The notes below the pieces were generated by a model. It was not told where the DNA came from. It worked only from the letters and a program-made list of their open reading frames with translations, and made no database searches. From Psilocybe cubensis (Eukaryota): a stretch of DNA of 64,000 nt. The translations under genes were made by a program, and so were the position numbers. The stretch is taken from positions 434,001 to 498,000 of the forward strand of contig CM039003.1 in NCBI GenBank assembly GCA_017499595.2, in the 5' to 3' direction. Below, in pieces: positions 1-64,000 of this stretch; the first letter of the stretch is position 1, and each line of letters opens with the position of its first letter.

Positions 1-172
1 TGCTGTCTTGGATGGGCTTCATATTGTTCATAAGGGTTCGGCGTCGTTGTCTGCTGATAGGGCGAGTATCCATCGTTGTAGTGTCCTCGCTGTGCCTCGT
101 CGGCCTGTCGTTCGAATATTAGCTTCGTCATCGTCACCTTGATTATCCACTGACCTCTGGATATCGAGACAT
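1..172 (-). CDS. 5' end of an unidentified gene running off the window (MSRYPE|ADEAQRGHYNDGYSPYQQ...)
   Basis: ATG at 172; 50-nt intron 154-105 with GTCAGT donor, GCTAAT branch and CAG acceptor; frame open to the window edge; Y/Q/P-rich N-terminus is not diagnostic. Confidence 0.5.
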
Positions 173-1906
173 TGTCAAAGTGAATATACGTCTCTTTTTT
201 CCTCTTTTTCTACTGCTGCGGCTTCTGATGTATCTGGCTGTGAATAAGCTGTTCGCTGCCAGTCGCAACGAGCAAGGCTGTGGTCGCTGTCCATGCCGCT
301 GAACACTCTAAAAAGGGTATTCATTACGTAAATTTTGATCGTTCCTGACTGAAAACCTTTAAGTAAAAAAATAAAGGCAATCTAAAGTGCTGAGGAATAG
401 AAGAGAATGTTACGGACAAGGCATGGAGTCCAGAACTTGCTGGATTAAGTGGAGAATATAATACAACTGTCGTGAGTAGAATTGATATCACGATTCACGA
501 GGCACGGAAACTCCTATCCCAGGAGACTTCGAACTGATCATGTTGGAACTTGGTTGGTTGAGATTAAATCAAAAGAGTTACTTAAATCCAATGATAAGAT
601 ACAAGAGAACTACGCGAGAAGTTGAATAGCCTAGAGACATCTACACATGTTCGGCCTTGCGCCTCGAGACATGTCTTCCAAACCAGTACCAAAAACTATT
701 TCCTAAAATAACTCAATCACCCTATGTCTCATTGAGAAACCTTGGTCTTCGTTCCAACCTCGAATCTCTAGGACACCTCGTCTCGCTATTCAATCACTCC
801 ATGGTCTCGTCGAATCATTGGAACATGTTCCCAAGACATGCAGTCATTCGACTCCGCGGTTAAACGATGCTTCCAGATTATCATTGGCTTTGACATGGTA
901 TTTAAGTTGTTTAAATTTATTGATAAAAAACCGCTCACTTAAATAATTCCTTGGGAGAACATTCAACATTGTTAATATCAGTTAATGTATTATCTTTCGA
1001 TGTTCAACGTTCAATGCCGATCATTTTGAATAGTAATGGGCAAACATAGAATCCAAGATGTAATAGTATAAGAAATTACATTATGGTTTCTTACTAAATG
1101 ACCTACGATGCCACGCAGCTTTAAATTGGGAAACGTCAAGATAGAACCACCATGAGAGGGAGGTAATTCTGAACTTGACAGAATTTTTAGGGTAAGGAAC
1201 CTACGGGTCTTGTGATTCACCCGGCTGATTGGAAAGAAAACTCATCCATCCCTTATAAAGTTCAAATAGCGGGAGTTTGAGTTGCCCGCTATCAATTTTG
1301 GAGACGAAAAGTTATGTTTAGCATACCAAATATTGATGTGAAACTCCATTATAGCTAGGAGACGGTGGCGGCTACTATACCGCCATTGCTGTGGTTCTTC
1401 ATTCAGTGTCACATCAATATGCCAGCCACTGGGAGGGAATATTACAACTATACACCTTCTTGTCGCACTTGTTACTCCGGCAGATAGGAGCATAAACTCG
1501 TAGCATCTCCATTCCTAGCTTGAAGAAATGAGTAAATATCACTGAGAGGAATTGCTATATTGGAAACTCATAGCCAGGTTTGCTTTTATTTAAACACATA
1601 ACTGCCTCTAGTGAGCACCGGGAATCTGACTGAGAGACGTATAGACACCACAGAGTGACAGTTCTTGACATCTGCCAGTGGGTGTGATACGACGTTGCTT
1701 GCAGGGAATGAAAATCGCGTCGTTATGTGGCGCCTTTTGTGTGAAGGAAAAATCAGCCTATATACCACCAATAGAAAGTGTCGGTTCAACACATATCATG
1801 TGGGTTTTAAGAGGCTATATACTGATTGAAATACTAACAAATTTAGTATAAAATGTGTCTTCCAGTACACATATCCTACCCAACTTTCAATACCTTTCCC
1901 TACAAT

Positions 1907-2581
1907 ATGGCAGTCAAAGACAAAGAAAACCTTGCCTCCGCCTACGTTCTCAGTTTTCTCGCTGACCATGATCGCGAGGAAGCCGAAAAATTCTTTGAGA
2001 AAGAGGACCTGGATCTTCTTGCCCCAGATCTCCCCGCCATAATAAATTTGGATGCAGCTTCTAAGTCGCTACGTGTCTCTGTGACTCTCCCTGGCGGCGC
2101 TACAAACAACTCAGTCTGGACGTTTGAGCTTCCTGGCAGTCAGTAGGCCTATAATGCAGACCCTTGTTGCTCTTAACTGGAGTCGAACTTCACAGCAATC
2201 TTTCAGAATCTCACAAACGTCCAAGGGACCCTCTACACCAGAATAGATGCTCGCCAACTCCTAGGAGAGAATGAATTTTGGATTCAACAATACCCAAGTG
2301 GCGTCCCTGGACAGATTGGTCGCACGGTCATTGAGTTCTATAACACGAAAATCATTACTGCAATTGTGAGTACACGAAACTGAATACCTACTCGATCAAT
2401 TGCTGCTACTTACTGTACATTGTCAACTCCCTGGAAATGTCTATCGCAAAATTAGTTCAAATGTACGTTTTTTGAACAAGTTATTTCTAAAACCCTTTCT
2501 TACCAAAGGAACATAGCGTCCAACGACAACTTCGGCGCTTCTGGAAGCGGCGTCTGGACTGGTCTTGGACCACGCACGTAA
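1907..2581 (+). CDS. Small beta-rich hypothetical protein, possibly VapA/VapB-like barrel (paralog A)
   Basis: Exons 1907-2138, 2196-2365, 2456-2462 (7 nt) and 2517-2581 splice in frame with GT-AG introns: MAVKDKENLASAYV...NVQGTLYT...FWIQQYP...GRTVIEFY...FKSSNDNFGASGSGVW. Intron positions match the paralog at 4736-5348. Confidence 0.75.
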
Positions 2582-3646
2582 ATGCACGTTATGATCCTGA
2601 GCCATGACGGCTTGAACTGTCTGCAAGTGGCTCAGCCACACCCAATTCTATTGAAGTCATATGGTTTTGTAATATAAAAGGTAAAAAGCCAGAATTTGTA
2701 TCTGAAGTTTGAATACGATTCGAAGCACCAGTTCTTCTCGAATACTTGAAATGAGAAGATTTATTTATTTTATTCATGTGAAGTATTCCGGTGCAACTCC
2801 AGTAAAATAACAGTAACATAAACCAGCCTCTGACAAACTTACTGCTGCTTGGTCTAGGAGAAGAACCCTTTGAATCCCATGATTTGTTAATCAGGGTGCA
2901 AACATATTATTGTTCAATCATGTATTAGGTGATAGAAATAGAAGGGGAAAACGAGGGTACTAATGCTAAACCAAACCAATAAAAAATGCATACATCGGGA
3001 ACAAAAACGGTGTCCTCGTTGGTACAATGAACTAATTGCAGAATTTGTTTAGGGATGTGAGTTGCAGGCTTCAATTTGGAATCGACAGACGCCGTTATGA
3101 ACATTCTAGATGTCAAAATGTATAATGATGAAACCACATGCCATTGGTCACTGGTTTATCTTTAATGATGATTCTAAATGTATACCATTGCTGGGACTTC
3201 ATAGATATTGGAAATAGCCACATGATGATCCTCTATGATTTCTGCTGCGCTATTGCTAGTGAACTTCATTGGATGAGTAAATTTCAAGATACATGAAGTG
3301 AGAGAAAAGGTTCAGAAAAGTTAACCCTGATGGTAGTGCGATATAAGGGTTCAACATTCAACATTCAATCTTCATCCAAATACAAAACTCCATTGAGGAC
3401 TGGATATCTTAGGGCTGACATATTCGGTACCTTACTGAGCAAAACATGGGAACCGAAGGCTACCACATTTGACTTCTGTTTATGAAAGCGTTCGGCTCCA
3501 GTATTAGTACGTATTCAAGAGCGGTGCTTCTGATTAGAGTCTGTACAATGCACCAACGTTTCGGAGTCCGCAGTACTAACGACTATCTTAAGGACTTCTT
3601 GGAAGTTAGTCCTGATAAAGTTGTGGAGTTGTACTATACATATGTG

Positions 3647-4734
3647 TATGGCTGTCCGTTTGCACATTTAATACCAATGTATAAACTTCTTTCCCCATAC
3701 ATATAAATCACAATTTTGCTTGAACCCAACTACACACCTTGGTGTCCCGGTTATAGAGAGATAATTTCCGAGCATAGAAGAAATTATCCCAGTCATTGTT
3801 TTTGCATGCCCTTCAATTGGAATAGGAGCTGCACAGATATGGGTGTGATCCCCATACATATAAAATTTGGTACCATAGTCTGTGACCCTCTCCGCATGTA
3901 CCTCAATTTTTGTCCGAAGATATGGAGTTATCCAGATGAATATTACGCATGCCGTCCTTGCCGTAGAGGCGTGGGAACTCTATTTTTCGCCCCGCTTGCA
4001 GTGGATTGCTACTTGTGAAGACAGTAGGAGGGTCATTACAAGATTATACAATTCACTAGGAGCATAAATTCATACATTAAAATAACATTAGACTACATAT
4101 AGGCTATTCCAATGCAATTTTCTGTCTTCAATCTCAACTTTAGGCCTTTTTAAGCCTTAGAACGGCGACTGGGAGTGGTCAAAGCACTCATATCAGATTA
4201 TGAAGACAAGCTATTTATAAAATCAGCCTACACAGGAGGATATTGACTGCTTGGATAAATGTAAATCTCCTCAATGTTCAATCAGTGTGTCTCGACAGGC
4301 ATACAGGCAATGAACTGCAATTTGTGTGCTCAGTTGCCGAGATTTGCCGATTCTCACGATGTCTAGGCACGCATGGCATAGGCAGAATGCCGAAAAATGA
4401 CTGTATATCTTTGGGATGAAGAAAGGCAAGAACAATCATACGGGGAACCTTCAGATATAAGTAAGGGAGCAAAATATGTATAAATTGGGGTGTTTGCTCT
4501 ATATAAGGGGTTGTGATTTGTATATGTGGGCACCAAAACTATATGTATGGTACTCAAAGTTGTATCTGAGGGTGCAACCTATGAATGTATGGATACTGGA
4601 TTTATATGTTTGGAAACCTTCTCTCTATATCCGGGACACCAGAGTGTGTATATGGAATTATGTAGAATTGAAACTTCTATGTGTGGGACAAAAAGTTTAT
4701 TGATTGGTATTAAATGTGCAAACGGACAGCCATA
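3647..4734. mobile_element. Non-autonomous TIR/foldback element (MITE-like), about 1.09 kb
   Basis: Perfect 32-bp inverted repeat TATGGCTGTCCGTTTGCACATTTAATACCAAT at 3647-3678 and 4703-4734; imperfect inverted similarity continues inward through ~20-bp subrepeats; ends compatible with a TA (or AT) duplication; no long ORF. Confidence 0.85.
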
Positions 4735-4735
4735 A

Positions 4736-5348
4736 GCCATAAGCCACGAGCTTGACGATGCCCACAAGATCTTCGGCGCTGACGAGGTGAAAAACAACTC
4801 CCTCTCCTCCCCTGGCACCATCAACTTGACGGCAAAGAATAAAAGTTTCGATATCAAAGTAACCTTGACAGAGTCTGCAACGGTTACTATCAAGAAGGAA
4901 AATGCTTCTACATGGACAGGAACAAAGGGCGACCGTCAGTATGATTATAATACGCTCCCCTGCGACAGTAAGACTAAATTTGAAGATCTAGCGGATTTTC
5001 AAGATCTGAACAATGTCTCTGGGACGCTTTTCACGGCAACTCACACTCCTGATCTCTCTGGGACGAACATTTTCTGGATCCAGCAGTACCCAGCGCGCAA
5101 AGGGGAAACAGTCGGTCGAACCGTCGTCGAATTCTATACTGACAAGGTCATCACCGGTGTTGTAAGTGTATCTATGCATCTAGAAATACACGTACTCATA
5201 TCGGGGTATCTTGTCTGTATCAAAAAATAGTTCAAAAGTGAGTACCTGGTGTCCTAATTGGTTTCTTCCGCCTTATTAAGTATACTCAGCGGATAACGAC
5301 AACATCGGTGCTTGGGGAGACGGCCAATGGAAAGATATAAATGCCTAA
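4736..5348 (+). pseudogene. Paralog B of the 1907-2581 gene, separated from its 5' part by the TIR element
   Basis: AISHELDDAHKIF...PGTINL...NVSGTLFT...FWIQQYP...GRTVVEFY...FKTDNDNIGAWGDGQW aligns with paralog A; same 57-nt GTCAGT intron (4935-4991) and 7-nt microexon (5231-5237); in-frame TAA at 4733-4735 and no ATG after the element; candidate 5' exon remnant DFLEVSPDKVVELYYTYV at ~3593-3646. Confidence 0.7.
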
Positions 5349-5531
5349 TAACGTGTTGTCCCACCATAATTTCTCCCACTATAGCCATTTCGAAGTGTTT
5401 GTAAAGGATTGATATGATGCAAACTAGAAAAGCGAAAAAAGCGATCAAAATGAATGATGCAGTGTACTATTTCGAATACGATGAAATAAACAGTTGATTG
5501 AATGTGGTGCTATCACTTTCGTTTTCCATCT

Positions 5532-7599
5532 TCAAAGACCGTATATGTTGGTGTTTGCTGGAGCCGCAACCTCCCACTGTAGCGTCAAGCCGATCTTTGC
5601 CAGCGGAGGGACTGAACAAACCCAGCAGAATCTACCTTCCTTGCCCAACGATTCGATGTCCACACTCTCCCCACCTTGCTCCACCTCATCTGCACCATCC
5701 CACATCGCGACAACGCCCGAGGCCACCTTAATGGGGGACGGTAGCTTAAGTTCACCTTTGCTGGTAGCACTTGCAGAGGTACCGTCAGCGACAGGTACAA
5801 CTAAAGCAGGTTGCACCAGCTTGACAGTGATCACCGAGTCTTCGGAAATGGGGACTTGGTCGATGACTTTAATGTTAAGGTTCCCAGACCCGATACCCGA
5901 TGCGCTCGCCTTCGTGTTGTGTACAGTGATACGTTGTGTGAAGGTATGGTTCGACGATTTGGTGTAGAACCCTGATTGTGAAACCTTTTTCGTCCGTGGG
6001 TGGTACGTAACGCGAATCGATGGGTCGAGGCTAAAATTTCATTTATGCTAAGAAAGGGTGCCCATGACAAAAAAAAATTATGCCAACTTACCCTAGAGGG
6101 CATTCAAATTTCTCTTCTGGGCTGACGAGAGGGACATCTGATTTCGATATGAAGCTCCCATCAACATACACGCTTGCACTACCTGCCAGCAGTGTGTACT
6201 CCGAGGCGTTCTTAATCTTTGCCTGTATAAAGATATGTTACATTATCACATACATGTGTAATAATAATACAACCGACCTTTAGATGAACGCGATTATCTT
6301 TCTTGGGAACGCACACCCAACTCATATCCGCATCGAGCGCCAACTTGACAATGGTAACATTGTGTCCAACGTCATCGCTAGGAATTGTGATTAATCCAGG
6401 AACACCAAAAGTAGCGCTCACGCCTCCTTTTGAGGAGACTTGTAATCCGCGGTGTTCAATCTCCGGCACAGGCGCCTCACTATACATACTCATCTGGTCC
6501 GTTGGGGCAGCGCTACCTACAGCCATAGACCGCATCACCATAGGCCTAGGTGGAGGGGGGGCGTCAAGGAATCCACCACCACCACGCATAGCAAACGATT
6601 TTGATTTCTTCGCATAAAACCTTTGCACGGATAAAGTCCACGGTTCAAGAGTGGGAACATCAACACCAAAGGTCGGTGAAGCTGTCTCGAGGGTAAGCGG
6701 CACGTCCACCCAATCTTCCCCGGTATTCTGCACAATGGAAGCTTTATAAATGAGTGTGATAGGTTTCTCCTTTGTTTGCATATCGACCCGAATATCATAG
6801 GCAGCATTCCAACTCGCGCGGTGGACAGCTAATGTTACTGGCATGAGCGATACTGCTCTCTTCACGTCACAAAAAAAACACATGCGCACCGTATATGAGT
6901 GCAATCTTGATTTCTCCTTCAAAATCCGCGAACACGCCTATTGTGGCCTTGAGGTTCAGTTTGTCGTTTCCCGTGGGCCCCGCCAGTCTTTGACGTTCTT
7001 TCTTCAGCTCCTCATCAATCTTCTTCAACTCATCCTCGAGCTCGGTTACACGATCATCCAATTCCCCTGCGGTCGCGTCATACTGCTGGACAACATTTCG
7101 GAGATTCGACACGTCTAAATCCTCGACGCGCACGGACGAAATATATGTTTCGACAGATGACAGTGATTTGAGAGCTCGGGCAAGGGCTTTTTGGGTCTTT
7201 TTTTCCTTGGACAACAGGTCTGTGAGGAGTGGGGAGGTTGTCGGGGTTGGGGGAGGTTTAATAGTGGAAATTGAGACGTCATGTATGGTAGCAGCCCCAC
7301 GTCCTTCCACTCTGTCAGTGAGCAATGATTGGATCAGTAACCCTGTTGTGTCATGAGCTTTCAAATTTGTACCTCAGCGAGTCCTGGTCCAAGACGCTTG
7401 GAAGACCAACAATGTTAAGCTGGTTATGGCCGGTCTTCACATTGAACTTGAAAAGACGCGTAATTTCAGCACGGCCTGCATACACGCTAACGCTGATAAT
7501 CTTGCTGTCTTCAACGGATACAAGGTCTACAGTATTGATGGGCTGAAACGGTGGGGGGTTTGTCTCTGCGTCTGCGGATGTCGAGGGGGTAGAAGGCAT
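5532..7599 (-). CDS. DUF4140/DUF4139 family protein (mucoidy inhibitor MuiA-like)
   Basis: N-terminal KIISVSVYAGRAEITR...IVGLPSVLDQDSLRVEG, coiled coil, ASWNAAYDIR, IVQNTGEDW, TIPSD..HNVTI, C-terminal W.......LQWEV; multi-exon. Confidence 0.9.
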
Positions 7600-8209
7600 T
7601 TCAGTCCCGGTTGTAAGAAGGAGAAGGTCAAGTTGTTTACGTGCCTGGTATGCTTGCCCTTTTATCACCATTGTCATGTTATGCAGGGAGCCGCAATGAA
7701 CCTGAATCATTCCGATTATTAAAGGCTGTGCACTACGTATGTGTCATATGTGAGTCCAACTTTGTCACTCTTAACTGTATGGTTCATGACTTGAGATGAG
7801 CACTTGTAGAAACCGCGTTCAGCAACTATGTGTTGACAACGCGTCGCGCAACTGAGCGCTCCGGTATTCGAGGGTAATGTCGGGTTGATATTTGTGATGC
7901 CGCTCCTTTTCTCCCGGCAGCATTCAGCCGTCTGATGGAACCGATGCCGCGCCTGCCGGCGTCTATTTCGCGCTGATGGGGCGGCATCCTAGGGCTTGGC
8001 TGAAGGCTTACTTTGTTACTAGGCAAAGCCAGTGCTGGAAAAGTGTGTTATAGTATATATAATGACATGATTGGCCTATGGATCTTGTAAAACATGGGGC
8101 GCTCAGCCGCTATCATGTTCAAGTTGGGAAAAGGGTCAAGCAAATTTGTCATTGAAAGCACATTGAGCCAACATATTGAACATATTATTAACAAAATTAG
8201 CAGCTTGAA

Positions 8210-10401
8210 CTAGGTGCTTGAGAGACTCTCGTCACGCATAATTTGAGTGAACATCTGTGCAGCAGCCTCTCCGTAATCCAAATTACCGTACTGTGGTATT
8301 AAATAAATAAAAATGATAATTTGATACCTTCAATAAAGAAACGAACCTTATAGGCGGGTACTTCGTGCCCCGCTCCAAAGATCCGCACATAGGAGAATCT
8401 CCCAGCATTCTTGTATATACCTGTCTCCTCTCCACGAACGGAAAAGGTTTTGAATTTTTGTGTCTTGTAAATCGGGGACCAAATTGTCTTCAGGTCGTCA
8501 ACCTTGGCAATTCTGTATTTCAGTATCCTGTCAAGGGAAAATAGCAATGATGCTCACCATGGCTTCTACGCCGTTAAAATTCAAGATATAGTCCTTTTAG
8601 TAGACGCTCGTCATGTATCATTCTTTGTATTGAAGAGTAATAACTCACTGCGTCTCCGTCATATATAATTGTCCTGACCTGCACAAAATCAAATGAGCAA
8701 CGTCTGGTCCTAATCCTAATATGATAACATACCCCAGAGTTAATGACAAACTCGAGATCGGGACTAGAGTTCCGCATCCAGTCACCTATTAAGTCCATTA
8801 ATTTGCATCGCTTATACAAGCCTCGCGACCATACCAGTTGCAGCAAAGTTGGTGTAGACAAATTCACTGTTCTGAATCCAAGGTACTAGGCCGCCAATAG
8901 TTGGTGCTATGTCATTGATATACTCTTCGAGCGGGGGTGGGTACGAATCAGGCCACAAAGATGGGATATAGTAGGGCTGAGAAAGGAGATGCTTTAGATG
9001 GCGTCGCTTGCAGGATTAAAGAAAACATTACATCAAACACGCCTACTAATGGATACAGGATATTGTCGTTGCAAACATCTTGGGCTGCAGAGCATATTGT
9101 GTTGGTTCCGTTGGGTCCATTGCATGCGATCAACTGTAAATGATATCAGCCACTGTACATACCTGACCACAGCAGCGACTTCGTACCATATCTCGGCAGC
9201 CAGTCCCAGGTTCATTCCACGAATCATTAGCAGCAGCCAGCACCGACTCGTCAACTAGTGGGTAGTGGTATGGGTTGAATGCTGAGTATTGAAGATAGCC
9301 AGGATATTGAACCAGCGGGTTCTTGATTGATGATGCAAAAATTAATCGTCCTGACACAAAGTATGTGACGTCAAAAAACGCGTACCGTAATTCCATCCCC
9401 GATTCCGAGCACTTGTAAATTTAATATCGTCCCCGAAGCCTTGCCAGCCAGGATTTTTTCATTCTGCTTGAGGAAGTGACTGACGTTTGGCCAATCAGAC
9501 GGTTATAGGGGGCATTGCAAAGAAGGAATTAACGTACGCCGCAAATACGGGAGCATAGTGTCCTCCATAGCTACCGAATAAAATCAATAAATCTCAAAAC
9601 AGATAAATTTCAGTGAAAAGCTTACGACTCCGCCCACAAGGCGAGTTTATTCGTTTTTAAATGGGAAAACCTCTTATCTGTCAAGAAGATTTGCAAGAAA
9701 GACCAAACATCAGCAGCTGCTTCTTGTGAGGTGCCAACAGTAGCATCCCCGTATGAAAACCCAGTTCCGATCGGTTGGTCGATATATAGAACATTGGCTT
9801 CGTTGTTCCAGGAAAAGGGATTATGGGCTACGGAAAGGCTGTCATTTGTGATCCGACATGGGCCATGTTCTTGGAAAAGACCGATCATACTGGAGGAACC
9901 GGGCTATTTATGCTCTTTGCTTACGAGGAATGAACAAAGCTAAATTTAAACCACTCACTCCTCCGTTGAACCAAAGTGCGAGGGGCGCATTTTTCGGATT
10001 CTTTCGAGATTCAAAAAACCAGAACCTAAAGCCTTTCCTTACAGTGACGGAAAATATACGATGCAGATGTACTACATACCATATGCTATCTGATGCCGAT
10101 ATGTCACCGTATCCGGATGCCTGATAGACGCCGGGGGTAGTTTCTGCAGATGAACGTCCTGATTTTGCAGTAGGTAAGATGTCAAAAATCACTCACCACA
10201 TATTCCAGAGTTCTCAACGACCCGTAGCTTTCCAGGTGTTGTTACATTAGATATAACTGGAGTACCAGAGGCGATGAACTCTTTAGGTCTCTGTGCAGCA
10301 GAGATACCTCGCTGAAAATCCCCAAATCCGGGAATTTGACCACCAAATGCACTGCCTATTGACAATAACGCACTAAGAGACGTAAATGCGATATTATGCA
10401 T
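8210..10401 (-). CDS. Secreted serine carboxypeptidase, peptidase S10 (copy 1)
   Basis: Signal peptide, [32 protein letters not shown], catalytic WAES|YGGHY, DGDA|DYILN, GAGHEVP; many short introns. Confidence 0.93.
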
Positions 10402-11132
10402 TGAAAGCACGAGGGCGTACTTCACATATTTACAAGGCTTTTATGCTTATATCTGAAGTGCTATTTTTATCTTAATTCATCTCTGACTCATAGCTACGTA
10501 AAGCAACGATACGCGAAAGGTTACAGTGTCGCAGCATGTAGAAACCATGTGGTATTCCAACAGGGAAGGCGGTAAGTGGGATTTATTTGACAGTTCTACC
10601 TAAACAAAATCCGAACTTTGTTCTTTGGATTCCGGCCTGCCTCACACTGGTTCAGGAGCAACACCTTCCTACAAACTTGAAATGATGTTGCAAAACGGAT
10701 GTTAGATGAAAAAGTTTGAGATCACCTGGTTTGTGCTGCTGCATAAGTAGTTCTATTTATTATTTTAAACTGATTAAGCGGTACTTGATCTCAACAACCG
10801 CGACATCAGTCAAAATCTAAGTGTTACTCAGTAATCACAGGTGATCATGTACACATCATAAATAATAACTTGTACTTGCACAAAATCTGATGATTCTAAG
10901 GCATCCATAATAACGTAAGATTGAGTTCTGTTCCGAGTATGGAAGATGGAGGACGAATTTAGTTGTTTAGATGTTTCAGCAGTTTCAGCAGAGGGGGGAC
11001 CCAGAAAGCATCCATATACGGAAGAAAATTTTTTAAAAATGGTAGAAGTGTAGCGGACCAAGGGTGCAAGGCATACAAGTTATTTACTTTACTACAGCTC
11101 AGGACTTCACTCAGGAGGTAAACGAAATTTTC

Positions 11133-11426
11133 TCAGACCAGCATATCCATGCGGACAGAAACGTCATAGACAAGAGATATCGATGTCCATAGTCGAGGAG
11201 AGGCCCAAGCAATTTGTCGCCATTCTTTACAGACAGCTCCCAACACAAACACCAACGGCGTACAAATCTCCGCTCTTTTCATCTGCTTTCGTTCTTCCAA
11301 AGTGCACCATCCTTTCGCGAGTGCCAACTCAAAGATTTGAGATGATAGTTCTAGTGGCAGACGACGGATGAATGGTTCATGGGAGCTGTTTATTTCAGCG
11401 TGGAGAAGAGCTCGCCGTTCCTGCAA
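11133..11426 (-). pseudogene. Truncated F-box fragment, partial duplicate of the adjacent F-box gene
   Basis: EINSSHEPFIRRLPLELSSQIF...LGAVCKEWRQIAWASPRLWT matches DINSNHEPFIHRLPPEISTNIL...LGAVCKTWRRLAWSSPRLWT of the neighbour, then stops; no ATG seen in this frame's start. Confidence 0.75.
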
Positions 11427-11732
11427 TACGTCAAGTTCCTCCTTAACCGGTGGTCCATGACCTACATCGTGGTAAGAGATGGTTATGCAATATCATTGAG
11501 TTCGTAACTTACGGTTTATAATAGTCGCCAAATTTCTACTTCTAGTATTAAAAGACTACCTAGCGGTGGAGAATGATGCAGATGCATATGGGGGATACTG
11601 GTGGCACACAACAAAAAGATTTCAATGGGGAGCTCAGAACTGGTATCTAAGGTTAGGGTTTACGCTTACATTTTTCGTTTTCAAGATGAACATTTCGAGT
11701 CACAGTAATATGCATGCCTCTGACCAGTTCAG

Positions 11733-13409
11733 TTAGAGAACCGTCATGAATGGATTAAACAGCCCCGCATGATGCCTTTTTGAAAATTCAAGAATATCAA
11801 AGTCTCCCCGTTCCCCGATATTTCTCAGGCGTAGCGAAATGCCTGCTTTGGATATCTCCTCAAAACGCTGCGTTTCTAATTCGGAAATGAATGAATCGTG
11901 ATCCGGTAGGTCATCTTGATCATTGTAGTGTTCCACTGATAGCGAGAGTGATGTGCGCCTAAAGCATGCTTTGGAGTCGATATCAGATATCGGTTTGAAG
12001 ATATCTGCACAAAGGCCCCACAAGAATTTGGCTTCCTGTTGGGCAGGTTGGGGAGGAGTCGTGACAATCATGAGGCGAGTGAGTTTAGGCAAGAAGATCT
12101 CTGCACCTTCAATTTTAACATAGTCTGCGGAAGCATTGGATTTTGTAGCAGCAAGATGGCGTAAAAGGGAGAAAATTTCCTGCATAGATTGCGACTCCCG
12201 CTCTATATTTAGTTCCACTTCTTCCAGCAGAACTGAATGTTGGAGGAAAAGTAGAAGTCCACCGTCATTTGCGAAACGGCAGTCTAAGCATAAAGAAGTC
12301 AAAGACCAAGTTTTGGAATGTAATGCGACATCAATGAGAGAAGTGAAATCAAAGATATCATAGTAATGCTCAAACCGGAGATGCTGCAATGTAGGGAGGA
12401 AGAGCTTGGAAAATAGTGGGCTGTTACCGTTTGAATCCATGCAGTCAATTTTCAATGAATTCAACTTCTCGTGGGCGAAACGAGGGCAAGTTTCATCGTA
12501 AGAGTCTGGATCGAAATCGATGTCGGCAAGCTCGCAATTTTCGAGGCGAGGGGCGGATTTCAGAAGATCGAGGATGTCACCATGACTGAGTTGACTGAGT
12601 TGCACAATTACGAGATTTCTACGGTCTACCGCTTGCACAATGGATAAAGTTGAAGACAAAAGTCTGGGAGAAGGTTCTGTTCCATCAAGGCCAAAGAGAA
12701 TAGCAGGGGCCATGTCGTCTTCAATAATTCTAAGCCTATCGAGTATACCTGCACGACCGTTGCCTGTGAGTATGGCAAGAATGGCCCCGGTTACCTGAAT
12801 GTCTAGCCATTGCCAGCGGTGGGAATAACGGTTTATGAGGCTGGCGAACGGGATGAGAGACTGCGTCACAGCTCGTGCTGTTTCTCGAAAATCCGAGAGA
12901 TTTTCCTGGAGGGCATAAATGCTGATTGACAGTGGAAGCTGGCCCGACCTCCTCAGCCATTTTTCAGCAATATTCAAGCGTATCGGGGTTAATAATTCTG
13001 TAGCCGTAACGTCATAGCGAAGATGCATAACCGTCCATAGTCGGGGAGAAGACCACGCGAGACGCCGCCATGTTTTACAGACTGCTCCCAAGACCAGTGG
13101 CCAGCCCTGCTCTTCCCTTTTCAACTGATGTTGCTGCTCTACAGTGTACCATTCCCTGGAGAGCGTCATTTCAAGTATGTTGGTGGAAATCTCGGGGGGA
13201 AGACGGTGGATAAAGGGCTCGTGGTTACTGTTGATATCTGTACGAAGTTCTGCAAGCTTTGAAATCAAACTGATATGATTTGCGTCGTCTTTGGTGAGGG
13301 GAATTTTCTCCGAGAGCTCGACCCAATATTTGCAGGGAGGGCAAGGTAATCCATGTGCCCTTTTACACCGGCTATACGCAGCAAGTTCGTTGGATTCAGC
13401 GACCTCCAT
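11733..13409 (-). CDS. Agaricomycete F-box / LRR-like protein, 558 aa, intronless
   Basis: LPPEI...LGAVCKTWR..AWSSPRLWT F-box, WL.RSG.LPL motif, LxxLxL repeats. Confidence 0.88.
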   Translation of the reverse strand: MEVAESNELAAYSRCKRAHGLPCPPCKYWVELSEKIPLTKDDANHISLISKLAELRTDINSNHEPFIHRLPPEISTNILEMTLSREWYTVEQQHQLKREEQGWPLVLGAVCKTWRRLAWSSPRLWTVMHLRYDVTATELLTPIRLNIAEKWLRRSGQLPLSISIYALQENLSDFRETARAVTQSLIPFASLINRYSHRWQWLDIQVTGAILAILTGNGRAGILDRLRIIEDDMAPAILFGLDGTEPSPRLLSSTLSIVQAVDRRNLVIVQLSQLSHGDILDLLKSAPRLENCELADIDFDPDSYDETCPRFAHEKLNSLKIDCMDSNGNSPLFSKLFLPTLQHLRFEHYYDIFDFTSLIDVALHSKTWSLTSLCLDCRFANDGGLLLFLQHSVLLEEVELNIERESQSMQEIFSLLRHLAATKSNASADYVKIEGAEIFLPKLTRLMIVTTPPQPAQQEAKFLWGLCADIFKPISDIDSKACFRRTSLSLSVEHYNDQDDLPDHDSFISELETQRFEEISKAGISLRLRNIGERGDFDILEFSKRHHAGLFNPFMTVL

Positions 13410-15690
13410 AAGCGCTGAGACTCGAATTCAATAATCCTATAAATCGATGTATAACGACTGGTTGTTGGTTATTCACTGACAGTGACACTGCGACTCCGAG
13501 TAGTTGGGGTTGGAAAAGAGAAGAACGAGACACGTGGCCTGGATTGATTGAAGGTTTCGCGGTTACGTTCGAGAGCTGAAAATAGATTTTAGATATTTGA
13601 ATACTAATTAGTATGCCGCACTCGCATCGCTGGAACACTTGTACATGTAGAGCTTCACTAGTCACTATTAGGGAGTATTTTAGTAGTATAGCATAAGTAA
13701 ATTAGTTAGAGTAGTAAAATATTTTATTGGAGTCAAAAAATGAAACCCATCAGTGGTTAAGAATTACATCGCATTCAATTAATGACTGTACCGTTAAGTT
13801 ATGTTATAGAATAAATCAAGGAGACTAATAGAGTGCTCCTTTGAGGCCGTTATGGAGGTGATATTATGAATAACTCAGTTTCCAAAACTTCCGTGAAGCA
13901 CATGTTCGTCAAGGGTTTTCACCCTATCCGAGTTTATGCCAGCGCCCCTGACTGACTTTGTCATCATCCGGTTAGTAAAAGATTGAAGAAAATCGAATAT
14001 CATACAACAAAATCTACAAAGGTCGAACACACTAGAACAAACTTTGCTTCCTTGAGAAATCTTAACAATAATCCGTGTTGCGCTCCTGGTTGTGGCAGAA
14101 GTTAGGTTGAAAATTTCAGGTCAAAAATATACACAGAAGGTTGTTTTAATATACTTGTCTGAATGTTGCTGAGGTTTTTGTTAAATGTTTTATTGTTTGA
14201 CTCATTAAATGACGAGCGCTGAGCGGCAGGGAGCGGCAGTACATCGGATGTTCTAGCTTTATTTTCCTGGTAGTAAATGAATCTGTGGCGTTAGTGTGCT
14301 CCCAAAGTCCATATTATCACTAACTGTTGTCTACTGACACTATTCGGAGAGTCGAACGACGCCTAAATAATTTCTGGTGCTTCAGCACACTCCTGAGCTC
14401 CAAAAAGTGCGATAGAGTTACCCCAAACCCACGTATTCTTTCCGTGAACAAAGAACCCGGGCCGATAAACTGAAATATTGCACGAACATGAGGCCTTCTT
14501 CGGGTGGAACGGACAACAGGCGTGGCAATCTCTGGCAGTCTGTAGTATAATGAGTATGTAAGGTGGGAGATCGAGTAGTCAGTGCCAGGCCTCGAGGCCA
14601 TTTCAAACCGAACATGTAGCAAATGTTTGAGGTCTCATTGATCTCGCGGAGCAATTGAAAGAGCACTATAGGCTCACTCCACTTGCTTGGCACCAGTTGA
14701 CACTGGAGTTGACATTTCTAAATAACTTTCACTGCCTATCTGCCCATGGTCATAGAAAATTTTTGGGGGACGATTTTAGATTTTCTCTGACCTTTCGTGG
14801 CCGTTTCTTCGCAGACCGAGGAGAACATCATGCAGGCAGTTGAATGCGAGGAACAACGTGTAACCTCGAGGTTCGTCAAAAGATCAGCGCACCATATTCA
14901 ACGGGGCCCATAAAGGAGGATCAAATACTCGATTAAGGGTCGCAGTTCGTCGTACTTTATGTTCGTGCTTCTGACATACCGGACGTCCATTGAATTGAGA
15001 ATCAGGAGCTCCGTAGCTGGAGCCTTTTGTCAGGAGAAATGATCAACACCGAATGAGTCTGAATGAAGCAACCGACCTACGATATTTGGTTGTAAAGATC
15101 GGTACTTTTCGAAAACGGGGAAGACTCGATGTGTTACAACATGCGATCGCCGGATCGCCATCCATAAACTATATGGCAAAACGTGATTGGTTGCGCCGAA
15201 GACGTCAAGATCCTGATCATCGGGGAAACTCTGGTCGAGCACACCCTTAAATGTAGCTTAATTGCCCAAAATCAATGGAGCCCATGGTGGTAGGCCGATA
15301 ATAGACCTGTTCATATTGGCAAGATACCTTATCACATAAAAATACGTCACTGCGGAGGGGTGCGATTCGTTTCAGATCACAAAAATGAACAGGCGTTGAA
15401 AACTCAGCGATATTGGTGCGAACTTGATACACCATCTTGGCCACTCTGACCCATGGCATCCTTCCATTGGCGCTAATGTCAGTACAAAAAGAAGAATGCC
15501 TGAAAACTTACCTGATACGGTTTGGATTATTATATCGAGATCTATGCAACACATGGATTCAGCCAAATTTAAGGTGAACCTTTTATCTTGGAGTAGCCAC
15601 CATTTGAAATTTCAATTCTTAATTGGCGGAAAATATACACAAAAAACTCGACAAAACATGGAAAAGAGGAATAATGCAACGAACTGGGGG

Positions 15691-16537
15691 TTACTTCAAC
15701 AGCTCTTCAACGACCCTGTCGTCCGTTATTTGTGCAATATTTGGCCCGCGGTAGTTTAGGCGCCTTAGAGCGTCGATCTGATAAATGTGGCGGTTATTAA
15801 GATAGTTCACGATAGTATAATCACAGAAGTCATACCACTTTGCTTCTTTCGAATCCAAGAGTTTCAAACCGGTCGACATGTGCTCTCTCAAGCCCTGCGA
15901 TCGCAACTTCGTCTTGAACCCCCTTACCACCGACCCCTTTCCCTTTCTTTTCCTTCGGCCCTGGACCTCCAGCATAGATCTGAGTCCAGTATGTTGCAGT
16001 TTCTTCGAAGCTACTCTTGCTTGTCATATAATGTTTCGCCACTTCAGCATCTTGAGGATCATTGGGCTCAGGAGAGCACAGCAGACTTTGCAGAGAGATT
16101 AAAGTTGATTTGAGTGTCAAAACTGGCGACCAGGCATCCTTGAGGATATCAAGACAGATCGCGCCAGAAGCTGAGGATACATTGGGGTGATAGACCTTAG
16201 TGATGAATTTCATCTTCACAGGTTGGAACGGATACGAATCGGGGATGACAATATCCTGTGAAAATGGAACAAATAAAACATTTAGCACGACCATGGGCTA
16301 GATAGAGCCTAAAAGCCCTTGCTTACGACTTCAAAAAGACCACCTTCGTATGGAGTCCCTTCCGGTCCTGGAAAAGATCCCTTCAGGTGAAAAGGAGATT
16401 CGTCAAACAGTTCAATCTTGATCTGAGAAGTTTTGTCATTCTTGCAATCTTGGATGTCTGTTAGGTTTTGCTACTTTAATTTATACATGATTCATACCAG
16501 ATATCTCTTTGTTTACTCTTCTGAGCCTAGCGTCCAT
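15691..16537 (-). CDS. UBC1: Ubiquitin-conjugating enzyme E2 with C-terminal UBA domain (Ubc1/UBE2K type)
   Basis: MDARLRRVNKEI..., GPEGTPYEGG, YPFQP..MKFITKVYHPNVSSASGAICLDILKDAWSP, PQDAEVA, UBA-like tail VDRFETLGF...VVEELLK. Confidence 0.93.
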
Positions 16538-18618
16538 GGCTTTGACAATAAAGGAGGTCGAGGTATATGTTACACGCAACGACAATGATAGTTGGGAGGA
16601 GATGAACAGTAGCAGCCTCTGGAAGGGCTCTGAATCGATTACGTAATGCTCTCAAGGCAACTCGGCTTGAGGCACATGATCCTGAGGATATTTAGGCGTC
16701 TCGCCAATCGGGGTACGTCCATCATCATCCAAGAAGAAATCCCACGTATCGGTTATGAACGGCTATCAACATTAAGTATAATAATAATCAAACGATAACA
16801 GAGATTCTTGAGTATCTAGTGCAAAAGAGAGTGCTGGCTTTCAAAATTTTGAGAAATAATGCATCGACCCATAGTGAATGCTTCTTGATTGATTAGTCTG
16901 AAGCAAAACAACGACGACTTCTCAGTAAGAAATTGATAGAGATAGAAGAAAATACCCACTTTACAACCAGCATCAAGGTAAATTTTTTCAAAAGCTATCG
17001 AGGTCCAAGGCTCAAACACACAACGTAACTTTAAATCAAGTATATCGAAACTGCTGTTCAACCTGCCATTTGAGTCTTAAAGTTAGCTTGAAGCATATAA
17101 TGTACTACCTACGGTATTGCAATTACAGAAATTCGCCAAAGAGTCATATTCACTAATGGAAGCATATAGACAATCTCGCTTAACGAAGAGATCACTCTAG
17201 ATGAGTAATAGCCCAATGTAACCTTCTCACGGGGAGCACGAGATTTAGAAAGAAGCAACAACAGAGAAAGGTGCGTCGCTGAGTGCGAAACAAAGCATAG
17301 ATTCTACTGTCTTCTCGACCCTCACAACTGCTATTTAGGCTATGAACGAAGGTCGCGTTATAAAGGCTGTAAAACAACCGAATAATCGCCATTTCCTTTG
17401 TGCATAGCCTATAGCAGTGTGAGAGACTGAAACAGATTGAACCTGCTTTGGTATGAGGAAGAGAGGTTCAATTGCTTTGGTCTCCATTGCTATCGAAAAC
17501 CGACGCATTTATACAATTTCTCAATTCCCTGGTAGCCCCATTTATCCTCGATGTAAAGTTCAGCCAAGGGACCGACAAACGCCCGTCTACCAAACTTCTG
17601 ACCACGTTATTCCTAAACCAGTGGCAAAGCTTGAGATTTGGAATATCAATATAAAATGTCGAGTGGAATCATGCGCGGTGTCATTATTTACGCAAAGATA
17701 CTAGTATCGTAAGGGCGAAGCTGCATTCTGAGTCGGCCGGAGCATGCGCATCTAGAGACGAAGGTCTTTTGGTATACTCGATATAGAGATTTCGAGAACT
17801 TTTTTGAAAGGTCCAGCACAAAGAAGAGGGCCCGGCGCCATTCGAGAAAATTATTACCCCCGCTTTGTTCGAAGGGATGCTGTCAAGTCACCGGACACAG
17901 GACTATATAAATCATCACAGCAACGTCTTCGCCGCAGTTAGGTTGCGAGTAAGCTGAACAGGTTTTTAATAACTGCACGGAACGCCAGTTGGGCAAAGTT
18001 TAATCTCTTTCTTTAATCAGAAAAAACGCTTTGCGGGATCGTCGCCCAGTGACTGAATGCGTTAAACTGAGGATCAATCAGAGAATAGAAAGGTGGATGT
18101 TAGGAAGATGTTCACTTCAGTAGTGCTGGCAATGAAAAAACAGCGCTGAGTGGCGTCTCATCTGGAAAACATGCGGTGTAAACGTGTGCAGTGAAACGGG
18201 AATGGTGAATTATTACTGAAGACTTGGTAAAGTGGACAAAAACCTCACGGTGGCGGACCCGGTGAACGGAAACGATGTATAATAGAATAAAGGGAAAGGT
18301 CAGGAAAAGAGCCATTTGTCGGACGAGTCAGGGCCCCGCCTCCGTGTCCTAATCTTCCCCACACATTGAAAACCGGTATATTATGTTGCATTTGAAGTAA
18401 CCAGTACTCAGGAAAAGAAGAGAAGCCACAAAGAAGTGTACTCATAAAGGGGGAGTGTGTCAAATTCTATGGCCTTTCTGCGGTGACATTGAGCAGCCAG
18501 TTCTTTTTTTAACCAGCGCTTGAAAAAGTACATAACCATACTGTAAGGAATTAACACGTTACTTGGAATAATTTCAGATCTGAAATCCAACCAATAGCAA
18601 GGTGAAATAAAATTCTTG

Positions 18619-19263
18619 CTAATGAGTGGAAGCGTCCAACTCGGGCTTCATATTGTCGACCGCGGCCACCACAAGTGCCGAAACACGACCTTTAACTGGC
18701 TGAGAGAGCTCACGACCTGGATAATCCCGTAAGTCGATCCACATGCGAACGTACTCCACAGGTCCTTTGTAGAAGATCTTGCCAAACCGTCGAAGACCTC
18801 GTTTCTCATACCACAATGCACTCGATGTTCGTGCGTCGCACCACGCTATCGTGGCATCCAGCTCAGATCGGGCGATCGATAAGGCGTATGCGAGGAGTTG
18901 GGTCCCAAGTCCTTTGCCCTGATAACGCGGGGCACACGCGAATTTCCGGAAGCGCACCACGATTCGTGGGCGTTTGGAATCGATGGCGTCATCTGCCGAA
19001 TGTCCATAAGTCATTCTCTGCTGCACCTGCTGTTGCTCCTGCTCGTGTGCAGACGGTGGCACGTCCGATGTAATGTTCTTATCGATCGGCAGTTCTTCGA
19101 CGAAGAGCGAGATGACGGCAATAGGTTCGTCAGAGTGAGGTAACAGGGCGCCGAAGTGCTTCCCTGAGCTATCCTCGGGAAGACACACTTGCGACAAAGG
19201 CATGTCAGGCCACAACACCGAATGACGAAGCCCAAGTGTCTGTTCTACAGATATCTTGCCCAT
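18619..19263 (-). CDS. GNAT family N-acetyltransferase
   Basis: LRHSVLWP, RFRKFAC.P.YQGKGLGTQLL acetyl-CoA motif A, WCDAR, WYEKRG; start uncertain because the frame is open to 19344. Confidence 0.85.
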   Translation of the reverse strand: MGKISVEQTLGLRHSVLWPDMPLSQVCLPEDSSGKHFGALLPHSDEPIAVISLFVEELPIDKNITSDVPPSAHEQEQQQVQQRMTYGHSADDAIDSKRPRIVVRFRKFACAPRYQGKGLGTQLLAYALSIARSELDATIAWCDARTSSALWYEKRGLRRFGKIFYKGPVEYVRMWIDLRDYPGRELSQPVKGRVSALVVAAVDNMKPELDASTH

Positions 19264-20243
19264 ACGGACCGGTTGTTCTGGATGTTGATTTGGCTTTTGG
19301 TTCAGCCGGAAAATTTCGAATGAATACGTTGACGGTACCTTCAACGATAAAAACGGACATGTCCTTTAGACTGGTGCTGGACAAGCTTGCTTGCGCAATG
19401 TTGATTGGGAGGAATGCTTAATCTAGTGAATTATTTGCGGTTGTGTACGCAATCACTCGGATCGCCGCATTGTTCAGCGGAACGCCTACCGGCACGGTCG
19501 AGGCAAGCGAGGTATTTTGGTTGCTTCCTGGAGTGCCTTTTTCAATGATTCAAGTGGACCAGCTATTTCTTGTTAGCCAAGATAAGACAGTGGAGATACT
19601 ACCGAGACCTACCGGTACCATATCGCATCTGCAGAGCAAAACATCCCAGACTGGGTTAAATGCGAACCGCAGAAACTTTGTCAGGACTCACCAATAGCTT
19701 CCTTACGCCTGGGTAGATAGATGCGATAGCATGCTGTATAACGTCCTTGATTTCAAATTCATGACGGGGAACTCACTCAGGTCTGCGTCGGAGAAGATAA
19801 AAGCTGACAGTGGCAATTGCCTATTTGTCAGAATAGATATAGAACGTGAAATCCAGAACTGTAATCAGCATGGTTTAGGGAACGAGGCTGAGGCGTAAAT
19901 AGCGCATGATGGGATCTCGATCATCCCCTATCTATTGTCGTATGTTGATGATATTAGAGGATCTTCATGTTGAGAACCAAAGACAAGAAATGATTCGCGC
20001 CGTTATCACTGTCATTGTGATCAAGGTTAAACCAAGAACATAGTGGGCGATAGTCTGGAACAGCATATTCAGCAAAGCGTAGATGGTGAAGGTATACCAT
20101 GGGGGGAAATGATATGTCAGAACCAAGAAGAAGAAAAAAGTATGATATTCAGAACAAATTTAACTTCGTCAATGATCGACAAGTGGGGAGAACCAAGGAT
20201 ATAGAAAAGATGAAAATACGCGCAACAATGCCCCTGTAATGGC

Positions 20244-21949
20244 TTAACGTTCCACAGACATTGATGCCAAATATTCAGAGAGCTACGACAAAGGCGGTTG
20301 GTCAGATGGTTGGTTCAGCCAAAATCAACAAATCAATTGGCCTCACCTTGAGAGCTCCTGTACGAATACTTTCCCCGACGTTTTGAACATCGGGGTTGGC
20401 CATGACTCTGGATATAGCCTCTTTCGCAGCATTTTCCAGCCCGGCCAAACTACCGTCGCCCAGCAAGCCACCGTCGTTTCCTCGCTCGTAGCCCAATTCC
20501 TCGTCTTCCTCACGTCCAAAGTATTGATTAGAAGAGATTGACGTCGCGCCTTGGAAAGACTGAAGTCGGGTCTGTGCCTCACGCGTGCTGTTCGCGTCAT
20601 AATCTCCCCTCTCAAAGTACATATCCGAAGAGATAGCCTTCTGATTACCAAATTTCTCGCGGGCAGTTGTGGGTGCATCATCTACAACGGGAGTGCTAAT
20701 GCGATCGAAACAACGACATTAGACAACTAGAACCCTGATTGAGAAAAAATCGCGTACCTTCTTGTAGATGAAGCGGCTGCCGCGGCAACAGCAGCAGCAG
20801 CACCCGCGCCGGGGACGGCCCCAAAGCCAAGTCTGGGGAACGCGGCAGTCTTCTGCGGGTCTGGGACTGCACCAAATTTGCGGGCGGCCCCATTTCCAGG
20901 CGCCGCAGCTGCCATGGTAGCTCTCGATCCGATCTCCCTAGATAGTCTTAAAGCCTCTGCCTCCTGTCTGGCCTTTTCCTCGGCTGCCTCTCGCTCGCGA
21001 TCGTACCCAAGCTGCTTGATCCTCTCTGCCTCCTCCAATGCTTTTCGCTCGGCTTCTGCAAAGTCGACAGGCTTAGCTTTAGATGCACCTAAACCGAGCT
21101 TAGATTTTTTGACTGCAGGTGCCGCTGATCCTGTTGATGAAGCAGAGTTCAATCGCGAGGTTCCAGCTCCGAGGCGAGCGGGTCGAGCAGCTGCAGAAGA
21201 CGTGAGGGTACGAGGGGTCGTTGCAGCGGACGGAGAGGTAGCTGATACAGGGCTGGCTACGCTGCTACTGGCTGAGCTTGCAGAGGGTGTTTTGCCAATG
21301 ATAGGTGGCGTCGATATACGGGGAGTGCTGGGATTCGACGTTTTGGGAGTTGTGGGCTTAGACCAGGAATTGAAGAAATCGTCCTCGGTCTCCTCCTTAG
21401 GAGGTGCGACGGATGGTGCGTCCATGCCTTCGACAAAGATACCAGTGGGATAACTGTACACAAGTTAATCCGATGATCGCATGTTGATATCGTAACAACT
21501 CACAGAGAGATGTCCTCCTTCACGCGACGGGCCAGCTCCTCCTTGTACAACTCAGCAACCCTACTGGAATACTTCTTCTTCGTGTCAGAGTTATCCAACA
21601 ACGTCGATCCACCGTGCTTGACAAAGAAGTCCCTGGCAGATCCGTTACCGCCGACCTTCATAGTGCGCAGCTGGCCTAACTGCCAGCTATCGAGATTCGT
21701 AGATCGAACAAAGCTAATGTGCACGCCCATGTTTCTGTGCACGCTGGAACACTCCAGGCAGATGTAGACACCGAAAGTAACGCTGGACCATGTCGGATTC
21801 CGTGCATTGCAGTCGAAACATGACTGGTGTGCCGCGTTGTCAGACAACACTCCGAAATGCCTTAAATGCAATGTACTCACCTTGTTCGCCTTTTGGGCCT
21901 TCAATACTTTGAAAACTTGTTCGGTTTCTTGCTTGGTTGGCTCCGCCAT
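20244..21949 (-). CDS. GLO3: ADP-ribosylation factor GTPase-activating protein, Glo3/ArfGAP2-3 type
   Basis: [42 protein letters not shown] zinc finger; KKSKLGLGA; Glo3 repeats KAISSDMYF and [11 protein letters not shown]. Confidence 0.92.
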
Positions 21950-22680
21950 AGTGGTCGTAAAACAAGATGTGTACAACGGAAATTGGTGTCGTGGCCGCTT
22001 GTCACGGCGTGATCTGGAGAATTGGCCGGTAAAGGTAACACCGGCTCAAAAGCGGATTATTGATTTTCATCGTCAAATCGCCTCTACATGCCTCTCTTTT
22101 AACTCTGGAATATTAGAACCGAGTCAGCTATAAACTAAGAGGGTATCTAACTTTAATAATTAGATGCTTTCAAGTTGAAGGTGGTGATCATCGATCCCAA
22201 TAATGGCTTCTGCCAGGAGTCTGAATGAATACTGTCACTTCCCACTGGCGACGGCTCCTACACGGTTCCAACGGATTTTAGAGATAAATTATGCTGTATG
22301 GGTGGTTTTTGTACGAGATATCTGTACTATATACTGTCTGTTCCAGACCATCTTACCCACAGATTTAGAACCAAGACCTAAGAGTGACCTGTTCGTATAG
22401 ATGAATTTCGAGATATCTATTAGGGTTATACTAGCAGAAGTTGACGACATAATACAGATTACCTGGGTAATATCATAGTCGGCATCTGATTCGTTGACTT
22501 TAGAAATAACTGTTTGATGTTAATTATTGGATACAAGTTGAATCGTTGACAGATTCAGCGATAATGATACAGATTTTCAAGGTAAAATTGGTTGGCCCTA
22601 ATCACAGATATCATTGAATTCATGTTCAAGAGTGACATGATATACCGTGTCACTCACTTTCGAAAGATGCAAGCCAAACA

Positions 22681-23863
22681 TTAGACTAGGCACCAGGTGT
22701 TGCTAAGTTGTGGGTACTGTCGTGATTGAGCCATGTAATCCCACTGGTTTATGCTGTCGTGATGTGTCCATGTGTATTTGCTGTTGACTATCCAAAACAC
22801 GACCATCTTGATGGTTGGAACATATGTTCGGAGTTCAGATGCAAGCGCACGTTGTCCGGCTGATGTCGTCGGTCGCTCGAGCCAGCGACCAACGTCCACT
22901 TCGATGATCTCTAGACGAGGCATTCTCATGAGATATTGATGGAATTCATATCGCTTGCAAGTGAAGCCGTCAGGTACGTAGTATATGCACTTGTCTGTGG
23001 AAATTGGACTCACTCTGAGCGCGGGGTACGCGAACAAGCCGACATGAATCAAGTTGGGAAGATACCGTGATATGATATCTAGGGCAGAAAGGGCGGCATC
23101 ATCCGAGATATCCAAGAGACTGAGCCCTCGAAGAGTTTTGCGAAGTCCACCTAGGCGGGGAAGCAGAGATAAAGCCGGCCCAGCGTCACAGTCAACGACG
23201 AGCTGGATATGGGTAAGTTGGCAGTGCATAACCTGCATGCCGATGCTGAGGCTTCCATCAAAGACGCGCAGCTCAGGAAGACTCTGCGGTTGAAGCACAT
23301 GCTGGGAGTCGTCAAAGTAGTAAAAGTGTATATTGCGCAAACTGTTCTGTGTTTCTAAAAACCGAACGATGGGTTCATCCCAGGTGAACCGTAGTTTTAC
23401 CTCTTGAAGTTGAAAATTGATATTTGGAGAATCTAGAATCCAGCTGTTCTGGTAGCTAGAGTCAGAGATGAGAAGAACTTCCAGATTGGACATCGCGATC
23501 AAAGCCCTTTGGACGGATTCCCAGAATGGCCTGCCGAGATTTGTATCTTGAAGCCTGCGAGGAGGGAATTCTTGGTTAAAGCAGAAGCTCTTGACATACT
23601 GGGCTAGCCGTTCGTTGGAACCGAGGGTTTCGCAGGCGATCAGGGCCTGAGCCGGCTCTGCGAGAATTACTTCTGTGTAAATCTTGACCTCGGCGTCTCG
23701 CTGAAATGCCTTGCATGTAGCACAAAGTGACAGGAGGTCTCGACGCCTGTGTGCAGAAAGGGCAACAATTCTGGAACAGATCTCTGGAGACAAAGCCAAC
23801 GTATCTGTCGCGATGAGATCAGTAACAGGTTTCAAAGGAATAATATCAATGCTACGCACGCAT
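22681..23863 (-). CDS. Hypothetical F-box-like / RNI-like protein
   Basis: Probable ATG at 23863 plus short intron gives MHTLALSPEICSRIV; DLLSLCATCKAFQ..AE..IY divergent F-box, LRR-like segments; one internal in-frame intron likely near 22955-23012. Confidence 0.7.
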
Positions 23864-24095
23864 CTTGCACCAGGTTGCCTATTTCCTTGTAAATTCGTGA
23901 TAGATTGTTAGCAGATTACGCGCCTGAATACCCTGATACGCGTGGATCGTGATGGAACTGAACAAGTAGTTGCAAGTTGATTCAATTAGTAAACGAAATT
24001 AGGCGAACCCTAAACTATGGTTCCACATTGTGGCACGCGGCTAGCTGGCGCAACTTGAACTTGCTTTTTTCGCCCCTTTCTTTCTGTCAGCGACG

Positions 24096-25202
24096 ATGAC
24101 GGCTGTATCAAGAACGGATCTCCTCAACTGGCTCAATGAGCTCCTCCAGATAAGCTACTCGAAGATCGAGCAATGTGGCACTGGCGGCGCCTATTGTCAA
24201 ATTCTTGACTCAATCTACGGTCAGTTCATCCAATCGCATCCGTTTCTGCACTTGCTCAAACATGAATTTCATTCTCATCGTCATGGATTCGATACAACCT
24301 CAGGCGATATACCGATGAATCGGGTGAAGATGAACGCGAAGCACGAGTACGAATATGTCGCGAATTACAAAATCATGCAAACCGCTTTCAAGGCTAAGAA
24401 GATCGACAAGGTGTGCTCGACATTTTCAATTTCGCCTGATTTTTGCGGGTGGTGACCATAGAATTGCAATGTAGCCTATACCCGTGGAGAAGCTAGTCAA
24501 ATGCAAAATGCAGTGCGCGATCTTGTTTTTTACATATGTCACCCTCATATCGTTGACAATCAGTACCTTCATAGGGACAACCTCGAGTTCCTACAATGGA
24601 TGAAGCGGTTCTGGGACGCTAACTACGGAGGTCAGGGTTACGACGCGGTCGCCCGACGAAAAGGCGCGCCTATGGAAGGTCCCGCTACCGTGGCCCCACT
24701 CAACACATCCCGAGCGACGCCTGCTGTCGGATTGGGCGTCGGTGCTCGAACAGGCGGGCGAACGCCCATCGGTGGGCATCGTTCCGGATCGGCGCTGTCG
24801 AACGAGGCCGTGCAACATCTTCAAGAGCAGGTGAAGGAGCTTTCCTCGCACCTTGAGGGGCTCGAAAAAGAGCGCGATTTCTACTTTGAGAAGGTGAATG
24901 CATTTTTTATTAGTTACGTTAAGCTCAATTTCTAATATTCTCAAAAGCTACGTGACATCGAGATTCTGGTACAGGCTCAGATGGAAACTTTGGAAAGTGA
25001 AGGGAAGGAAGACAGCACTTTGAAAGAGATTCAGAAAATTCTGTATTCGACGGAGGTTAGTTTAACTTTCTATATTTTCTTGCAGATGGGTTTCTGATAT
25101 TTACTATCCTAACCCGATTTCTCTCTCTATCTCTACGATTTTCAGGAAGGATTTGAAGTTCCCGATGCCGGTGCCCCTGTCGATGAAGAAGAAACCTTCT
25201 AG
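24096..25202 (+). CDS. BIM1: Microtubule plus-end tracking protein EB1/Bim1/Mal3
   Basis: SR.DLL.WLN..L, KIEQCGTGGAYCQI CH domain, DNLEFLQW.KRFWD, GLEKERDFYFEKLRDIE EBH domain, C-terminal EEETF. Confidence 0.95.
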
Positions 25203-25622
25203 GTCGATTACCACATCAGTTATGCCTACGTTTTTCTGGACTCAGTATCATACCCGCCCTAACGCAGAACTGTTATTTTTTGCTGTGCTCTTATAATTTG
25301 CCCATTTCACTTTCTTTGAACTGTTCAAAATTTTCGTAGTCCTTATTCGTTTAGTTTAGATCACGTGATCGATTATACATAACACGCTTGCTTCAGCTTC
25401 ACAAGTCTTCACAAGCGTTCAGAAAGAGAAGCGAGTTTCAACATCTTCATTCTCGTTCGCATCTATTTTTCTCAGTACAATGATATACAAAAAGTGAGGT
25501 AATACATCAGGATTACGAGGATGGTAGTGAACAATTTGATCTACAGTATTTATCATAAATTGTGTCAGTGGTGGTTAGATATCTTGAATAATGTAATTAG
25601 TTTGAGAAAAATTGAGAAAAAT

Positions 25623-27442
25623 CTATACGCGAGCAAGAATATTTTTTTGGATAGAAAGTTTCGACCCCAGGATGAAGGCAGAACCTACTATCACTGTTGT
25701 CCCGGAGAACGCGATCATGGTATCGAAGGATCCGTGACTACGAGAAAGCAATGCCCCAGCCGCTGGGCCTCCGAGCAAAGACCTACAAAAACTGAAGCAT
25801 CAGCATGGTCCATCCTGGAGTTGATACAGAACTTTTGGATGGGATGATTGCGGGCAAAGATAGTAGCTGAGACCGATGGCTATAAATAGAAACAGCTTTC
25901 TGCGCTCTTTTAATTGTGAAATGGCAGATGGAGCGCGTGTAATAGTAAACAGCGCCCATTGGCATGGTATGGATGTATGGCTCTGCCCAGAGAAATGGAA
26001 AAATGAAGTGATAAAATCTGACTCACGGGAACGAGATGATGGTGTAGAGCATACCAATCCTTATACCAATCACCCTGATATCTGATATTTGGGCGACGCA
26101 TGGGGTAACGAGGGAGATGAAAGCACCAGAAAAGAATCCATAGGCTGCTGAGAAAAGCATGATTGACACAAGAGATTTTGCGAAGAGCCAAAAAGCGACG
26201 CAAGAAAGACCGGAAAGAAAGGCGGAAGGTGTGAGGAGGTTAAACCTGCCAATGCTGTCTGACAGCACAGCAGGCGCAATCCGCCCTAGGACACCGCCTG
26301 CGTTCATGACAGCCAGGGCATAGAACGACATGTGGTCCGGTATTGATTGATGTTTGGCGTAGTCGACGATGTAGAAAAAAGGTATAAACATCCCTGGGTG
26401 GCATATTAAGATTCCATGGACAATGATTGTACAACTTGAGATACATACCTAGAGCTACGAAGCAGCTACCGGCAGATAATAGAATAAAACTAGCATCAGA
26501 CAGGACTTTGATGTCGAACCATGGACCAGGCTTCCGCTGCGCGGAGAAACTGGAGACCATCAAAGTTGCGGCAACACATCCAGCACCGCTGGCTAGTCCT
26601 GAAATGCGAGCTCCCCAGCCAAACCCGACGCTTTCAAATAATCGTTGTAGTATAATAGGGTACACAACACCGCCTTGTAGAATATTAGCAGTGATGGAAA
26701 GGTGATAGATCTCGGTTCATACCGACGCTTGATCCAGCAATAGCAATGCCAATGGCCGTTGCACGGTACTTGAGAAAATGTGTTGATATACTTGCCAGAG
26801 AGGGGTAAAATCTGTGGAGAAAGATTATAATAGTTAATGTTAACGGTATGGAGAAATAAAGCTACACGCACACTAGGCCTACACCCAGACCCAGGAGGAT
26901 ACCTTGACTCAGAATATACTGATAATATTGCACGCAGAAGCTCAGAGACACCATGCCTAAAGTATAACAAAGTGTTCCCGCAACCATGAGCCAAGTCGGT
27001 CCATAAGCATCGAACAGTCGACCTATCGGCGCACCCTATCACGGCATGAATTTCAAATCAATAAGGATATTCGAAACTAAGGCGTGCATCGTACCGAGAA
27101 GAAGAAAACCCATAGCTGCAACGAGCCGATCCAGGAGATTGTCGAAGCAGGCAGGTGTTGCAGCTGGTGTGCGGCATACCACGCTTGGAAGGTGCCAAAG
27201 GCGTTCATCTGCCCAAACGTGCAAAGCAACGCGAGGAACGCCCCTAGAACAGTTATGTTTGCTTTGAGGCCCCCTTCAGTATACGCGTGCAGACTCGGTT
27301 GTGAGGCATGAGGGTGATTTTCGGAGGATACTTCAAGAACGAGAGTGGGCACAACACTTGGATGAAGCCCAAGAGTTGACTCCTCATCGAGCGATATACA
27401 TATCGTCGCTGGGGTGCCTTGGTCCTTTTCTTCAGCCAACAT
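25623..27442 (-). CDS. MFS monocarboxylate permease (Mch-like)
   Basis: EGG..A...VLGAFL...CTFG.MNAFGTFQ.WY, ISWIGSLQ, GRI.P..LSD.IGRFN, R.GM; multiple hydrophobic segments. Confidence 0.88.
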
Positions 27443-29025
27443 AGGGGGATAGTACGTGCACTGGGCCTGGAGATTGTGTGTGTGCTGGGCCTGGGGCCAG
27501 CGCAGGGAGGAAGAGAAGTAAGAGAAAATGGGCAAGCTCTGCTAATTGCTTTATGAGTACTTTCATGACGTCTATAAATCGAGTCACTGTCATTCCGATG
27601 AACACAGTTCAGATCTACCGCGCTATATATATTAAGTAGTTGACAGCTAAACCCACGTCTTCGGGCGGAAGGCGGTATCCCAGAAAGGTCGACGGCGAAC
27701 AACCAGCACAAAACAGTGATCTTGCTCCGAAATCAAGTATACAGAAAGGATACATTGAGGGATGTGACGTTTCGTCGCCTGGTGTTCTTGCATTCAGGAT
27801 GACCAACTTTGCATCGAAAATGAAAGTAATACCGAGCTCGAAGGAAGCCATTCCGCATTGGAATATATCACCGCCGCCCGGACACTGCGGCAAGAATTGA
27901 TGTCCGCCTTGTAGAAGGGGGGCCTATATGTGTATACGTCAGGTCCTAAACAATGAATTCTCGAGTGAGAAAGGCGCAAAAGAAAACGCCATACCACTAC
28001 TGGTTCAACTCTCGATATTTTTGTCCACGCCGTTAGCTCGGTGCGTTGGGCGGGTTGTCAATAGGAGTGCACCGCTTTCCTAGGTCTGCTTTGTGTCCTC
28101 CGTTATATGACAACGTGATATTGGTGTGATCATTTGTGTTCTGACAAAAATATGTCAACCTGCTCCCCCGGTTAAAATAGCAAACCCATTGACTGGTCTC
28201 TGCATGATGGTACAGTCCGTGTCTTTTTTACATTGCAAAAATTAAGGACAGGGCATTGATGTGGTGAGAAAGCAGGTTTAGTTTAGAATCAACTGCCACA
28301 TACGCAAGTTTCCCAAGTTTGCCCTCGGAATAATTTGGTTTTGTAGCATCGTCATACGACTGACGCTTAGTATTTTACGACGCTTTCCCGTGCCAACAGT
28401 TTCTGCGTTTCACTCATCTCGGACGCGATGCCTATGTGATACGGACTGCCAAAATATTTGATTATAGAGAGATGAACCCCCAGTTTAGACAGACAATGCA
28501 TGGGAAATTTGACCCAGACGAGGTTTGAGAGCCTCGTGGGATCTGTCGCTGACTATCATGATCAATTTGAGATCAATGATAATTCGCATCCAATCTTTTG
28601 TTTGGTTTGTCAACTCACTAAATATGTCAACGTATTTTGTTTCAAATCGACGTGTTGCCTCCATGATAAAATTGTAGGATACACCTTCTGTAGGAACAAT
28701 GGAAGGAAAATTGATCAATCCGATGGTTCTGAATTCTGCGCAGCTCGGCAAAACGACGAGGATACTAGGATTCGGATGAGTGACGGAAAGGACATTGTGA
28801 GCGGAATAGAGGATGCTGCAAAAATAGGGCGATGACCTAGGCTCCTAGAAGGCAGGTAGGAACAAAATAGTTTAAAGTTCCTTTGATCAAGACCAATAGA
28901 TTTAAGCCCCTTGATTCTGGATAAAAGAAGGCGGGAAAAGAATGGGGGAGACCTTCTCCAGAATCGTTAGCGTGCAGGATGCTGTAAGTTGATGGCCCTC
29001 TGCGGCGAGAGGATAATATGTGTTG

Positions 29026-29851
29026 TTAGTCGTTCTCGAGTTTGTCCCCGACATCGCCTGTTTGCCTCCGATCGGCTTTTAGCTGGCGATAGCGCATGAT
29101 AGCTTTTTGTCTCTCCGCCTCCATCATCACTTTTTGAGACATTGACAAGACACCGTCTCGTTTTCCAATAGATTTCGTCGCCCCACGAGGTAGCTTCTTG
29201 AGTTCCGGTGGTGCTTGCGCAATATCGTTCAATCTTCTGGGGGCAGAAGACGACGCCGATTGGAATTCTTTTTGACGACCAACGAATTTATCCTCCTGCA
29301 GTGGTGGGGAATGGACACGAGGCTTCTTAACCTCCTCTTCCACTGGTTTTGATTTTCCGTTTCCCTTTTTCTGTAACCGAGCCTCGCGTTCAGCCTTCGA
29401 TACATTACGAGACACCGCAAGCGAAGTTTGCATGGCGGATTTTACCAGAGGACGTAGATCGTCTTCCACACGTCTACAAACCAAGTTATATGTACCCAAT
29501 AGGAAGAATTAGGTGGAGCTTACCTATTGAAATGCTGCATCGATTCTCCAGGCTGTATCCGTAACGAGGTTTTCTGTTTTCCAGTGGAAAGTTTCTGCTT
29601 CTTCCCTCCTCGTTCTTCACTATCCTCGGCCTTTCTTTTCTTCGATTTGTATTCATCTCGGATAGCCTGAGCATTGAAAACTCGCAATGCAGATTTAGGT
29701 ATGTCTTCGTCCCGCAATGATTCTTTCCCTGGAGCCAAATCTTCGCCTCTGAAAAGACATGTAAATAGTTTCAATGACTTGTTATGTGCAGCACGCACCT
29801 TTCAGCACGAAGTTTCTCCCGAACTGTCCTTTTTGCCTTTTTGTGGGGCAT
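29026..29851 (-). CDS. Conserved basic, Lys/Arg-rich protein (CCDC137-like)
   Basis: MPHKKAKR, DIPKS..R, LRIQPGESM..FNRRV, LNDIAQAPP.L, ERQKAI.RYR.LK motifs; two introns. Confidence 0.7.
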
Positions 29852-30317
29852 TCTATGCAGATGTAAGGGTGAACAATTTCGAAGTCGAGCCTCGAATTGG
29901 GGTTTTGTTACACTGACAGCAATCAACCGTCGATTGCCTGAAACGTATCACGTGTGCTCCATGCGTGAGAAATCTGTTAAACCTTAATGACCGTCGGCAA
30001 CTCGGCTTTGGTATTACGGTGTCCTTGGAACGCTTTTAACGAACTGCAGGTCAAGCACCCAGTCCGCGGCGTCAGTAGGTTGAAGTTCATTTTGTGCTCA
30101 CGCGAAATTTTTTGATACTGACAACTAGTGGCTACCGGTGGTCGTTACGCTATGCCTGTTTTTCGCGAAATTTGTCTGACGTAGCGTCACCCACAAGTCA
30201 TGGAAAGTGAAATTATTTGCAAAACATCGGCCAAACATCGGCCAAAACTATAAGAAATAGGAAATTCTTGTACAGTCCTCATAAAAATAGTCTAACTCAG
30301 CTAGTTAAAATCGTCAA

Positions 30318-31835
30318 TTATCCTACATTCGTGCAATTTTTCACGCTAGTTGCCTCTGGAAGTTTGTTTTCTTCAGTCTCCGAGGTAGGCTCCGCGGTTG
30401 CAAAGCTGATACGTGATGGAGTATGGTCGTTACTTTCGGATTCCATGGAGCGTCTGTCATCATTAGCAGTCACCACAATTGTCTCCAATCGAACTTCAGT
30501 AGCAGTTGGCATTGCCCTAGTGGACTTCATTTCCATATTGAGCCGTGTGCTTCGTACTTGATCCATACTCTTTCCAAGCTGCACTTGAACGATCATTAGT
30601 GTGGGCATTATTGCCTATGGTCATTTTCAGTATATCACGTCCTTTGCGTTTAATAACTTCGGGAAGTTATACTTACCACTACACGGATTGTGATACACGA
30701 GAACAGGAGCTGTAAGTTTTAGTTGAGAAAAAATTTTAATACCGGATTGAATTAAATATGAATATTTTACTGTACTAACCCGAAGATTGGGATGACGAAA
30801 CGTAAGTATCAAAGTTAAAAGGCAGCATGAATAAATCAACCCTGACTCCACGCTGTGTACGATATAAGTGATCAGATGGACAGAATAAACTTTTCACAAA
30901 ATCTGCTTACAGGATTGCGATGGCGATGTTATACCTCCGTGAGTTCAGTCTTCCTACAGTGGGCCAAGACACATGGGCTATCCAATATATTCTACCGGCT
31001 TTGTTGCAGTGTCAGCAAACTAAAGTCGATCCGACGACTAGAGAGATCAATACCTGTCGCTGCAGTCATTATGATATTAGTCGCAAACACCGTCCAATAG
31101 TATACAGGTGCAAATCTGGCCTGCAGACTAAATATTGGAGATCCTGCCCCTATCCATCCCCATACTTCACCAGAAAGGTCAATTTTTCAAACGATCAAGA
31201 TAATTTATAGAGCTTACCTGTATCGGCTATTAGAAGGATACTTGTACTCAAGGCTATATAGGTGTTCTGATTCCAGATCATGTAGCAGCGGTATAGCTTT
31301 ATTCAATGAATATGTTTTAGTATATGTCCGCCACTTCTTAGTTAAAGCAAGATATTACCAGAAGCATGTCTGCTATAAAGCTATAGCCCATCAGCTACCT
31401 GTATTTCTTATAGCATATAGTAAAAAGGCACGAACTTGTTGGAAACGAATATTGGACTCTTAGGATAGACGTGTGCAATTAACGTCTCCGTTCTTCCTTG
31501 AAACAGAAGACGGAAATCCGACACCATCACTCGGAAAGAGAACGCCATATCCGCTGTTGATAGACCGAACATGCAGCAAATTGCTAATAAAAACACCTTC
31601 TGTTTCGATGGCTGGTTTCTCATAATACAAAACACGCAGATAGAGAAGAGGACCGCATGAACTCCTAAATATCGAAAATGAGGTTTAAATGCATATTTTT
31701 TGCGAGGATTTGTGGTACGTTACCATATAGCATTATCTCCACCTACAAGACCCGACAGTGATGGCAAGTTAAAATTTCAAAACAATGACATAGGGCATTA
31801 TTACGCACCATCGATGCAATGTTTAGAGCAGACAT
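30318..31835 (-). CDS. Agaricomycete multi-pass membrane protein of unknown function
   Basis: MFGLSTAD, AGRIYWI, ESGLIYS, IMPTLMIVQVQLG motifs typical of the expanded basidiomycete ~7TM hypothetical family; many short introns, exon model not fully resolved. Confidence 0.7.
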
Positions 31836-33077
31836 ATTAGAGAGGACAAAGGGCAAGGTATCGTTCGTAGACCCGCCACTTGCTCCATATCCAAACAGGT
31901 CTCTCTCTACATGAGTGTACATGGGAAGCCTGAACGGGGGGAATCTTGGGGACAGTCAGAAGTACAATAGTTTAAACCGGATACCGCGACTGCTTCAAGT
32001 TTATTTTGAAGGCTGTTCCTTCTATACCGATTCCAAATCTTACATGACACGGAGCGATCTCGAATATATTACCGGCTTCCATGAACTCTCAGTGTGTTAG
32101 TATGGATAAGTATAGTTTTAACAGCCTTATCGTTTGATGGCTTTCTCCGATACGACTCGGCGCCTACAAACGTGGGAGGAGCTTGCCGAAAATAAGTAGT
32201 CTGGAGGCACTACGGGCTTCACCGGTTTCGTTTTCAGCCTAGGTCGATATGTCAATAATCTCATGACTCCAGGTTAGATACAGCACAACCGTTGCAGACC
32301 CGGTGGCAATTAATTGCAATATATTTCTTTTGAATTTTAATATTCTGTTAATGACTGTAGGCAACTAGAAGGTTGCCCACGTGTTCGTGCACACACGCTC
32401 TGTCTTCTAATGACAGAAATCGTAGAGCTTCTACAGGATATCAAGGAGTGTATGACATGCTGACATTCTATCCAGTTTCCATCATCTCAACGAAGAGCAT
32501 TGAAGGGAGGCATCAAGGAGTCTATGTCAATCCTGGTTTCTTCCATCCCAGCTCCATCATATCCCGCAAAGATAAGACTAAAAATAAACAACAGCTTGGC
32601 AACCAAAAATAGAACAATCAAAGTTTTTAGCCAAGACTGGCTCCGACATGAAAGGAATTGAAGGAAACGCTGTTCTGTTAGCTTGGTTTCATGTATTTCT
32701 CCACCTAGTCTACTCCTACTGGTACTGGATTTTTTGACGAGATTTCAATCGAACAAGGCAATTTCATGTTGGTCATCATTAGAGAATGAGATGTTCCAAA
32801 CCCACAGCTTTCAGTAGACTCGGGAGAACCACGAAGATTATCCATAAATGTCATAGCTTCCTCAACATCTTGAATGAAAGGAGCCTTTATCCCAGGCTAA
32901 TCTCAGAATAGCTGAGGTATGAACGTTACCCAAGGTGACTGGAATCCGTTTCAGAGTTATCATTCTTCTATATGATCACGATGCCACTGACACCTCGCTG
33001 AATTATAATCGTGGAGTTATTCTCACCTCCTAGAGGACGCTCTTATCTCGTTCTTTCATTATCTGGCTCGTTGAAGA

Positions 33078-36055
33078 ATGTCAGAACCTATACTACCTTC
33101 AGGAGCAGGTTACGGAGTTGGTGAGCGTTGCTGGTTACACTTGAAAATGTCTGTGTCTCATCGATAGCTGACTCTCTTTGATAACTCAGTGATTGGTGAG
33201 TATAATTCCGAGGGATTTCTACCGCTGGATTTCTAACTTCTCTTAGGGATCGGCCTTCTCTTCAGTCTGTTGATGATATGTGTTACGGGGATACAAGCCA
33301 GATACACCACATACTCGCCAAAGGACTCTGAAGAGTTCACAAGTGCATCTCGCAGCGTTAAGCCGGGACTCATCGCAACGGGAATTGTATCTGCATGGAC
33401 CTGGGCGGCTACACTGGTTAGTCCATCGCCCATTGTTTTCGAACGAGAACTCATGCGTGATGGTATCTTAAGTTGCAGAGCTGCTCCGTTGCCTATCAGT
33501 ATGGTGAGCCTCGCCTCAACTTCCAATAAGGAATATTATGTAGATCATCTTCATTTCCACTCAGGTATAAGTGGACCATGGTGGTATGGAGGTAAGTTCT
33601 CCTGCCTTGATTTCAACGAAATGATGCATCTTCCCTCACATTGCTCTCAGCGGGTGCTACGGTCCAAATTCTTCTGTTTGCTATGGCAAGTTCGTGAACG
33701 ACTAAGAGAAAATATGGTTTTAACTTTGGTCACAGCTGGCCGCCAAACTGAAAATGAACGCTCCCTACGCTCATACATGGCTCGAAATTGTGGCGGCACG
33801 TTGGGGAAAGACGGCTCACATTGTCTTCATGTTTCTTGGGTAGGATATCCTCTGGATGAAGAAATGCTTGCAGACTAAATGATAGTGCGGATATTCAGGT
33901 TCTCTACGAACCTCATCGTCAGCTCCATGTTGATTCTTGGAGGTTCTGCCACTGTAAATGATCTCACTGGAATGAACACCATAGCCGTGAGTACAGACAC
34001 GGGCGAGAATTCCTGATTATATCAACTCACACAATCATAGGCATGCTTTCTGATTCCACTGGGAGTCGCACTATATGTAAGGATTGGAGGCATGCGATCG
34101 ACACTGCTTTGTGACTAGTGCGCTTGTTCTGCTGTGTCGCCTAGATCATTTTCTCACGCACTGACCCAACAGCACACATACAACCATTCTTTTTGCTATT
34201 ACACTGGTAAAAGTTTCGCCTATTACTCTATAGTTGGAACTTAATATGTTAAGCTCAGACCTTCATATTCACTGTATATGCTGTGAGCGACAAGATTGGT
34301 AGCCCTACACAGATGCACGACCTGCTGGCTGCTGTGTCGCTGCAAGACCCGGTACCTGGAAACGCCCATGGATCTTATTTGACCATGCGTTCAAAGAATG
34401 GCTTGATATTCGGGGTAATAAACCTTGTCGGAAACTTTTCAACAGTATTTCAAGACCAAGCCTATTGGCAAAGAGCTATAGCCAGCAGACCCGCCAGCAC
34501 AGTGAAGGCTTATTTACTCGGTGGCCTCGCATGGTAGTTATCCATCTCACGCCGATTGAGACTTGGAACTGATACGTGCTAGGTTCTCCATTCCATTCAC
34601 GTTTGCTACGACTCTCGGACTGGCGGCTGTTGCCTTGAAAGGGAGCCCCGGTATGAGAATTCTTACTCCAAGTGACGTATCAGCTGGCCTTCCGGCGTCT
34701 GCAGCTGCAACGGCCCTTCTTGGAAAGGCAGGAGCCGCATGTCTTTTACTAGTTTTGTTTTTGGCAGTTACAAGTGCATGTTCAGCGGAACTCATAGCGG
34801 TGTCGTCGTTGCTAACATACGACGTATACAAGGTAACGTTGTCTACTCGTATGACTTTAAAACCTCCAGAAACCAAGTTCTTCACTTAGACGTACATAAA
34901 TCCCAAAGCTACAGATGCCCAGATTCTGAAAGTGGGTCATGCTATGGTTCTAATTTACGCTCTCGGGTGCGGCGTGGCTGGACTTGTGTTCTTCTATATA
35001 GGCGTGTCAATGGGATGGTTATATGTACGTCCACGAACCATCATGTATTGCTTGCAGCTTATTGGTCAAACTGCGTCTCCTTTAGACATTTATGGGAGTG
35101 ATTCTAGGATCCGGCGTCGTCCCAATCGCAATATGCATTACGTGGAGAAAGGCCAATAAGTGGGGCTGCATATCAGGCACGGTCATTGGCTTTGTAGCTG
35201 GTGTAATTGCATGGATTGTCACGACATCCAGATTAAACGGGGGAGTTATCAACGTCACTGTAAGTACCGAGAAACATGTCCGCTGTGCCCGGTCTGATGT
35301 ATTTTTTCAAGACTACCGGTGGTAGCCTCGAGATGTTGGCTGGAAATTTAGCCTCAATTTTGACAGGTGGAATCATATCCGTTACAGCGTCAATTATGGT
35401 CAGTAATTCTATTTTATACCTGGTCAATGATGCGACTGAACTCCTCCGATAGTGGCCGGAGAATTTTGATTGGGTTGCAACTCGAGCGATTAACCAACCT
35501 CGCCCCATCTCGGTCGAGATGGATTCAATGAGAAGTGCTACTTCGGACATGGCAAAAATGCGCCCTGCAAGCTCCATTGAAACCGACGTCCAAAGTATAT
35601 CAGGAGATTCATTTAATGATCAGATAGAAAAAATGGAGCTTGATCCGGTAAAGCTCAAAAAAGCGTTTCAGTTTGCGTCCTGGTCTTCCTTGTCATTGGT
35701 ATGTCATTGTATCTGTCTACCAAGAGCGTCACCTTGAACAGCGCCCGTTTAGTTTGTAATTTTAATTTTAGTGATACCGCTTCCCCTATTCTTTTCCAGA
35801 GTGGTATTTGGAAAGTCAGGCTTGACTGCCTGGGTCATAATGGGGGTTGCATGGACTATATGCTCAGCCGTTGTTGTTATTTTATACCCATTCTATGAGA
35901 GCCGGGACGCTTTGGAGCAAATTTCGAAGCAAGTATTAAAGGTATGTAGTTCGTCATAGATTAATTTGTGAGCTGACAGTACAAACCAGGATTTGTTTGG
36001 AAAATCCAACAGACATGTAACCCACCTTGCTGATAATCGAGTAGGAGTAGTGTAA
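33078..36055 (+). CDS. DUR3: Urea/polyamine transporter, sodium:solute symporter family
   Basis: GAGYGV, EEFTSASRSVKPGLIATGIVSAWTWAATL, GNFSTVFQDQAYWQRAIASRP, SAELIAVSSLLTYDVYK; includes a 6-nt microexon (33190-33195) and a GC-AG intron at 33686. Confidence 0.93.
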
Positions 36056-37013
36056 TAGGCGATAAAATATTTAGTTATACAACATGGTGGCATATTAAAT
36101 TACTCTGAAAGGCATTGCTTTGCACTAGCGTACGAGATCTGGCTGTAAACAGTCCAAAGCAATCAGAAGGAAGCCTCCCCGACAACTTGCCTAAAACTAA
36201 AATTGTCGGGCGGTAGCGAGCTCGCTGCTGTTATACCCATACGTACGTGGTGGTGGCAGAAAAGAAGAGACATAACCGTCATCTTGCTTCTCTGCATGCA
36301 ACCAATTTGTCCAGCCTTTGAACCACCACTGCCCGAAGACTGTGTACGTGTTGGGTCAATTGCTTGACGTATGTATGATATAAGAGTGACATGGTATATA
36401 TCACAGCTCATTAGTTATTAAAATGAGTTTAATGGCAGTGGTTGGCGAGCCATGCCGAGTCCGGAGTCGAGAACATGGCGGCCAAGGCAGTGTGGGCCGC
36501 CCCCGGCGGCGCTTCCCGATTTTCTAATCTCCGATAAAATTTGAAATTTGAACCCCGACACGCCCCCTATCACGAGTGAGGTTGATTTGCGCTCTCCTTC
36601 TTCGCTCTACTGGGTCAGAGACGAATCGCTTGCTCTCTAATATCACCAGTCATGGTGGAGGAACGTTTTCAGCCTGAGGAACCTCCCTCTGTGGAGCGCG
36701 GACTAGAGCAATCTCGATGAACTCGGGTTCTCTCAATAATAGCTTAGCTTCGTGTGAGTCCATTGCCTATGTTCATGTAGCTCTACTGACATATTTTAGA
36801 AGTATGGTTTTTTTTTGCAAGCAGTGTGCCCAAAATACGCATATATTTGTCTGGTTATTCGTGTTATTCGTAAGGATTTGTATACCATGTAAATTTTTAT
36901 GACAATCACCTCCAGAGCTACATCGGTGCTCTGTCGCATATACAGCGGTTTTTTTGGCTCTTTTATTTTCGAATTCGTTGTCAAGTGTCCCAACCGCGGC
37001 CAAGAAACGACCC

Positions 37014-37880
37014 TTGGATTTGGAGCAAACCTACAAGGACCTGCACTACTTAGGAAATCTTCTCAAGTAGTTGTCCCGCCAGTGCTTATCTCCCCGTATC
37101 CACAGATTACAGCCAACCCTCTTCCTCCTGCGGAAAAACGCGCATAGATACACGTCGACAACCACCCCTCCAACAACGCTTTATGCTCCGCCTTGCTGGT
37201 GTACATTTCGAGGGCATGAGGCATGAGTGTGTTGGTCAAGGTAGAGACGGCACTGCAGGGTCATCGGACGATGCGGTTGTGTTCTCGGCTCACTGTGACT
37301 CAGTTTCAACTGCCACGGGACGATGGACAATAGCAGGAGTCGTCACGGTCCTATAGCTATTTGAAAACTTTGCGAAGCACCGTGCCAAAAGGACTGCCAT
37401 TGTTCAACTTCAACAATGTAGGGAAAGATGGCTTGCGTGGAGTGCATGCGTGTCTGCAGCATCCATTGACATGTCAATGATCAAAAGAGACTGATACGTT
37501 TCCTGGAAGCTAAGTTTCTCGGAGAGAAATTGCACTTTTAAGCAACTAATTCTCTTGCAGCCGTCCAATTCTCTTCCGGGAAACATCTATGACTCTAGAT
37601 AGCACCTAAACTCATCCCCCACCCACATGCCAACGTGCTCTCCTCAGACGCATTTGAGCAAGGTATAGACGGCCTCGATTTGTCATTCTACAAAGGTAGG
37701 AGCAGGTACCATAACAAATATGATTCGGTACAGGACATGATGGGCGTTATCAAGAGTTTGTGGAGTATGCTGGAGGTTGCTAGAGGTTGTGCAGTTGGCT
37801 TGCTGAATGTGATCTTCGACGATAAGCGTAATCCAGAGTCTGCGAATATTGATGACGGCCCCGTTTATTTCGACAGTAAG
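37014..37880 (+). pseudogene. Decayed M28 vacuolar membrane protease (PFF1-like) fragment
   Basis: Collinear remnants LDLEQTYKDLH, YFEG, VLVKVE, FSAH(C)DSVSTA, FNFNN..(K)DGL.G, GLDLSFYKGRSRYH.KYD, SLWSMLEVARG, PVYFD with frameshifts and stops. Confidence 0.8.
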
Positions 37881-38085
37881 TATCGTGTTTTCTTTGTCGC
37901 TTCGGTCACTCAAAACAGCACTCTCACCGTACATCGCACTCTCAATCCTGTCCATCGAGAACTACATCGAACCCATAGGTTCCTCTGATACCATGTATCG
38001 AATCTCCCGATCAGCCGGCATTGGCTTGTCAGCCCCCACCCCGCAAGAGAGCGTGACAAGGGCCTATCGACTGGGTAGTAAAGCA

Positions 38086-38155
38086 GGTATAATGTACCTT
38101 ACATCCCAATGAAACTTATACCCTGCATTCCCGCAAATAAAGTACCCTACATTCC
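38086..38155 (+). repeat. Left terminal inverted repeat
   Basis: Reverse complement of 53097-53166; 51/70 identical by manual ungapped alignment. Confidence 0.9.
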
Positions 38156-38308
38156 GATGTCTATAATGGGTTATTGGAAGGAAAAATTGTTCTCGGAAGC
38201 GCCATTATCTGGGTTAACGGAAATTTTTTCCACTGGCATCATATCAATTGAGGCATGAGCATCATTCTCACTCATGTGTTGGAGAGCTTTCTGTTAATGT
38301 GCTCATAG

Positions 38309-38790
38309 AAATTGTGGTGTACGCCTCGATTTTCAGTAGAGTGTAAAGGTTTGCGGTTGGATTCACTTTAGGATGCCGAACGAAACTTTGGCCCAAGCAT
38401 CATTTTCATGAACGCGTCAAAGTCTGCGCTAACGATCACTTTGCACGGGTGACACAAATTGTGGCCTGGAGCTTCATTTTGTCCTAACATGTCAATCTCT
38501 CGGTCAAATTTGATTTATTATGCAGATAGAAACTTTGGTGTGAGCATATCAAAATTTGGCCAGAGCATTATTTTCATTCATATGTCAAAGTCTGCGATAA
38601 CACCCATTTTGCAACAAGCGTCACAGAGATTGCAGCTGGAGCATCATTTTTTCTAGTAACACCTCAAATCTTTCGGTGCAACCCCTTTACTATCCACCCT
38701 AAATATTGGTCTGAGCACCATTCATCCTTCAAATACTCAATTTCGCTCTCAGAATCACTTTCAAACATCTTGGTCTAAGCGTCCGTCATA
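38309..38790. repeat. Degenerate ~37-bp periodic subterminal array (left)
   Basis: AAA(T/C)TTGG...CATTTT units recurring at ~37 bp, with a ~168-bp block duplication (38383 vs 38551: GCAT.ATTTTCAT...GTCAAAGTCTGCG.TAAC). Confidence 0.65.
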
Positions 38791-39030
38791 CAGCGGAGGT
38801 GGTATCCACATTCAACTTTAGGGTTACGCACAGACCTCAAATTGTTGAGGACGTCTTTCACTCATTCGGAATCACACATGGTATTATCCATTAACCACAG
38901 AACCAGCGAGCAGTTAGAATCCTGCAGAATGTACAAATGCATATTTAATACACAGTGATTCAAAATGATTCTTTTGGCACCAATTCTTGAGTTGCCATGA
39001 TTTGATGCACGGGGTGACGGGCCACATACG

Positions 39031-39141
39031 GGCCACCTTTTGATTGCCCCGCAAGAAATGGTGCACAGGCCACCTTTTGATTGCCCCGCAAGAAATGGTG
39101 CACAGGCCACCTTTTGATTGCCCCGCGAGAAATGGCGTACC
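39031..39141. repeat. Three tandem 37-bp repeats
   Basis: GGCCACCTTTTGATTGCCCCGCAAGAAATGGTGCACA at 39031, 39068 and 39105 (third copy slightly diverged). Confidence 0.95.
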
Positions 39142-39357
39142 GGCCATATATTAACCATGTTCCAGAACTGAATCCTCTGCGTCAATTTTTATACTAGCAT
39201 AAATATAATGCATGTTGACCAAAATTCGGCAGCCACACATATTTGTTCTCTCCCCGGATATCCTGTCAAAAATACTCTAAACCATGCATTTGACACATCT
39301 GCGGTTTCTGTGGTTGGAGACAAACAATGTTGATTTAAATTTTTAACTACAGGCTAA

Positions 39358-42300
39358 CTAATGACCTTGCTTTTTTTCTAACTTTTGAATCTGCTGCCTG
39401 TTCCAAATCGAAAAGAAAACCCTCATGTACATCACTGCTCTGTCCTGTGACATATAGCTCACAGCCTTTCGAATCTTGGAAATCCCACTGTTTCCACATT
39501 CTGCAGCACTAGAATTTAGTCTGAGCAGATTTGGATTTTCTGCACAGTAAGATGAAAGAAAACAGGCTTCACCACATTTATGTTCACTTGAGTGAAATAT
39601 GTCGATGGCGAAGAGTGTGTCCTTGAAGAAGTCTGGTTCCCGTAACATGCAATAAGGCTGTAAAGCACAAGCAAAATCGTATACCACGACTTTTGGAGCC
39701 TTTTTCCAGCGTGTGAATATTGCCGAGAACACATCGTTTCTTCCCTCCGCCGCTCGGATACAGTGAAATCCATAGCAAATGCTATGGGTGCACCAAACAC
39801 ACATAATCCCGCCGGTTAGTCGCTTTTTTGAATAGGTGGAGTAGTATTTTCGGCATATGTCTTCGTCAATTTCTGCGCTTCCCAAGTCATATCCTGACTC
39901 GTATGGCAAATTTGGATATTGTGGACGGTCACGAATGGCCGGCATGGCGTAGCAACATCCTGTCTATTTAAAATCTCGTTTGAAATTTCATTTAACATTA
40001 TATGACAACTCACCTTGAGCCAATCATCCATAAATAAATTCTCTTGTAAAACATTGCTTACAACAGCAGGTCCATCGTGAACCTTTAATAGTGTGTAGAC
40101 CACAGTAACCCGGACGTATAGCCATTTACAGACCCCTAGAACCTGATTTGTGAGCGTCCCCATGGTAAGTTCATGCTTAATTAACAGATGGAGAGCCGGG
40201 ATATATCGCAGCAAATGAACATTGCTGAGATAAGGACGTCTGATGAATGTTCGAAGGTTGTCCAGGCAGGAAAATGCTATAAATTGCAGCACATTTTCAT
40301 CCGAAGACAGCTATAATTAAAGTTGTTATAATGAGTCGTTTAATATATGGAATACCGAAATACCTGGATGAAAAATTTGGAATACACATCATGCGCATTC
40401 CTTTTACCCAAAACAGTAGCCATCCCAAAGTGGATATCGAAGAGTTCTCCAACGGAAGGGTCCAGGGCCATCAATTTCCGGACTAGCTCGGGAATTTGAG
40501 TCAAGCGCTCAACCATTCGGCGGTTTCGTTCATACTTGGGGCTTCCCTCCGGATGAGTGGCGTCAGAAATGGTGGTTAATTGTGGCCCCTGCAGAATATA
40601 ACGAATTAAAAGGCGCAAGGAGCGGTTTGGAATGGCTTGCAGATTGGGTAACGGCCGGACATCTGGTCTAGAGATAGAATTCTCCCCTATTGTAGTCGGG
40701 GGACGTAGAGTTGGCATCAGGTTTTTGCGGCTAAATGACACCGTGACGCCGTCCCATATAGTTGAATCAGGGGTCGGGCCACAGGATGGGCATACCATGT
40801 CGGGTCCAAAGTCTATAAGTCGGGCGTAAGAGAACCAGCTCGATCGAAACAACTTCTCGTTTGCAAACGGAATAGGGGAGTTCCTTGCTTGGTATCGGCG
40901 AGAAACAGTCTGCACCCAGGAAATAAAAGGGGTTTCTGACGACGAAAATGCGCTGGTGTAATCATCAAGGAGCTCATGGGTGAACAAGCTCCGGTTATTG
41001 AAATTAAAAATCCCTTGTGAGCTACAATCTGGCCCAATACATCGATGGGTGCATTTACCGCATTTTTGCAACGTTATAACTGCTTTGAACGCCCGTGTAA
41101 GAGTATAAATGGTACACTCCTTTTCGATTGTAGGTTCAAGAGCTTTGAAACGCTCACGTGGGGTTGTACAACAGCAAGAATCATTCGTCGACAGGGAGAT
41201 AATCGTTGGAGGAATGTCAAATGTCACTCTTGGCATTGATGGAGGATCGGATGCGACTCTTGACCAGCCCGGCGGTGGGAGAGGGCGATATGAAACCGAT
41301 TCAGCAATACCTGCCATTGTACGCAGAGCCGTACCTATGAAGATAGGTTTGTAGTTAAGTACTCGAACCTTTCAATAGATAATCAAGCTTACCATTGTAT
41401 TGTAATCCTGTGTCGCCATCCTTGCCTACATTGTCGTCTTGAGCATCACAGTTGCCTGTCAAATATTGCTGCAATGTATGCCGCGCCGATACAATATGTG
41501 AGCACGAGGATGCCCCACTGTCCTTGTTGCATTTCCAAACTCCCGCTCTGGTGTCGTCTCCCTGATGTTCGACCACGGCACGGTTCTTGATTGTTGAAAA
41601 TCGAGTAAATGATGGTGTTGAGAAGTAATTCATGTACTGTCCATCTTTTATACTCTCGTGCCTTGAAAATAAGAAAGTTGTCTGATCTGTATCTACCAGG
41701 ATAGCATATGAACACGGTATGTTGAATCCATATCAAACAATCTAAGTTCTCACTACCTTTTTCTACCTCAAAAGCCTGGTTTTCCGAACCTACACCAGCA
41801 TTCTGATCAATGAAGCGTGAATGGAAACATGAACTTTGCCCATTGGCAGCCGGGCACAAACAAACAGAAGTGAAGATGCCGTCAATCTCCACTCGGAGTA
41901 CATGGTACCACAGCCGCTATTGATGTATGAGAGGGAAATTTAACTTTGCGAGAATCTGAAATGACTTACGGTTGATTCCCCCCTCAAAATATTCCACCCA
42001 TTTACCACAAATAACCGACTGGTCAGTTGAAACAGGCCGCATTCCTCTGCCAAAACAGCATCCAAGAAAAGCGAATAATTTTCATCAAAATTAGGCAGAA
42101 GTCGTGTATCTATGTCGTCATCTGTAGCTTCAAGCTCCTGATTTGAGGTTTCCAAAACATTGGGCTCGGGAAAATCAGTGAAAGTTGCTGGTGTTGATTG
42201 TTGGCCTGGCGTGTGTTCTGTGTTTTGTGCCTTCCCTTGCCGGTCAGCAACCTTGGTCCGCTTTACTGGACCTGAAACCTTTCTCTTTTTGCGAATTGGA

Positions 42301-42404
42301 GTAGTAATAAGTTCGCAGTCTTGGGGTTTAACAGGTGCATACTGGATTGTGGAGGGAGATTCTGGTGGAAGTGCGTATACAATCGGAGGAGGTGAGTCAT
42401 ACAT
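39358..42404 (-). CDS. KDZ-family transposase with SWIM-like fingers and a CxC4-like cysteine cluster
   Basis: CLC...CFH and C.K......CSH fingers; C..C....GPDC...GIFNFNN..LFTHELL; CP.CG..P...IWDGVT; TGGIMCVWCTHSICYGFH, EGRND, YDFAC, DIFH..HKC, NSSAAE catalytic-core motifs; multi-exon with no obvious lesion. Confidence 0.88.
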
Positions 42405-42454
42405 GTTACTTGGAAGAGACAGTGAGTGCCGGCGGGTATAGCGTGTGCGACCTA

Positions 42455-42640
42455 CAGCACACTTAAATTATGGCTGTGAGCGCAGTTTTGATATCCTTGT
42501 CCAGCACTTACAATGTTGCCTGTGAACCATTTTCATATGGTTATCCAGCCCCTAAGATGTTGCGTGTGAGCTATTTTATATGCTTGGCCAGCGCTTGAAA
42601 GTATGTTTGTGACCTCATTTTCACTTCCTGGTCAGAAAGA
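42455..42640. repeat. Four degenerate ~44-bp tandem repeats between the divergent transposase and first cargo gene
   Basis: TGTGA...TTTT.ATAT.....CCAGC.C.T units spaced 46, 44 and 43 bp. Confidence 0.65.
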
Positions 42641-42803
42641 CGATATCATCCGAAGTTTTTTTAGCAGATCAACAAATCCGGCAGAGTACAAGGTTAGACA
42701 TGGGGCAGAAAATCCTTCCATAAGATCATTTTGGCGTATTATTTAAGGTTGTTCCATTCCGAAATTCTACGGTGTGTTCCCCACTCTCCTTCCTTCTCAT
42801 ACA

Positions 42804-44098
42804 ATGGGTCGCAAAGAGTCTAGTCTCATTACCAAGAGAAAGGTAGTTTCTACTGACTGTCTATAATGTTCATGCTAACAGATATGACAGAAACAATTTT
42901 CCAATGCCGCTGCAGCCTCTAGAACACCACCTCGTGCCTCCAAACGGAAGACAGTATGTTCATCTCCTAGATGCATGCTCTGCCACTGCTCTGAATACAG
43001 TGCTCGCTGGGTATAGACGTCAACACCTATTGAGCCCCAACGTCAGGCCCAGAAGTGCCAGAAGTGTCCTGGGAGGCCTCTTCGAGCCCAATGCGAGCAT
43101 ACCAAGCGCGGAAAGGAGTATCTGGCGCGTCAAGCTGCATTAAATGTGAGTTTTTCTTTAGATACTGTCCTATTATTTGCTTATGGCGTCGCAGGAACTT
43201 GAGGATGATTCGGACAATGAGTCCAGCTCAGACAGTTCCAACAGCAATGTCGGGCCTGGCCCCTCTACCTCACTGGCATTCAACAATGCAGGCCCTTCCA
43301 CTCCTGACATCTTTGCATCCGCGAGCACACCCGCATCACACAGTGTCGTTGCCACTCCCACCCCCGCATCAGCACGTTCTGGCAACATGGGTGTGCTCAC
43401 CTCATCGCATCTTGCCCAACTATCTGCTCGCACGGGAAGTACCACCAGTGCGAGCCTCTCATCAGCGTCCGCCTCATCTTCTCGTCAAGCGCGCCGCACC
43501 AGTGCCAGAGACCCATACAACGGCTTTGTTGAAGGAGCTTACCGTGGATCGGAAATCTATCGTGAGTGGTCTGGTCATTCTTAAAAATCACACTGGTTGT
43601 CTCTGAAATCCGATCTTTGGCTCCAGAAATTGTGCGCGGCCATGCGCTACCTTCACCTATTGCCGACAATACTCGGGCTGTACGGAGGTTTATGAGTACA
43701 ATCAACTCGATTGTCGAGAAGGTTGGGTTTTTTAAACTGCTGTAAAAACATTCTAAACTGATTGTTTTTAGTGCGAGGACTTGTCTAGACAAACTTCGTG
43801 TTGGCTTTTTATCGGTGCCCAGCACTCGACAGCTCGATCTCCCGCCATCAGTTATGCCTCACCACGCCTTCGTCGAGATGCTGCAGAGCAGGTAGGAAAT
43901 ATTGGGACTCAGTTTTCCAGTATCACTCGTAATTTGATTCAGGCCCGCACTTAGGAAAATGCGGACCTCCAACGCCAACTTGATCAATCTCGTCTTGACG
44001 CACAGCAAATGGCGCAATCATTGGAGAAAGCGGCTCAGACTCAGAAAGAGTTAGATAAACAGTTGAAGCGTTATCAGCGTATCCACGGCCTTCTTTAA
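42804..44098 (+). CDS. Cargo gene: CxxC-x7-CxH zinc finger, Ser/Thr linker, divergent MADS/SRF-like domain, coiled coil
   Basis: Spliced product MGRKESS...KCQKCPGRPLRAQCEH...RRFMSTINSIVEK|CEDLSRQTSCWLFIGAQHSTARSPAISYASP...; GT-AG introns; stop at 44096-44098. Confidence 0.65.
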
Positions 44099-44135
44099 CA
44101 TAGCCAGTCGTACACTATTTCATAGCCATATACCA

Positions 44136-44926
44136 TTAATCAGAATCAATCAGCGAATCATCCCTGTTTTCATCATCGGTCTCATCCTCGTCCTCGTCCC
44201 CCTCCTCCTCGGGATCAGGCCCGTCATCGAGATTGTTGTGCAGTCTACGGAGAAAATATTCGATCATATAGCAACTGGAGTCGGGGACGTCGGCACATTT
44301 GAAGATCATGTAATGGTCAAAATCCTCCGGCTCAATCGGTGCAAATGCATCGAATTCTTTCCAATCAAACCTCTTGGCTCCCAGTCTGACAGCCCGAAGA
44401 AGTGGAACCTCGGACGCCCGGGTCAAATGACAGAGATGAGAATCATCTCCATATACAAAGTGGCCATTTTTTGCTCGGATGTACCACATAAATGGTAGGC
44501 GAGGTGTAAGCTGAACAGTTCATTAATGGATATTGATAGGAACGGACAGAGCATTCATTACTTACTGATGAGAATACGTGGATATTGATGGTTGAACGTT
44601 GAACGCATTCGTCCCTTCGACAGTCAGGATTAGCGCAGAGTTCCATGCGAAAGGCTGTGATTCAAATTTCTTGGGTAGCTGGGGAGTAATATGCTGCACT
44701 GTCGTTCCTTGGGCTCCCCCAGATGTCCCTTTTTATGTTGTTTGGAATATCCTGTGTCAATGATTGCTCGGTACCTTCTTGTCCTAGCCACCAGGTCCCA
44801 CATGGCCATCCCAGTGCAGTCACAATCATGCATGATGAGTCGGCACATTCATCTATTTGCAATTTGCACTCATATGACACAAGCTGGGCACTCACACTAA
44901 GGCAATAAGCCCACAAAACCTCATGG
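44136..44926 (-). CDS. Cargo gene, hypothetical Cys/His-containing protein with acidic tail (5' exons unresolved)
   Basis: Convincing last exon WYIRAKNGHF...DDGPDPEEEGDEDEDETDD; upstream pieces such as CANPDC could not be joined confidently. Confidence 0.45.
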
Positions 44927-45546
44927 CGGGGCGCTTAACAAATACATAGACTTGACCCTACCAGCGCACTGGGTTTGGAATTAGTCTCAAAGCTATGAAG
45001 TATACTATAACCACAGATATCACCTTTGGAACTGACATCAATAAAAGGTGGTCCCACAATGACTATAAGGAGCTTTCTATGATGTCAAAGCGTGTGTCGG
45101 CGGCCATGCTGCGGAAAAACTCTAATTGCAATGCACCCAAAGACATGTTGCATTCCTGCGGGCATATGGGCCAAACACCCGAATTCATAAGCGAGAAGAA
45201 GCCAGTTAATCAGCCTTAATGAGCAGCTTGGCAAGCTGAAACTCAGCTTCAAGGTGGCCTGGTATTCCCTCTACTCTGACTGAAAGGCTATCTCAAGCTA
45301 GTAGACGTTTGTACGGTACAATCTTAGTGGTGTGCATTGATACACCTGAGTGCTATTTTTTGACAAAGTTAACCAATTGTGCCACAATCCCGGGAACAAT
45401 CACTGGCATTGTCGGAAATAGCCTGGCCTTGGTACGGGTCTAGAAGGGTCCAGCCCATCACGCGGTGTTCAAGCCGTCAGGTTATGTCAGACATGGTCTG
45501 TGCGTCACGTTCCAATATAGGCGGCAAATACGTGTCCACCAGGGCC

Positions 45547-45720
45547 GGTCGTATACATGATGAATGTGACCACCAACTTGTGCTTCAGGTAAGTACATCA
45601 TTCGATAGTCACAAACCGGGTCGCATACTAAGAATTTGTCCTGTTTGATAGTCACAAACCAGGTCGTATACTAAGAACTTGTTCTGTGAGGTCGCATACA
45701 TGCTGTAAGGTCGCATACCT
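45547..45720. repeat. 43-bp tandem duplication and five GGTCG(C/T)ATAC motifs
   Basis: GATAGTCACAAACC.GGTCG.ATACTAAGAA at 45604 and 45647; motif at 45547, 45619, 45662, 45690 and 45709. Confidence 0.8.
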
Positions 45721-45990
45721 GCTACCAGTTTGTACAGTATTTTTGTTGTCTGTGCCAATGTAATACATATGAAATGTACCAATTCCTTTTTATGTTTACC
45801 TATATCATAAAATGAGAATTATCCAGGGATATAGCCCGTGCAAAGCGACAAGGCCACGGCTTGAAATCAAACTGGCGTCAATTTGCTGTATTGCAAGCGA
45901 GCGCCTAATTAGAATAATTCGCAACCTGGCCATAAATCACACCCTGCCACTTGACCTCACCCTTACTTACACAATCTTCCTGCTTCTCTC

Positions 45991-46929
45991 ATGGAAGGAT
46001 CAGCCAGCTCCTGCCAAGTTGGTCCGGATGGGTTGACCAAACAGCAGAGATATTTGCAGAAGTAGGTCTCTCAATTGCTTTGGTTCTCTGACCTTTATTG
46101 ATTGCTTTACCCTTAGAAATCGGCAGAAAATCAATGCAAAGAATGCGGTCTGAAATCGTCTTCGCAGGCAGCAAGAGTCAGAGCTTCTAATCAGCCGTAT
46201 AGAACATAAAATCTAACTAAGTGAGCACAGGAAATTACTGAGGCAAGAAGAGGCCGAAATAGCAAACACCCTGGAGGTTGATAGCGAGGACGTTATTATT
46301 TCAGAGTCTAGGGTAGAACAACCTCAACGGGACAGTGCCAGTAAGTCTCAACTATCAAGTTTGGGGCAGCATATATATATATATTGAATAGCTATGTATA
46401 CTGCTACGGCAGTATCTGTGGATCAATCCACACAAACTGAACTTGGTGAGCCGTACTTTATATTCAATCGTGATTTACATCTGGTCCTGACCACTGTGAA
46501 GAAAACCCCGACCAGCCAAGGCCTGAGGGGTATTATACATCCCAGGAATATTATGCATCACAAGAGTTCGACGACTTGATGCATGAAAAGCTGATGAAAT
46601 TGGAGCGTCTGGATCGAGCAAAGAAGGCCGAGGAGGCTTTCGAGAAAGGTATTCAAGAATACGAAGATTTCTCCAAGGCCCTGAAACAACGATGGACCAT
46701 TCACTCAGGGTGGAAATACCCTCGACGATTTAAAGGCAGTAGATTGGAAGAGCGATGCCGACAGCTTCAAGGTTTCCTACAAGAGGCAGACGAGCTGAAT
46801 TGCAATCTTCTGCAAGAGACACCTCCCAGTGAGCCCGAATGGTTTGAAATATTTCTTCAGGTTCGCGAGATTGTAGCAAAACGAGGTCATCTACAAGTAG
46901 TATATCACACACTCATGGATACAGTGTAG
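45991..46929 (+). CDS. Cargo gene, hypothetical helical protein with basic N-terminal helix
   Basis: MEGSASSCQVGPDGLTKQQRYLQK|NRQKINAKNA..., several short exons, then a 117-codon helical last exon. Confidence 0.55.
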
Positions 46930-46973
46930 ACACCAATGTGATTGACTTGATTCAGTATGAAGTAGCGACCAAT

Positions 46974-48110
46974 TTACATGTTCTGGCAGTATCTACAAAG
47001 CTTGAGATACGTCTCAGGTGTATGCGCAATGCGCAAATTGCTGTCACCGGAGACCCTAACCACCTCACCAGCATCCACAAGCTGTAGAAACTTGTTAACG
47101 GCGTCGGTCCTAGTTGGGAGGGCTTTGGTTTGGGAACCACGAATCCCTTGGATGTTGAGATGCACAATGCTGCCTTGGGGGCGACTAAACAATAGGTAAG
47201 GTTCTGTTTGAGATAAAGGTTTGATTTCAACTTACTACGTCAAAGAAAAGATGCCTGGCTCCCGACCAACAATGACTAGGGTCCATGTTCCAACCTCAGG
47301 AGTTGCTATGCCACAAAATCAGTCATTGAAGCGGTGGAGAGCAGCAGATTGCACGTACATGGATCTTCAGGACGAAATCCAGTACAGGTGGATACATCTT
47401 CACGATTTAGCACGGTACGAACCGGGGGAACAACCTCTACCACCTCCCCACGCTCCAACGCCGAATAGAAATGGGCTTTAGCAATCAATTCCGATGGGCA
47501 AAACAGTGCATGACCACCAGAGATTCCGGTGTAATTATCAAGTGCGGCAGCCCTAAGAACAATGTTTTATAAGCATAACTGGATAGACACAATGAGTATG
47601 TACGTACCGTCCTTGAACTGGGCCAGGGCGGCGACCAACTACCACACTGTACCAGCGTTCCACCTCGGGGGGGAGAAAGTGTCCGGGACGTAAGCATGTT
47701 GTTCCAGCAACATGACAGGTGCAATCTACAACACCGTCAGTATATAGATCTTTTGAAGCATGTAGTGAGCTTACCTGAGTTCAAGACAGAAAGTTGTTTT
47801 TCCATCGCAGCGAGCGAGAAACATGTACACCCTGGATCAGAACAGATGAATAAGTCAGTTAATTTGCCAGCTATCATGCCTCCCACGTACTGTTTTTCGC
47901 AAGCTGAGACATAAGTCAAGGGTTGGGGAATTCAAGAAAGCGAAGTTGTAAGGGAAAGAGTGCTCCTGGCTGACGCCGCCAACGATGTATCCTTTAAGTT
48001 CCTGTGGTTCAGCAATGATGACCCATTCGGTCGTCCAAACGGGGATAATTTGTGGATCTTCTGATGGGAACCAAAGCGGGCACAGATGTCCATACGCCTT
48101 GAGGTCCGAT
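46974..48110 (-). CDS. Cargo gene with two tandem RNase H1 N-terminal (Cauli_VI)-like domains
   Basis: Spliced: ERWYSVVVGRRPGPVQGR|AAALDNYTGISGG...AKAHFYSALERGEV and TWTLVIVGREPGIF...NIQGIRGS...AVNKFLQLVDAGEV; start codon not resolved. Confidence 0.65.
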
Positions 48111-51100
48111 GAAGGTTCGCAAAATGCATGGCATCCGATGCATCGCTCAACATTGTCTTGGAGTCGAGACCATCCGAAGTAGTCCAGCGATAGAAGGTAA
48201 GAATTTCACATTCCGAATTGCTTCAGAAACTTTGCGAACTTCCGCTAGCATCAATCTTTACGTCGCGCAGCCAGAATTTTCTTTACGTCGTGCAGCCAGA
48301 ATTTATGGAGGGGGACCTTGGTGTGTTTTTGAATTGTTTCGCTGTACGGATTGGCCTACTTAACTGTTATTTTTAGCTATCGCAGCTGCCAATATTAGGC
48401 TGGAGACAGCGACTGCCGCCTGGCATCGCATTCACAAGAAACGCAGGGAGAATCGCCCTGCAAATTGGGAGGACATTCATAAGGAGTTCAAGGACGCCAA
48501 AGAATCATTGACCGCTCTTCTCAAAGGTAGGTCCCACTATGTATAATTCACCAATGAATCAACTAACCTTGTTGTCTATATCAAGATCGCAAAAGTAAAG
48601 AGATCAATCAAGAGACTCTCGACAGCGTTTCAAATCTGGAAACAACCGCAGGCTTCATGGTATGCTAGTTTTTGTATGAAAAAGTGTTCCTTATTGCCTC
48701 ATTTATTGCCCTTAGTCAACCAGCTCAGCGACCAGTTATTTAGCTGCTATAGTTGCATCCACTATCTCCAAGGTTCCTCTTGCGCCTGTGGAACAAACTA
48801 CGGGAGCCCCAGCTACTATTTTACAACCTAAGACATGGGATCGTACAATTGTAAGTCATTATTGTACTTGTGGATATGCTACTAATGCGACAAATTTTCT
48901 CATTCAGATCGATGAAAATCAAGTCGAGGAAACTATGCCAGCGGAGAAAGAGCCAGTGACCGGCCCTCCCAGAAAGGTCGGTAATCGCTATGTTAATATG
49001 CATTAGGCCACTCACTAACTGCTGATTTGCTTTAGGATGACGAACCTTGTGCGCCTACCAACAGTGTGGTGTACAAAGGCCCAGTGACGGAATCTGCTAT
49101 CAAGGTCAGTCATTACGGTGTTATATTTTCCATGGACAATGAATGAACTAAATATTTTACTCACCAATCACGTAGTCCACCGTTGATGATGCCAACATCG
49201 ATCCGGTTTTGAAAGCGCTCTCGCTACCGTCCCAGTCAGCCGACACGTCTATTCGCCATGAGATGACTATCGAGATATCTGGATTCCCGGCTGGAGTTGT
49301 TAATGCAGCAACGCCACCTCACCAGGATCTCATATCCGGCGACGCACGTCCAATTCAAATTGATTCCGGGAGGCGAGAAGCGTTGGGTTCAAATGGAGAA
49401 GCACCAATTTTGAATGTGAGTTTTACAGGACTGTATTGTGACGAACATGGACTCATTTGGAATCCAGATTGTGGGTGGGTCAACCATGTTCCCCATTCCT
49501 CCAAACCTTCAGAAGGAGTTAGACCAGTGCACCGCAGAGAGTTCAGGTCTCTTACAGAAGATTCACACACTAGAAGAAGAACTGTGTGCGCCAGCACAGC
49601 GCACAATGGACGAGATACGTTTGAAGCTGAGAGAGATTGACTCGGGCTATGCTGCTATTTACGCTGTTGAGAAAAGAGTCAGCGAAATACAAAACATTAT
49701 TGCTGAAGGAGAACGATCCTTTACTGCCAATGAACGACGCAAACATCTCCTCAAGAGGAAAGAGATCCTCGACAAGCAGCGAGATGAGGGCGAGGCGGAG
49801 TTCTCGAGGCTGACAGTGGCAGATCTTCCTGAGTATCAGCGGAAGAGAAATCTTCTCATGGCAGAGATCGATGCCGTCAAGCTAGAGCTTCAGCAACTGG
49901 CATCCTCCAAGTCCAAGAAAGCTTCAAAGGGAACAACCATTCGGTCAAAGTTTGCCAAGGCTTCTAGACAGGCTAGAATTACGAAATCTTCCGGCGGCGA
50001 CAAGGCATTTAGCAGGGCTAACACCACAGAAAACGGGTCTGGGGATGATGATGAATCGTCGTTGTCTGAGGGGTCATTTGAAGGTGATGGGGAGGGTAGC
50101 AAGTCCTCAAAGCGCAAATCGAGCACCAAATTCGATCCCACTATTGGCAGGAAGAGGACCAAGGCTCAGCGTCTCATGCTAGAGGTTGTTTACAGCGATG
50201 AGCTGAAGGAGGAGGAGGAGGCAAATGCGACGGGCCTTCGAGAGTTTAGGGTCGATGAGTGGGATTGTGAGGAAGATATGAAGGAGGAGGCCAATTGGGC
50301 AGCTATGACACCAATTCAGCGGGTTGAATATTGTGGTAAGCTGCCTCTCTTGTTGATTAGATTTTTCTTTGACTGATTTACTGCATTGTAGATGATATTG
50401 TGCGCTCTATTGCCCGCTTTCAGAAGACAGGAAACTTGCAGGATTTCCGTCCAAAATATCGTCGATCACTTCGTCATGTCCAATCTCTACTTCCTGAGAA
50501 GTGCTTCGAATCAAGACGCGTGGCTATCGCCATTCACATGACCTCGCATGGTAATCTCATCTGCCGTTTCCATAAAAGGTACCCGAAAACCAAATTTTTC
50601 GACAACGGACCAGGCCTTTACAGAGTTCGGGGAGTCCCTAAGAAACCCGTATATCGATACCGAGTCGAGGATGCAGCAACGCCCCTGAGGGAAACAGGTT
50701 ATATGTCATGCGGATGCTTGATTGACGATGTCTTGCTGGAGTTTTACTTTTGGAAGACTCTAACCATTTCATCGCCACTTCCATCGCTACAGGGGTTAGA
50801 GGAACCCATGAAAGGGGATGTCTTTGAGCCGCGGCATCGATCCTTCCTGATCAAAGTATTCAAAGAACAGTCTTTGCTCACAGCGGACGACATCTACGAC
50901 CCTAACCGACCCAGAGACATTCGCAAGTTTGAACGAGAGGTGAGATTGTTGGATTTGAGTATCACCAGGCTTGCGAAGAAGTGGGAAGAGAAGACGGGAA
51001 TTGAAATGAGGATAATTTTTCCGCAGAGAGAAGCAGAGCTGGAAAGGATGAGACGGGAGGCGGCTGAGGCAGCAACAAAGCAAGGTCAGGCTGGAGAGTC

Positions 51101-51119
51101 GAGCGCTATGTCCCAGTAA
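48109..51119 (+). CDS. Cargo gene, large coiled-coil protein with C-terminal Cys/His cluster
   Basis: Long exons 49438-50335 and 50392-51119 (coiled coil, K/S-rich linker, HGNLICRFH...SCGC..DDVLLEFYFWK); upstream short exons with GT-AG introns; start approximate. Confidence 0.65.
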
Positions 51120-51735
51120 TTAGCTTTTATATAGAGTTGAAATTTGTAGTGAGGAAATTTATTGGCATTCGAAGTAAACTTGTACTGTATAGACCAAGTA
51201 GACGACAATAAGATACTGGCTTTTTGCCACATGCAAAATTTTATGTGTTGACGATAATGTGGTACACGCAACATTTATAATCTGTATTGTATATTATGCC
51301 ATATGCAGGAGTTTAGCTGGACACTCAAATATTGTCTCATGCCACATTCTGTGGTTAACCAAGTTATATGGTGTATGCCACATTTTCGAGGTTAGGAAAG
51401 ATTTCTGGCATATGCCTGAGTTTAGCCACACGACCGTTCTCTCTTCATTTCTGTATTTCATCTGAATTTGATGAAGTCCATCGGCAAATGCCAGCCGGTA
51501 ACGCGGCATTTTGTTTCACTATCCGGGACATTCGTACCGCCTCACCACCACGGTTCCAGGCCATTGACAGCCTACCGCGTCGCGCAATATGGAGAATTTG
51601 AGGACTCCTTCGACGAAGGATACGATGCCGACGACGAAATGTAGGAATTAGCTTACCATGCATGGAGGGACACGTGAAATTGTTACCTGTAATAGTTGAA
51701 AAATCCAGTAATTGTTGGACATATTCCGCTACGGG

Positions 51736-52800
51736 ACACATTTCGTGTCTCTCACACAAATTCCGGTGTACGAAGAATTGTGACTCCAACACCAAATCCT
51801 GGCGCACGAAAGATTGTGAGTCCCTCACCAAATTCTCGCGCTCACCACATTTCGCGGCTCTCACACAAATTCCGGTGCACGAAACATTGTGAGTCCTTCA
51901 CACACATTCTGGCGCTCACCACATTTCACAGCTCTCACACTAACTCAGGTGCATCCCTCACACAAATTCTGGTGCTCACCACATTTCGAGTCCCTTGCAC
52001 AAATTCTGGCACTCCGCTCTTTTCGAGTCCCTCATACAAATTCCGCTGCGTGACACATTTCGAGTCCCCTCACACAGACTCTGGAACTCCCCACATTTCA
52101 CGTCCCTCACACAAATCCCGGTGCACGAAACATTGTGAGTCCTTCACACAAATTCTGGCACTCACCACATTTCAATTCCCTCACACAAACTCAGGGGCAT
52201 CCCTCACAGCGTCCCCTCACAAATTCCACTGCACAACACATTTCGTGTCTCTCACACATATTCTGGTGCACGAAACATTGTGAGTCCCTCACCAAATTCT
52301 CGCGCTCACCACATTTCGCGGCTCTCACACAAATTCCGGTGCACGAAACATTGTGAGTCCTTCACACACATTCTGGCGCTCACCACATTTCACAGCTCTC
52401 ACACTAACTCAGGTGCATCCCTCACACAAATTCTGGCGCTCACCACATTTCGAGTCCCTCGCACAAATTCTGGCACTCCGCTCTTTTCGAGTCCCTCATA
52501 CAAATTCCGCTGCGTGACACATTTCGAGTCCCTCATACAGATTCTGGAACTCCCCACATTTCGCGTCCCTCACACAAATCCCGGTGCACGAAACATTGTG
52601 AGTCCTTCACACAAATTCTGGCACTCACCACATTTCGATTCCCTCACACAAACTCAGGGGCATCCCTCACAGCGTCCTCTCACAAATTCCACTGCGCGAC
52701 ACATTTCGTGTCTCTCACACATATTCTGGTGCACGAAACATTGTGAGTCCCTCACCAAATTCTCGAGCTCACCACAGTTCGAGTCCCTGACCTGACTTCG
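51736..52800. repeat. 37-bp minisatellite with ~464-bp higher-order repeat (right subterminal array)
   Basis: Consensus ACATTTCGAGTCCCTCACACAAATTCTGG(C/T)GC(T/A)C...; anchor TTGTGAGTCCCTCACCAAATTCTCG at 51814, 52278 and 52741. Confidence 0.93.
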
Positions 52801-53096
52801 GGTGCACGTAACATCTAGGGTCGTCCTCAGCAATTTCGGCTGTGCCCAGAAATTTTAACCTTCCGAGACCATGGCAGTGTTGTCTTGCTTGATATCAAAC
52901 TATGACAACATTTATTGAGCCCACATGTAATGAGGCCCATTCCATGCCATACAGCAGCCCGGGAGTGGATCAACAAGCTTATCATAGAATGTTTCAGCAG
53001 ATTAAATTGGAAATGCGGTAGGTGCGGACATTTGAGTGATAAATTATGTTTGCCGTGAGCAAGATATTTAGGTCTTGATGACTGTTTTAGGAAGAT

Positions 53097-53166
53097 GGAA
53101 TGTACGGTTCATGGTTAGCAGGCATGTAGGGTCTACATCTATGAGGACTGTAAGGTACATTATACC
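53097..53166 (-). repeat. Right terminal inverted repeat
   Basis: Ends TGTAAGGTACATTATACC, the exact reverse complement of 38086-38103. Confidence 0.9.
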
Positions 53167-54105
53167 GTATTTCTATATGGCCGATTTGCGGTGACAAGAG
53201 GCCACTTTACTTATTCAAACCTTGCTCAATCATAGGACTACGACTCAACACATAATAGACCATTGGGTTATTCTACTGTATGGTCTTTCTATCTCCCCTA
53301 TCGTTAGGACTGAAGCCCTTGTGCAGTTCCCATTGACGATCCGAGTTGCGCACCTGTCGTAGTCCGATAACGTTTGGTTAAGCCACGTCATGTATAGATA
53401 TGAAATCTAACAATGCACCGTACTTTCAGGTGTATTACACTGCAATGAATCTCTTTCAACAAGCCGATTATAGCGAGGTCCTTAACCATTGGTGATGAAA
53501 CTTTTGATCTTTCTTTAGATTTCTTTTTCTCTCCAATTTCTGATTGTTGATCGATTCAAATGTTCTCTGCTGGATAACTCGTGTATCGCATGAGCAGGAA
53601 GACAAGGAAGGAGAGCAAAGATGGATGAGAACTACTCTTTCACGCACCACGGCAAGTTCTGTGTATTTATAGACCCCTTTTCCACATGCATCATAAAAGA
53701 TAACCAACGGTCATTAGATCACCTCTACCAGCATGACCCGGGTTTATCTGTTTTATATCGCCTAAGTTTTACCTTCCCATCCTAAAATCTATATTAATTG
53801 TATGGTTCTCTTGCAGATCAGCACGTCGACATATCTGATAGAGCACAAACAGACCGAAATACTATGCAGATAATTTTAACAGATCTGTTGAGGCTCTTAC
53901 AAAGGAAAGACGAGTTGCATCGCAAAAGAAGGTGCACCGCTGGCCATATGGAGACGTTATGATTAAGAATCGGTTCTACAGGATATCCGAAAGATAGAAC
54001 CCCCTACCAACGCGACCTGCCTTCCTAACAATAGAGTGCTAGGCCTCAATATAAACCCCTTATTACAGATTAACGGTCCCACTGCATCATTTTGTTCAGC
54101 AACGA

Positions 54106-56304
54106 ATGAGGTTCAATACCATATATCTGACAGCCGTCTCATTATGTTGTGGGGGAGCTTTCGCCGGCCAAGTTCCAATTATTGAAGGGGTTCTTGGTGG
54201 TGTTCCCAGCACACCGCCGTTGACCTTCAAACACGCTTCTACATCGGCAACCACTCCAGGGAAGCTTCGATTGGTTGAAAACTCTGGAATATGTGGTCAG
54301 TAGCCGTCTCAGTTGCTTTATCACTCTATAAACTTTCCTCCCTCCAGAAACTACACCTGGCGTTTTCCAAGCTTCCGGGTATGGTGACTTAACGTCAACA
54401 GAAAGCATCTGGTAGGCTTGATTAACTAATTTTGGTTTTCGTTCACTCGACTGAGATTTTCTTGCACAACATAGGTTCTGGTTCTTTGCAGCTCGCAAAA
54501 ATCCGGATACAGCGCCTCTTGCGCTGTGGTTCAATGGCGGTGTCCGTCTCGCTATTGTCTTTAATGTGCACGAATCTGACTCGGTAATAGCCCGGGAGCT
54601 CCAGCATGATTGGACTTTTCCAAGAACATGGTCCTTGTCGAATTACTAATGACAGCACATCGGTTACTCTCAACCCGTTTTCATGGAATAACAAAGCCAA
54701 TGTGCTATACATTGATCAACCCGTTGGAGTAGGGTTCTCTCATGGAGATCTTAAAGTTGGGACATCACAGCAGGCTGCTTCCGATATCTGGACCTTTATG
54801 CAGATGTTCCTCTCAGACTCCAGGTTTTCAAAGTACCAGGCCAATAACCTGGCTATCTGGACGGAATCGTTCGTGTCCACCCAAATTTATCCCAAATGCT
54901 TTGAACTGATTACATCGATCAACTTGAATTAGATACGGCGGTCACTATGGTCCTACATTTGCTTCGTAAGAGGCTAAATTCTCTAATGTAATATTTTATA
55001 CCGCTGATTAACCATGAGTGCAGATTCTTTCTTTCTCAGAATGCGGCCATTGACGCCGGCACTGTTTCTGGCTTGAAGTTGAATCTCAAAGTTCTGGGAG
55101 TCGGAGATGGACTTACGGTGAGTACCGAAATCGACGAATTGTTACACAAGTTTTACCTCAGGATTGACTGCTTGTACATAGGATCCGTTGACACAGTACC
55201 CCGGCTATATCTCATACGCCGCAAGTAATCCTTATCACGCGTTAGTCTCTACTTCAGCCATCTCCAAGGCAAATACTTCCTGGTCATCCTCGACTGGATG
55301 CAAATCCCAGGTAAGATATTGATTAAGTTGATAGTGTTCAGGCTGATTTTTTATCATTGTCTTCTAGATCACGTCCTGTAACAATGGCGGATCCAACTCC
55401 GTCTGTTCGAAAGCTCAAAGTTTCTGCAATAACAACATCTTGTCACCTCTAGCGGGAAATTTTGATGTACGAATATGTTCTAACTTTCTTGTTGACTGTG
55501 CTGATATTAGATGCTTGCAAGGTATACTACGTTCCAACAAGGAACCCTGACCCATACCCTCCCGATCTTACTAATTATCTCGCTTCTATCGCAAGCAAGA
55601 TCGGCGCAGAGGCAACTTGGGAGGAAACAAATGAGAATGTGTATTCCAATTTTGCGGCAACCGGCAAGTTTACAAAGCAATATCCTACGTCTACGTTTCT
55701 TACTTTCATCTAAAGGCGATTGGATGAGAAATTCTCGCCCTGACTTGGAGACTGTCATTAACGCCGGGGTAAGCCCCTATCACCTTCAGGTTCTCGAGTA
55801 ATAACCAGCTCTTATTTCAATGACAGGTACGAACCATCGTTTATGATGGTGATGCGGTGAGTTTGATAGTCGAAGCATCAAACCCCTAATAACGAAGATG
55901 CTTCATAACGTTCAGGACTATATTCTGAATTTCAACGGAGTGGAAGCAATGGTAACATGGACTTATTTTTTAGACTTCTCTGAGCTTACATTTGACTCTT
56001 CCAAACTCAGGTCAACGCGCTCGACACCCAATTTACGACTTTATTCAAGCAGCAGCAATTCCAGACGTACACAGTTGCTGGACAGACAGCTGGGCAATTC
56101 AAGAATGCTGGTCTTTTCTCTTATGTTCGCATTTTTGGCGCTGGCCACGAGGTACCTGCGTACAAGGTGAGTGTCCTACCTATGATGAGATTCATACTCT
56201 TTTGATAATCGTTCTTCATAAAGTTTGGAACGCTAGCTTATGGACAGGCAGCCGCTCAAATGTTCACCCAAATAATGGCTAACCAATCACTTTCATCGAC
56301 ATAA
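54106..56304 (+). CDS. Secreted serine carboxypeptidase, peptidase S10 (copy 2)
   Basis: Signal peptide, [56 protein letters not shown]; stop TAA 56302-56304. Confidence 0.93.
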
Positions 56305-56307
56305 TTG

Positions 56308-56480
56308 TGTTAGAGTTCCCTCTAACGTAGACACACACACGTGCCTGTAGTCACATATCACACAGTATTTGTAGACACACCCGTAGCTACGTAGCCTCAG
56401 TTCCTTCTTTGTTAGCACACCCAACACGTTCTGGTCCTTCGTCTCTCTCTCCCGCCTCGTCTCCGGGTCTCCTCCTAACA
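56308..56480 (+). repeat. 5' LTR (173 bp)
   Basis: TGTTAG...CTAACA; reads identical to 62561-62733. Confidence 0.97.
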
Positions 56481-57027
56481 TCAAGAAGGAACTCTAACAC
56501 ATTCAAAACATCCTCTCTCATCGCCTTTTGGCATTTCAATACCACCGTTTCCCAAACTGCCTGGACTACCTCGTTCCCCTTCGATCCTGCCCATCCAGCA
56601 GGATATCGAAGCCTGTACCGACACTTGTGACCGCTACTCTTGGCAATTATTTTTTTTGCAAAGAGACCTCTTGTTGCACGAAGAAACCCTGCGTATTGCT
56701 TCCAACCAGGGTGCATCTTTTGATACCCTTCGGCGACTTACTGCTGCTGTTATAGACTGTCAACGGTCAATCTCACATACCAGAGACCTTCTCGCTTCCG
56801 CTGAAAGACAGTTGCGTTACCTACACGACCAGGCTGATCGCGTTCGCGACCTACAAGATTGTCTGGCTACTCTGTCTCGCCGCATTGATAATCTGGCTTT
56901 TACCACCTCTCTTAGCCCTGCTATTTTGTCTGGACTTCACGCCCGCCTTGACGATATTCTCAGCTCTCCTCTCTTCTCCAGGTCCTCTACCCCAGACAGC
57001 TTACCTGACCTTGAACCCTCCGATTAG
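56479..57027 (+). CDS. ORF0: AUG-less coiled-coil ORF upstream of gag
   Basis: Stop-free frame of 182 sense codons with heptad-like LLASAERQLRYLHDQADRVRDLQDCLATLSRRIDNL; no ATG. Confidence 0.45.
   Translation, partial: HQEGTLTHSKHPLSSPFGISIPPFPKLPGLPRSPSILPIQQDIEACTDTCDRYSWQLFFLQRDLLLHEETLRIASNQGASFDTLRRLTAAVIDCQRSISHTRDLLASAERQLRYLHDQADRVRDLQDCLATLSRRIDNLAFTTSLSPAILSGLHARLDDILSSPLFSRSSTPDSLPDLEPSD
56483..56493 (+). promoter_or_regulatory. Primer-binding site, self-priming type
   Basis: AAGAAGGAACT is complementary to AGTTCCTTCTT at 56399-56409 in the LTR; no TGG tRNA-type start. Confidence 0.7.
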
Positions 57028-57123
57028 AAGCGCATATATTCACCCTTTTGGCGCATACACCCACCCTCTCTGTTTTTTTCTCTTTCCTTTTTTTAATTCG
57101 CTTCTCGCTTATCGTTTGCACTC

Positions 57124-58308
57124 ATGCCTCCCGGAAAAAGTAAAGGTCGTTCGGTCTCCCCCCGTCGTGGTCGTGACGGTAGTGATGACGACACTGTGTC
57201 CCGAATTGACCCTGCCATTATCGCTCTCATTAAGGCTAGCCAGGAATCCAATAAAGAAACTATGAAAGATATTCTCGAACTGTCGCGTATACAAGCCGAA
57301 ACTATGTTCAAATCATTCCTCGCGTTACCCCAACTCCAAACCTCTACCCACTCCTCTGCGACTACCTCTACCGCCCGCTCTGGTGATTCACGCGCTTATA
57401 AGGTGCCCTTTCCAGGTGCCTTCGACGGCTCCTCTGATACTGTCGAAGACTTGCTGGCCTCATGGCGTAACTTTTTTCACTCCGACCCCGAAGCATACAA
57501 AACCACTGATTCCAAAGTACGCACCGCTCTCAGTTCTTTCAAGACCGGCACGCCCGCTGTCTGGCGTAACCAGCTCATTGAAGAGCTAGAGTCTGGGCAA
57601 TGCGTCTTAACCAACTGGTCCGACTTTGAGGAGCGCGTGAAAGACTCCTTCCTGTTCCATTTCTCGCAACAACGCGCGGCACGCGAGATCATGTGCATCC
57701 GTCAGAACTCCACGCCCACTCAAGAGTTCATTATTATCTTCGAGAACCTTGCCTTTCGCTCCAAGTTTAACGACGAAGCGTTGATCCAATGCTTCAAAAT
57801 GGCCTTGGATAAGCGTATTATGGAGGAGATTGGACGAACACACCGTGAGATGCCCACATTCGCGGAATGGAAGAGTGCCGCAATCTTGATGGCTCACAGA
57901 CTGCGTGAGACTGATGCCACGGTGACTCCGGTCGTCAACACCACCGCCACCTGGCGTCCTCCCCCTTCTTTCACCTCCACCCCTTCCACTGTTCAAAAGT
58001 CTAGCAACCCCCGCCCCGCTGCTCCTGCCCCCAACGCGACTCTACCTGCAAACATCTCCGCTGCTCCGAATCGACGTGCCGCCCTGCCCTGCTTTAACTG
58101 CGGCGTATTTGGCCACTTCATGCGAGTCTGCCCCAAACCCAAAGATCTCGAATTCCAACGCAAATCACGCGCAAAACTGGAACGAGCTCGGGCCGTCCTC
58201 GAGTGCTTTGATGCTTTGCCTGATGACGACAAGCATGAGATTCGATGCGTTGATGTTGACGAAAGTGCCTTGTTTGATGATTCGGATTTTGTTTCTTGCG
58301 TCGAGTGA
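57124..58308 (+). CDS. gag: Gag (retrotransposon capsid plus CCHC zinc knuckle)
   Basis: P..FDG, A..W, W.DF capsid motifs; CFNCGVFGHFMRVC knuckle. Confidence 0.92.
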   Translation: MPPGKSKGRSVSPRRGRDGSDDDTVSRIDPAIIALIKASQESNKETMKDILELSRIQAETMFKSFLALPQLQTSTHSSATTSTARSGDSRAYKVPFPGAFDGSSDTVEDLLASWRNFFHSDPEAYKTTDSKVRTALSSFKTGTPAVWRNQLIEELESGQCVLTNWSDFEERVKDSFLFHFSQQRAAREIMCIRQNSTPTQEFIIIFENLAFRSKFNDEALIQCFKMALDKRIMEEIGRTHREMPTFAEWKSAAILMAHRLRETDATVTPVVNTTATWRPPPSFTSTPSTVQKSSNPRPAAPAPNATLPANISAAPNRRAALPCFNCGVFGHFMRVCPKPKDLEFQRKSRAKLERARAVLECFDALPDDDKHEIRCVDVDESALFDDSDFVSCVE

Positions 58309-61300
58309 GTAGTACGTCCTCGCCGCTTCTGTACAACAACCCTGTAATTACTCCCAAATTGCATGTTGCATTGTCTCCAAAATCCGTACCTCTGCCCGTG
58401 TTACCTGTTTACGCGACCCCTCAACCTTCATTATCCAATTCTGTATTGACTCCTGACAAGCCCTCTTCTTCAACAACATCACCCAACTCCGACTACCCGA
58501 CACCAACACTCCTGCCCGCGCACCCACAACCTCCAACTATGGCACCCGATTGCATTCCATATTCAGACCTCTTTTTATCCTGTCCTGAGGATGATCCACC
58601 AGAGCTGCAAGCCCCAGATGCCTCTGATGATTCGGATGAAGATTCGCCAACCAAGCCTGCTCAACAAACCTCCGCCCACGATGATGCATCTGTCTCTATG
58701 ACACACGATGCAAGTCCACCACCGGCCCCACGCGACTCTCTACTTTGCAGCCCGCCCGTCGCTGACCACACAGACTGCCCGCCTTCAATCCCTACACCTG
58801 TCCGCACCGTCCTGTGCAACTTGCGCCGATTACGCAGCACGCCTTGGCGAACCGAGAGCCTGCTCAAATCCTGGGCCCCAAAGGAGCGTTGGGACGACAT
58901 TGACGATGATCTGATTGCTGCTCTTTGCGATCTCCCCTGGACCGACGCCGCCAAAGTCCTCCAGCAGCTCAAGAAGCCCCGCGACTACATCTCCCGCATG
59001 GGGAGTAAATGCCTTGACATTCCAATGTCGGCTGCACCCCCAGGCTCGACCTCTTTGGTGTCGCTGAAAGCGCTCTTAGACAGCGGTGCCACTGGTTGTT
59101 ACGTGCACTCCGATTTTGTCAAACTCAATGGATGGGTGACTGAGCGGCTGCCCCACCCCGTTAGCGTTTACAATGCAGACGGAACTCGCAATGCCAACGG
59201 TGCTATCACAGATGTTGTTTACCTTGTCATCCGCATTGAAAACCATGTTGAGCGACTCCGCCTTTCAGTCACCAACACGGGATCATCTTCCCTCATCCTC
59301 GGGCACTCCTGGCTCTGGTTCCATAATCCGCTTGTTGACTGGCGAGAGGCCAAGCTCTGCTTTGCACGCTGCCCCACGTCCTGTGGTGCTGACGTGCTGC
59401 CGACTTCGCACCCTGATGGCGAAACCGTGAATGTTTGCCGCGAAGGACCCCAGCTCCGTGAAGACGACATCTTTGATGACAGCCCGGGCCCCTTCACGCC
59501 GGTCTCTGCTGCGGAATGGGCTGACGCCTTTGCTGGTGAACTTGCCGATGGTGAATCGATGTGCGCGGTTGACCTCAATGAGTTCACGTCCGAACAAGTC
59601 CATGGCTCATGCGACCACCGCATTTCTCACTTTTTGCGAACTCAACGTGAAGCAGCTTCATATCCCGACCGCTACCTGAAGGAATTTGCACCTGTTTTCT
59701 CCAAAGAGGAGTTTGACGAGCTCCCACCCCGTCGCCCATGGGATCATGCTATTAACCTGAAACCAGATGCAAAGTCGTTCAAAGCAAAGCCGTACCGTCT
59801 GTCGCCCGCTGAAACCTCGAAGGTCAAGGAATGGATAGAAGAGGAAAAACGCACTGGCCGTATACGGGACTCCATCTCTCCCTATGCCGCCCCTTTCTTC
59901 TTCATCCAGAAAAAGGATGGCTCACTGCGCCCTGTGCAAGACTACCGACGCCTGAACGATATCACGATCAAGAACCGCTATCCATTGCCGCTCATCTCTG
60001 ACCTCATGGACAAGCTTAAAGGCGCGAAAGTATTCACCAAACTTGACGTCCGCTGGGGTTTCAATAACATTCGTATCAGGGAAGGCGATGAGCACAAGGC
60101 TGCCTTTATCACGGAGTTTGGACTTTTTGAGCCTCTTGTAATGTTCTTTGGATTGACAAACTCACCAGCTACCTTCCAGAATATGATGAACGATCTGTTC
60201 AAGGATCTCATTGCTGGCGGCCATGTCGTGATATATATGGATGACATCCTCATCTTCACTGATGATGTCCAGTCCCATCGACATCTTGTCCGCAATGTCT
60301 TGCAGATTCTGGAGGACAACAAGCTTTATCTGCGGCCAGAAAAGTGCTGTTTTGAGCAGGACCGTGTGGAATACTTGGGCGTCATTGTCGGCCACGGGAA
60401 AATGTCCATGGATCCCAAGAAAGTTGACGCTATCACCTCTTGGCCAATCCCGCGCTGTCGTAAGGACGTCCAACAGTTCCTCGGTTTCGTCAACTTCTAC
60501 CGTAGGTTTATCAAGAACTTCTCCCGCATTGCCGCTCCCCTGCATGCCCTGGGTGGTTCGGCGCCTTGGGTATGGGACAATTTGTCAACATCCGCCTTCA
60601 ACGAGCTCAAATCCGCCTGCGCTTCACACCCGGTGCTACTTCTTCCCCGCGACGGTGCCCCATTCCGCATAGAGGCAGACAGCTCTGGATACGCAACCGG
60701 CGCGGTGCTCAGCCAATTTGTTGACAATTCCTGGCAACCGGTCGCGTTTGCTTCAAAAGCCCTCAGTCCCGTTGAGCGCAACTACGAGATACATGACCGC
60801 GAACTACTGTCAATCATGAGGTCTCTCGATGACTGGCGACGCTACCTCCACGGCTCCGATTCTCCTGTTGAGATCCACACCGATCACAAGAACCTTCAGT
60901 ATTTCATGACCGCTCAGAAATTGAACCGTCGTCAGGCTCGCTGGTCCCTGCAGCTCGCTGAATTCGATTTCGTACTCGTCCACAAGCCAGGCCCGACCAT
61001 GATCTGCGCAGACTCGTTGTCCCGCCGCCCCGACTACGATAAAGGTGTTGGCGACAACGAAAACGTCACCTTACTGCGCCCAGAACACATTCGACGTACT
61101 GCTGAATGCTCAATTGGGGATGACCCCGTCCTGGCTGACATTCGAACTCACCAGCACCAAATCACTGAAATGTGGGAAAAGCACAAGAACCTGCCTGGCT
61201 GGTCCCTCCACGACGGCTTGCTTTCATGGCATAACCGAATCTTTGTGCCAAACAAAGGCAACTTGCGTCAACGAATACTCGCCGACTGTCATGATCACCA

Positions 61301-62549
61301 ATCCGTAGGCCACCCTGGCCGGATGAAGACCATGGAACTCGTCCTGCGCGACTATTGGTGGCCGTCACTATCAAAAGACGCGAAGCGTTACGTTGATGGA
61401 TGCCCCACCTGTCAATCAACTAAGCCTCTGAGGATGGCGCCCGCGGGCCTACTGACCCCCAACGAAATCCCTTCCTCCAATTGGGAGATCATTTCCTGTG
61501 ATCTCATCGTGGACTTACCTAAATCTCGCGGCTTCGATTCGATCTTTGTCGTCGTCGATAGACTCTCAAAAATGGTTCGTATCATCCCATGCAAAAAGTC
61601 AATCACTTCTGAGGGTCTCGCGCGCCTCTTCCGCGACCATGTCTGGAAAGACTTCGGACTGCCACGACGCATCATCTCCGACCGTGGTTCAATCTTCCTG
61701 TCAAACTTTACTCGGGCCCTCAACGACCTGCTAGGCATTTCACAGAACGCGTCCACCGCATTTCGACCTCAAACAGACGGACAAACTGAGCGCGTCAATC
61801 AAGAAATCGAACAATACCTACGGATCTTTGTGAATAACAGGCAAAATGATTGGGTGGAATGGCTTGCATGCGCCGAATTTGCTATCAACAATAAGATTCA
61901 CTCGTCCACTGGCTTCTCGCCCTTCTTCCTAAACTATGGCTCCAACCCCCGCCGAACCCTGCAACCCGCACGCCTCTCGGACGACCGTGTCCCCAAAGCT
62001 CTTGAATTCGCCTCTCAAATGGATTCCCTCGCGAAGGAATCCGCTTCAGCGCTAAACCTCGCCGCTGATGCAATGAAGCGATCCTATGACACCTCTCACC
62101 GCGCTCCACCCGTCTTCAATGTTGGCGACATGGTGATGCTCAGCGCCTCCGACATCAAGTCCTCACGTCCGTCTAAAAAGCTCGATGTTAAGCGTCACGG
62201 ACCTTTTCCTGTGACGAAACGCGTTGGCATCCAGTCTTACACCCTCGACCTACCGGCCTCGTGGTCGATCCACCCTACTTTCCATGTCTCTAAACTCTCC
62301 CGTTTCATACCAGCAGAATTCGATTCCCAAACTTCACCCGCGACACCAACACCTCCCCCCGCGTTACCACCCCCAGACATTGCAAGTGTGCTCGGCCACA
62401 GGGCCCTGCGCAGTGGAACACAGTTCCTCGTGCTGCTCGATGGCTGCACAGAGGAAGACGCTTCGTGGTCAAGCCACTCATCCTTCCCTAACTCTGAAGT
62501 ACTAAACAATTACATACGCCTCCACAACATCCCGGACGCCCACCTTTAA
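58281..62549 (+). CDS. pol: Pol polyprotein (protease, RT, RNase H, integrase, chromodomain), -1 frame relative to gag
   Basis: LLDSGATG, DYRRLN, YMDDILI, ADSSGYATGAVL, H-H-C-C zinc finger, SCDLI / ISDRG / DGQTERVN, GPF, HPTFHVS.L. Confidence 0.96.
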   Translation, partial: FGFCFLRRVSSTSSPLLYNNPVITPKLHVALSPKSVPLPVLPVYATPQPSLSNSVLTPDKPSSSTTSPNSDYPTPTLLPAHPQPPTMAPDCIPYSDLFLSCPEDDPPELQAPDASDDSDEDSPTKPAQQTSAHDDASVSMTHDASPPPAPRDSLLCSPPVADHTDCPPSIPTPVRTVLCNLRRLRSTPWRTESLLKSWAPKERWDDIDDDLIAALCDLPWTDAAKVLQQLKKPRDYISRMGSKCLDIPMSAAPPGSTSLVSLKALLDSGATGCYVHSDFVKLNGWVTERLPHPVSVYNADGTRNANGAITDVVYLVIRIENHVERLRLSVTNTGSSSLILGHSWLWFHNPLVDWREAKLCFARCPTSCGADVLPTSHPDGETVNVCREGPQLREDDIFDDSPGPFTPVSAAEWADAFAGELADGESMCAVDLNEFTSEQVHGSCDHRISHFLRTQREAASYPDRYLKEFAPVFSKEEFDELPPRRPWDHAINLKPDAKSFKAKPYRLSPAETSKVKEWIEEEKRTGRIRDSISPYAAPFFFIQKKDGSLRPVQDYRRLNDITIKNRYPLPLISDLMDKLKGAKVFTKLDVRWGFNNIRIREGDEHKAAFITEFGLFEPLVMFFGLTNSPATFQNMMNDLFKDLIAGGHVVIYMDDILIFTDDVQSHRHLVRNVLQILEDNKLYLRPEKCCFEQDRVEYLGVIVGHGKMSMDPKKVDAITSWPIPRCRKDVQQFLGFVNFYRRFIKNFSRIAAPLHALGGSAPWVWDNLSTSAFNELKSACASHPVLLLPRDGAPFRIEADSSGYATGAVLSQFVDNSWQPVAFASKALSPVERNYEIHDRELLSIMRSLDDWRRYLHGSDSPVEIHTDHKNLQYFMTAQKLNRRQARWSLQLAEFDFVLVHKPGPTMICADSLSRRPDYDKGVGDNENVTLLRPEHIRRTAECSIGDDPVLADIRTHQHQITEMWEKHKNLPGWSLHDGLLSWHNRIFVPNKGNLRQRILADCHDHQSVGHPGRMKTMELVLRDYWWPSLSKDAKRYVDGCPTCQSTKPLRMAPAGLLTPNEIPSSNWEIISCDLIVDLPKSRGFDSIFVVVDRLSKMVRIIPCKKSITSEGLARLFRDHVWKDFGLPRRIISDRGSIFLSNFTRALNDLLGISQNASTAFRPQTDGQTERVNQEIEQYLRIFVNNRQNDWVEWLACAEFAINNKIHSSTGFSPFFLNYGSNPRRTLQPARLSDDRVPKALEFASQMDSLAKESASALNLAADAMKRSYDTSHRAPPVFNVGDMVMLSASDIKSSRPSKKLDVKRHGPFPVTKRVGIQSYTLDLPASWSIHPTFHVSKLSRFIPAEFDSQTSPATPTPPPALPPPDIASVLGHRALRSGTQFLVLLDGCTEEDASWSSHSSFPNSEVLNNYIRLHNIPDAHL

Positions 62550-62560
62550 GAGGGGGGTGA
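62548..62560 (+). other. Polypurine tract
   Basis: AAGAGGGGGGTGA immediately before the 3' LTR. Confidence 0.85.
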
Positions 62561-62733
62561 TGTTAGAGTTCCCTCTAACGTAGACACACACACGTGCCTG
62601 TAGTCACATATCACACAGTATTTGTAGACACACCCGTAGCTACGTAGCCTCAGTTCCTTCTTTGTTAGCACACCCAACACGTTCTGGTCCTTCGTCTCTC
62701 TCTCCCGCCTCGTCTCCGGGTCTCCTCCTAACA
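62561..62733 (+). repeat. 3' LTR (173 bp)
   Basis: Reads identical to the 5' LTR. Confidence 0.97.
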
Positions 62734-63476
62734 AATTGTTGGTGACCACGATGTAGCAACCATCTCGTTACTCAGAGCCAATAAATTTTCATGTTTGTCG
62801 GACTTCAATGTAGACATAATGCTTTGAGAAGAACTTGAGGATATGAGAGCGCTCCTGATTATTGTCAGTAAAGATGGTAGAATTTTAAAATAACTTCTAC
62901 TTATATTACTTGACAGGCACCGGCGTTGCAGGATCATAAAACCACCAAGCGATACGCTTATTATGACGCCCCGGTTCTAACAGCAAATGTATTTGAGCGG
63001 TGTACATGATGAGCTATATGATTCCAGCCGAGGCATTTGTTGTTAAACAAATGGAGCGCTCTTCATGCCGACTTAATCGAGAGAAACACGAGTCAAGATA
63101 ATGAACTGCATAGGCTAGCATCTTATTTCTGTTCAATCGCTTCATAGTAGGCCACAGTAGTATGTTTTAACATATTAGAATTGCGCTCGCTCTGAATCTC
63201 TTCTATAGTGCCTGCAAGGCCAACCGTACACTCAACAAAATCTTTAGAAAGGAGATCGTTTCGGTCGCGATGGCAATCGGCTTCAATGAATTTCCATACG
63301 GACATTATAAATATCTTTACGGGCAATATACGCCTCAGTTTTGTTAAATTCCTAATTGAAAGTATGTTTGAAAGTCTATAAAGTAAAATTAGAATAGTGA
63401 AGAAAGGAATATAAACTGGCAAAAAACACGAACAAGGTATATCCTTTGGACAGCATACCCTTCAGCAAACTCGACC

Positions 63477-64000
63477 ATGCAATTAAAGCTTGCCGTAATT
63501 GCTGCAATTCTATATATAACTAGTGCCACTCGTGGTGGTCAAGTACCTGTCGTGGGCGGAGTCATTGGAGGGGTTCCATCCCCTATACGTACAACAAAAG
63601 AGTTTATCGCCTCGCCTCAAACAATAAGAAATGTGACGACCCCTGGTAAACTAAGGGTTGTCGAAAACTCAGGCGTATGCGGTAAGATTCAGATGCAGAA
63701 CTTACTGGGTTTTAAAACCATATGCTAACACAACATTAGAAACAACCCCCGGAATCTATCAGGCATCAGGATATGGAGACCTAACATCTACTGAGAGCAT
63801 CTGGTACATTTTTCTAGTGCATCACCTACTCATATGTAATGATTAATACGATTTTATAGGTTCTGGTTTTTCGCTTCTCGCAAGAATCCTGAAAATGCCC
63901 CTCTTGCGCTGTGGTTCAATGGAGGGGTAAGTCAGCTTTTGCGGGCGTGTACTGAGCATCACTTAAGCTGACACGAGAAAATTAAAAGCCTGGCAGCTCA
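63477..64000 (+). CDS. Serine carboxypeptidase S10 (copy 3), 5' part only
   Basis: Signal peptide, [50 protein letters not shown]; same intron positions as copies 1 and 2; runs off the window. Confidence 0.9.

Follow-up and report, generated by a model that had tools for sequence, protein, structure and literature searches.

A 15.1-kb multi-gene KDZ-type transposon of Psilocybe cubensis and its candidate accessory cofactor

To our knowledge, few KDZ elements have had their ends mapped in organisms other than fish, rusts, Laccaria, Agaricus, and Cryptococcus, and a literature search pairing Psilocybe with KDZ found no report. The Zisupton and Dileera clades both make 8-bp TSDs and Zisupton has TIRs, whereas Kyakuja elements have a 7-bp TSD, 5'-CA..TG-3' termini, and no TIRs, and CACTA/EnSpm and Plavaka elements have a 2-3-bp TSD with CAC.../CATCA or TGT termini (PMC12730594). 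The same text describes TET/JBP dioxygenases carried by KDZ and other fungal transposons, which are thought to counter methylation-based silencing (PMC12730594). For Cryptococcus neoformans, a preprint describes KDZ1, KDZ2, and KDZ3 (Dileera clade), which are 9-11 kb long with TIRs of 139-241 bp and 8-bp TSDs; the KDZx1 element of Cryptococcus deneoformans has KDZ, CxC4, and SWIM domains, makes an 8-bp TSD, and is 6.4 kb long, with two gene models, no TIRs detected, and an extra ORF, CNA07680 (bioRxiv 10.1101/2024.08.15.608186).

The element described here lies within a 64,000-nucleotide stretch of P. cubensis DNA (the window). In raw DNA reads of run X12, an empty-site joint, 38052->53191, was present in 11 reads with 9 starts, and the same joint was found in one RNA-like contig of X14. 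It skips 15,138 bp, and 8 letters fit either side. Loose read ends were found in 64 reads at 38061 and in 40 and 29 reads at 53190/53191. Therefore, the transposon spans 38061-53190 (15,130 bp), and an 8-bp duplication, GTGACAAG, flanks it at 38053-38060 and 53191-53198. The termini read GGCC...GCG. The inverted arms (38086-38155 and 53097-53166) each span 70 nt; their complementarity is 73% overall and perfect over the opening 18 nt. In the window, this 18-mer has only 2 sites at ≤3 mismatches versus 0.04 expected, a count reached in 1 of 100 shuffles. The inverted repeats reported in the first-pass annotation are real, but the ends drawn at their outer edges were wrong: the empty-site joint places the true ends 25 and 24 bp farther out. 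These outermost 25/24 nt are only weakly alike. Such a poor match at the extreme ends is unusual for a TIR element.

Table 1. Coordinates of the transposon and its features in the window.
Feature	Position	Strand	Basis
Left TSD copy, GTGACAAG	38053..38060	.	repeat of the 8-mer at 53191-53198; empty-site joint
Whole transposon, 15,130 bp	38061..53190	.	empty-site joint, loose read ends, read depth
Outer left terminus	38061..38085	.	weak match to right terminus
Left TIR core	38086..38155	+	first 18 nt perfect; two GTACCNTACAT copies (38094, 38142)
Spliced RNA-like contig (X15), no long open frame	38436..38734	+	intron 38540-38590, GT..AG
Left subterminal array, 37-bp units, 3.1 copies	39031..39146	.	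TRF
Transposase gene, 922 aa, 6 exons	39358..42404	-	open frame; CxC4; DDE-like core by fold
Transposase exons	42404-41970, 41916-41757, 41692-41369, 41310-40364, 40310-40014, 39963-39358	-	
Tandem repeat, 44 bp x 2.6	42487..42600	.	TRF
Interval expected for second model, JR316_0006700	42500..44130	.	locus-tag order
151-aa gene model, two exons, acidic tail (JR316_0006701/8751/12770 type)	44139..44646	-	
Tandem repeats, 43 bp x 2 and 19 bp x 2.1	45604..45723 (45604-45687, 45684-45723)	.	TRF
225-aa gene model (JR316_0006702 type)	45991..46926	+	paralogue in sister element
Interval expected for fifth model, JR316_0006703	47000..48120	.	locus-tag order
Accessory gene as annotated, 814 aa, 9 exons	48124..51116	+	public gene model
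Tandem repeat, 25 bp x 2	48255..48304	.	TRF
Conserved C-terminal domain of accessory protein	50391..51116	+	~200 aa, alignment of relatives
Right subterminal array, ~1 kb, 37/74-bp units, single orientation	51738..52788	.	TRF
Right TIR core	53097..53166	-	inverted match to left arm
Outer right terminus	53167..53190	.	ends and joint
Right TSD copy, 8 bp	53191..53198	.	match to left copy; empty-site joint

In the annotated P. cubensis reference, the element occurs three times, each time on a different contig and with an identical series of six consecutive gene models (locus tags JR316_0008749-8754, 0006699-6704, and 0012772-12767), and the proteins of the three copies differ by 1-3 residues. The read depth was 95-123 in the element interior versus ~37 in the flanks (about 2.6-3.3x). 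On the basis of read depth and locus tags, there are about three copies per haploid genome. The empty allele is present in other strains, and the insertion is polymorphic; together with the 1-3-residue differences between copies, this polymorphism makes the element a candidate active transposon. An internal-deletion form (joint 39111->45122/45131) was seen in 16 reads. Between-copy differences in X12 were C>T or G>A at 284 of 389 places, and the CpG observed/expected ratio was 0.79 within the element versus 0.93-0.96 in the flanks, indicating that the element meets CpG-directed mutation or silencing pressure. We read the element as an autonomous, young cut-and-paste DNA transposon that is probably still active.

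The transposase had been called apparently intact, and the reconstructed gene bears this out: five GT..AG introns of 50-64 nt interrupt a 922-aa frame without a stop, and the product is identical to the annotated protein JR316_0006699. Pfam CxC4 (PF18717), which Pfam defines as KDZ-transposase-associated, matched at approximately residues 340-468 (E 2e-44; 151 bits versus a cut-off of 26.9) and is carried by all 33 listed transposase homologues. Upstream of CxC4, the nearly invariant residues C164-x-C166...C175-x-H177 form an N-terminal CxCx8CxH motif, a putative SWIM signature. The Pfam SWIM family did not match the transposase at E≤1, and 2 of the 33 homologues bear the UniRef name 'SWIM-type domain-containing'. 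Likewise, Pfam KDZ (PF18758) did not match an identical-family protein (P0001) even at E≤1; among the 33 homologues, it was found at E≤0.01 in 11 (best 25.4 bits, under the 26.6 cut-off), with all matches falling on the part equivalent to exon 39358-39963.

The AF2 model of the transposase (pLDDT 75) predicts a DDE-like core that extends from D493, which is invariant across the 33 sequences, to approximately residue 920 and is interrupted by a helical insert. When the model was compared with 48,161 chains by VIA-align, residues ~482-920 aligned best to the ISCth4 transposase (Z 10.4, 239 residues aligned) and Tn5 scored Z 8.0, values not far above the stated background of Z 7-8. The next rows included integrases, Mu, TnsB, IstA, piggyBac, Hermes, and Mos1 (Z 5.2-7.7), and most of the next 20 rows were integrases or transposases (Z 6-7.7). 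A Foldseek search of the PDB with the model yielded no match at E≤1e-3, and a PDB sequence profile search with the transposase found nothing. These results lend moderate support to a transposase core that folds like those of DDE transposases and integrases. On the N-terminal beta-rich repeats, the best Foldseek match was Pur-alpha (E 0.05), which we regard as a lead only.

From its CxC4 transposase, TIRs, and 8-bp TSD, the element very likely belongs to the KDZ superfamily and is Zisupton-like by features. The 8-bp TSD does not separate Zisupton from Dileera because Dileera also makes 8-bp TSDs. With its 8-bp TSD, GGCC...GCG termini, and TIRs, the element does not fit the Kyakuja clade, and its TSD length and termini do not fit CACTA/EnSpm and Plavaka either. 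The element resembles KDZx1 in its 8-bp TSD, in CxC4 with an upstream CxCx8CxH motif, and in having one or more additional ORFs to which no function is assigned; unlike KDZx1, it is 15.1 kb rather than 6.4 kb long, has clear TIRs and six gene models rather than two, and encodes a transposase on which Pfam KDZ and SWIM fall short of significance. Shared with KDZ1-KDZ3 are a large size, TIRs, an 8-bp TSD, a CxC domain at the N terminus of the transposase, additional ORFs in which no domain is recognised, few copies per genome, and insertion polymorphism. However, KDZ1-KDZ3 carry CxC1 and a clear Pfam KDZ match where the Psilocybe element carries CxC4, and their mobility is experimental, whereas that of the Psilocybe element is inferred from the empty allele and near-identical copies. 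Like the TET/JBP-carrying Kyakuja, Zisupton, and Plavaka elements of Agaricomycetes, the element is multi-gene and has a second gene that travels with the transposase (PMC12730594). The first-pass reading, in which a KDZ-type DNA transposon carries several genes and an intact transposase between definable ends, is upheld. The description as an undescribed system was too strong, since the Cryptococcus literature already contains large KDZ elements that have TIRs, 8-bp TSDs, and additional ORFs of unknown function (bioRxiv 10.1101/2024.08.15.608186).

In a Pfam scan of 142 stop-to-stop ORFs of ≥50 aa, CxC4 was the sole significant match. None of the 142 ORFs matched Tet_JBP at E≤0.01, in agreement with the earlier view that no dioxygenase is present and unlike the TET/JBP-carrying elements; divergent PE-type TET-like proteins are detectable only by HHpred or structure and are excluded by fold for the accessory domain only. 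No hAT or MULE family was found among these ORFs. The predicted cargo of a zinc finger plus MADS-like protein and a double Cauli_VI protein was found neither by Pfam nor by motif scan, with simple patterns for Cauli_VI, C2H2, and CCHC giving no match.

The public annotation lists six consecutive locus tags per copy, and four models were mapped to the window, namely, the transposase (-), 151-aa (-), 225-aa (+), and 814-aa (+) models. The six tags fit the initial estimate of about five spliced genes, but the orientation is not strictly alternating, as had been stated, because the mapped genes run two minus and then two plus. ORFs in the interval 42500-44130, such as a Ser-rich one at 43162-43581 (+), had no Pfam match. 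The 151-aa model has no Pfam family and, in the length range searched, no relative beyond the element's own copies; this search was insensitive because it relied on a mixed profile and a single band of lengths. A paralogue of the 225-aa gene, JR316_0007404, lies inside the 7398-7406 stretch of a sister element and is 76% identical. Language-model look-alikes of the 225-aa gene occur in three basidiomycete clusters at 0.93-0.94 and are a lead only.

Tandem arrays were detected by TRF at six places within the element, where five separate arrays had been counted. In most X12 reads, the left array carries 3 extra units ('goes back 111' joint, 159 reads). The word GGTGCAC occurs in both subterminal arrays, with 10 of its 11 window copies inside the element, and was given little weight because it is carried along on tandem units. 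In two RNA-like contig sets, the sole piece within the element was a 248-nt spliced contig (38436-38734), which carries no weight on expression; no such contig lay over the element's gene models.

One 'intron' of the 814-aa accessory model, at 49416-49428, is an implausible 13 nt in length; either the model is wrong or the gene is frameshifted in all copies. The region common to the accessory paralogues begins near 49447, and the first 270 aa are absent from one paralogue (P0037). In the conserved domain, C64, H67, G87, C113, G114, C115, L121, and K128 are invariant (numbering of ORF 50373-51116), and C64, H67, C113, G114, and C115 (C-x2-H...CGC) are invariant in 52 sequences. Its relatives comprise 296 cluster representatives (50% level) at E≤1e-3 and 131 at E≤1e-10. 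The AF2 model of the domain is confident (pLDDT 93, pTM 0.85) and mostly helical. No Pfam family was found for the domain, and Foldseek gave no match in the PDB (best E 1.8). VIA-align wide gave a best Z of 2.9, with no dioxygenase or known DNA-binding fold recognised; PDB sequence profiles gave a best E of 0.079, and the ESM Atlas gave a best score of 0.75, with no fold or family assigned. The modelled fold may be new, which the lack of a structural match does not prove.

Transposase and accessory genes were paired on the same contig as tags 8749/8754, 6699/6704, 12772/12767, 10221/10217, 6810/6807, and 7406/7398. Hence, at 6 of 6 pairable P. cubensis loci in three diverged families, the transposase and accessory genes are 3-8 locus tags apart, and the linkage persists where transposase identity has fallen to 58-61% and accessory identity to 50-53%. 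Recurrence of the cargo order, a check proposed in the first pass, is borne out: the three copies share one gene order, and two diverged sister families repeat the pairing of transposase and accessory gene. The accessory gene has been kept beside the transposase through divergence and therefore shows the pattern of a core gene. Beyond P. cubensis, the sole scaffold length shared by homologues of both genes was that of an 812,708-bp Galerina scaffold; among the 20 accessory matches checked, none from Crepidotus, Pholiota, or Tricholoma shared a scaffold length with a transposase homologue. A metagenome scan for accessory loci returned one 2.2-kb contig, too short for neighbours. At least the 814-aa gene looks like an accessory gene of the lineage itself and not swappable cargo, and the same probably applies to the 225-aa gene.

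Overall, a KDZ transposon is the likely best explanation of the locus, with a cofactor role of the accessory protein as its more tentative part. The accessory and other non-transposase genes could instead be passengers whose targets are the host or its silencing, for example as the regulatory or anti-silencing module proposed in the first pass, and take no part in transposition. TET/JBP cargo of this kind is known in KDZ and other fungal transposons (PMC12730594), the CpG-directed pressure seen in the mutation bias (284/389 differences) and the low internal CpG (0.79 vs 0.93-0.96) could be answered by an anti-silencing gene, and the accessory domain resembled no known DNA-binding fold. We nevertheless consider passenger cargo unlikely, given that the 142 ORFs hold no Tet_JBP or other enzyme family, that the accessory model is mostly helical without a dioxygenase match (best Z 2.9), and that retention with the transposase down to 58-61% and 50-53% identity is a core-gene pattern; the near absence of the element from the RNA-like contigs also speaks against it, with little weight. 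It is likewise rather doubtful that most of the cargo is non-coding and that the models beyond the transposase and the accessory domain are gene-finder artefacts or decaying remnants. The 151-aa model without relatives outside its own copies, the 2 of 6 models that were not mapped, the 13-nt intron of the 814-aa model and the first 270 aa missing in the paralogue, the lack of Pfam matches, and a sole RNA-like contig (38436-38734) without a long frame would all fit such decay. However, the 225-aa paralogue is 76% identical while the sister transposase is 61% identical, suggesting constraint; its look-alikes in three basidiomycete clusters (0.93-0.94) point the same way as a lead only, and the insensitive mixed-profile, one-length-band search weakens the argument from missing relatives.

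TSDs of 8 bp also occur in hAT elements and of 8-11 bp in MULEs, whose transposases contain SWIM-type motifs. With the sub-threshold Pfam KDZ match, this background might indicate another superfamily with 8-bp TSDs (hAT, Mutator-like) or a composite of two elements in which the CxC4 protein is not the mover. This is highly improbable: no hAT or MULE match was found in the 142 ORFs, nothing between the ends except the CxC4 protein resembles a transposase, the three copies have both ends and the full gene set in common, the internal-deletion derivative retains both ends, and CxC4 is KDZ-associated per Pfam.

For a KDZ transposon with its own cofactor, the transposase would bind the repeated GTACCNTACAT-type motifs in the TIRs. 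Both ends would be cut by a D-D-E centre, for which D493, the D of VYDFAC (~816), and the E of AAECGN (~876) are candidate residues, and insertion would occur with an 8-bp stagger. The accessory protein would be the element's own cofactor rather than captured cargo and is predicted to contain a coiled-coil region followed by the ~200-aa, probably zinc-binding, domain. By analogy, we tentatively suggest that its binding partners would be the subterminal 37-bp arrays, the transposase, or both, and that this binding would serve to assemble or regulate the transposition complex. En/Spm encodes TnpA and TnpD and has long subterminal repeat arrays bound by the second protein; PIF/Harbinger encodes a Myb-like protein besides its transposase, and this protein assembles or regulates the transposition complex, as TnpA does for En/Spm. 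The likeness, a second element-encoded protein plus subterminal arrays, is a working analogy only: no sequence or fold relation to these systems was found, and the TSD length and termini differ. More speculatively, and with considerable doubt, the ~200-aa C-x2-H...H-C-G-C protein could define a new class of zinc-binding cofactors encoded by transposons. Its fold would be absent from solved structures, and it would recognise the subterminal arrays and be obligatory for transposition of the whole CxC4/Zisupton-like lineage across Agaricales. If this is true, CxC4/Zisupton-like elements would be two-component transposons, as are En/Spm and PIF/Harbinger.

These results provide the exact ends, TSD, empty allele, and gene list of a young KDZ family in P. 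cubensis, and as a candidate active transposon, it may serve as a strain marker or tagging tool in this species. The accessory family is of wider interest: it has hundreds of diverged agaric members that Pfam does not cover, its confident model matches no solved structure, and it is steadily linked to the transposase. Its function would tell whether KDZ/Zisupton elements are two-component systems.

The ends of the KDZ-type (Kyakuja-Dileera-Zisupton) DNA transposon, together with its depth and variants, were determined from public reads aligned to window positions 36000-55500. In X12, the raw DNA reads of another strain, 11 reads with 9 starts crossed an empty-site joint, 38052->53191, at which 8 letters match either side. 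The same joint was found in one RNA-like contig of set X14, which covers 37909-38052 and then runs from 53191 onward. GTGACAAG at 38053-38060 is repeated at 53191-53198, forming an 8-bp target site duplication (TSD), and X12 reads belonging to other copies broke off at 38061 (64 reads, mixed flanks) and 53190/53191 (40 and 29 reads). Because the empty-site joint, the duplicated 8-mer, and the read break-offs agree, the element spans 38061-53190 (15,130 bp) with an 8-bp TSD, and an allele without it is present in other strains. The first-pass annotation had set the ends at 38086 and 53166, where the terminal inverted repeats (TIRs) begin. The inverted arms that it described were recovered (38086-38155 and 53097-53166; 70 nt each, 73% complementary, with a perfectly matched leading 18 nt, GGTATAATGTACCTTACA), but they start 25 and 24 nt internal to the true termini, and these outermost stretches resemble each other weakly. 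With up to 3 mismatches allowed, the two arms are the sole sites of the 18-mer in the 64-kb window (0.04 matches expected by chance; two reached in 1 of 100 shuffles). Tandem arrays were located by TRF at six places.

Features of the element, in window positions, with the matching locus tags of its three annotated copies
Feature	Position	Strand	Basis	Locus tags
Left array, 37-bp unit, near left end	39031-39146		TRF	
Transposase, six exons	42404-41970, 41916-41757, 41692-41369, 41310-40364, 40310-40014, 39963-39358	-		JR316_0008749, JR316_0006699, JR316_0012772
151-aa protein	44139-44646	-	homology mapping	JR316_0008751, JR316_0006701, JR316_0012770
225-aa protein	45991-46926	+	homology mapping	JR316_0008752, JR316_0006702, JR316_0012769
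814-aa protein (accessory)	48124-51116	+	homology mapping	JR316_0008754, JR316_0006704, JR316_0012767
Right array, 37/74-bp units, ~1 kb, near right end	51738-52788		TRF	
Smaller arrays	42487-42600; 45604-45687; 45684-45723; 48255-48304		TRF	

Among all 142 stop-to-stop ORFs of at least 50 aa in 38000-53250, the sole significant Pfam family was CxC4 ("cysteine cluster associated with KDZ transposases"), matched at E 2e-44 by a 343-aa ORF (40343-41371, minus strand). The 33 longer relatives listed for this transposase (621-994 aa) were all from Agaricales, and the closest, a Psilocybe cubensis hypothetical protein with 98% identity, guided the derivation of the exon structure. The frame is open over 922 aa with five GT..AG introns of 50-64 nt, in keeping with the earlier description of the transposase as apparently intact, and the product is identical to the reference locus JR316_0006699. 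The Pfam KDZ model did not match the window transposase even at E<=1; at E<=0.01 it matched 11 of the 33, each time in the C-terminal part and under the curated cut-off (best 25.4 bits vs 26.6). For the AlphaFold model of the transposase (33-sequence alignment, mean pLDDT 75), Foldseek returned no match at E<=1e-3. In a VIA-align comparison with 48,161 chains, the ISCth4 transposase ranked first (Z 10.4, 239 residues aligned), followed by the Tn5 transposase (Z 8.0) and by retroviral and Ty3 integrases, IstA, Mu, TnsB, piggyBac, Hermes, and Mos1 (Z 5.2-7.7). All of these transposase/integrase fold matches fall on residues ~482-920; the RNase-H-like core begins at the invariant D493 (IWDG) and is split by a helical insert at ~534-700. 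N-terminal of the core, a C164-x-C166...C175-x-H177 pattern, which we take to be a SWIM signature, is nearly invariant. Residues ~124-280 (window ~41990-41400, minus strand) form two beta-beta-beta-beta-alpha repeats in the model, for which the best Foldseek match was Pur-alpha repeats I-II (E 0.05, non-significant). This region, which overlaps the SWIM-type motif, may serve to bind nucleic acid.

The runner-up Pfam matches among the 142 ORFs (E 0.0036-0.0099) were mutually unrelated. No Tet_JBP family was found in these ORFs, in agreement with the absence of a dioxygenase in the first-pass annotation. The zinc finger, MADS-like, and double Cauli_VI cargo that it had proposed was not supported: the Cauli_VI, SRF/MADS, and zinc-finger families were all missing from the Pfam scan, and simple Cauli_VI, C2H2, and CCHC patterns had no match. 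Homology searches instead identified three annotated P. cubensis proteins collinear with the window (814, 225, and 151 aa), none of them with a Pfam family. A 13-nt "intron" at 49416-49428 inside the 814-aa model is not credible as a real intron, and the paralogue P0037 (527 aa) is alignable to this gene only from ~49483 on; for these reasons, the conserved accessory protein probably begins near 49447, and the exons upstream are doubtful. In the left subterminal region, a spliced RNA-like contig was observed (38436-38539 / 38591-38734, 51-nt GT..AG intron); every frame of this contig is interrupted by stops, so the element end may give rise to a non-coding transcript. The annotation of Cryptococcus KDZ1, as outlined in the preprint text, also includes non-coding RNAs (bioRxiv 10.1101/2024.08.15.608186).

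Cluster look-ups revealed three copies on three contigs (3,335,923, 3,624,129, and 2,299,398 bp), each with six consecutive locus tags in identical order; four of the six models per copy were matched to proteins, and two tags of the x750/x753 type lie between them. From one copy to another, the proteins are 1-3 residues apart, and the copies are thus very young. The X12 depth was ~37 in the flanks, ~95 over 39.2-45.1 kb, and ~123 over 45.1-52.9 kb, a ratio to the flanks (2.6-3.3x) with which the three tagged copies are consistent. X12 also contains an internal-deletion form (joint 39111->45122/45131, 16 reads) that lacks the transposase and its two neighbour genes and keeps both ends and the 225-aa and accessory genes; one version of this joint carries 8 filler letters. 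X12 also has a lengthened form of the left array ("goes back 111" joint, 159 reads). Read ends come loose on either side of 49201-49203 (29 and 26 reads, agreement 0.96-1.0), indicating that one of the copies carries an insertion or rearrangement there; the site falls among the questionable upstream exons of the accessory model.

The pairing of transposase and accessory gene extends to more distant relatives. The transposases of the P0003 homologue cluster (58% identity with the window ORF), JR316_0010221 and JR316_0006810, share their contigs with the accessory homologues JR316_0010217 and JR316_0006807, and transposase JR316_0007406 (61%) is near a 225-aa paralogue (7404, 76%) and an accessory paralogue (7398, 53%). 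At all six P. cubensis loci that could be paired, transposase and accessory gene are 3 to 8 tags apart. The gene set and its order recur in the three P. cubensis copies, and two diverged sister families retain the transposase/accessory pairing. For Galerina marginata, a single transposase homologue and a pair of accessory homologues are each placed on a scaffold of 812,708 bp, an equality of size that gives a weak hint of linkage beyond P. cubensis.

The last exon of the accessory gene (ORF 50373-51116, 248 aa) was searched against 1.84 billion cluster representatives, of which 296 matched at E<=1e-3 and 131 still did so at E<=1e-10. The domain, the conserved C-terminal ~200 aa, occurs in stand-alone proteins of ~200-260 aa or at the C-terminus of 400-1190-aa proteins. 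The 20 matches looked up, frequently located on short contigs, included several each in P. cubensis, Galerina, Gymnopilus, Crepidotus, Pholiota, and Tricholoma. C64, H67, G87, C113, G114, C115, L121, and K128 are invariant in a 52-sequence alignment, and the C-x2-H...C-G-C set suggests a putative zinc site. AlphaFold predicts the domain with high confidence (pLDDT 93, pTM 0.85) as mostly helical, with a fold that is not dioxygenase-like. The domain had no match in Foldseek against the PDB (best E 1.8), VIA-align against 48,161 chains (best Z 2.9), a PDB sequence profile (best E 0.079), or the ESM Atlas (best score 0.75). On a further contig lies P0185 (JR316_0005640), a fourth copy of the accessory gene, now degraded; compared with window 49248-51116, its visible amino-acid changes (R>C, R>H, E>K, D>N, and A>T) are of the type produced by C>T/G>A transitions, in agreement with the transition bias among X12 copies and the element's mild CpG depletion.

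The ends, TSD, empty allele, copy number, intact transposase with a DDE-like core, fixed gene set, and linked accessory family are directly supported, and a mechanism can be proposed beside them. GTACCNTACAT-type words occur twice in each TIR arm; the transposase would recognize these repeated words, cut the element out, and reinsert it elsewhere using a stagger of 8 bp. With its coiled coil and putative zinc domain, the accessory protein would be a second factor encoded by the element, attaching to the transposase and/or to the 37-bp subterminal arrays in the manner of En/Spm TnpA and the PIF/Harbinger Myb-like protein. This role is put forward tentatively, as a candidate somewhat short of probable. 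The main rival is that the accessory gene is host-directed or anti-silencing. Two observations favour a silencing pressure on the element: 284 of 389 variant places among X12 copies are C>T or G>A, and CpG observed/expected is 0.79 inside vs 0.93-0.96 in the flanks.

Since the empty site is crossed by the RNA-like X14 contig, the insertion lies within a stretch that is transcribed in a strain without the element. The element is ~250 bp upstream of the start of a spliced transcript (53442-53662 / 53718-54136), and just to its right is a serine carboxypeptidase gene (Pfam Peptidase_S10, E 6e-29; ORF 54591-54929, plus strand), with spliced exons to 55469 and five GT..AG introns in the RNA-like contig sets X14 and X15. 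Given the transcribed empty site and the nearby transcript, the insertion may alter the expression of neighbouring gene(s). About 4 kb to the right of the element, a 403-aa ORF (57097-58305, plus strand) matching Retrotrans_gag (E 1e-5) and the zf-CCHC zinc knuckle (E 2e-4) is, by these domains, a retrotransposon remnant or copy.

In the published summaries, Zisupton elements have TIRs and 8-bp TSDs, and Kyakuja elements have 7-bp TSDs and CA..TG termini without TIRs (PMC12730594); in Cryptococcus KDZx1, an 8-bp TSD accompanies a combination of KDZ, CxC4, and SWIM domains (bioRxiv 10.1101/2024.08.15.608186). The present element shares TIRs and the 8-bp TSD with the Zisupton type, and its transposase has CxC4, as in KDZx1, and a candidate SWIM-type pattern; its sequence features fit the Zisupton-type picture, and it may instead belong to Dileera. 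According to the same preprint text, large Cryptococcus KDZ elements have TIRs, 8-bp TSDs, few copies per genome, demonstrated mobility, and extra ORFs "without predicted functional domains" (bioRxiv 10.1101/2024.08.15.608186), and TET-carrying KDZ elements have already been described in mushrooms (PMC12730594). No paper in the literature library searched mentions Psilocybe together with KDZ, and related families may be catalogued in supplements to the papers cited here. The accessory domain family, its newness judged against Pfam, the PDB, and limited literature, is the part not accounted for by a known counterpart, and the element that carries it is a new family of the known large-KDZ kind.

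Follow-up and report, generated by a model that had tools for sequence, protein, structure and literature searches.

What can a retrotransposon leader encode when it contains no AUG? The question is raised by a Ty3/gypsy element of Psilocybe cubensis found in the window (the whole stretch of 64,000 nucleotides that was analysed). A preliminary description of the locus proposed that the leader hides an open frame for a coiled-coil protein, ORF0, which is started weakly at CUG while leaky scanning reaches gag. The element spans 56308-62733, both its gag and its pol are intact, and the window holds a single copy of it. Its main parts are the following.

56303-56307, + strand: target-site duplication AATTG, left copy, read in the sequence
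56308-56480, + strand: 5' LTR of 173 bp with TG...CA ends, 100% identical to 62561-62733, without ATG on the + strand
57124-58308, + strand: gag, 394 aa, with Retrotrans_gag and a CCHC knuckle (Pfam); C at -3 of the ATG
58281-62549, + strand: pol, with protease, RT, RNase H, integrase and a Tf2-type SH3 domain (Pfam)
62550-62560, + strand: polypurine tract GAGGGGGGTGA, read in the sequence
62561-62733, + strand: 3' LTR, 100% identical to the 5' LTR
62734-62738, + strand: target-site duplication AATTG, right copy, read in the sequence

Direct LTRs within a 5-bp target-site duplication, the CCHC knuckle of gag and the order of the pol domains place the element in Ty3/gypsy (Metaviridae). Gag matches Retrotrans_gag (1.1e-05) and zf-CCHC (1.8e-04). 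Pol lies in the -1 frame, overlaps the end of gag and encodes protease (residues 261-345, below the Pfam cut-off), RVT_1 (542-703), RNase H (765-895) and integrase (994-1163). By eye, the C-terminus of pol looks chromodomain-like. The Chromo domain, by which a chromovirus is recognised, is absent among the 11 Pfam families found at E <= 1, and the element is not classed as a chromovirus.

Contigs of two other runs show the site without the insertion. In these runs the internal part of the element has a depth of 84.7 against 81.8 for the flank, that is, about single-copy, and shows 0 differences over 56464-57400. ORF0 is also found in public gene models, where from residue 62/63 on it is 99-100% identical and adjoins a SERF-like host exon. 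Near-identical copies are thus found at different sites in different strains, so that the AUG-less form has transposed recently. Since this AUG-less copy is intact and recently mobile, its lack of AUG is not a product of decay. Two runs presumed to be RNA gave contigs over the left flank and, in one of them, over the empty site, but over no part of the element, and are uninformative on expression.

The features of the LTR and leader that bear on ORF0 are listed below.

56399-56409, + strand: AGTTCCTTCTT in the LTR, candidate transcript 5' end and putative self-primer, complementary at 11/11 nt to 56483-56493
56479-57027, + strand: ORF0, stop-to-stop open frame of 182 codons plus TAG, without ATG in any frame
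56483-56493, + strand: primer-binding-site-like AAGAAGGAACT, 2 nt past the LTR, overlapping ORF0 codons 2-5
56557-56559, + strand: CTG, codon 27, A at -3 and C at +4, best candidate for a non-AUG start
56587-56589, + strand: CTG, codon 37, A at -3 and C at +4, second candidate start
56596-57015, + strand: conserved ORF0 core, residues 40-179, with three predicted helices and the C-terminal motif SR.STPDSLP.LE
57028-57123, + strand: pyrimidine-rich spacer of 96 nt from the ORF0 stop to the gag ATG, with TAA 57094-57096 inside

The sequence bears out the claim that the + frames are all without ATG between the LTR and gag, whose own ATG stands at 57124. Neither the leader (56481-57123, 643 nt) nor the 5' LTR contains one; the last ATG upstream is at 56275 and the next is that of gag, leaving a gap of 849 nt that is ATG-free from 56278. 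This gap is the longest within the element, and the runner-up is 221 nt. By first-order Markov resampling, 5.7 ATGs are expected in the leader (probability of none, 0.0034) and 6.0 in LTR plus leader (0.0025). Beyond what the amino acids demand, ATG is avoided only weakly: P is 0.10 when gag/pol codon usage is applied and 0.03 when that of ORF0 itself is used. Since the element is ATG-free from its first LTR base up to gag, transcripts started in the LTR offer no ATG before gag, and ORF0, if translated, would need a near-cognate start on them.

ORF0 lies between TAA 56476-56478, inside the LTR end, and TAG 57025-57027. An open leader frame of 182 codons with a product ending in PDLEPSD is present as had been described. 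The longest open frame of resampled leaders averages 96 codons, and one of at least 182 codons has a probability of 0.008. Note that 56756-57265 is a second open frame, of 169 codons, so that pyrimidine-rich composition permits long open frames.

AlphaFold2 predicts helices at residues 37-76, 81-143 and 147-161 of the ORF0 product, with pLDDT of 89-97 in ten-residue blocks from residue 41 to 110. On this model, the product is confidently predicted to fold as a helical hairpin. The hydrophobic moment of helix 81-143 (63 residues) at a period of 3.5 residues is 1.34 versus 0.37 in shuffled sequences, and 14 of its 18 a/d positions are hydrophobic. None of 5000 shuffles equals this helix, in agreement with the amphipathic heptad character attributed to ORF0 earlier. 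Helix 37-76 has hydrophobic residues at 10/11 a/d positions (shuffle P = 0.07). A prediction of an ORF0-Gag complex scored 0.03 (mark 0.34); controls were not run, and the score is evidence neither way.

Codon-position periodicity of ORF0 gives a chi2 of 19.4 (p = 0.0036); windows of gag/pol give 16-27, while the LTR and two flanks give 4.6-5.0. When log-odds scores are computed with gag/pol codon usage, the ORF0 frame is the top scorer of the six frames, with a weak preference, and its score of 0.05-0.07 is far under the 0.24-0.29 of gag/pol.

Further information comes from P0006 (JR316_0012456 in its source), a second protein, which that source assigns to P. cubensis and which is encoded on another contig. 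It is 48% identical to ORF0 (80/167 columns). The alignment has a single in-frame gap of 4 residues, both sequences end 7 residues past LP.LE, and neither ORF0 nor P0006 (202 residues) has an internal Met. In neutral substitution simulations matched in composition and identity, the probability of no stop is 0.025 and that of neither stop nor Met is 0.0094, with indels left uncounted. Mismatched residues have a mean BLOSUM62 score of -0.55 compared with -1.005 +/- 0.158 in the simulations, a value reached by 1 of the 497 stop-free simulations (P = 0.002). Leu is kept in 21/28 columns, where 54% is expected. When translated, the LTRs of the two families resemble each other in the last few codons only. 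ORF0 is thus a sense ORF between LTR and gag that is open and conserved between two elements, the position of P0006 behind an LTR end and primer-binding site (PBS) being deduced from its N-terminal residues, as it is known as a protein only. The expected conservation in related elements holds at the protein level as far as this comparison goes, with a Met-free paralogue, a shared stop position and an intact window copy, but P0006 is the sole diverged homologue and carries an ascertainment bias, since a gene caller had found its frame open. Judged from these properties of the sequence, ORF0 looks protein-coding.

In P0006 the PBS-like stretch is kept in another frame (NIKKEL), so that it appears to be conserved as DNA and not as ORF0 protein. 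In self-priming of the Tf1 type, the PBS matches the 5' end of the transcript that the element itself makes (PMC4600332). The putative PBS of this element is complementary to an 11-nt stretch of the 5' LTR that is possibly the mRNA 5' end, which would agree with the fission-yeast elements Tf1 and Tj1, and the Tf2-type SH3 domain in pol is a likeness to the Tf1/Tj1-type group. The element appears to carry a Tf1-like self-priming signature, with position 56399 as a candidate for the transcript 5' end. About 33 nt before 56399 there is a TATTTG motif. The PBS also pairs with the first LTR bases (17/18 nt), which we could not relate to the Tf1 mechanism. No tRNA gene with which the PBS could be compared is found within the 64-kb window.

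Homologues of ORF0 are few. A phmmer search of 1.84 billion representative proteins returned two P. cubensis clusters (P0005 and P0006) and no homologue outside P. cubensis; P0007 (E = 1.1e-05) was discounted as a weak match to a repeat protein. No Pfam family reaches its cut-off with ORF0, sub-threshold coiled-coil noise being all that is seen, and a sequence search of the PDB gave nothing under E = 0.25. Foldseek against the PDB gave no match at E <= 0.001 and only generic helical hairpins (best E = 0.13). The ESM Atlas gave no usable match, and scans of metagenomes (with ORF0 and gag profiles) and of viral contigs gave no relative. In these searches neither sequence nor fold connected ORF0 with described accessory ORFs.

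We consider it moderately likely that ORF0 is a separate accessory cistron with a near-cognate start, most likely CTG 56557, from which leaky scanning leads to gag. ORF0 would be a protein-coding cistron placed directly behind the PBS and ending 96 nt before gag. Its product would have about 150 residues: proline-rich at the head, then a long hairpin of antiparallel helices with heptads and conserved cysteines, and at the end an acidic tail that is also conserved (STPDSLP.LE). Of the ribosomes that scan the leader, a minority would start at the near-cognate codon, probably the CTG at 56557 with A at -3, and the majority would pass the AUG-free region and reach the AUG of gag. We propose that ORF0 lacks Met codons and out-of-frame ATGs because any AUG would intercept ribosomes bound for gag. 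The protein may oligomerise through its coiled coil and act with Gag or genomic RNA.

Both in-frame CTGs with A at -3 that had been put forward, at 56557 and 56587, are present. They fare differently in the comparison with P0006. CTG 56557 is the earliest near-cognate codon of the frame to have its residue kept (Leu after Lys), while CTG 56587 aligns with Ser and is less supported for this reason. The C at +4 of both CTGs counts against this reading, as does the position of the first in-frame near-cognate codon, which is not before 56533, yet in-frame similarity to P0006 extends to residue 12. How ORF0 is translated is thus inferred, and the P0006 family may start at AUG.

The last point leads to an alternative in which ORF0 is a real gene normally started at AUG, provided either by the LTR of the sister family or by read-in transcripts from the host. 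The family in the window would have lost access to AUG and would make no ORF0 protein, which other copies would supply or which would be dispensable. This is unlikely in our judgement. It is true that an ATG opens the P0006 gene model. This ATG belongs to LTR-derived sequence and precedes the aligned part by 35 residues, and the frame that follows it crosses the LTR end and PBS (GGSPPNIKKEL); in the window copy the same frame meets TAA 56495-56497. The concern that other copies have an ATG is therefore realised to the extent of this model, but the 35 upstream residues show no in-frame likeness except at the LTR end and PBS, which are conserved as DNA. P0006 is also internally Met-free over 202 residues, which fits selection for an AUG-free scanned leader in its family as well. 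By established scanning rules, a transcribed AUG followed by an ORF of 200 codons would largely block gag. Read-in from the host is suggested by the public models P0003-P0005, in which host exons are joined to ORF0 from residue 63, but these chimeric models omit the conserved residues 40-62 and look like gene-caller artefacts for this reason. A leader intron whose 3' end is the acceptor of these models (about 56665) was rejected, as it would contain the same conserved residues, and the UniRef name of P0003, 'BLOC-1-related complex subunit 5', has no Pfam support. Finally, an AUG-less copy with identical LTRs, sites that vary among strains and no defect is not a decayed relic.

Another alternative, which we regard as quite unlikely, is that ORF0 is not translated. 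The leader would be AUG-free for scanning to gag, like long leaders of other retroelements, poor in stops due to its pyrimidine-rich composition, and needed for functions in cis (PBS, packaging and dimerisation), and the open frame and the match to P0006 would be by-products. The second open frame of 169 codons, the low codon-usage score of ORF0 and its first 11 codons, which are the PBS and are conserved as DNA in a different frame, agree with this explanation. So do the detection of P0006 as an open frame, the confinement of homologues to one species and the lack of a family or fold match. It does not explain the joint absence of stops and Met at the divergence of P0006, a chance of 0.9% with indels not counted, nor replacements more conservative than under drift, the retention of Leu, the shared stop position, the unbroken heptad pattern over 63 residues and a codon-position periodicity like that of gag/pol. 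The leader RNA also folds no better than shuffled sequences (z = -0.76; 5/20 shuffles as good). Being not unusually structured, it weakens an RNA-only explanation, and a structure-based reading of the leader was dropped.

That ORF0 forms the N-terminus of an extended, glyco-Gag-like Gag, through splicing or stop-codon readthrough, is highly improbable: ORF0 and gag share a frame, and the Gag of Cer1 is reported to have an N-terminal coiled coil that replaces the matrix domain (PMC10309623), but the in-frame stops TAG 57025 and TAA 57094 intervene, P0006 keeps the stop position of ORF0, the sole frame-keeping GT/AG pair found by eye has a poor donor (GTCCTC) and deletes the conserved C-terminal motif, the gag start MPP is common to the Psilocybe cyanescens gag P0008, no fused ORF0-gag protein occurs among the 1.84 billion representatives, and the profiles of ORF0 and gag are unrelated (hhalign probability 0.5%), by which ORF0 as a duplicated gag N-terminus was rejected as well.

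Returning to the separate cistron with a near-cognate start, ORFs upstream of gag-pol are found in other LTR retrotransposons, such as ORF1 of the plant element Ogre. Rice Retrosat2 has an additional ORF upstream of gag-pol, also named ORF0 (PMC3485330), and the plant aORFs in this position are reported to be lineage-restricted and of unknown function (PMC7264820). ORF0 of P. cubensis resembles the plant aORFs in its position and their lineage-limited occurrence; the plant elements are mostly large, and no absence of AUG is reported for them. A close parallel in arrangement is the MDG1 group of Drosophila Ty3/gypsy elements (412, mdg1, Stalker, and Blood), which have sORF1 and sORF2 between the 5' LTR and gag. 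These long-ignored sORFs lie on the sense strand in unspliced full-length RNA, and their translation was shown by mass spectrometry and antibodies (bioRxiv 10.1101/2025.03.14.642691). Like ORF0, they are sense accessory ORFs between 5' LTR and gag. Unlike it, they belong to insect elements and are two in number, with about 110 and 70 aa, their products being a helix-turn-helix protein and a FAST-like transmembrane protein; no non-AUG start is described in the consulted passages of that report. ORF0 is a single AUG-less ORF of about 150-180 codons encoding a coiled coil. No sequence relation of ORF0 to the MDG1 sORFs or plant aORFs was found by phmmer, which returned only P. cubensis proteins.

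The glyco-Gag of MLV is initiated at a near-cognate CUG that precedes the gag AUG in a leader without AUG codons. PEG10, a gene derived from Ty3/gypsy, is reported to use a CUG start in a likewise AUG-free leader before its gag AUG (PMC2800197), and non-AUG initiation thus occurs in this gene lineage. While the products of PEG10 and MLV are N-terminal extensions continuous with Gag, ORF0 is set apart from gag by two stops and a conserved termination site, and would be a separate cistron; ribosomes that translate it would thus be lost to gag. Among fungi, brtn of Boty/BcGypsy1 in Botrytis cinerea is described as an extra Ty3/gypsy gene that was missed by annotation (bioRxiv 10.1101/2021.04.13.439636; PMC7264820). 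It is, like ORF0, an additional gene of a fungal Ty3/gypsy element overlooked by genome annotation, but it is antisense and belongs to an ascomycete element, whereas ORF0 is sense, upstream of gag and without AUG. Our literature search found no extra gene upstream of gag in a basidiomycete element and no separate cistron wholly without AUG.

Genes of this kind upstream of gag have recently been proved functional in insect elements, according to the report cited above (bioRxiv 10.1101/2025.03.14.642691). It is possible, and tentatively proposed here, that ORF0 is the founding member of a retrotransposon accessory-protein family in mushroom-forming fungi which is expressed solely by non-AUG initiation and is kept AUG-free in three frames for scanning to gag. 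If so, gene callers have given host-element chimeras in place of ORF0. If ORF0 is translated, it would be a conserved gene systematically missed by annotation pipelines and mis-joined to host genes, and also a natural system for studying how ribosomes are split between a long ORF with a near-cognate start and a downstream AUG. As it is intact and polymorphic among strains, the element is suited to experiments. Since gene callers that require ATG are blind to AUG-free genes, this arrangement may be widespread, yet unrecorded, in fungal LTR elements.

The ATG-free region between LTR and gag lies in a complete LTR retrotransposon.

Features of the element
56308-62733 (+), complete LTR retrotransposon with LTRs, target duplication, gag and pol
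56303-56307 and 62734-62738, 5-bp target duplication AATTG on both sides of the LTRs
57124-58308 (+), gag, 394 aa, with Retrotrans_gag and a CCHC knuckle
58281-62549 (+), pol in the -1 frame, with protease, RT, RNase H, integrase and a Tf2-type SH3 domain
62550-62560, polypurine tract directly before the 3' LTR

The two LTRs (173 bp each, TG start and CA end) are 100% identical, and the pol domains stand in Ty3/gypsy order. Since no Pfam chromodomain is among the matches listed for the element proteins, the element is not called a chromovirus. The gag and pol frames overlap by 28 nt (58281-58308), where no canonical X XXY YYZ slippery heptamer is seen by eye. The host gene upstream encodes a serine carboxypeptidase (Peptidase_S10, 6.3e-29), and the insertion point, judged by eye, may be directly 3' of this gene's apparent stop codon (TAA 56302-56304). 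A 78-nt repeat flanks the element (54471-54548 and 63856-63933, 82% identity), which may lie between two tandem paralogues (see also the 54591-54932 region of the Peptidase_S10 gene).

The preliminary description reported an ATG-free leader with a 182-codon open frame encoding a heptad protein that ends in PDLEPSD, and this observation is confirmed. No ATG exists on the + strand from 56278 to 57123, the bordering ones being at 56275 and at the gag start, 57124. By first-order composition resampling, 5.7 ATGs are expected in the 643-nt leader (P = 0.0034 for none) and 6.0 in LTR plus leader (P = 0.0025). The frame, ORF0, is open for 182 codons (56479-57027), while the longest open frame in resampled leaders averages 96 codons (P = 0.008 for at least 182). 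It shares the frame of gag, with TAG 57025 and TAA 57094 intervening. A second phase is open over 169 codons (56756-57265). The window has one longer + strand ATG-free stretch, 51662-52870 (1209 nt), whose overlapping open frames carry repeated peptide-like units; this suggests a tandem repeat array, not a gene or a leader.

The leader begins with a putative priming site. Two nucleotides past the LTR, 56483-56493 is complementary at 11 of 11 positions to LTR-internal 56399-56409, and the 18 nt of 56484-56501 pair at 94% with the LTR's first bases (56306-56323). This pairing resembles the self-priming layout of Tf1 and Tj1 (PMC4600332), and 56483-56493 looks like a site of this type rather than a tRNA primer site. 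On such a layout, transcription is predicted to start near 56399, and the 5' leader without AUG would be 725 nt long. A TATTTG motif is found about 33 nt upstream of 56399.

ORF0 was searched with phmmer against 1.84 billion representative proteins (E <= 0.001). Three matches were obtained: P0005, a chimeric P. cubensis gene model; P0006, a 203-aa P. cubensis protein from a sister element family (E = 1e-33); and P0007, a repeat protein whose weak match (E = 1.1e-05) is discounted. A subsequent profile search found no further relatives; the source names of ORF0 and gag relatives in the database are Psilocybe cubensis and P. cyanescens. P0006 aligns to ORF0 residues 12-182, the last, with 80 of 167 columns identical and a single gap of exactly four residues. 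Both proteins have the blocks Q.DI..CTD.CDR..W.LF.LQ.DLL.HE, AVIDC and SR.STPDSLP.LE, both stop seven residues past LP.LE, and neither has an internal Met. The P0006 residues that precede the alignment include GGSPPNIKKEL, which is the window's LTR end and next bases in another frame, so P0006 probably also follows immediately on an LTR end and primer-binding site. At this junction a frame shift separates the two elements; their LTRs farther upstream are unlike as read. Codons 1-11 of ORF0 overlap with the putative primer-binding site, where the sequence seems to be conserved at the DNA level but not at the protein level.

Neutral substitution of ORF0 DNA was simulated with the leader's base composition and a transition bias of 2 (20,000 runs), tuned to the observed identity (79.4 against 80 identical columns). 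Only 2.5% of the runs stay stop-free and 0.94% are free of both stops and Met; indels, absent from the simulation, would push these chances lower still. The observed mean BLOSUM62 score of mismatches is -0.55, whereas the 497 stop-free runs give -1.005 +/- 0.158 and 1 of them reaches the observed score. Leu is retained in 21 of 28 columns (54% expected).

Other signs are independent of P0006. Hydrophobicity along the predicted helix 81-143 has a 3.5-residue moment of 1.34; shuffled sequences give 0.37, and of 5000 of them none attains the observed value. Hydrophobic residues occupy 14 of 18 a/d positions in this helix and 10 of 11 in helix 37-76. An AlphaFold2 model built from the two sequences predicts helices 37-76, 81-143 and 147-161, with pLDDT 89-97 in ten-residue blocks from residue 41 to 110, a mean of 72.9 and both tails below 50. 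Base heterogeneity among codon positions gives chi2 19.4 (p = 0.0036) for residues 40-182, within the range of three gag/pol windows (16-27) and above the values of the LTR and two flanks (4.6-5.0). A further flank window, starting at 55300, reaches 26, and we take it to be a host exon. Two observations weigh the other way. Scored by gag/pol codon usage, ORF0 has log-odds of 0.05-0.07, and gag and pol have 0.24-0.29, although the ORF0 frame is nonetheless the top of six by this measure. P0006, compared as protein alone, is in the database only because a gene caller found an open frame. On balance we consider ORF0 likely to be coding.

Because no ATG exists from the LTR start to gag and the frame is closed by TAA 56476-78 within the LTR terminus, ORF0 could be translated from an element-borne transcript only by non-AUG initiation.

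Candidate near-cognate start codons, in frame
56533 (+), ATT, inside the four residues absent from P0006
56539 (+), ATA, inside the same four residues
56557 (+), CTG, A at -3; P0006 keeps both Leu27 and the Lys before it
56584 (+), ATC
56587 (+), CTG, A at -3; aligned with Ser in P0006

Both CTGs had been proposed from the sequence alone, and both also have C at +4. Later near-cognate codons fall inside the conserved core. Position and P0006 conservation make CTG 56557 the preferred candidate, with a predicted product of 156 residues. Alternatively, the sister family could start at an AUG: the P0006 gene model begins at an ATG 79 nt ahead of its LTR end, and if this were transcribed and used, the objection foreseen in the preliminary description, an ATG in other copies, would apply to the window family. 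This seems less likely, as no conservation at the protein level is seen in the N-terminal extension, Met is absent from the other 202 residues of P0006, and a used AUG with a 200-codon ORF would choke gag.

Three features speak against ORF0 as a glyco-Gag-like extension: its stop is conserved, two stops lie between it and gag, and no credible splice donor is seen. No ORF0-gag fusion is found among the 1.84 billion proteins, and the gag start MPP is common to the window and P. cyanescens gag P0008 (44% identity). A relationship of ORF0 to gag itself is rejected (hhalign probability 0.5%). ORF0 has no Pfam family at cut-off, no PDB sequence match below E = 0.25 and no match in the ESM Atlas. Foldseek with the ORF0 model gives none at E <= 0.001, its matches being generic helical hairpins (ESCRT-III/Vipp1 and BAR-like chains). 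The leader RNA folds no better than shuffles (z = -0.76).

The insertion is polymorphic between strains: in two other public runs under the same species label, contigs span the site without the element, left flank running straight into right flank. One of these runs holds the element, with an internal contig of 6127 nt (depth 84.7, flank 81.8) that shows 0 differences from the window over 56464-57400; its depth is close to that of a single copy, which presumably sits at another locus. The same run has a 259-nt contig matching gag stretch 57245-57309 with 12 differences in 65 nt. Further contigs match through the LTR end, or through 12 nt of primer-binding site beyond it, before diverging (break points 56480 and 56492). 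Together these sequences point to related families or solo LTRs in the species.

In three public P. cubensis gene models, P0003, P0004 and P0005, host exons (one SERF-like) are joined to the final 120 residues of ORF0; the acceptor follows a T-run at about 56650-56665, and conserved residues 40-62 are skipped. In P0003 and P0005 the SERF-like exon (Pfam SERF-like_N E = 0.0055, below cut-off) joins ORF0 from residue 63 at 99-100% identity, and P0003 contains LEFPLT, the translation of the LTR's first bases. The three models seem to be chimeras that arose in annotation because the ATG is missing; one of them is called 'BLOC-1-related complex subunit 5' by its source, a name without Pfam support. 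Together with the empty sites, they imply near-identical copies at different sites in different strains. As judged from these sequences, the AUG-less leader is that of a recently moved element, a live copy and not a decayed one.

A CUG start upstream of the gag AUG is known from MLV glyco-Gag. PEG10 also has one (PMC2800197). Both forms extend Gag, whereas ORF0 would be a separate cistron. Sense accessory ORFs upstream of gag, like ORF0, are described for the Drosophila MDG1 group, where they are translated (bioRxiv 10.1101/2025.03.14.642691), and for plant elements (PMC7264820, PMC3485330). The extra gene brtn of a fungal element is antisense (bioRxiv 10.1101/2021.04.13.439636, PMC7264820), whereas ORF0 is sense. 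A literature search, mostly outside subscription journals and thus a weak negative, found no basidiomycete element with an upstream sense ORF and no LTR element with a separate AUG-less cistron.

From the anatomy of the element and the established scanning model we infer how this leader may work. Most ribosomes would pass the near-cognate codon and keep scanning to gag, while those translating ORF0 would stop 96 nt short of gag and probably be lost to it. Since gag needs scanning ribosomes, the coding frame would be kept without Met and out-of-frame ATGs. Given the ORF0 protein, a sequence free of ATG has a probability of 0.10 under gag/pol codon usage and 0.03 under that of ORF0 itself, which is modest evidence that ATGs are avoided at synonymous sites. 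The gag ATG context (57121-57127) is weak by usual rules, since C, a pyrimidine, occupies -3 and C also follows at +4; next come an out-of-frame ATG at 57185 and an in-frame one at 57262. The predicted long heptad hairpin, three conserved cysteines and conserved acidic Ser/Thr/Pro tail suggest that the ORF0 protein may be an oligomerising adaptor acting with Gag or genomic RNA.
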